The notes: generated by a model not told the origin, from the sequence alone. Positions 1-25,191 are shown, counted from the first letter of the stretch. The stretch: 25,191 nucleotides of DNA from Bacteroidia bacterium (GCA_026391215.1 JAPLDX010000052.1:1-25191), one strand, 5' to 3'. A program made the numbers and translations.

Positions 1-890
1 ACCTTGATCTTTTGAAGTGACTCCTTCATCAATGAGCGGGTAGAAAATTCAGGAAGCATGGCACTGCTGAGTCCGTTGGCCAGCAATAATGCAAGAGGAA
101 ATTCCTTTGCCCCGTAACGGAACCATGCAAATATCGATGGATCGCGGTATACGGCTGAAACTATAATTCCGTCAACATACTGGGCCGATCCGCTTATAAG
201 GGTGGTCAGGATCAATGGGGTTCCCAGGTAGAGGTGCTCTTTCATGAATTTCCAGGAGACTGTCATTTCTGTATATCTCCTTAGCAGGATAAGAAGCCAT
301 ATCCATCTTACACCTGAGATAATAAGTAATCCGTATATCGACCATATTATATCCTTTCCCAGAAGCAAAGGTCCGATAACGAGAATAAGCTGTGCAGTAA
401 AAGTATAAAGACCATACTGAAGAATACGGTGAGCCCTGTTATTCAACAGGTAGATATATTCGATCAGACAGACCGGGCTGCTTAAAAGTATATATAGGAG
501 CAGTAAATTAAGGTATGGAACATTACCTCTAAAATGGAACACTGAAAAGCTGTTCTTTAAAGAATGTCCCAGGACAAAAATCAGGAGGCTGAAAAAACAA
601 AGCAGCAGGAATGCATTGAATATCTCCGGAGATTTTTCTGTTCCGTTATCACCTAATTTCCGGTAGGTTTTATTGCGGTGATAAAGAGGGAGGAGTGACT
701 GAATGATTCCTGTGACCCAGAAAAAGCTGATCAGTCCGGCAATAAAAAGGAACATCTCCCATTTTCCGATTTCAGCGCGTGTCAGATGGCTTTTAGTTAA
801 TATAATGCTGATGATCAGGAAAACAGTGAATTTCATCAGCTGAAAGATCTGAAGACCCGAAATATTATCAATGAATTTGAATCTTTTCAA
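1..890 (-). CDS. Oligosaccharide flippase / polysaccharide biosynthesis (Wzx/MOP-like) membrane protein, 3' end outside window
   Basis: Not in the ORF track because it runs off the window edge. Manual translation from TTG at 890 gives MKRFKFIDNISGLQIFQLMKFTVFLIISIILTKSHLTRAEIGKWEMFLFIAGLISFFWVTGIIQSLLPLY..., with successive hydrophobic segments typical of a flippase N-terminus. Confidence 0.7.
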   Translation of the reverse strand, partial: MKRFKFIDNISGLQIFQLMKFTVFLIISIILTKSHLTRAEIGKWEMFLFIAGLISFFWVTGIIQSLLPLYHRNKTYRKLGDNGTEKSPEIFNAFLLLCFFSLLIFVLGHSLKNSFSVFHFRGNVPYLNLLLLYILLSSPVCLIEYIYLLNNRAHRILQYGLYTFTAQLILVIGPLLLGKDIIWSIYGLLIISGVRWIWLLILLRRYTEMTVSWKFMKEHLYLGTPLILTTLISGSAQYVDGIIVSAVYRDPSIFAWFRYGAKEFPLALLLANGLSSAMLPEFSTRSLMKESLQKIK

Positions 891-973
891 ACCTGCGCAA
901 TAAATTTCCCCGATTCTGCCTGTAACAATTTATTTCTCAAAAAATTGTCAGGGCAAACATTTTTAAAAACGCT

Positions 974-981
974 CAAAGATA
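974..981 (-). promoter_or_regulatory. Bacteroidota sigmaA -7 element (TATCTTTG) for the flippase-like gene
   Basis: caaagata at 974-981 reads TATCTTTG on the minus strand, matching TAnnTTTG, about 85 bp upstream of the TTG start. Confidence 0.5.
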
Positions 982-993
982 GTAAACCAAAAT

Positions 994-1024
994 TTTGTGA
1001 ATATGAATTTTGGGATTATTTTTG
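994..1024 (+). promoter_or_regulatory. Bacteroidota sigmaA promoter (-33 TTTG / -7 TATTTTTG) for tRNA-His
   Basis: TTTG at 994-997, 19-nt spacer, TATTTTTG at 1017-1024; the tRNA starts 14 nt later. Confidence 0.7.
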
Positions 1025-1037
1025 CACCTCATGACAC

Positions 1038-1112
1038 GGTGGATGTAGTTCAGTTGGTTAGAACGTCGGATTGTGGTTCCGAAGGTCGTGGGTTCGAATC
1101 CCATCTTCCACC
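1038..1112 (+). tRNA. tRNA-His (GTG)
   Basis: Cloverleaf: acceptor GTGGATG/CTTCCAC, anticodon arm TCGGA-TTGTGGT-TCCGA, T arm GTGGG-TTCGAAT-CCCAT. Has the His identity pair G-1 (1038):C73 (1112). A full CCA is not encoded (C73 is followed by CA). Confidence 0.97.
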
Positions 1113-1120
1113 CAAAAAAA

Positions 1121-1154
1121 AAGGCTGTCCCGCAAGTGGTGGCCTTATTTTTTT
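1121..1154 (+). terminator. Intrinsic terminator after tRNA-His
   Basis: Stem aaggctgtc/ggtggcctt (with GU pairs) followed by a T-tract; an upstream A-tract may make it bidirectional. Confidence 0.6.
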
Positions 1155-1187
1155 GCCGGCGCAAAAGCTTGCTTTTGGAAGCAATGT

Positions 1188-1232
1188 ACCCACCCTCCCC
1201 CGCCTCCCTCCCTGCTGAAGCAAGGAGGGAGG
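1188..1232. repeat. GC-rich REP-like hairpin with C-rich leader
   Basis: cctccctcc-ctgc-TGAA-gcaa-ggagggagg (1203-1232), preceded by cccaccctccccc. Same style as the elements at 7793-8110 and 20675-20766. Confidence 0.6.
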
Positions 1233-1294
1233 AGCTATATCAATTACTTGAAAAGATCTTTTCTTTCTTGCGGCTCCCAGGGTTCGCCATCGGA

Positions 1295-1312
1295 GTCCCG
1301 AGTACTCGGGAC
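1295..1312. repeat. Perfect 18-bp palindrome (TCCCGA...TCGGGA family) inside a larger imperfect hairpin
   Basis: gtcccgagtactcgggac is its own reverse complement. Flanked by gggttcgccatc / gatggcaatccc arms. Confidence 0.7.
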
Positions 1313-1402
1313 GAAGATGGCAATCCCTTCATTATTAAACCCCTTCATGGTTTTAGATCAGGGCGGCAGCTATTTACAGATACATCACAAATCACTGCCA
1401 GT

Positions 1403-1676
1403 AGTGCGGAAGCTTATGAAAGCAACGGGGGAGGCTATAAAAGCGATGCGGATGCCGATCACAGTAAAAGCGGACTCTGGTGCTTCAGGAGGGAAAGAGG
1501 CTGACAGGAGTTCAGAAGCGACCGGTTATAGTGCGGAAGCATCTGACAACAACGCAGAGGCTGATGAGAGGAGTGCGGAAGCCATCCAGCGCAATGCAGA
1601 AGTCAAAGAGTATAATGCGGGAGTTATTAAATTGAGTTCAGAGGCGGTTGGAAAGTGTTCAGAAGTGGATAATGAT
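1403..1676 (+). repeat. Degenerate 21-bp tandem array (about 13 units) encoding heptads of the (S/N)-A-E-A-x-x-x type; probably a decayed coiled-coil CDS
   Basis: Exact 21-bp period from 1509 to 1676: SSEATGY SAEASDN NAEADER SAEAIQR NAEVKEY NAGVIKL SSEAVGK CSEVDND. Upstream units SAEAYES (1403) and DADADHS (1445) are in a different frame. Confidence 0.65.
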
Positions 1677-2198
1677 CGTTCAATGCTATATTTAAAGAAA
1701 GAAAACTGATCAGGTGGAAGCAGAAATCCTTTAAGAATATTGAGAGATTAGTGTTTCACCTGTTCAATTCCAATTAGCACCAGAACCTTTTTTTGTAGAG
1801 CATTAATAATCAATCTTCTATATAAATTATATTAAAGATTGTTGACGGATTTAATGATAAGATCAAATGCTTTTGAGACTTTATAATTATTCAAGCCCAA
1901 TAAAAAAGAAAAGGAATGGAATAAGATAATTGATTATTGGAAAAGCCGTTGCCCTTGACCAATGATGGTAATCCATTATATCACATACCTAAGAGTCTTG
2001 GCATATATTTTCAGCAATAATTGTTTTGCAGATCCGACTGCAGATCGCCATTTAACCGCTATTTAAAAAGCACTACCGTTTTCGTTTATAGTGACTTTTA
2101 AAATAAGAAAAATAGAATAAATCATTATAAAATTTGAAAATTAGCGTAATAGTCCGTATTTTGTGGCGCGTATTCTACTAAAACTAAAACTAAATCGT

Positions 2199-5100
2199 AT
2201 GAAGAAACTTATTCTGTTGATTGTATTGTTTGTGTTTACAGGTGTTTCAGCACTTTTTGCACAGACAAGAGTCATTACAGGTACGGTTACCTCTGCTGTG
2301 GAGGGGGAAGGACCTATTCCCGGGGTATCTGTTGTTGTCCTGGGTACCACTGTCGGTGCCTATACGGATATTAACGGCAAGTACACCCTTAATGTACCGC
2401 AAAATGCGACTACTCTGAGTTTTACCTTTATAGGTATGAAAACCCAGGAGGTGGTGATAGCCGGGCAGACTGTTATAGATATATTAATGTCGCAGGACTT
2501 AATGAACCTTGACGAAGTCATAGTTACCGGTGTTGCAGCAGGAACACCCAAGAAGAAAATGGCTGTTTCTGTTGAAAGAATTGATGCTGAAAAACTAAAA
2601 GAAGTTATCGCCGGATCAGCCTCTTCTGCTCTTCAGGGAAAAGTATCAGGCGTAACAGTTGTAAGCTCAACCGGAGAACCAGGTAGCGCTGCCACCATTC
2701 TTGTCCGTGGAGCAACTCAGATCACCGGATCACAGGCTCCTCTGATCATCCTTGACGGAGCCATTATGGAAGGCACCCTGGGGGATATCAACGTTGATGA
2801 CATAGAATCAATCGAAGTCGTTAAAGGCGCTTCAGCTGCCGCACTATATGGGTCTCGCGCAGGTAACGGCGTAATAGCTGTGACCACACGCCGCGGAAAT
2901 CTCCTTACCGAAGGAAAAACCGAAGTTATTTTCAGAAATGAATATGGTACCAACAAGCTGGGAAATAAATATAACCTGGCAACACATCACGCTTATGGAC
3001 TGGCCACTGACCAGGATAGCTATTCATATACAAAATATGCCGGTGTGACATATCCCGCAGATTATCATGGAACTGAAGGGGGCATAACGGGTTCACGCTC
3101 AATGGAAGCCGACATGTATATGGATAATCCCTATAAAACCCTTTACGACCATGAAGACCAGATCTTTGCCGGAAATGATTTCTACACCAATTACATTTCT
3201 GTCGGATCAAACCTTGGCAAAACCAACTTCCTTGTATCATTTGAGAACAATGTTCAGTCGGGCCTTCTGATTGAAACTGATGGTTACAAGAGAAACAGCT
3301 TCAGGTTGAATGTTGACCATAAGGTATCACCTAAGCTTTCAGTTTCTGCAAGCAACCTTTATGTTAAATCATCCACCCAGGATCCTGGAGGAGCCAACTA
3401 TTATAATGGCGGTATTTTCTTCAACGTCCTGATGTCAGAGCCCAACGTAGACTTCAGTTATCCCAATCCTGACGGTCAGCCTTATAATTTCATTGCTAAT
3501 GTATGGCAGGATGAAACTGAAAACCCGATATACAATGTCTGGAAAATACAGGATAATAATGTACGAAACAGGATCCTCGGAACGTATTCAGCTAAATATA
3601 ATATGACCAGTTTCCTCAATATTGAAGGGAAATATGCATTTGAATATTCACTGAGTGATTCTCAGACATATAACCCTTATGATACCTATGCACGGGGAGG
3701 TTCCGGTCCTGTTTACTCCCTGGGGTACCTTTACATAGGCAACAGCGCTCTCTTCTCAAGGAACGCCCAGATAACTGCAAACTTCAACAAGAAGCTCGGT
3801 GATTTCAATACCAGAGCCAAGGTTAGTTACCTTTTTGAAAAAACATCATACAATAGCAGCAGCTCATCAGGTTCTGACTTCGCGCTTGCAGGCGTTCCTT
3901 CATTTGATGCCATCTCAGGGAATATTTCGTCAACAAGCTATAAAAATGCCGTTATAGCCAAGAACTATTTTGGTATCTTATATATCGACTATAAAGACAA
4001 ATATATCTTTGACGGGATGGTACGCTATGATGGATCATCGCTTTTCGGTGCTGATGCCAGGTGGAATCCTTATTTCAGAGTATCAGGCGCTTACAGGCTT
4101 ACCGAAGATATTAAAATTCCGGGCATCCAGGAATTAAAGCTGAGAGCAGCTTACGGTACAGCAGGTCAGAGACCCGCTTTTGCAGATCAGTATGAAGTGA
4201 TGTCTATCTCCGGAGGAGTAGCTACTAAATCCCAGCTGGGGAATAAACTCCTTAAACCTTCATTGTCAAAGGAACTGGAATTTGGTCTTAATATTGACTT
4301 CCTCAACAGGTTCAGCTTTGAACTGGTACATTCAATTACCAATACAAGTGACCAGATCCTTTCCGTACCGCTGGCTGTACAGTTCGGCGGATGGCCCAGC
4401 CAGGTACGTAACGCAGGAAGCCTTAACTCAAAGGTATGGGAGGCATCATTGAATGCACAGGTTGTAAGAAGCAATGATATCAATTATAATATCGGCCTAA
4501 TCTTTGACAACATAAAAACAACCATTACCGAGTTGAATGTTCCGGCATTCCAGACCGGTCCGCAGGGACAGGAAGCTAACAAATGCTTCTATATCCGTGA
4601 AGGAGAAACATTTGGTGCAATGTATGGCTATGCATTCGTGAAAACACTTGACGAAATGCAGGCACAGCTTCCCACTACAAACCTTGCAACCACATGGTAT
4701 GATGATACAAGCATCGATTCCTATGTTGTTAACAGCGACGGTTATGTCATTGTTAAAGGGACTGAAGGAACCACTTCTGAGGCAGCAGTCAAAAAAATGA
4801 ATGCAGATGGTACACTCTGGTACGGCAAAGTAGGTGACTCAAATCCGAAGTTCAAGATCTCAATGACCAATAACATCTCTTACAAAGGGATCGGTCTTTA
4901 TGCCCTCCTTGAATGGAAGAACGGCGGCGATGTCTATAATAAATCAGCCCAATGGCTCACCCGTGACGACAGACATGGCATGATGGACCAGTATGGAAAA
5001 GCAGATTATCTGAAGAAAACCATATCTTATTATAAGAACTTCTATGACGTAAATAACTTTAACCAATTCTGGGTTGAAGACGGAAGTTTCCTGAAGCTGA

Positions 5101-5333
5101 GAGAGGTCTCCCTGTCATATACAGTACCGGCTTCAGCTCTGAGCGGTTTTATTAAAGGATATATTAAAGGCGTTAAAATTGCGCTGATAGGGAAGAATCT
5201 TTATACGCTTACCAACTATACGGGTTATGACCCTGAAGTAGCTACCACAGATGGAACCCAGTATTTCTCATATGACTTTATGGGATATCCCAACTACAGG
5301 TCATACTCTGCATCAATTGAAATTAAATTCTAA
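2199..5333 (+). CDS. susC: SusC/RagA family TonB-dependent outer-membrane transporter
   Basis: Signal peptide from ATG 2199 (MKKLILLIVL...ALFA), N-terminal extension domain, plug motif IESIEVVKGASAAALYGSRAGNGVI, C-terminal YTGYDPE and terminal Phe. The track's GTG 2163 start is probably too far upstream. Confidence 0.95.
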   Translation: MKKLILLIVLFVFTGVSALFAQTRVITGTVTSAVEGEGPIPGVSVVVLGTTVGAYTDINGKYTLNVPQNATTLSFTFIGMKTQEVVIAGQTVIDILMSQDLMNLDEVIVTGVAAGTPKKKMAVSVERIDAEKLKEVIAGSASSALQGKVSGVTVVSSTGEPGSAATILVRGATQITGSQAPLIILDGAIMEGTLGDINVDDIESIEVVKGASAAALYGSRAGNGVIAVTTRRGNLLTEGKTEVIFRNEYGTNKLGNKYNLATHHAYGLATDQDSYSYTKYAGVTYPADYHGTEGGITGSRSMEADMYMDNPYKTLYDHEDQIFAGNDFYTNYISVGSNLGKTNFLVSFENNVQSGLLIETDGYKRNSFRLNVDHKVSPKLSVSASNLYVKSSTQDPGGANYYNGGIFFNVLMSEPNVDFSYPNPDGQPYNFIANVWQDETENPIYNVWKIQDNNVRNRILGTYSAKYNMTSFLNIEGKYAFEYSLSDSQTYNPYDTYARGGSGPVYSLGYLYIGNSALFSRNAQITANFNKKLGDFNTRAKVSYLFEKTSYNSSSSSGSDFALAGVPSFDAISGNISSTSYKNAVIAKNYFGILYIDYKDKYIFDGMVRYDGSSLFGADARWNPYFRVSGAYRLTEDIKIPGIQELKLRAAYGTAGQRPAFADQYEVMSISGGVATKSQLGNKLLKPSLSKELEFGLNIDFLNRFSFELVHSITNTSDQILSVPLAVQFGGWPSQVRNAGSLNSKVWEASLNAQVVRSNDINYNIGLIFDNIKTTITELNVPAFQTGPQGQEANKCFYIREGETFGAMYGYAFVKTLDEMQAQLPTTNLATTWYDDTSIDSYVVNSDGYVIVKGTEGTTSEAAVKKMNADGTLWYGKVGDSNPKFKISMTNNISYKGIGLYALLEWKNGGDVYNKSAQWLTRDDRHGMMDQYGKADYLKKTISYYKNFYDVNNFNQFWVEDGSFLKLREVSLSYTVPASALSGFIKGYIKGVKIALIGKNLYTLTNYTGYDPEVATTDGTQYFSYDFMGYPNYRSYSASIEIKF

Positions 5334-5346
5334 TGATTAATTTAAA

Positions 5347-6846
5347 ATGACTATGAAAACATTTAGATATTTTATCTTACTATCAGCGCTGGTTGCAGTC
5401 CTGGTCTCAGGTTGTGAGAGTCTGGAGGTGAAGAATGAAAATGATCCGGATTTTGCGACTGCTTTTGCCAGACCGTCTGATGTAAAAGGGACCGTAGGCG
5501 GTCTTTTCAATACATGGTTCCAGAAAACACAGGATTATGATGGCCCGGCCCTTATGCTATGGGTAGGTGCTGATGCCGGAACCTGTTCACACGGAAACGC
5601 TGCAATGCGTGATTTCAGCTATGAACCGCGTATTGCATGGGATAACACCTCAGCTTATGGTAATGCCATAAACACTGAATCTTTCTATAAAACCATGTAT
5701 GCTGTCCTGTCACAGGCAAATGAAGTTCTTGGTAAAGTTGTGACAAGTGGCATGGTTATCACTGCCGACGACGGTACTGACGAAACCCCTATGGTTAAGG
5801 CAATGGCTTACCTCATGCAGGGATTGTCAATGGGTTATGTAGGACTGGTCTTTGATAAAGGATTTATTGTTGATGAGACGACAGTTCTCACTTCTGATAT
5901 TTCACTTTCAACCTATTCTGAAATTCTTGCAGCTGCAGTAGCCAGCCTTGATAAGTGTATTGCCGTTTGTTCCGCTAATACCTTTACCCTGCCAGACACA
6001 TGGATACCAGGAATTACTTATACACAGAAAGAGGTAGGTGAGATGGCCAATTCATATGCAGCACGCTTTCTTGCTTATGGTCCGAGGAACAAAGCAGAAA
6101 ACGATGCTGTCGACTGGGCCAGAGTATTAGGATATGCAAATAACGGACTGACATTTGATCTGGCTCCGGTAATGGACGATATCTATTGGTACGACCTATA
6201 TCATACCTATTCCTGTTTTCAGGGATGGGGACAGGTTGATATGCGGGTTGTAAACATGATGGATCCGGAAATGCCGGCTCGCTGGACAGATGCCAACACA
6301 TGGAATGTACTGCCCGCCCGCACAACATCGCATACAGAAGGTGTTGATGATCGCATATTCACTGATTACAAGTACTTATCTGCCTGCGGTTTTAAAGTTG
6401 ACCGTGGCTATTATCATTTTTCATGCTACAGATATGGAAGACATGACACATATCTTTCTACCTGGACCGAACCTTCTCCTATCTTCCGGAAGGCAGAGAA
6501 CGACCTCCTGAAGGCTGAAGCAATGCTTCATGGATCAAACATTGCAGGTGCTGCCGCTATAATAAATGCCGGCACCAGAGTTACCCGCGGTGGTCTTGCT
6601 CCCATTGGAGCAAATGCCTCTGAAGTTGAAGCTGCTATCTTCCATGAAAGAAATGTTGAACTTATGCTGTCAGGGGTGGGTGTTGAATTCTTTACAATGC
6701 GTAAAGCTGATAAACTCCAGCCGGGCACACCTCTGCACCTCCCAATACCTGGGCAGCAGCTCGAAGTCAACATCATGGATTACTATACCTTTGGCCCTGA
6801 TAAAGGCGTCGCAGGTCAGGATTATTCAAATGGAGGCTGGTTTTGA
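5347..6846 (+). CDS. susD: RagB/SusD family surface lipoprotein
   Basis: Directly follows susC; lipobox LVSG-C; SusD-like C-terminal motifs (LLKAEA, ERNVEL, LPIP). Start may be ATG 5353. Confidence 0.88.
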   Translation: MTMKTFRYFILLSALVAVLVSGCESLEVKNENDPDFATAFARPSDVKGTVGGLFNTWFQKTQDYDGPALMLWVGADAGTCSHGNAAMRDFSYEPRIAWDNTSAYGNAINTESFYKTMYAVLSQANEVLGKVVTSGMVITADDGTDETPMVKAMAYLMQGLSMGYVGLVFDKGFIVDETTVLTSDISLSTYSEILAAAVASLDKCIAVCSANTFTLPDTWIPGITYTQKEVGEMANSYAARFLAYGPRNKAENDAVDWARVLGYANNGLTFDLAPVMDDIYWYDLYHTYSCFQGWGQVDMRVVNMMDPEMPARWTDANTWNVLPARTTSHTEGVDDRIFTDYKYLSACGFKVDRGYYHFSCYRYGRHDTYLSTWTEPSPIFRKAENDLLKAEAMLHGSNIAGAAAIINAGTRVTRGGLAPIGANASEVEAAIFHERNVELMLSGVGVEFFTMRKADKLQPGTPLHLPIPGQQLEVNIMDYYTFGPDKGVAGQDYSNGGWF

Positions 6847-6884
6847 TAGTATTGAATATTAAGTAACAATTAAACTTAAGAATT

Positions 6885-7709
6885 ATGAAAAACAAAATAA
6901 TGGCATGTATAGCTTTCTTCCTTGCAGCAGTACTACTTTTAGCTTCCTGCGGAAAGAGCTATATCGAAGAAAACCAAGATGCCTATAAGCCAACTGATGT
7001 TATTCCTGTTGTTATAAGTACATCAGGTCCTACACAAGCATTACAGACATTTTCTTATGATTTTGCTGTTAGTTACAGCCGCTCCGGTTCAACATGGGCA
7101 TGGAGTGTTGTAGACGCTACAGTTCAAACGGTGAGCGAAGATACAAAGAAAGCTTCTGTTCTCTTTAACGTACTCCCGGCAGGCGATACTGCCCTGGTCA
7201 AGGTAACGGAAACTACTATCGCAGGTGTAACTTCAGCTGAAAAAATCTTAAAAGTGAAAGTTTTTCCATTCTGCCCGCTGACGAATGGATTAGCCGACCT
7301 GGTAGGAACCTGGTCAGGTACTGACGGACAAGGACCTGATTATATTTATGATGTAACAAGTTCTGTCACAACTACTGTAAGTGGTACAAAATTGAGCGTT
7401 GCCGGTGCAAATGTTGCCTTTATGGCAGATTTCTGGGGCGAAAACATAGTTTCCGGAGGATCATTCCTTGTGACGGTAAATCCTAATGGAACTCTAGATA
7501 TCCCGCAACAGGCCTTCTGCAGAACCGACTGGGATGCTGACTACGAAATCAAAGGCACAGGTACATGGGACAACTGCGGTTCAAGTCCTACCCTTAAGAT
7601 TAATTATGATATTTATTACAAAGATGGACCGTACTGGCTTGCAGCCAGATATGGTGCAAATTATTTTGGTGGTAAAACTTACCTGACACTTAATATTAAA
7701 ATGGATTAA
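6885..7709 (+). CDS. Surface lipoprotein of unknown function (SusE-positioned), beta-rich, probably two domains
   Basis: Lipobox LLAS-C; third gene of the susCD unit; Thr/Val/Ser-rich; LVGTWSGTD motif starts a second domain. Confidence 0.8.
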   Translation: MKNKIMACIAFFLAAVLLLASCGKSYIEENQDAYKPTDVIPVVISTSGPTQALQTFSYDFAVSYSRSGSTWAWSVVDATVQTVSEDTKKASVLFNVLPAGDTALVKVTETTIAGVTSAEKILKVKVFPFCPLTNGLADLVGTWSGTDGQGPDYIYDVTSSVTTTVSGTKLSVAGANVAFMADFWGENIVSGGSFLVTVNPNGTLDIPQQAFCRTDWDADYEIKGTGTWDNCGSSPTLKINYDIYYKDGPYWLAARYGANYFGGKTYLTLNIKMD

Positions 7710-7757
7710 ATATTATTTGCCGGGGAAATAAAACTCGTCGATTAATCTGCTCATAAG

Positions 7758-7790
7758 AAGAGGATGTCTAAAAAGCATCCTCTTTTATTT
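7758..7790 (+). terminator. Intrinsic terminator of the susCD-lipoprotein operon
   Basis: aagaggatg (7758-7766) / catcctctt (7776-7784) followed by ttattt. Confidence 0.7.
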
Positions 7791-7806
7791 TACCCCTAAA
7801 TCCCCC

Positions 7807-8091
7807 ACTACCCTTTATACACAAGTATTACAATTAATCTATAGTATTGATTAACAGGAGATTCCTCACTTCGTTCGGAATGACAGAATGTGGAGGAAAC
7901 AATAGGGGAAGAAGCGGCGATTCGCAAAAGAATTTAGAAAAGATGTAATTAATTGGGTGCGAATCGCCGCTTCTTCCCCTCTATTAACAACAAAAATTCT
8001 GTCATTCCGAATGAAGCCGACGAAGGAGGCGTAATGAGGAATCTCCTTCTTACAAACAAAATAAAAAAATAATAGGTGTATAAAGGGTAGT
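7807..8091. mobile_element. 285-bp non-autonomous MITE with 16-bp perfect TIRs and 9-bp target-site duplication
   Basis: TIR-L actaccctttatacac (7807-7822), TIR-R gtgtataaagggtagt (8076-8091). Direct repeat aaatccccc at 7798-7806 and 8092-8100. No transposase; two internal nested inverted-repeat pairs. Confidence 0.88.
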
Positions 8092-8127
8092 AAATCCCCC
8101 AGGGGGGACTTGCTGACTATCAGCAGT

Positions 8128-10890
8128 TTATTTAATCACCTTTTGAAAAGTTCTGTACTTAAGGAAAGCTGCAGTGCAAAGGGATATCATAACTATGATT
8201 GCAACATAAACAAATCCTGGTATCGGCACCGGATCCCCACCCGCATAAGAATGTAGCCCTGACAAATAATAATTTACTCCGAAATATGTCATCAGCACTG
8301 ATGAAAAAGCAAAAAGAGACAATAGATTAAAGGTATAGATGTCTTTTAAACCCGGTATCAGTCGGGAATGCGTGACAAACGCATATACAATTATAGTTAT
8401 CAGCGACCATGTTTCTTTTGGATCCCAGCCCCAGTACCTTCCCCATGACTCATTTGCCCAGACAGCTCCAAGAAATGTTCCGATAGTAAGAAAATATAAA
8501 CCCAGAGTAAGGGTTTTGTAATTTATTACTGTCAGCTCATCAATAGTGTTGGATATTCTCTCACGATTCCTGGTTCCTGAAAGAGAAATAAGGACCAGAC
8601 TGATGATTCCGAGTATTGCTCCCAGGCCAAGAAATCCATAACTACCTGTTATTACCGAAACATGAAGTGTGAGCCAGTAAGACTGCAGAACCGGTACAAG
8701 ACTTGTTATCTCGGGATCCATGAAACTGAGATGAGCCACAAGAAGAGTCAGACCTGCCAGAACTGCGGTCGCGGAAAGAGTAAAAGCCGATTTCCGGCTG
8801 AAAATGAATCCTGCCAGGATCGTCACCCATGAAATGAATATCATTGACTCATAACCGTTACTCATGGGTGAATGACCAGAAATGTACCATCTCAGTCCAA
8901 GTCCAAAGGTGTGAAAGAGAAATCCAGTGAAAAGAAGCCAGCTTAAGATCTTAACGATAAGCAAAATCCCTTTTCTCCCTCTTATAACTGTAATAATCAG
9001 GATTATAAGCATGATCAATCCTGTCGTAGCATAAAAAGGGAAGAGTTTTTCAAATATGCCAATCTTATAATATAGCATCTCAGCTTTAATCTTAAATCCT
9101 GAAGGAAGAGAATACCCTGCAAACCTGCTCTGATAAGCGCTTATTGATTCTGCCAGCTGACGGACATTTGCATTGTTATTTGCCTGCAAAGCTTCCGAAA
9201 GCAATGGGAAAACACTATTAAGGTAAACAGAATCTTCACTGCTGACAGCCGTCTTTAAAGCCTCTTCAGGCAAACCCCAGTTTTGTGTTCCATCCCTGAG
9301 AGGAAACATTTTCAGAAAATCTCCCCGGTATATCATATAAACGATGTTCACCCTTTCATCCACCTTCATTATTTCCTTATCCTTCTTATTTCTTTCTCCC
9401 GGTGATTTTAAATAAGCTCCATTTACCTCTTCGGATAATATGTAAACACCTCTCCCTCTCATATCAACCAGGTCGGAAAAAGAAGCCATGTTTCCCCTGA
9501 TACCCAGACTTTTCTGCAGCTCAGTGTTTGATACCCGGATCAACGGAAAGTCCATCCAGTTATCAAAATCAAGAAAGAGCCCCAGAAAAACCTGCATCGA
9601 TGTATATCCCTCAAATTTATTTTCCCGGGTGACTTTGCGAAGTATATCGTTGCTTAATGCAAATAAAGGTTTTGTTCTTCCTTTCTGATCCTGGATAAGA
9701 ACTTTCCCGAATTCTTCAGAGCTTTCCTTACCAGGTACGAATTCCTGACCATAGGATGAAGAAAAGCCTGAAACAATCAGCAGAAAGATAACTGCCGTTA
9801 CACCTTTTCGCAACGGAGAATTCCATGAAGATGATTTAATATTCCTGAATGATGAGGTTTTTATTAAAAGCGAAAGAATAATAAAAAGGAACAATAATGC
9901 ATAACCGGTATAAGTTACGATCATTCCAGCCATATCATGATTGACTGAAAGGATAGTCCCTTTTTCGTCCTGATCGTATGATGACTGGTAGAACCTGAAT
10001 CCTCTGTACTTAAGGATATTATTCATGAAAATTAAAAATGGTTTCTCATCATTTCCTGTTTTATCAATTACTGTGACATCACTCTTATAACCTGAAGGAC
10101 TTGTTGAGCCGGGATAGTGTTCAAGGATAAAATCATTTAGCTTCAGGCTGAATGGAAGTTCTGTTATTTTTGATCCATAGGCTATCTTAAATTCGAGATT
10201 ACCCATCATGCAGGAGGCTGTTGAAATATTTTCTGACTGACGATCCCACAGATAAACTGTTTTCTGATCTTTTCCTGAGGTAAGATTAAAAACAAAGGCA
10301 TTTTGTCCTGTCTCCTGCTGATCAGGATCAACAGATACCGGCTCTCCGTCAGGATCATCTGTAACAGCTTCAACAGCATTGGGTATTATCTGCGATAAGC
10401 TAAGGATATAATCCCTGGTCCCGGAATTGATCTTCCTTCTGTATTTTTGAGATGACAGGGATGCAGTGTTATACAACCTGGACTCTTCTGCAATGGTTTC
10501 TCCACTCTCATTGATCACAGAGTAATTTATATATTTTTCATCCGAAAAACATATATTTTTGGCCTCTCCCTCCCTGATATGAATTGTCCCCTCCCATCCT
10601 GAATATCTTGTAATTCCTGCTCCTATGATCATCATGATAAATGAAAGATGAAAAAGGGCAACAGGTAGTTTTTCTTTTCTGAACAGCTTAAAAATTATCA
10701 GCCGGCCAATAAGATTGACAGCAAGAAGCACAAGGATCAGCTCAAACCACCTGGTATTATAGACCAGGCCGTATGAGGCTGAAGAACCAAAATCGTTCCC
10801 AATGAATGTTGCAATTGCCATTGCAGCTGCAAAGACACAAAACAGTATACCCATGAAAACGGGTGAAAAAAGGAACCTGGCAATCTTCAT
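8128..10890 (-). CDS. ccsBA: Fused cytochrome c biogenesis protein CcsBA (System II; ResB + CcsA)
   Basis: N-terminal ResB-like region (FHLSF, FYQSSYD); C-terminal WWD domain WANESWGRYWGWDPKETW; His motifs LHVS and GLHSYA. Confidence 0.95.
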   Translation of the reverse strand: MKIARFLFSPVFMGILFCVFAAAMAIATFIGNDFGSSASYGLVYNTRWFELILVLLAVNLIGRLIIFKLFRKEKLPVALFHLSFIMMIIGAGITRYSGWEGTIHIREGEAKNICFSDEKYINYSVINESGETIAEESRLYNTASLSSQKYRRKINSGTRDYILSLSQIIPNAVEAVTDDPDGEPVSVDPDQQETGQNAFVFNLTSGKDQKTVYLWDRQSENISTASCMMGNLEFKIAYGSKITELPFSLKLNDFILEHYPGSTSPSGYKSDVTVIDKTGNDEKPFLIFMNNILKYRGFRFYQSSYDQDEKGTILSVNHDMAGMIVTYTGYALLFLFIILSLLIKTSSFRNIKSSSWNSPLRKGVTAVIFLLIVSGFSSSYGQEFVPGKESSEEFGKVLIQDQKGRTKPLFALSNDILRKVTRENKFEGYTSMQVFLGLFLDFDNWMDFPLIRVSNTELQKSLGIRGNMASFSDLVDMRGRGVYILSEEVNGAYLKSPGERNKKDKEIMKVDERVNIVYMIYRGDFLKMFPLRDGTQNWGLPEEALKTAVSSEDSVYLNSVFPLLSEALQANNNANVRQLAESISAYQSRFAGYSLPSGFKIKAEMLYYKIGIFEKLFPFYATTGLIMLIILIITVIRGRKGILLIVKILSWLLFTGFLFHTFGLGLRWYISGHSPMSNGYESMIFISWVTILAGFIFSRKSAFTLSATAVLAGLTLLVAHLSFMDPEITSLVPVLQSYWLTLHVSVITGSYGFLGLGAILGIISLVLISLSGTRNRERISNTIDELTVINYKTLTLGLYFLTIGTFLGAVWANESWGRYWGWDPKETWSLITIIVYAFVTHSRLIPGLKDIYTFNLLSLFAFSSVLMTYFGVNYYLSGLHSYAGGDPVPIPGFVYVAIIVMISLCTAAFLKYRTFQKVIK

Positions 10891-10909
10891 TGTACAAATA
10901 GTTTAATGG

Positions 10910-11527
10910 TCATTGTTCCTCTGACTCCTGATACCCGGAGATTAACCCTCTGAAAAGAGATCCTGGTTTTGGCCCGATGGTGCAGCAATAAACATGAATA
11001 ATCAAAAACACAGAGACCAAGAATCCAAGTATTATATGCAGTATATCTGTAAAAATGAATAATCCTGTCCCGAATACTATAATAACTTTCAGATCCTGGA
11101 ACAACATAATGATACCGGATAGAATAAGCAGTGGCATTATGATATACATGATGAGATTATAAGACACTTTCTCCAGAGGATTGAATTTATTATCCATTGT
11201 GACAGGGAAGGGCTGCTTTTCTTTCCTGAACATCCCATATAAGAAATATTTTAATTGTTTACCGGTACCTGAAAAGAGATTCTTTTTACTAATCCTGTAG
11301 TATTTGCTATTCCCGGTAACAATATTACCTGCAACAAAAGCTATATAGCTGATTGTAAGTATTATCGCTGCAACATCATGTAACCTTGCAGATCCGGCAA
11401 ATCCGGCGGTCAGCAGTGGATGATCAGCATCTGCAAATTGCATGGCTGCTCCTGTGATAATAAGGATCATGATCAATATCGCATTAACAAAATGCCACAG
11501 CCTGATCCATAGAGGATATAGATACAT
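10910..11527 (-). CDS. Diheme cytochrome b membrane subunit (HydC/FdnI-like family; CbcB-like)
   Basis: Four hydrophobic segments with four candidate heme-ligand His (RLWH, RLHD, ILHI, IIHVY); KFNPLEK loop motif; 205 aa. Confidence 0.88.
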   Translation of the reverse strand: MYLYPLWIRLWHFVNAILIMILIITGAAMQFADADHPLLTAGFAGSARLHDVAAIILTISYIAFVAGNIVTGNSKYYRISKKNLFSGTGKQLKYFLYGMFRKEKQPFPVTMDNKFNPLEKVSYNLIMYIIMPLLILSGIIMLFQDLKVIIVFGTGLFIFTDILHIILGFLVSVFLIIHVYCCTIGPKPGSLFRGLISGYQESEEQ

Positions 11528-11543
11528 CTCCTTTGTTTGTAAA

Positions 11544-12518
11544 TTATTTTCTGATAACCCTGAATAAGATATGTACGCCGATTATAGTCATTATGCCGGC
11601 AAAGAATATCAGAATTATATTATCCAGATATTTATTCCTGTTTGCCCCTATAATGTTCAGTCCATTTATAATAACGGTATTATCAAATTTCCGGTTGCCC
11701 TTATCCGTGGGTTTTATTGTCAGCAATGAAGTCATTGTGTCTGCATTCCCTGTATGGCATTTCCTGCAATCCCTTACCGCTGCCTCCTCAGGCATCACAT
11801 AATGGGGAACCAATATGTTTTCATTTACCTTCGTATGGCACTCGATGCATCTGACACTTTCGAAATGTATAGACTGATGCGGGAGCCATTTATGCGCCTT
11901 GCTGAGTTTTATTTTTCCACGATCCGAAAATTGCTTAAACCGGTCATAATCAGCATGACAACCGAGACAAATTGAATTATCGTACAGGACAGTTTCTTTC
12001 ATGTCTTTGCTGTTTCTGAAGCTAAGCCTGTAACTATGCGGATCGTGGCACTCCCAGCAGTTAAATCCCTGCTCCTCAAGCCTGAAATGCACACTTTTCC
12101 GGAATTCCCTGTCAATTTCTTCGAATTTAAAAACTGCAGAGGCTGCATCACCGCCATGACAATCGAGACAATTGAAGTGCGGCTCTTTTTTCAGCTCTTC
12201 AGGATGCGGGAAGCTTTGAAATTGAGATGAATGGCAATCGGTACAGCTGAAGCCCTTGTGGTTCGATGCATAAAACTTATCCCTGCTCAGTATATCTCCG
12301 GGATGCATTGCAGCTTTCACCTGTTTGCCGGAAGTCTCATTCATATATTCATATTTCTTCTCAGCATGGCATTTGAAACAAAGCTCATTATCTTCCTTAT
12401 ATGGAGAAACAAATAAAATGGTGTCCTGTAAAAAAGCTTCATTCTTTTCAAATGCGTACGAAGCAGAAGGGAAAAAATTTAAAATCAGCAACGGCAAGCT
12501 GAAGCTTAAATATCTCAT
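11544..12518 (-). CDS. Periplasmic heptaheme cytochrome c with C-terminal membrane anchor (CbcA-like)
   Basis: Signal peptide; seven CxxCH motifs (CFKCH, CTDCH, CLDCH, CWECH, CLGCH, CIECH, CRKCH); many additional His; C-terminal TM helix containing His (IIGVHILFR). Confidence 0.92.
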   Translation of the reverse strand: MRYLSFSLPLLILNFFPSASYAFEKNEAFLQDTILFVSPYKEDNELCFKCHAEKKYEYMNETSGKQVKAAMHPGDILSRDKFYASNHKGFSCTDCHSSQFQSFPHPEELKKEPHFNCLDCHGGDAASAVFKFEEIDREFRKSVHFRLEEQGFNCWECHDPHSYRLSFRNSKDMKETVLYDNSICLGCHADYDRFKQFSDRGKIKLSKAHKWLPHQSIHFESVRCIECHTKVNENILVPHYVMPEEAAVRDCRKCHTGNADTMTSLLTIKPTDKGNRKFDNTVIINGLNIIGANRNKYLDNIILIFFAGIMTIIGVHILFRVIRK

Positions 12519-12520
12519 AG

Positions 12521-14299
12521 TCAGAATTTATAAGAATTATCCTCTATCAATTTATCTGCGATCCTCCTTCTGGAGTCTTTTACATTTATTCCCCTGATCT
12601 TTGTAAGGTCATCAACAGCCTTTATCAGCTCAGGAGACTTTTCTTCAGATGCAAAAGAATAAACTGCATCATATGCCGATTTCCTGATAATCTCTGCGGT
12701 ATCATATATATTCACGTCAAGAATATCTTTAAATACCGGGGTATTGCCTTTGATAGTATCCAGCTTTTCTACCCTGAGTGAAAGAGATTCTGAGACATAG
12801 GTTTCCATCATCATGTCGGCAATATTGTTCAGTATTTCCTGCTCATTGATAAGCTTTTTATCAAATTGTTTTACAGCGCCATGGATGCATAACAGGATAA
12901 CCTTTTTGAAATTGTCAATATACCTTGTTTTTTCTGTGAAGTAACTTTCACTCACTATTTCACCGGTCGAAATTTTATCAACTCCGTTAAACAGAGTTTC
13001 AGCCTTTCCGAAAAGGTCGAAATCACCTTTCATTGCCCTTTTCATTGCTGTATCAACAACAAGGAGCCGGTTAATCTCATTTGTTCCTTCGAAAATCCTG
13101 TTTATCCTTGAATCACGGTAACATCTCTCGACATCCATTTCTGCTGAATATCCCATTCCTCCATGGATCTGTACTGCCTCGTCAGCTACAAAATCGAGCA
13201 TTTCCGATCCGAAAACCTTGAGTATTGCAGCTTCTACTGCATAATGACTTATAGCTTCAATTGTTGCGCGGCCCGTATCACCACTATCTGCTTTCAGCTT
13301 GCTGATCAGATCGTCAATATCTTTGCTTACTCTATAAACAGCTGATTCTGAAGCATAAAGTCTTATCACCTGTGAGGCTAGCTTATGCTTTATCGCACCG
13401 AAAGAAGATATCAGAACTCCGAACTGTTTGCGTTCATTGGCATATTTTACTGAGTCGGTAATAGCCTTTTTCGCTGCACCAATGACATTTGCACCAAGTT
13501 TTATCCTGCCCATGTGAAGAATGCTCAATGCTATCCTGAAGCCTTCCCCTCTTTTCCCCAGCAGGTTTTCGACAGGCACTTTCACCTCATTATAATAGAT
13601 CTGTGCAGTTGAAGAGCCTTTAATTCCCATTTTATGTTCATCCGGTCCGATAACTACTCCTGGCAAAGCTGACTCAACAATAAAAGCGCTGAGGACCCTG
13701 TCAATATCTATCTTGGCAAAGACCACCTGGGTGTCAGCGAAACCGGCATTGGTGATCCACATTTTCTGACCATTCAGAATATAATGTTTCCCGTCTTCCG
13801 ACAGTTTTGCATTTGTCTTTCCTGAATTGGCATCGCTGCCGGCTCCCGGTTCTGTGAGACAATAAGAGCCCAGTAATTCCCCTGACGCCAGCTTTGGAAT
13901 ATACCTTTCACGCTGGTCCTTATTGCCGTAATACAGTATCGGCAGGGTACCTATGCCACAGTGTGCCATGAAAGCAACCGAAAAAGAAAATCCTGCTCCG
14001 GTTGTCTCTGCAACAAGCATCTGGGTAACAAATGACTGGCCAAAGCCTCCGAATTCTTCAGGAACAGAAATTCCCATCAGGCCCAGCTCTCCTGCCTTTT
14101 TGAGAATCTGTTTCATCAAAACACGATCGCCTTTTTCGAGATCAGCCATCCTGGGATAAACTTCAGCTTCAAGAAAATCCCGGCAGGTCTGGGCGATCAT
14201 CCGCTGCTCCTCATTGAATTCTTCAGGTATGAAAATATCCTTTGCTTTAATATCACTTACCAGGAATTCACCGCTTTTCAGGACTTTTCTATCTTCCAT
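12521..14299 (-). CDS. Acyl-CoA dehydrogenase (long, about 590-aa FadE/AcdA type)
   Basis: Motifs YCLTEPGAGSD, LNGQKMWITN, KMGIKGSST, QIHGGMGYS, RINRIFEGTNEINR. Confidence 0.96.
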   Translation of the reverse strand: MEDRKVLKSGEFLVSDIKAKDIFIPEEFNEEQRMIAQTCRDFLEAEVYPRMADLEKGDRVLMKQILKKAGELGLMGISVPEEFGGFGQSFVTQMLVAETTGAGFSFSVAFMAHCGIGTLPILYYGNKDQRERYIPKLASGELLGSYCLTEPGAGSDANSGKTNAKLSEDGKHYILNGQKMWITNAGFADTQVVFAKIDIDRVLSAFIVESALPGVVIGPDEHKMGIKGSSTAQIYYNEVKVPVENLLGKRGEGFRIALSILHMGRIKLGANVIGAAKKAITDSVKYANERKQFGVLISSFGAIKHKLASQVIRLYASESAVYRVSKDIDDLISKLKADSGDTGRATIEAISHYAVEAAILKVFGSEMLDFVADEAVQIHGGMGYSAEMDVERCYRDSRINRIFEGTNEINRLLVVDTAMKRAMKGDFDLFGKAETLFNGVDKISTGEIVSESYFTEKTRYIDNFKKVILLCIHGAVKQFDKKLINEQEILNNIADMMMETYVSESLSLRVEKLDTIKGNTPVFKDILDVNIYDTAEIIRKSAYDAVYSFASEEKSPELIKAVDDLTKIRGINVKDSRRRIADKLIEDNSYKF

Positions 14300-14323
14300 T
14301 TTTGTAAGTTTTATGTTATCTGT

Positions 14324-16411
14324 TTATAATCCAAGTGATTGTGCAACAAGCTCTGCAATATCAAGGTTCCTTATATCCTCTTCCCTGTTTTTATATTTCA
14401 GTCCATCGGTAAGCATTGTCATACAGAAAGGACAAGCTGATGCAATTACTGATGCTCCCGTTTTAAGGGCATCTTCGGTCCTTTCAATGAAAATTTCCTT
14501 TTCACCTTTTTCAGCTTCCTTAAACATCTGGGCGCCTCCGGCCCCGCAACATAATGAAAAACTTAAGCTTCTGTCCATCTCAGTAAAATTTCCGGTCAGG
14601 TTTTTTAATATTGAACGTGGTTCATCATAAATATCGTTTGCCCTGCCAAGATAACAAGGATCATGATAGGTTACCGAGACATTTTTCAATGCTGCCGGAT
14701 CAAGCTTCAGCTTGCCATCATCCATGTACCTAGTCAGGAGCTGAAGATAGCTGATAACTTCAAAATTCCCTCCCAGATCCGGATATTCATTCCTGAAAAT
14801 ATTGAAACAGTGCGGACAGACAGTAATTATCCTGCTGACTTCATATTTTTTGAAAACACCTATCACCTGAAAAGCCTGCATCTGATAAAGCAACTCGTTG
14901 CCGGCTCGCCGGGCAGGATCACCGCTGCAAGTCTCTTCCTTTCCAAGAACAGCATAGCTTACATTTAAATGTGACAGGATTTTTACGAAGGATCTGACTA
15001 CCTTTTTATACCTGTCATCGAAAGCTCCTGCACAGCCTATCCATAGGAGATATTCGGGCTTTTTACCTCTTGAAGTGATGTCCGACATTACCGGTATTTC
15101 CAAATCTTTAGCCCAGTTAAGACGGTCCTCGGCAGAATATTGCCATGGGGCTCCGTTGTTTTCAATATTATTAAACATCGCTTTCAGCCCGCCGGGTGCT
15201 GATGCTTCCTCCAGCACAAGATACCTGCGCATGTCAACTATCAGGGAGGGTTGATTTATGTTTATGGGACACTCCCTTGCACATGCATTGCAGGTTGTAC
15301 ATGCCCACAGCTCTTCTTCCGAAATATAATCTCTTAATAATGAGCGATTATCATTGAATTCCCTGCCTCCCGATAGCGATCGGGACCTGACCATCAGTGG
15401 TCCTTTCTCCTTCATCCTTGCCCTCAGGTCCATCATTATTTTCCTTGGAGACAATTTCTTGCCCGTAATATTTGCAGGACATACTGATGTGCATCTGCCG
15501 CACTCGGTGCATGACAATGAATCAAAATAGTTCTTCCAGGTTGAATCTTCCACATCCTTTATTCCAAATCGTTCAGCAGGCACATCAGCAGGAGCAGGAG
15601 CAGGTGCAGCAGGATCTAGCATCAGCTTTACCTCCCTGGTTATATTATCCATGTTGGTAAGCTTGCCAAGAGGCTCAAGCCGTGAAAGGAAAACATTCGG
15701 CACTGACATAAAAACATGGAAATGCTTTGAATAGGGAAGATAGTTGGCAAAGAAGAATATGAGGAGAATATGAGCCCACCACGAAACCTCATAAATGATC
15801 CTTGAACTTTCAGCAGGGACAGGGATCAAAGTGATCAGTATCCTTGCAACAGGATAAATCCCCTCGATGGAACCCCCGGTTGCTTCCTGGTAACCAAGAT
15901 ATCCCATATTCATCGTTATCAGGGAGATCATAAGCAGGAGAATGAGGGTGAGAGCCGCAGCGGCATCGAGATGAGATCTTCTTTTCATTTCAATTCCTTC
16001 GAATCGCCTGATATGAAAAAAGATACGACGTGACAGGAAAACAATTATTGAAACTGCCACCAGCAGGGCAAAAATATCCCCGGAAACCATAATAATGTCA
16101 TGCAGGGGACCAAGGAATTTAAGGGCTTTTTCCGTTCCTGCCAGACCATCAATTACCATTTCAATGCTCCCGATTAAAATGACACAGAATCCCCAGAATA
16201 CAAGTGCATGAAAAAAACCGATGACAGGCCTCCGGAATATCTTTGCCTGCCCGAAAGCCACCCTCATCATTATACCAAATCTCTTTCCGAAATCCCTGAC
16301 AGTGAAAGCAGGCCTGGTAAGCTTGAAGTAGCTAATTATTCTGTTAATTGTATAGAAGAATACTCCGAAAGTAATCAGAAGCGTAACCGCAAAAACAATT
16401 TGCCTTGTCAT
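14324..16411 (-). CDS. Membrane-bound heme b/FeS/CCG oxidoreductase (FadF / DUF224 / EMO-type ETF:quinone oxidoreductase)
   Basis: N-terminal TM domain with His (FFHALVFWGF, WWAH, SKHFH); two 4Fe-4S motifs (CTECGRCTSVCP, CTTCNACARECP); two CCG domains (CSG...CPHC; HDPC...CCG...CPFC); lies between etfA and the acyl-CoA dehydrogenase. Confidence 0.9.
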   Translation of the reverse strand: MTRQIVFAVTLLITFGVFFYTINRIISYFKLTRPAFTVRDFGKRFGIMMRVAFGQAKIFRRPVIGFFHALVFWGFCVILIGSIEMVIDGLAGTEKALKFLGPLHDIIMVSGDIFALLVAVSIIVFLSRRIFFHIRRFEGIEMKRRSHLDAAAALTLILLLMISLITMNMGYLGYQEATGGSIEGIYPVARILITLIPVPAESSRIIYEVSWWAHILLIFFFANYLPYSKHFHVFMSVPNVFLSRLEPLGKLTNMDNITREVKLMLDPAAPAPAPADVPAERFGIKDVEDSTWKNYFDSLSCTECGRCTSVCPANITGKKLSPRKIMMDLRARMKEKGPLMVRSRSLSGGREFNDNRSLLRDYISEEELWACTTCNACARECPININQPSLIVDMRRYLVLEEASAPGGLKAMFNNIENNGAPWQYSAEDRLNWAKDLEIPVMSDITSRGKKPEYLLWIGCAGAFDDRYKKVVRSFVKILSHLNVSYAVLGKEETCSGDPARRAGNELLYQMQAFQVIGVFKKYEVSRIITVCPHCFNIFRNEYPDLGGNFEVISYLQLLTRYMDDGKLKLDPAALKNVSVTYHDPCYLGRANDIYDEPRSILKNLTGNFTEMDRSLSFSLCCGAGGAQMFKEAEKGEKEIFIERTEDALKTGASVIASACPFCMTMLTDGLKYKNREEDIRNLDIAELVAQSLGL
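15368..15385. repeat. 18-bp palindrome tcccgatagcgatcggga in frame within the oxidoreductase CDS
   Basis: Arms tcccgat/atcggga around a 4-nt loop; occupies six whole codons (SRSLSG) of the minus-strand CDS; same arms as 1296-1311. Confidence 0.6.
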
Positions 16412-16443
16412 AATTTACAAATATCCAATAACTTGCAAACTTT

Positions 16444-16538
16444 CTTTGTGATACTTTGTGATTCCTTTGTGTTACTTTGTGGTTAACTTTTTGTTTTACC
16501 ACAAAGGGACACCAAGGTCATCACAAAGGAACACAAAG
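16444..16538. repeat. Intergenic palindromic element: 4x CTTTGTG facing 4x CACAAAG, 10-12 bp spacing
   Basis: ctttgtg at 16444, 16454, 16465, 16475; cacaaag at 16500, 16522, 16532 and caccaag at 16510. Confidence 0.85.
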
Positions 16539-16541
16539 ATT

Positions 16542-17510
16542 TTACTTTTTAAGTTCTTTAACAGCATTAATAAGTTTTGGTAATATCTTCATTGCATCAC
16601 CGACGATACCATACTGGGCTGCTTCAAATATCGGTGCCTCCTTATCGTTGTTGATGGCAACAATATATTTTGAACCGCTAATGCCTGCAAGATGCTGAGT
16701 TGCTCCGGATATACCGACAGCTATATAAAGGTTAGGTGCAATTATCTTACCTGTCTGACCTGTATGCTCTTCGTGAGGCCGCCATCCTTCATCTGAGACA
16801 GGTCTTGAACAGGCCGTCGCTCCGCCAAGGACATTTGCAAGTTCGGTCAGAGGTGCCCAGTTATCAGGTGATTTCATTCCTCTTCCACCCGAGACGACTA
16901 TATCAGCGTCAGTCAGCAATATTTTGTCTGTTTGTTTCAGTACATTCTGGACTTTTGTCCTGGCAAGTGAACTGTCAACATTAACAGTCATCTTTTCAAT
17001 AGTTGAGTTATCAACTGTCTCGATCAATTCGAATGAGTTCTGTGCAAGGGTGAGTATTTTTATTTCGGATTTAATAACGACATGGGCAAAAGCATTTCCG
17101 GAATAGGTTTTTTTATAGACCGTAAATGGATTTGTGTTAAGAGGCAATCTGCTCACACCTGATCCTACACCAGCTCTCAGCTTTACTGATAACCTTGGGG
17201 CAACTGCTTTACCGGTATTATTATTTGAGATTATTATAACTGAAGAGTTTTCTTTCTTTGCTATCTCTGAAATAACACTCGAATAAGCCTGACTATCAAG
17301 GATTTTTAGTAATTCATTTTCGACACTTATTATCTTGCCTGCTCCGTATCTGCCAAGTTTTATCAGTTCTGAGTCCTCAATTTTTCCTATAGAAAGGGCT
17401 GTAACAGAGGTATTTATCATTTTTGCAACCTCAGATGCGTACGAGACAAGCTCAAATGAAAGTTTCTTGAATTTTCCGTCCCAATTTTCGGTATAAACTA
17501 ATACTGACAT
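16542..17510 (-). CDS. etfA: Electron transfer flavoprotein alpha subunit
   Basis: ADIVVSGGRG, GQTGK, LYIAVGISGATQHLAG, VAINND motifs. Confidence 0.96.
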   Translation of the reverse strand: MSVLVYTENWDGKFKKLSFELVSYASEVAKMINTSVTALSIGKIEDSELIKLGRYGAGKIISVENELLKILDSQAYSSVISEIAKKENSSVIIISNNNTGKAVAPRLSVKLRAGVGSGVSRLPLNTNPFTVYKKTYSGNAFAHVVIKSEIKILTLAQNSFELIETVDNSTIEKMTVNVDSSLARTKVQNVLKQTDKILLTDADIVVSGGRGMKSPDNWAPLTELANVLGGATACSRPVSDEGWRPHEEHTGQTGKIIAPNLYIAVGISGATQHLAGISGSKYIVAINNDKEAPIFEAAQYGIVGDAMKILPKLINAVKELKK

Positions 17511-17534
17511 ATCATTATAGTTTTATCTTATGAA

Positions 17535-18284
17535 TCAGATGATTTTTGCCTCATTCTGAAGAAGGTCAATGAGTTGTCCCGGATTTTCCGGATCGATGAA
17601 TTTGCAGGCTGACCGGGGAGCCGGTTTTTCAAAAACCGTTATTTCGGTCAGAGAATCAACTTCAACAGGTTCAATCACTTTCAAAGGTTTCGTCCTTGCC
17701 ATCATAATACCTCTCATAGCTGCAATCCTGGGTTCTTTGGCAATACCTTTCTGCACTATTGCCACGAACGGGGCCGGTACGGAAGTTACTTCCTTACCCC
17801 CGTCAATTTCACGAACGAGAACAGCCTGGCCATTTTCGATCTTTATACCCGAAACTGCCGAAACTGATGGTATCCCAAGGAATTCAGATATCATCCCGCC
17901 GACAAGAGAGCCGTTATAATCACTTGATTCAATGCCACACAAAATAATATCAAAATGCTCTTTCTTTATCACTTCGGCAAGCTGGGCTGATGTATAATAA
18001 GCGTCTGAAGACTCAGAGTTGATCCTTATTGCATCATCAGCTCCGATTGCCAGTGCTTTCCGTATAGTAGGTTCGGATGATGCCGTTCCTACATGTGCCA
18101 CTGTCACGGATTTTATTCCACTGGAAGGGTCATCCTTCAGCTCTAGGGCCCTGGTAAGGGAGAGTTCATCCCATGGATTTATAACCCACTGAATACCGGT
18201 TGTATCAACAGAGGTATTACTTTCATTAAATTTGATCTTTGTCGTTGTGTCAGGCACATTGCTTATACATACCAGAATCTTCAT
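17535..18284 (-). CDS. etfB: Electron transfer flavoprotein beta subunit
   Basis: MKILVCISNVPDT, INPWDE, KALAIGAD, REIDGG, EPR motifs. Confidence 0.96.
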   Translation of the reverse strand: MKILVCISNVPDTTTKIKFNESNTSVDTTGIQWVINPWDELSLTRALELKDDPSSGIKSVTVAHVGTASSEPTIRKALAIGADDAIRINSESSDAYYTSAQLAEVIKKEHFDIILCGIESSDYNGSLVGGMISEFLGIPSVSAVSGIKIENGQAVLVREIDGGKEVTSVPAPFVAIVQKGIAKEPRIAAMRGIMMARTKPLKVIEPVEVDSLTEITVFEKPAPRSACKFIDPENPGQLIDLLQNEAKII

Positions 18285-18362
18285 TTAGTCTGATTTTAAT
18301 TTTACCATTAGTATTCAACACATTACTGAAATCACAGGCCAGATCTGTCTGGTTTGAGGCGG

Positions 18363-18393
18363 CAAATATAACAATTTATGGTTCAGTTTCAAA
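18363..18393 (-). promoter_or_regulatory. sigmaA promoter of the etfB...ccsBA operon
   Basis: Minus strand: TTTG (18390-18393), 19-nt spacer, TATATTTG (18363-18370), about 80 bp upstream of the etfB ATG. Confidence 0.7.
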
Positions 18394-18570
18394 TCATCAA
18401 TATATCATTTTTTAAACATGTTCGAAGCCAGATTTATAGTTATCTTTTTAATTAACTGATTTTTATATACTAAAAATTCCATCATCTCAAATGTCGTTCG
18501 AAATAATGATTTTCCGGAAAATATATTTTAAATTCGCGACGCCTGAATTGTAATAATACCATTATGACAA

Positions 18571-19494
18571 TTGAATAAAAGCTTTGGAAAATATATTGCT
18601 ATCGTTCTGGCAATGATCTTCTGGTCTTTTTCTTTTATCTGGTATAAAATAGCCAATGAAATCTACAAGCCTCTGACAATTGTGTTTATCCGTCTTGTTA
18701 TTGCTGTAATACTGCTTACTACATTCCTATTCATAACCAGGGGCTTTGGGAAAATGAAAAAAGAAGACAGGAAATTGTTTTTTCTCCTTGCACTCTTTGA
18801 ACCCTTTTTCTATTTCCTCGGAGAAAGTCACGGACTTACTTATGTATCAGCTACTGTCGGCTCTGTTCTCATTTCAACAATACCGGTGATTGCAACCCTG
18901 GCTGCATGGATATTCTTTAAGGAGCGGTTGAAATTGATCAATTATGCAGGCATTGTTCTCTCATTTATCGGAGTGCTTATATTCATCATTAACAAAGACG
19001 GATCTGTCTCATTCAATATCAAAGGATTAACGCTTCTATTCATTGCAGTTATTTCGGCAGTCGGTTATAATCTCACTTTGAGCAGACTTATCGGGAGATA
19101 TAGCCCGGTGTATATCGTGACCATTCAGAATATCATCGGAGCAGTGCTTTTCCTTCCGGTTTTTCTGATTTTCGATTTTCATCAATTTGCCAGCACACCT
19201 TTCGTGGTAAAAAGCTTCATCCCGATACTTGAGCTTGCAGTTTTTGCTTCATGCGGAGCATTTATTCTATTTGCATATTCGATGAAACACATGGGAATTT
19301 CCAGGGCAAATGTCTTTACGAACTGCATCCCGGTTTTCACTGCTGTTTTTGCATTCATGATGCTTGGAGACAAGCTGACTGTACAGAACATCTTTGGAAT
19401 GCTGGTTGTGATTGCAGGACTTTTCATGTCGCAGATGAATGGCAGGCAGAAAAGCATTGATGATGGTCTTGGACTGACAGGCAAAACTGCATGA
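18571..19494 (+). CDS. DMT/EamA family transporter
   Basis: 307 aa, about 10 TM segments in two EamA repeats (FWSFSF, FIRL, FKERL, LGDKL); TTG start. Confidence 0.92.
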   Translation: MNKSFGKYIAIVLAMIFWSFSFIWYKIANEIYKPLTIVFIRLVIAVILLTTFLFITRGFGKMKKEDRKLFFLLALFEPFFYFLGESHGLTYVSATVGSVLISTIPVIATLAAWIFFKERLKLINYAGIVLSFIGVLIFIINKDGSVSFNIKGLTLLFIAVISAVGYNLTLSRLIGRYSPVYIVTIQNIIGAVLFLPVFLIFDFHQFASTPFVVKSFIPILELAVFASCGAFILFAYSMKHMGISRANVFTNCIPVFTAVFAFMMLGDKLTVQNIFGMLVVIAGLFMSQMNGRQKSIDDGLGLTGKTA

Positions 19495-19589
19495 TTACTC
19501 TTGCTGATATATACCATCCTCATTAATACTAATTTGCATTATTCCATCGTTTTACTAAAATCCTGCTATATTTGACAGTGTCAGGAAAT

Positions 19590-20630
19590 ATGGGAAAAAG
19601 AATCATATATCTTATTCTGGCAGGTATGCTGGTCAACGCCCTGAATGCGCAGACGGGGGGCGATAATATATATGAATTCCTGAACCTGACTCATTCCGGA
19701 CTTGTTTCATCCACAGGAGGAGCAAATGTGTCGCTGAACACAGAGAACCTTAATCTTGCATATCATAATCCAGCCTTGCTGAATGCAACCATGGATAAGA
19801 ATATAGCGTTGAATTATGTCAATTATTTTGCCGGAGTTAACTATGGCCTTGCTATGTATTCACGCTCATTTGCCGGCACAGGCAATTTTGCAGCCGGACT
19901 CACTTATCTGAATTACGGATCATTCACCGAAGCTGACGCATCTGGCATAATAATCGGTTCCTTCTCTGCATCAGAATACGCTTTATCAATGATCTATTCA
20001 AGGGAAATTGATACTCTTTTCTCGGTAGGAATCAATCTAAAGCCGGTATTATCACATCTTGAAAAATATACTTCATTCGGATTTGCAGTTGACGTTGGTG
20101 CCGGTTATCACAACCGTTCAGGTCTTTTTTCAGCAGGAGTCGTAATCAGGAATGTCGGACTCCAGGTTACCAGATATGCAGGGGAAGAACGTCAGAAACT
20201 ACCGTTTGAGATCCAGGCCGGTTTATCCCAGAAACTTGCATATGCACCTTTTCGTTTTTCACTGACACTGAAGCATCTTGAAAAATTTGATCTTACCTAT
20301 CAGTATAATGATAATGATACTGCTACAACCAAAACAAATTTTCTTCAATCCTCTGAATTTCTTGAAAATATGATGAGACATGTTGTTGTGGGAGTTGAAC
20401 TCATTCCTCATAAGAATTTTTATTTAAGTACCGGATTCAACTACCAGAGAAGAAGGGAGCTCCAGGTGGAATCGAAAATTGCAACAGCAGGTTTTTCGTG
20501 GGGATTCGGGATAATTACATCTATTATGAATATTGAATTCGGAAGAGCCACCTATCATCTTGCCGGATCATCAAATCATTTATCACTGATATTAAAAACT
20601 GACCAGATCTATAACAGGTTCAGAAAATAA
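19590..20630 (+). CDS. porQ: Type IX secretion system outer-membrane protein PorQ
   Basis: Signal peptide from ATG 19590, mature QTGGDNIYEFLNL, HNPALL, FNYQRRREL; lies upstream of cmk as usual in Bacteroidota. A TATATTTG promoter motif at 19567-19574 overlaps the track's TTG 19572, favouring the ATG start. Confidence 0.85.
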   Translation: MGKRIIYLILAGMLVNALNAQTGGDNIYEFLNLTHSGLVSSTGGANVSLNTENLNLAYHNPALLNATMDKNIALNYVNYFAGVNYGLAMYSRSFAGTGNFAAGLTYLNYGSFTEADASGIIIGSFSASEYALSMIYSREIDTLFSVGINLKPVLSHLEKYTSFGFAVDVGAGYHNRSGLFSAGVVIRNVGLQVTRYAGEERQKLPFEIQAGLSQKLAYAPFRFSLTLKHLEKFDLTYQYNDNDTATTKTNFLQSSEFLENMMRHVVVGVELIPHKNFYLSTGFNYQRRRELQVESKIATAGFSWGFGIITSIMNIEFGRATYHLAGSSNHLSLILKTDQIYNRFRK

Positions 20631-20674
20631 CAGTTTTGATTTTACGACAGTAATCTGTAACTTTATACTTTATG

Positions 20675-20766
20675 ACCCCCCACCCCCCCTAAAGAGGGGC
20701 AATAAACCCATCCTATTTTAATAGTAAGAGTGGGTTTTAACCCCCCTTCAGGGGGGACAGGGGGGT
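20675..20766. repeat. REP-doublet (REPIN-like) GC-rich inverted repeat between porQ and cmk
   Basis: accccccaccccccctaaagagggg (20675-20699) and ccccccttcaggggggacaggggggt (20741-20766) are imperfect reverse complements, each itself a small hairpin; inner pair aaaccca/tgggttt. Confidence 0.8.
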
Positions 20767-20776
20767 TATTTAGTAT

Positions 20777-21472
20777 ATGAAAAAGAAGCTAATCATAGCG
20801 ATTGACGGATACTCCTCCTGCGGGAAAAGCACATTTGCCAGAGCAATTGCAAAAGAGCTTAATTATATTTTTATTGACAGCGGGGCAATGTACAGATCGG
20901 TAACACTTTATGCATTAAGAAGAAAATATGTGGGAACCGGATCAATTGATGAACAGGGAATAGTCCAGGAGCTTAATGATATCCATATTGAGTTTGTTTA
21001 TAACCCCGATATTGCAGAATATGAGACGTTTCTGAACTCTGAAAATGTTGAAAGAGAGATCCGGGGCATTGAGGTTTCGGCACATGTAAGCAGAATAAGC
21101 CAGATCCCTGAAGTACGTTACCGGATGGTGGAACTGCAAAGACAGATAGGGGTTTATAAAGGTATTGTCATGGATGGCAGGGATATAGGAACTGTGGTTT
21201 TCCCGGATGCCGACCTGAAAATATTCATGACAGCCTCGGTGGATATAAGGGCAAAAAGAAGATTTGATGAATTAGAAGCCAAAGGCCTCAGGGTTGATTT
21301 TGATGAGATCCGCAAGAATATAATTTCCAGGGACATTACTGATGAGAACAGGGATATTAGTCCTCTCCGGCGGGCTGAAGATGCAATCATACTTGACAAC
21401 AGCAGGATGACAGTTGATGAGCAAATGACCTGGGTGTTCCGGATTATAGATGAAAAAATAAATGGTAGCTGA
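20777..21472 (+). CDS. cmk: Cytidylate kinase
   Basis: IAIDGYSSCGKST P-loop, DSGAMYR, MDGRDIGTVVFPDA, RDISPL. Confidence 0.97.
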   Translation: MKKKLIIAIDGYSSCGKSTFARAIAKELNYIFIDSGAMYRSVTLYALRRKYVGTGSIDEQGIVQELNDIHIEFVYNPDIAEYETFLNSENVEREIRGIEVSAHVSRISQIPEVRYRMVELQRQIGVYKGIVMDGRDIGTVVFPDADLKIFMTASVDIRAKRRFDELEAKGLRVDFDEIRKNIISRDITDENRDISPLRRAEDAIILDNSRMTVDEQMTWVFRIIDEKINGS

Positions 21473-22337
21473 GATTGATAAGAAATCAGGTTTTTGTTTC
21501 GGGGTGCAGAATGCGGTTGAGGTAGTAGAAAAAGCCCTTCTGAAGGGAGAAAAGGTCTTTTCACTGGGATCAATTGTACATAATGATAAAGAAGTGGAAC
21601 GTTTATCCGCCCTTGGACTTGTTACTATTGATCATGAACAATTCAATAAATTGAAGAACTGCAAAGTGCTTATTAGAGCACATGGAGAACCGCCTGAAAC
21701 ATATCAGACGGCTGAAAGAAATAATATTACAATCATTGAAGCAACCTGTCCGATTGTTAAGAAACTACAATCAAGGATCAAGGATACATGGCTTAAAACC
21801 AGGGAGAATAACGGCCAGATCATAATATTCGGGAAACCCGGTCATGCTGAGGTTGTAGGATTGCTCGGACAGACAAAAAATGAAGGAATTCTAGTCTCGG
21901 GACCGGATGATATCAGCAAAATAGATATAACAAAGCCAATCAGCCTTTTTGCACAAACAACAATGAGCGTCAGTGATTACCGTAATTTTGTAGGATTACT
22001 GCGCTCAGAGATGAAAAGAAAGGAGATCAGCGATCCTGAAAACCATCTGAATGTAAATAATACGATCTGCGGACAGGTTTCAAACAGGGAACCTCATTTG
22101 AAGTCCTTTGCCAGGAAACATGATGTTGTGGTGTTTGTAAGCGGGAAAGAGAGTTCAAACGGCAAAATGCTCTATTCTGTCTGCAAGAGGGTGAATCCTG
22201 ATACTCATTTTGTCTCTTCCCCTGATGAAATAGACAGGTCATGGTTCGCAGGCAAGAAATCAGCAGGGATATGTGGAGCTACATCGACTCCAAAATGGCT
22301 TATAGAAAAGGTATACGACATTATTTCAGAAATATGA
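21462..22337 (+). CDS. ispH: 4-hydroxy-3-methylbut-2-enyl diphosphate reductase
   Basis: GFCFGV, IVHN, RAHG, ATCP, HAEV, QTT, TIC, SSN, GATSTP motifs. Confidence 0.97.
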   Translation: MVAEIDKKSGFCFGVQNAVEVVEKALLKGEKVFSLGSIVHNDKEVERLSALGLVTIDHEQFNKLKNCKVLIRAHGEPPETYQTAERNNITIIEATCPIVKKLQSRIKDTWLKTRENNGQIIIFGKPGHAEVVGLLGQTKNEGILVSGPDDISKIDITKPISLFAQTTMSVSDYRNFVGLLRSEMKRKEISDPENHLNVNNTICGQVSNREPHLKSFARKHDVVVFVSGKESSNGKMLYSVCKRVNPDTHFVSSPDEIDRSWFAGKKSAGICGATSTPKWLIEKVYDIISEI

Positions 22338-23452
22338 AATCATCAAAAGTCTGGTTTACCAACCTCAGGACAAAACCGTCCCAGAATCTTATCAGAAAAC
22401 TTGAGATTCTTGTTACCAGGGCGGGTATAGAAAAAATTGATTTTCAAAGGAAAATCACTGCAATAAAGATTCATTTCGGGGAACCTGGCAACCTGGCATA
22501 CCTGAGGCCAAATTACGCTGCATGTATTGTAAAGCTACTGAAATCAAAAGGGGCTATTCCATTTCTAACTGATTGTAACACATTATATTTCGGAAGACGG
22601 TCAAATGCACCTTCACATCTGGAGGCTGCTTTCGAAAACGGATATAATCCAATCGCTACAGGTTGTCCGGTCATTATTGCAGATGGCATCAAAGGAACAG
22701 ATTCCCGGGAGATTGAGATTAATATGGAATTCACTGCAGTTGCAAAAATAGGAACAGCTATCACAGATGCCGATATTATTATTTCAATGAATCACTTTAA
22801 AGGGCATGAGGTAACAGGTTTTGGCGGTGCTTTGAAAAACCTCGGGATGGGTTGTGCGTCAGTTGGAGGTAAACTATTCCTGCATTCAGGCGCCTCCCCG
22901 AAAATCCATGAAAAGAATTGTACCGGATGCCGGATTTGTGAGAAGAATTGTGCTTATGAGGCTATCCATGTAGGGAAGGACAAAATAGCACATATTGATT
23001 ATGAAAAATGTATAGGCTGCGGACAATGTATTGCTGTATGCCAGTATGATTCAGCGCAGGTTGTCTGGCAGAATTCTTCAGAGATCGTTTGCAAAAGAAT
23101 TGCAGAATATGCTTATGCCGCGATAAAAGATAAACCATCTTTTCATATTAACTTCATAATGAATGTTTCACCCGAATGCGACTGCTGGGGATTTAATGAT
23201 TATCCGCTGGTTCCGGATATCGGAATAGCGGCATCATTTGATCCTGTTGCTCTTGATATGGCTTGTGCTGACCTGGTAAAAGCAACTCCTGCCCTTCCGG
23301 GCAGCACCATTTGCGTTAATCATGAAAATGGAGATCTCAGGGATAAGGATAAATTCAAGCTGGCACATCCTGACACTTTCTGGCAGGCGGGACTTGAACA
23401 TGCTGAAAAAACAGGACTTGGAAATCTTGCCTATGAATTAATAAATGTCTGA
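22334..23452 (+). CDS. DUF362 family FeS protein with inserted 2x[4Fe-4S] ferredoxin domain
   Basis: Likely start ATG 22334 (ATGA overlap with the ispH stop). Motifs AIKIHFGEPGN, HFKGH, GGALKNLGMGC, CTGCRICEKNC, CIGCGQCIAVC, SPECDC, DPVALD. Confidence 0.9.
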   Translation: MKSSKVWFTNLRTKPSQNLIRKLEILVTRAGIEKIDFQRKITAIKIHFGEPGNLAYLRPNYAACIVKLLKSKGAIPFLTDCNTLYFGRRSNAPSHLEAAFENGYNPIATGCPVIIADGIKGTDSREIEINMEFTAVAKIGTAITDADIIISMNHFKGHEVTGFGGALKNLGMGCASVGGKLFLHSGASPKIHEKNCTGCRICEKNCAYEAIHVGKDKIAHIDYEKCIGCGQCIAVCQYDSAQVVWQNSSEIVCKRIAEYAYAAIKDKPSFHINFIMNVSPECDCWGFNDYPLVPDIGIAASFDPVALDMACADLVKATPALPGSTICVNHENGDLRDKDKFKLAHPDTFWQAGLEHAEKTGLGNLAYELINV

Positions 23453-23509
23453 CAAAAATTTCAGTTAATTTTTTCTTATTAACTTCGCTGTCAATCTCCC
23501 TGAAGACTA

Positions 23510-24358
23510 ATGAATCCAAAAGTTAAAACTGCACGTCTTTCTATATTATCAAACACACTCTTGATAATAATGAAGGTCGTTGTCGGTATCCTTAGCGGTT
23601 CAGTAAGTATTATTTCTGAAGCCATACACTCATCGATGGACCTTGTTGCCGCTTTGATCGCTTTTTTCTCAGTCAGGGTTTCAGATACACCTCCTGATTC
23701 AAAACATCCATATGGGCATGGAAAAATTGAAAACATTTCCGGAGTGATAGAGGCCATCCTGATCTTTGCCGCAGCTGCCCTGATCATCACTGAGGCAATT
23801 AAAAAGTTGCTTGGCGCAGAGATAGAGCTGGAAAACCTCTGGGCAGGTTCATTGGTAATGGTTATCTCTGCTGTAGTCAATATTCTGGTCTCCAGAAGAT
23901 TATATAAGGTTGCGCGTGAAACTAAATCAGTGGCTCTTGAAGCTGATGCCCTTCATCTGAAAACTGATGTCTATACATCGATAGGTGTAGCGGTAGGTCT
24001 AGTGCTTATCCTGATTACAGGTATCAAATGGCTGGATCCCGTTGTAGCAATTCTGGTTGCTCTCTTCATTATCAAGGAATCCTATGAACTCCTAAGACGC
24101 GCCTTCTGGCCTCTTCTGGATTCAGCCTGGACCGAAGATGAAAAGAATAGCCTTGAAGAGAAGCTGAATGAGATGGGAGTGAATTACCATGATCTTCGTA
24201 CCCGTGTTGCCGGGAACTACAGGTTTATCGATATCCATGTGGAAGTTCCTCAGAATGAATCAGTCGGAGATGCTCACAAGTATTGCGATATGATCGAGGA
24301 TGAGCTAATGGCTACCTATGAGAATCTATCGGTTACAATACATATAGAACCGAGGTAA
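23510..24358 (+). CDS. Cation diffusion facilitator (FieF-like) metal transporter
   Basis: SEAIHSSMD, HPYGHGKIE, ADALHLKTD and C-terminal HIEP motifs. Confidence 0.95.
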   Translation: MNPKVKTARLSILSNTLLIIMKVVVGILSGSVSIISEAIHSSMDLVAALIAFFSVRVSDTPPDSKHPYGHGKIENISGVIEAILIFAAAALIITEAIKKLLGAEIELENLWAGSLVMVISAVVNILVSRRLYKVARETKSVALEADALHLKTDVYTSIGVAVGLVLILITGIKWLDPVVAILVALFIIKESYELLRRAFWPLLDSAWTEDEKNSLEEKLNEMGVNYHDLRTRVAGNYRFIDIHVEVPQNESVGDAHKYCDMIEDELMATYENLSVTIHIEPR

Positions 24359-24360
24359 AT

Positions 24361-24403
24361 AAAAAACCCGCTGTCGACTCGAAATTATGAGGATTTCAGC
24401 GGG
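24361..24403 (-). terminator. Intrinsic terminator between convergent genes
   Basis: cccgctg (24367-24373) / cagcggg (24397-24403) with an A6 tract at 24361-24366, which is a U-tract on the minus strand. Confidence 0.5.
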
Positions 24404-24441
24404 AGGAGCCAGGGAGATATAAATCCCGGTTCTATAGTTGA

Positions 24442-24915
24442 CTAAAAAATATACCTAATTGAAAGGGCGCCACCGTCAGCCCAGAAACCTGTATAACCTG
24501 AAAGATTAAAGGATGGTTTCCAATCGAGTCCTATATTTATCGGTATTTCACTGAAGCTATATTCCAATCCCAGTATCCCATCTATTCCGATAACAGTATA
24601 GCTTACACCAGGATCTCCCCATCCTTTGGTATAATCTCCGTTCCAGAAACCAACATGTCCGCCGAATCCTATATACCAATTCAATCTTTCTGCATTGAAA
24701 GCCTGGTTATGGAGTTCGTAGAGCCCCGTGATCTCAAATCCTCTCCACCTTGTAGCGAGGAGAAATTCAAGTGCCGACTTCTGGCTGATAAACTGCTTTA
24801 CAGTCAGACCCTGATTAAAGCCTAATCTAGCTCCAATCCCCGTTTTGTAATCCTGTGCATTGATGATCGAAGCAAGACAAACTAGAATTAAACATGTCAT
24901 TAAAAATTTTTTCAT
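24442..24915 (-). CDS. Small outer-membrane beta-barrel hypothetical protein
   Basis: Signal peptide ending INA/Q, alternating beta-strand pattern (GIDGILGLEY, LDWKPSFN), C-terminal aromatic RYIF. Confidence 0.85.
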   Translation of the reverse strand: MKKFLMTCLILVCLASIINAQDYKTGIGARLGFNQGLTVKQFISQKSALEFLLATRWRGFEITGLYELHNQAFNAERLNWYIGFGGHVGFWNGDYTKGWGDPGVSYTVIGIDGILGLEYSFSEIPINIGLDWKPSFNLSGYTGFWADGGALSIRYIF

Positions 24916-25014
24916 TGTATAATTATATTAATTATTAATCACTATGTAAAAGTAGTCTGATATCCCTACATAATTGTTACACAATTCGTTAATAGATTTA
25001 TATAATTCACACAT

Positions 25015-25191
25015 TTAATGATTTGTGGTATCTGCCAGTTTATGTCTGGTGACTTCTTTAAGCAGTTTATTATTCATAATCTTCAATTTATTTATTTCTA
25101 ATTTATCATCAATCTTTTTATCAATAAGTTGCATGCGCAAACGCTGTATTATATCTAATTTTTGTTCTAATAAATGATGTAATTCAAGAAG
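25015..25191 (-). CDS. 3' end of an unidentified, possibly coiled-coil protein (5' part outside window)
   Basis: Open from the window edge: LLELHHLLEQKLDIIQRLRMQLIDKKIDDKLEINKLKIMNNKLLKEVTRHKLADTTNH, stop TAA at 25015-25017; 58 open codons in very AT-rich DNA. Confidence 0.5.
   Translation of the reverse strand, partial: LLELHHLLEQKLDIIQRLRMQLIDKKIDDKLEINKLKIMNNKLLKEVTRHKLADTTNH

What the first reader, a model, noticed from the sequence alone, without database searches (positions are those of the whole stretch)
8128..18284. Candidate new respiratory module: ETF, EMO-type oxidoreductase and acyl-CoA dehydrogenase co-operonic with a CbcBA-like multiheme complex and its maturase
Seen: seven co-oriented genes behind one consensus promoter, with gaps of 24, 130 (repeat-filled), 24, 2, 16 and 19 bp. 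Known: acyl-CoA dehydrogenase passes electrons to EtfAB; FadF/DUF224/EMO-type proteins (characterised in Syntrophus aciditrophicus) link ETF to (methyl)menaquinone; CcsBA matures c-type cytochromes. Inference: a complete path from acyl-CoA via ETF, quinone and cytochrome b to a periplasmic heptaheme cytochrome. That would let a presumed fermenter route acyl-CoA electrons to a periplasmic or extracellular acceptor or syntrophic partner, or run in reverse. In syntrophs the EMO loop normally ends in formate dehydrogenase or hydrogenase; here a multiheme cytochrome takes that place. I do not know of this arrangement being described in Bacteroidota.
Basis: partly seen in the sequence, partly recalled or inferred. 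Interest (0 to 1): 0.88.

Follow-up and report, generated by a model that had tools for sequence, protein, structure and literature searches.

The report
ETF module beside trimmed cytochrome island
Two already known electron-transport units, one linking acyl-CoA chemistry to menaquinone and one linking menaquinone to a seven-haem periplasmic cytochrome, were pushed into one tight gene row by deletions in a sediment Bacteroidales lineage, so the row is more likely a by-product of gene loss than a new respiratory machine.

Summary
There are seven co-oriented genes with the stated gaps: etfB, etfA, an EtfD/EMO/FadF-type ETF:menaquinone oxidoreductase, a FadE-type acyl-CoA dehydrogenase, a CbcA-like heptahaem cytochrome, a CbcB-like cytochrome b, and fused CcsBA.

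- In 69 of 80 related loci, all from uncultured Bacteroidales MAGs, the ETF unit lies upstream of the cytochromes.
- In 64 of the 69, two genes stand between the ACAD gene and the cbcA-like gene: a lipoprotein monohaem cytochrome and a DUF5777 barrel.
- Most loci also carry a monohaem cytochrome, a lipoprotein multihaem cytochrome and a Crp/Fnr regulator.
- The window's compact row therefore arose by deletions. Contigs from three studies confirm that it is real.
- Outside this genus the two units were not seen adjacent in the 43 genomes checked.
- Three same-genus genomes keep etf-etfD-acad with the whole island gone.
- Other families have the island without ETF.
- Crotonase, a clear 3-hydroxyacyl-CoA dehydrogenase, a clear thiolase, molybdopterin enzymes and NosZ were not found in this genome. 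It does have fumarate reductase, cytochrome bd and futalosine-pathway genes.

Coupling is probably only through the shared menaquinone pool. The ancestral DUF5777-cytochrome island deserves more attention than the fused operon.

The parts
18363..18393 (-). Bacteroidetes-type promoter-like site (TTTG, 19 nt, TAtaTTTG) about 80 bp upstream of etfB
   Evidence: the only minus-strand match in the window. Two matches in the whole window against 1.09 expected, so it is weak on its own. The consensus is recalled, not taken from a call. Sequence seen.
17535..18284 (-). etfB, electron transfer flavoprotein beta subunit (249 aa)
   Evidence: PF01012, 108 bits. Single copy in the genome. Bifurcating or not is unresolved: the best PDB matches are non-bifurcating and bifurcating ETFs with nearly equal scores.
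16542..17510 (-). etfA, electron transfer flavoprotein alpha subunit (322 aa); no N-terminal ferredoxin domain
   Evidence: PF00766 and PF01012.
16412..16541 (-). 130-bp intergenic hairpin built from CACAAAG heptads and their complements
   Evidence: Fold of -52.2 kcal/mol, z -7.73. Four double-heptad matches here against 0.02 expected in the window. Ten exact double heptads on 6 contigs of the genome. In run X4 this spacer is replaced by 102 other letters.
14324..16411 (-). EtfD/EMO/FadF-type membrane ETF:menaquinone oxidoreductase (695 aa)
   Evidence: Two CCG domains and 4Fe-4S motifs. Hydrophobic segments in residues 1-174. 394 bits to the solved mycobacterial EtfD, PDB 9ojn_A, over residues 10-341 and 363-693.
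12521..14299 (-). Long FadE-type acyl-CoA dehydrogenase (592 aa); the only ACAD found in the genome with this query
   Evidence: NF058590, 719.9 bits (cut-off 600), plus four ACAD Pfam domains. tblastn finds only itself.
11544..12518 (-). CbcA-like heptahaem c-type cytochrome (324 aa), periplasmic with a C-terminal membrane helix
   Evidence: 7 CXXCH motifs. All 21 haem-motif residues, 7 further His, and His316 in the helix are identical in 79 of 79 sequences. The features match the published description of CbcA.
10910..11527 (-). CbcB-like dihaem cytochrome b (205 aa)
   Evidence: PF01292. NF011582 'thiosulfate reductase cytochrome B subunit', 153 bits, below the cut-off of 204. His12 and His50 identical in 76 of 76, His164 in 74 of 76, His178 in 72 of 76.
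8128..10890 (-). Fused CcsBA (ResB+CcsA) system II cytochrome c synthase (920 aa)
   Evidence: PF05140 and PF01578; TIGR03144 at 198.6 bits over its cut-off. Single copy.
7807..8091 (.). Nested palindromic element downstream of ccsBA (three nested inverted repeats of 16-23 nt)
   Evidence: sequence seen. Function unknown.

Best explanation
The row is two separate, individually known electron-transport units that lie side by side by descent in one genus-level clade of uncultured Bacteroidales. DNA runs that hold the window are labelled freshwater sediment or wetland.

Unit 1 is etfB-etfA-etfD(EMO/FadF type)-fadE-type ACAD. It passes electrons between an acyl-CoA/enoyl-CoA couple and the menaquinone pool.

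Unit 2 is what is left of a cytochrome island. Here it is cut down to a CbcBA-type complex, a cytochrome b plus a membrane-anchored heptahaem cytochrome, which passes electrons between menaquinol and periplasmic partners. The general cytochrome c synthase CcsBA follows it.

Deletions in this lineage removed the following genes:
- the lipoprotein monohaem cytochrome and the DUF5777 barrel that stood between the units;
- the periplasmic monohaem cytochrome;
- the lipoprotein multihaem cytochrome;
- the Crp/Fnr regulator.

As a result cbcA now starts 2 bp after the ACAD stop. It is probably read from the etf promoter (inferred, not shown).

Any electron flow between the two units goes through the common menaquinone pool. 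That pool is also served by fumarate reductase, cytochrome bd and an Rnf/Nqr-type complex. The link is therefore loose, not a dedicated pathway.
For: Gene identities.

Ancestral layout:
- 80 related loci were examined. 69 have acad and/or etfD upstream on the same strand. 8 are too short upstream to tell. 3 have at least 8.6 kb upstream without them.
- 75 of 80 carry DUF5777. 73 of 80 carry the small cytochrome, with CXXCH in 73 of 73. 64 carry the monohaem cytochrome, 58 a lipoprotein multihaem cytochrome, 47 the Crp/Fnr gene.
- Five loci (L035, L036, L038, L045, L098) lack the barrel pair.
- The nearest locus with context, L036, has acad, a 2-bp gap, cbcA, cbcB, monohaem c, ccsBA, and the same flanking genes as the window.

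Independence of the units:
- Other-family loci hold Crp, multihaem cytochrome, small cytochrome, DUF5777, monohaem c, cbcA, cbcB and ResB/CcsA with no ETF gene nearby.
- Of 5 same-genus genomes without cbcA, 4 keep acad. In 3 of these, acad is followed after about 75 bp by ccsBA.
- In 298 other genomes of the order, EtfD was found in 138 and CbcA in 64; 88 have EtfD alone and 14 have CbcA alone.

Other quinone enzymes in the genome: cytochrome bd, fumarate reductase b558 subunit, an Rnf/Nqr D subunit, MqnA/D-type futalosine genes.

The compact form is real.
Against: - Adjacency on the same strand is kept in at least 69 species-level genomes, which could reflect selection and not only inheritance.
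- Across the order, CbcA-positive genomes carry EtfD more often (50 of 64) than CbcA-negative ones (88 of 234). The odds ratio is 5.9, but kin are not independent.
- The 2-bp junction leaves no intergenic room for a promoter. In this clade the two units are therefore likely co-expressed, which could create real coupling.
- No transcription data could be obtained.
- Loss is inferred, as opposed to insertion of the island, from a quick cbcA tree and a FastTree ACAD tree only.
Confidence: 0.6

Rival explanations
1. One reading: a selected respiratory module. Electrons from acyl-CoA oxidation go ACAD, ETF, EtfD, menaquinol, CbcB, CbcA, and on to a periplasmic, extracellular or syntrophic acceptor.
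For: - Genus-wide same-strand neighbourhood.
- Likely co-transcription in this clade: a 2-bp gap, with the only promoter-pattern match upstream of etfB.
- Enriched co-occurrence across the order.
- The genome still has a paralogous outer-membrane set on contig C88: a lipoprotein with three cytochrome c-like domains, a small cytochrome-like ORF and a DUF5777 barrel. This could take electrons from CbcA.
- Relatives of that lipoprotein were found in 7 of 12 cbcA-positive and 0 of 4 cbcA-negative genus members present in both searches (small numbers, read by eye).
Against: - The units occur apart in other families and within the genus.
- Spacers of up to 7.3 kb occur between them, and in one locus an opposite-strand ORF lies in the spacer.
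- No crotonase was found. There is only a 25-bit 3HCDH match and a 43-bit partial thiolase match, so no beta-oxidation cycle is evident to feed the ACAD. Crotonase was missing in 29 of 31 genus genomes.
- Pushing acyl-CoA electrons (about -10 mV, recalled value) onto menaquinone (-74 mV, abstract seen) is uphill and needs energy input. Such a path is therefore costly.
Confidence: 0.18
2. The reverse direction, enoyl-CoA respiration. Electrons enter from periplasmic or external donors through CbcBA into menaquinol, and EtfD, ETF and the ACAD use them to reduce an enoyl-CoA. This is the EMO-dependent reduction proposed for Syntrophus growing on crotonate.
For: - The direction from menaquinol to enoyl-CoA is downhill.
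- EMO-dependent enoyl-CoA reduction is described in PMC8805022 (passages read).
- The lack of a beta-oxidation cycle fits a single-step reductase role.
Against: - No source of enoyl-CoA was identified.
- The Syntrophus loop uses a membrane formate dehydrogenase or hydrogenase. No molybdopterin enzyme was found here, and hydrogenases were not searched.
- The independence of the two units argues against this reading as well.
Confidence: 0.08
3. The cbcAB pair here is a decaying remnant with little or no function. It is kept only because it lies between a useful operon and ccsBA.
For: - Its neighbours in the island and its Crp/Fnr regulator are gone.
- CbcA and CbcB of the window and of L036 are unusually diverged. 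Mean identity to 51 genus sequences is 0.47-0.48 for CbcA, against 0.60-0.66 for all 50 other loci. For CbcB it is 0.51-0.54, against 0.60-0.71 for 48 of the 50 others (L104 0.53 and L076 0.44 are also low). ACAD identity is ordinary at 0.78-0.79.
- The two groups that lost the barrel pair sit on long stems in the quick cbcA tree, 1.04 and 0.6.
- Other genus members lost the pair entirely.
Against: - Both frames are intact.
- All seven haem motifs, seven further histidines and the membrane-helix histidine are conserved.
- The compact form persists in several species-level genomes (L035, L036, L045) and in a 93%-alike variant from another study.
Confidence: 0.12

Closest known systems
Mycobacterial EtfD (Rv0338c family; PDB 9ojn), Syntrophus aciditrophicus EMO, Bacillus subtilis FadF
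   Same: Full-length similarity to solved EtfD: 394 bits, covering both the membrane part and the soluble FeS/CCG part. Same domain set. The gene lies next to etfBA and an ACAD, the context that led to the ETF:menaquinone role (PMC13083937, passages read; PMC8805022, passages read).
   Different: - It lacks the long disordered C-terminal region of the mycobacterial protein (695 against 1042 aa).
- The host shows no clear beta-oxidation cycle.
- Haem ligands, cluster types and quinone preference (menaquinone or methylmenaquinone) were not examined.
- In many relatives the gene is split into two ORFs.
Geobacter sulfurreducens CbcBA (GSU0593-0594)
   Same: - A seven-haem periplasmic cytochrome anchored by a C-terminal helix that carries a conserved histidine.
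- A small four-helix cytochrome b of the kind annotated as 'thiosulfate reductase-like'.
- cbcA lies before cbcB.

The paper itself names Bacteroidetes homologues (bioRxiv 10.1101/2021.04.15.440034, passages read; our features).
   Different: - There is no sigma-54 BccR-type regulator. Relatives have a Crp/Fnr gene and this window has none.
- Four histidines are conserved in the b subunit, against the three stated for CbcB.
- No direct alignment with the Geobacter proteins was possible here.
Syntrophus-type reverse redox loop (ACAD, ETF, EMO, methylmenaquinone, membrane formate dehydrogenase or hydrogenase)
   Same: The cytoplasm-facing half (ACAD, ETF, EMO-type protein) is present.
   Different: No molybdopterin oxidoreductase was found in the genome, so a formate dehydrogenase is unlikely. 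Beta-oxidation partners were not found. Hydrogenases and MenK/MqnK were not searched.
Porin-cytochrome conduits (MtrCAB, Geobacter Pcc) and the fused cytochrome-porin Cyc2 (recalled from memory)
   Same: In relatives the island combines a barrel (DUF5777, ending in a C-terminal Phe), a lipoprotein monohaem cytochrome, a periplasmic cytochrome and a lipoprotein multihaem cytochrome around CbcBA.
   Different: There is no sequence relation to those families, apart from weak Pfam matches of the relatives' lipoprotein multihaem cytochromes to the MtrC/MtrF domains II/IV model (PF22113; 42.7 bits over its 30-bit cut-off in L021; 24.2 bits in L023). These genes are absent from the window, and only a paralogous set lies on contig C88. 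The resemblance is an idea, not a test.

Membership tests
EtfD/EMO/FadF ETF:menaquinone oxidoreductase | Membrane domain followed by a ferredoxin-like 4Fe-4S part and two CCG domains, homologous over the full length to a characterised member | tested here: met
   two CCG stretches, Fer4 families, hydrophobic N-terminus. 9ojn_A aligned over residues 10-341 (97.8 bits) and 363-693 (296.4 bits).
EtfD/EMO/FadF ETF:menaquinone oxidoreductase | Haem b in the membrane domain and ETF-to-quinone activity; for EMO, use of 8-methylmenaquinone | not testable with these tools
   Haem ligands were not mapped. MenK/MqnK was not searched. The activity needs biochemistry.
EtfD/EMO/FadF ETF:menaquinone oxidoreductase | Gene context with etfAB and an acyl-CoA dehydrogenase | tested here: met
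   The same order is seen in the related loci.
CbcBA (Geobacter type) | CbcA: seven c-type haems, periplasmic, with a C-terminal membrane helix carrying a histidine for the b haem | tested here: met
   7 CXXCH; hydrophobic segment at residues 297-323; His316 identical in 79 of 79. Definition taken.
CbcBA (Geobacter type) | CbcB: four-helix dihaem cytochrome b with conserved histidines, annotated as 'thiosulfate reductase-like' | tested here: met
   PF01292; NF011582 at 153 bits (below the 204 cut-off); four conserved His where the paper states three.
CbcBA (Geobacter type) | Direct sequence homology to GSU0593/GSU0594 | not tested
The paper's statement that Bacteroidetes have homologues was read.
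CbcBA (Geobacter type) | Divergent sigma-54 regulator BccR next to the operon | tested here: not met
   There is no regulator gene in the window cluster. Relatives carry a Crp/Fnr-type gene instead.
System II cytochrome c synthase CcsBA | ResB-like and CcsA (Cytochrom_C_asm) parts, here fused | tested here: met
   PF05140, PF01578, and TIGR03144 over its cut-off. A WGWDPKE stretch is visible in the translation; that this is the WWD motif is recalled from memory.
Fatty-acid beta-oxidation pathway | Enoyl-CoA hydratase, 3-hydroxyacyl-CoA dehydrogenase and thiolase alongside the ACAD | tested here: not met
   - ECH_1: no match.
- 3HCDH_N: one 25-bit match.
- Thiolase_N: 42.7-bit and 20.8-bit partial matches.
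- ECH_1 was found in only 2 of 31 genus genomes.
- Non-crotonase hydratases were not searched.
Syntrophus-type EMO redox loop | Periplasm-facing membrane formate dehydrogenase or hydrogenase as the quinol partner | tested here: inconclusive
   PF00384 (molybdopterin): no match in a 98.9% complete genome. Hydrogenase families were not searched.
Electron-bifurcating ETF | A second FAD site in EtfB and closer kinship to bifurcating ETFs | tested here: inconclusive
   the best PDB matches are non-bifurcating (1o94 at 103.6 bits, 1efv at 92.9) and bifurcating (6fah at 90.5, 4kpu at 89.7), with similar scores.

The most novel reading that the evidence does not exclude
The conserved neighbour of the ETF unit in this genus may be an undescribed Bacteroidota route for electrons across the cell envelope. 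It would consist of CbcBA in the inner membrane, a periplasmic monohaem cytochrome, and a DUF5777 barrel paired with a lipoprotein monohaem cytochrome in the outer membrane. A lipoprotein multihaem cytochrome would sit outside, all under a Crp/Fnr regulator.

Its lasting position next to etfBA-etfD-acad in at least 69 species would then reflect a real metabolic link: an acyl-CoA/enoyl-CoA couple balanced against external electron acceptors or donors such as iron minerals, humics or a partner cell.

In the window's clade this route was rewired. CbcBA was fused to the ETF operon and would now serve a second DUF5777-cytochrome set on another contig.
Probability: 0.2. Interest if true: 0.75.

Novelty: new member of a known kind. 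Interest (0 to 1): 0.4.

Why it matters
How anaerobic Bacteroidota exchange electrons with the outside is largely unknown, yet they are abundant in sediments, wetlands and digesters.

This case shows that a striking 'new operon' can be the end state of a deletion series. The series seen here runs from a full island, to an island without its outer-membrane genes, to cbcAB only, to nothing but ccsBA.

The deletion series points to the better target: the DUF5777-cytochrome-CbcBA island found in hundreds of genomes (553 confirmed relatives of the cbcA-like gene). No paper containing the word DUF5777 was found.

It also raises an open question. What does a conserved FadE-type ACAD with ETF and EtfD do in a genus where no crotonase-type beta-oxidation enzymes were found?

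Tried and rejected
- RNA evidence: the look-up of sequencing runs listed no RNA holder, so co-transcription across 12518/12521 could not be examined.

- Complex prediction on the relatives' DUF5777 barrel with the small lipoprotein cytochrome and haem gave no verdict (scores 0.26 and 0.29, mark 0.32). It says nothing either way.

- The careful tree search for cbcA did not finish in 300 s. The quick tree was used. The ACAD tree is FastTree only, and L063 was left out of it because my extracted ORF was aberrant (mean identity 0.45).

- MenA (TIGR00751) gave no match. I first suspected that menaquinone synthesis was missing, but two PF02621 and two UbiA matches point to the futalosine route.

- The idea that the cytochrome b is the PhsC subunit of a thiosulfate reductase was dropped, because no molybdopterin enzyme was found in the genome.

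- NrfA was ruled out only indirectly. Just four ORFs of at least 70 aa have two or more CXXCH motifs, and none of the three others scanned matched a nitrite reductase family. That scan misses cytochromes with CX4CH motifs, as the C88 protein showed. NosZ: no match.

- The idea that the compact junctions are a mis-assembly was rejected.

- The idea that the window's cbcAB came by transfer from another lineage was not supported. The cbcA and ACAD trees both place the window beside the same group of genomes.

- Literature searches:
  - 'DUF5777': 0 papers.
  - Bacteroidales + ETF + ACAD + menaquinone + multiheme: 1 paper, PMC7382037. The passages read mention ETF dehydrogenases and multihaem cytochrome expression in uncultured Bacteroidota only in general terms.
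  - CbcBA, Prolixibacter and Labilibaculum terms: 11 papers. Only the CbcBA preprint was read.
  - I found no description of the ETF-CbcBA neighbourhood in these searches.

Full report
**Observation.** The window is a whole 25,191-base contig (C9) of a 3.39-Mb, 135-contig genome rated 98.9% complete. Seven minus-strand ORFs lie at 17535-18284, 16542-17510, 14324-16411, 12521-14299, 11544-12518, 10910-11527 and 8128-10890. The gaps between them are 24, 130, 24, 2, 16 and 19 bp. Pfam and NCBIfam assign them as follows:
- ETF beta.
- ETF alpha.
- A protein with 4Fe-4S motifs and two CCG domains.
- An ACAD that passes the NCBIfam model for Bacillus-type FadE (719.9 bits, cut-off 600).
- A multihaem cytochrome c.
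- A PF01292 cytochrome b.
- A ResB+CcsA fusion.

The cytochrome c has seven CXXCH motifs, a signal-like start and a C-terminal hydrophobic helix. The 695-aa protein has a hydrophobic N-terminal part. The 130-bp gap folds into a long hairpin of CACAAAG heptads. One match to the Bacteroidetes promoter pattern (recalled consensus) lies about 80 bp upstream of etfB, but two matches in the window against 1.09 expected is not significant. Contigs from runs of three studies bridge the acad/cbcA junction, and contigs from two studies bridge the cbcB/ccsBA junction. The compact order is therefore real.

**What the parts are.** The 695-aa protein is a full-length homologue of mycobacterial EtfD, whose structure is solved (9ojn_A, 394 bits over both domains). 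The EtfD paper treats EtfD, Syntrophus EMO, Bacillus FadF and Pseudomonas DgcB as one family of ETF-oxidising membrane proteins (PMC13083937, passages read). The EMO redox loop is described in PMC8805022 (passages read).

The cytochrome pair fits the published description of Geobacter CbcBA: a seven-haem CbcA anchored by a C-terminal helix that supplies a histidine for a b haem, and a four-helix CbcB annotated as thiosulfate-reductase-like (preprint 10.1101/2021.04.15.440034, passages read). Here His316 in that helix is identical in 79 of 79 sequences, as are all haem-motif residues. Four histidines of the b subunit are conserved. The same preprint already names cbcBA homologues in Bacteroidetes. 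I could not align against the Geobacter proteins themselves.

**Comparative genomics inside the genus.** A whole-genome search found the cbcA-like gene in 18 of 24 same-genus genomes and in 4 of 16 genomes from other families of the order. Of 17 same-genus stretches fetched, 15 show acad upstream of cbcA-cbcB on the same strand, with etf and etfD where the contig reaches them. The distance from acad to cbcA is 1.5-2.5 kb. The other two stretches end at a contig edge. That extra DNA encodes a small protein and a DUF5777 'membrane bound beta barrel' protein. Between cbcB and ccsBA lie a monohaem cytochrome c, a divergent multihaem cytochrome of about 400 aa with a lipoprotein-type signal peptide, and a Crp/Fnr regulator. 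Many loci hold NrfC- and NrfD-like genes as well.

A scan of species-representative genomes confirmed 553 relatives and returned the best 80 loci, all uncultured Bacteroidales MAGs, some labelled Rikenellaceae. These overlap with the first set. The tallies are:
- 69 have acad and/or etfD upstream, 8 are too short upstream to tell, and 3 have at least 8.6 kb upstream without them.
- 75 have DUF5777.
- 73 have the small protein, which is a lipoprotein-type monohaem cytochrome with CXXCH in 73 of 73.
- 64 have the monohaem cytochrome, 58 a lipoprotein multihaem cytochrome, 47 the regulator.
- HSP-based spacers between acad and the first island gene run from 5 to 7288 bp, with a median near 300.

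**The window's layout is derived.** Five loci lack the barrel pair. The closest locus with context, L036 (69% CbcA identity), has acad, a 2-bp gap, cbcA, cbcB, monohaem c and ccsBA. Its flanking genes (an EamA transporter, cmk, lytB) are the same as the window's. The window has in addition lost the monohaem gene. No other of the 80 loci has cbcB directly followed by ccsBA, though the 93%-alike contig of run X6 does.

In a quick cbcA tree the window groups with L035, L036 and L045 on a stem of 1.04. L038 and L098 form a second group on a stem of 0.6, and both groups are nested among barrel-bearing genomes. A FastTree ACAD tree places the window, L036 and L045 in the same 13-member group as the neighbours seen in the cbcA tree.

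CbcA and CbcB of the window and L036 are markedly more diverged from the rest of the genus than those of the other genomes, while ACAD divergence is ordinary. Mean CbcA identity is 0.47-0.48 against 0.60-0.66 in all 50 other loci. Mean CbcB identity is 0.51-0.54 against 0.60-0.71 in 48 of the 50 others; L104 (0.53) and L076 (0.44) are also low. Loss of the outer-membrane genes was therefore followed by fast change in CbcA and CbcB.

**The two units are separable.** Of five same-genus genomes without a cbcA match, four keep acad. In three of these the order is etfB-etfA-etfD-acad, about 75 bp, then ccsBA, with the whole island absent. The fourth has no island gene or ccsBA within 5.6 kb downstream.

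In three loci from other families the island stands alone, with no ETF gene in the stretch. It comprises Crp, a multihaem cytochrome, the small cytochrome, DUF5777, monohaem c, cbcA, cbcB and ResB/CcsA.

In an even sample of 298 genomes of the order outside the genus, EtfD was found in 138 and CbcA in 64. Both were found in 50, CbcA alone in 14, and EtfD alone in 88. For 43 of the 50, both places were printed. Read by eye, 41 pairs lie on different contigs and 2 lie 1.27 and 1.44 Mb apart on one contig. Different contigs do not strictly exclude adjacency across a break. The co-occurrence is enriched (odds ratio 5.9), but relatedness inflates such a figure.

**Rest of the genome.** Each of the seven proteins is single-copy. 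The relatives' monohaem cytochrome, lipoprotein multihaem cytochromes and NrfD-like protein have no match in the genome.

Other c-type cytochromes do exist. There are two NapC/NirT-FGE-sulfatase fusions and a 681-aa propeller protein with cytochrome c parts. Contig C88 carries a second outer-membrane-type set: a 334-aa lipoprotein-like protein with three cytochrome c-like domains (one CXXCH and two CX4CH), a 129-aa cytochrome-like ORF, and a strong DUF5777 barrel at 324.8 bits. Relatives of that 334-aa protein occur in 13 of 30 other genus members. CcsBA is therefore a general maturase, and CbcA may still have an outer partner.

Family searches of the genome gave these results:

| Found | Not found |
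|---|---|
| Cytochrome bd | MenA |
| Fumarate reductase b558 subunit | Crotonase |
| One Rnf/Nqr D subunit | Molybdopterin enzymes |
| Two MqnA/D-type and two UbiA-type genes | NosZ |

The 3HCDH and thiolase families gave only marginal matches. Crotonase was found in only 2 of 31 genus genomes. The ACAD therefore does not sit in an evident beta-oxidation cycle.

**Mechanism.**
- Shown: the gene identities, the order and gaps, the deletion series, and the separability of the units.
- Inferred: EtfD exchanges electrons between ETF and menaquinone. CbcBA exchanges electrons between menaquinol and periplasmic cytochromes. In this clade cbcAB are read together with the ETF operon. The two units communicate only through the menaquinone pool, which fumarate reductase, cytochrome bd and other enzymes share.
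- Not settled: the direction of flow, the ACAD substrate, and the partner of CbcA in this genome.

**Verdict.** The interpretation as a new dedicated respiratory module is only partly supported. The parts are new members of known families, in a neighbourhood that is inherited within one genus and compacted by deletion. The more novel lead is the ancestral DUF5777-cytochrome-CbcBA island, which lies outside this window's gene content.

Noticed in passing
L013:5677-11313 and L011:3350-9028 (relatives); also L021, L023, L059: Relatives carry a conserved island around cbcAB. It holds a lipoprotein monohaem cytochrome (CXXCH in 73 of 73), a DUF5777 barrel ending in Phe, a monohaem cytochrome c, a lipoprotein multihaem cytochrome and a Crp/Fnr regulator. 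NrfC/NrfD-like genes are often present too. This is a candidate envelope-spanning electron route. No paper with the word DUF5777 was found.
   Followed up: partly
G000 contig C88, locus L034:301-2590 (minus strand): The window's own genome has a second set elsewhere. It consists of a 334-aa lipoprotein-like protein with three cytochrome c-like domains (one CXXCH, two CX4CH), a 129-aa cytochrome-like ORF and a DUF5777 barrel (324.8 bits). Relatives of the 334-aa protein were found in 13 of 30 other genus genomes.
   Followed up: partly
G000 contigs C132 (L031:1476-2996) and C123 (L032:1-1401): Two proteins fuse an N-terminal NapC/NirT-type tetrahaem cytochrome to an FGE-sulfatase (SUMF1-like) domain. 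One lies beside a methionine sulfoxide reductase gene.
   Followed up: no
window 16412-16541: A strong hairpin made of CACAAAG heptads lies between etfA and etfD. Similar double heptads occur 10 times on 6 contigs of the genome. The etfA-etfD spacer varies from 0 to about 700 bp among relatives, and in run X4 it is replaced by 102 other letters.
   Followed up: partly
window 7807-8091: Three nested inverted repeats (16, 21 and 23 nt arms) form a palindromic element of about 285 bp between ccsBA and the convergent 274-aa ORF.
   Followed up: no
L036:6019-8192; many places listed: The etfD/EMO gene is split into two ORFs in many relatives and other Bacteroidales (about residues 1-440 and 435-695, cut between the ferredoxin-like and CCG parts). 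In the window it is fused.
   Followed up: no
whole genome G000 and genus: A conserved FadE-type ACAD with ETF and EtfD exists in a genus where crotonase-family enzymes were found in only 2 of 31 genomes. The substrate and purpose of this ACAD are unexplained.
   Followed up: partly
window 2163-6846: A SusC-like TonB-dependent receptor (1056 aa) and a weak SusD-like protein (499 aa) lie upstream on the plus strand. This is typical Bacteroidota polysaccharide-uptake context and is unrelated to the finding.
   Followed up: no
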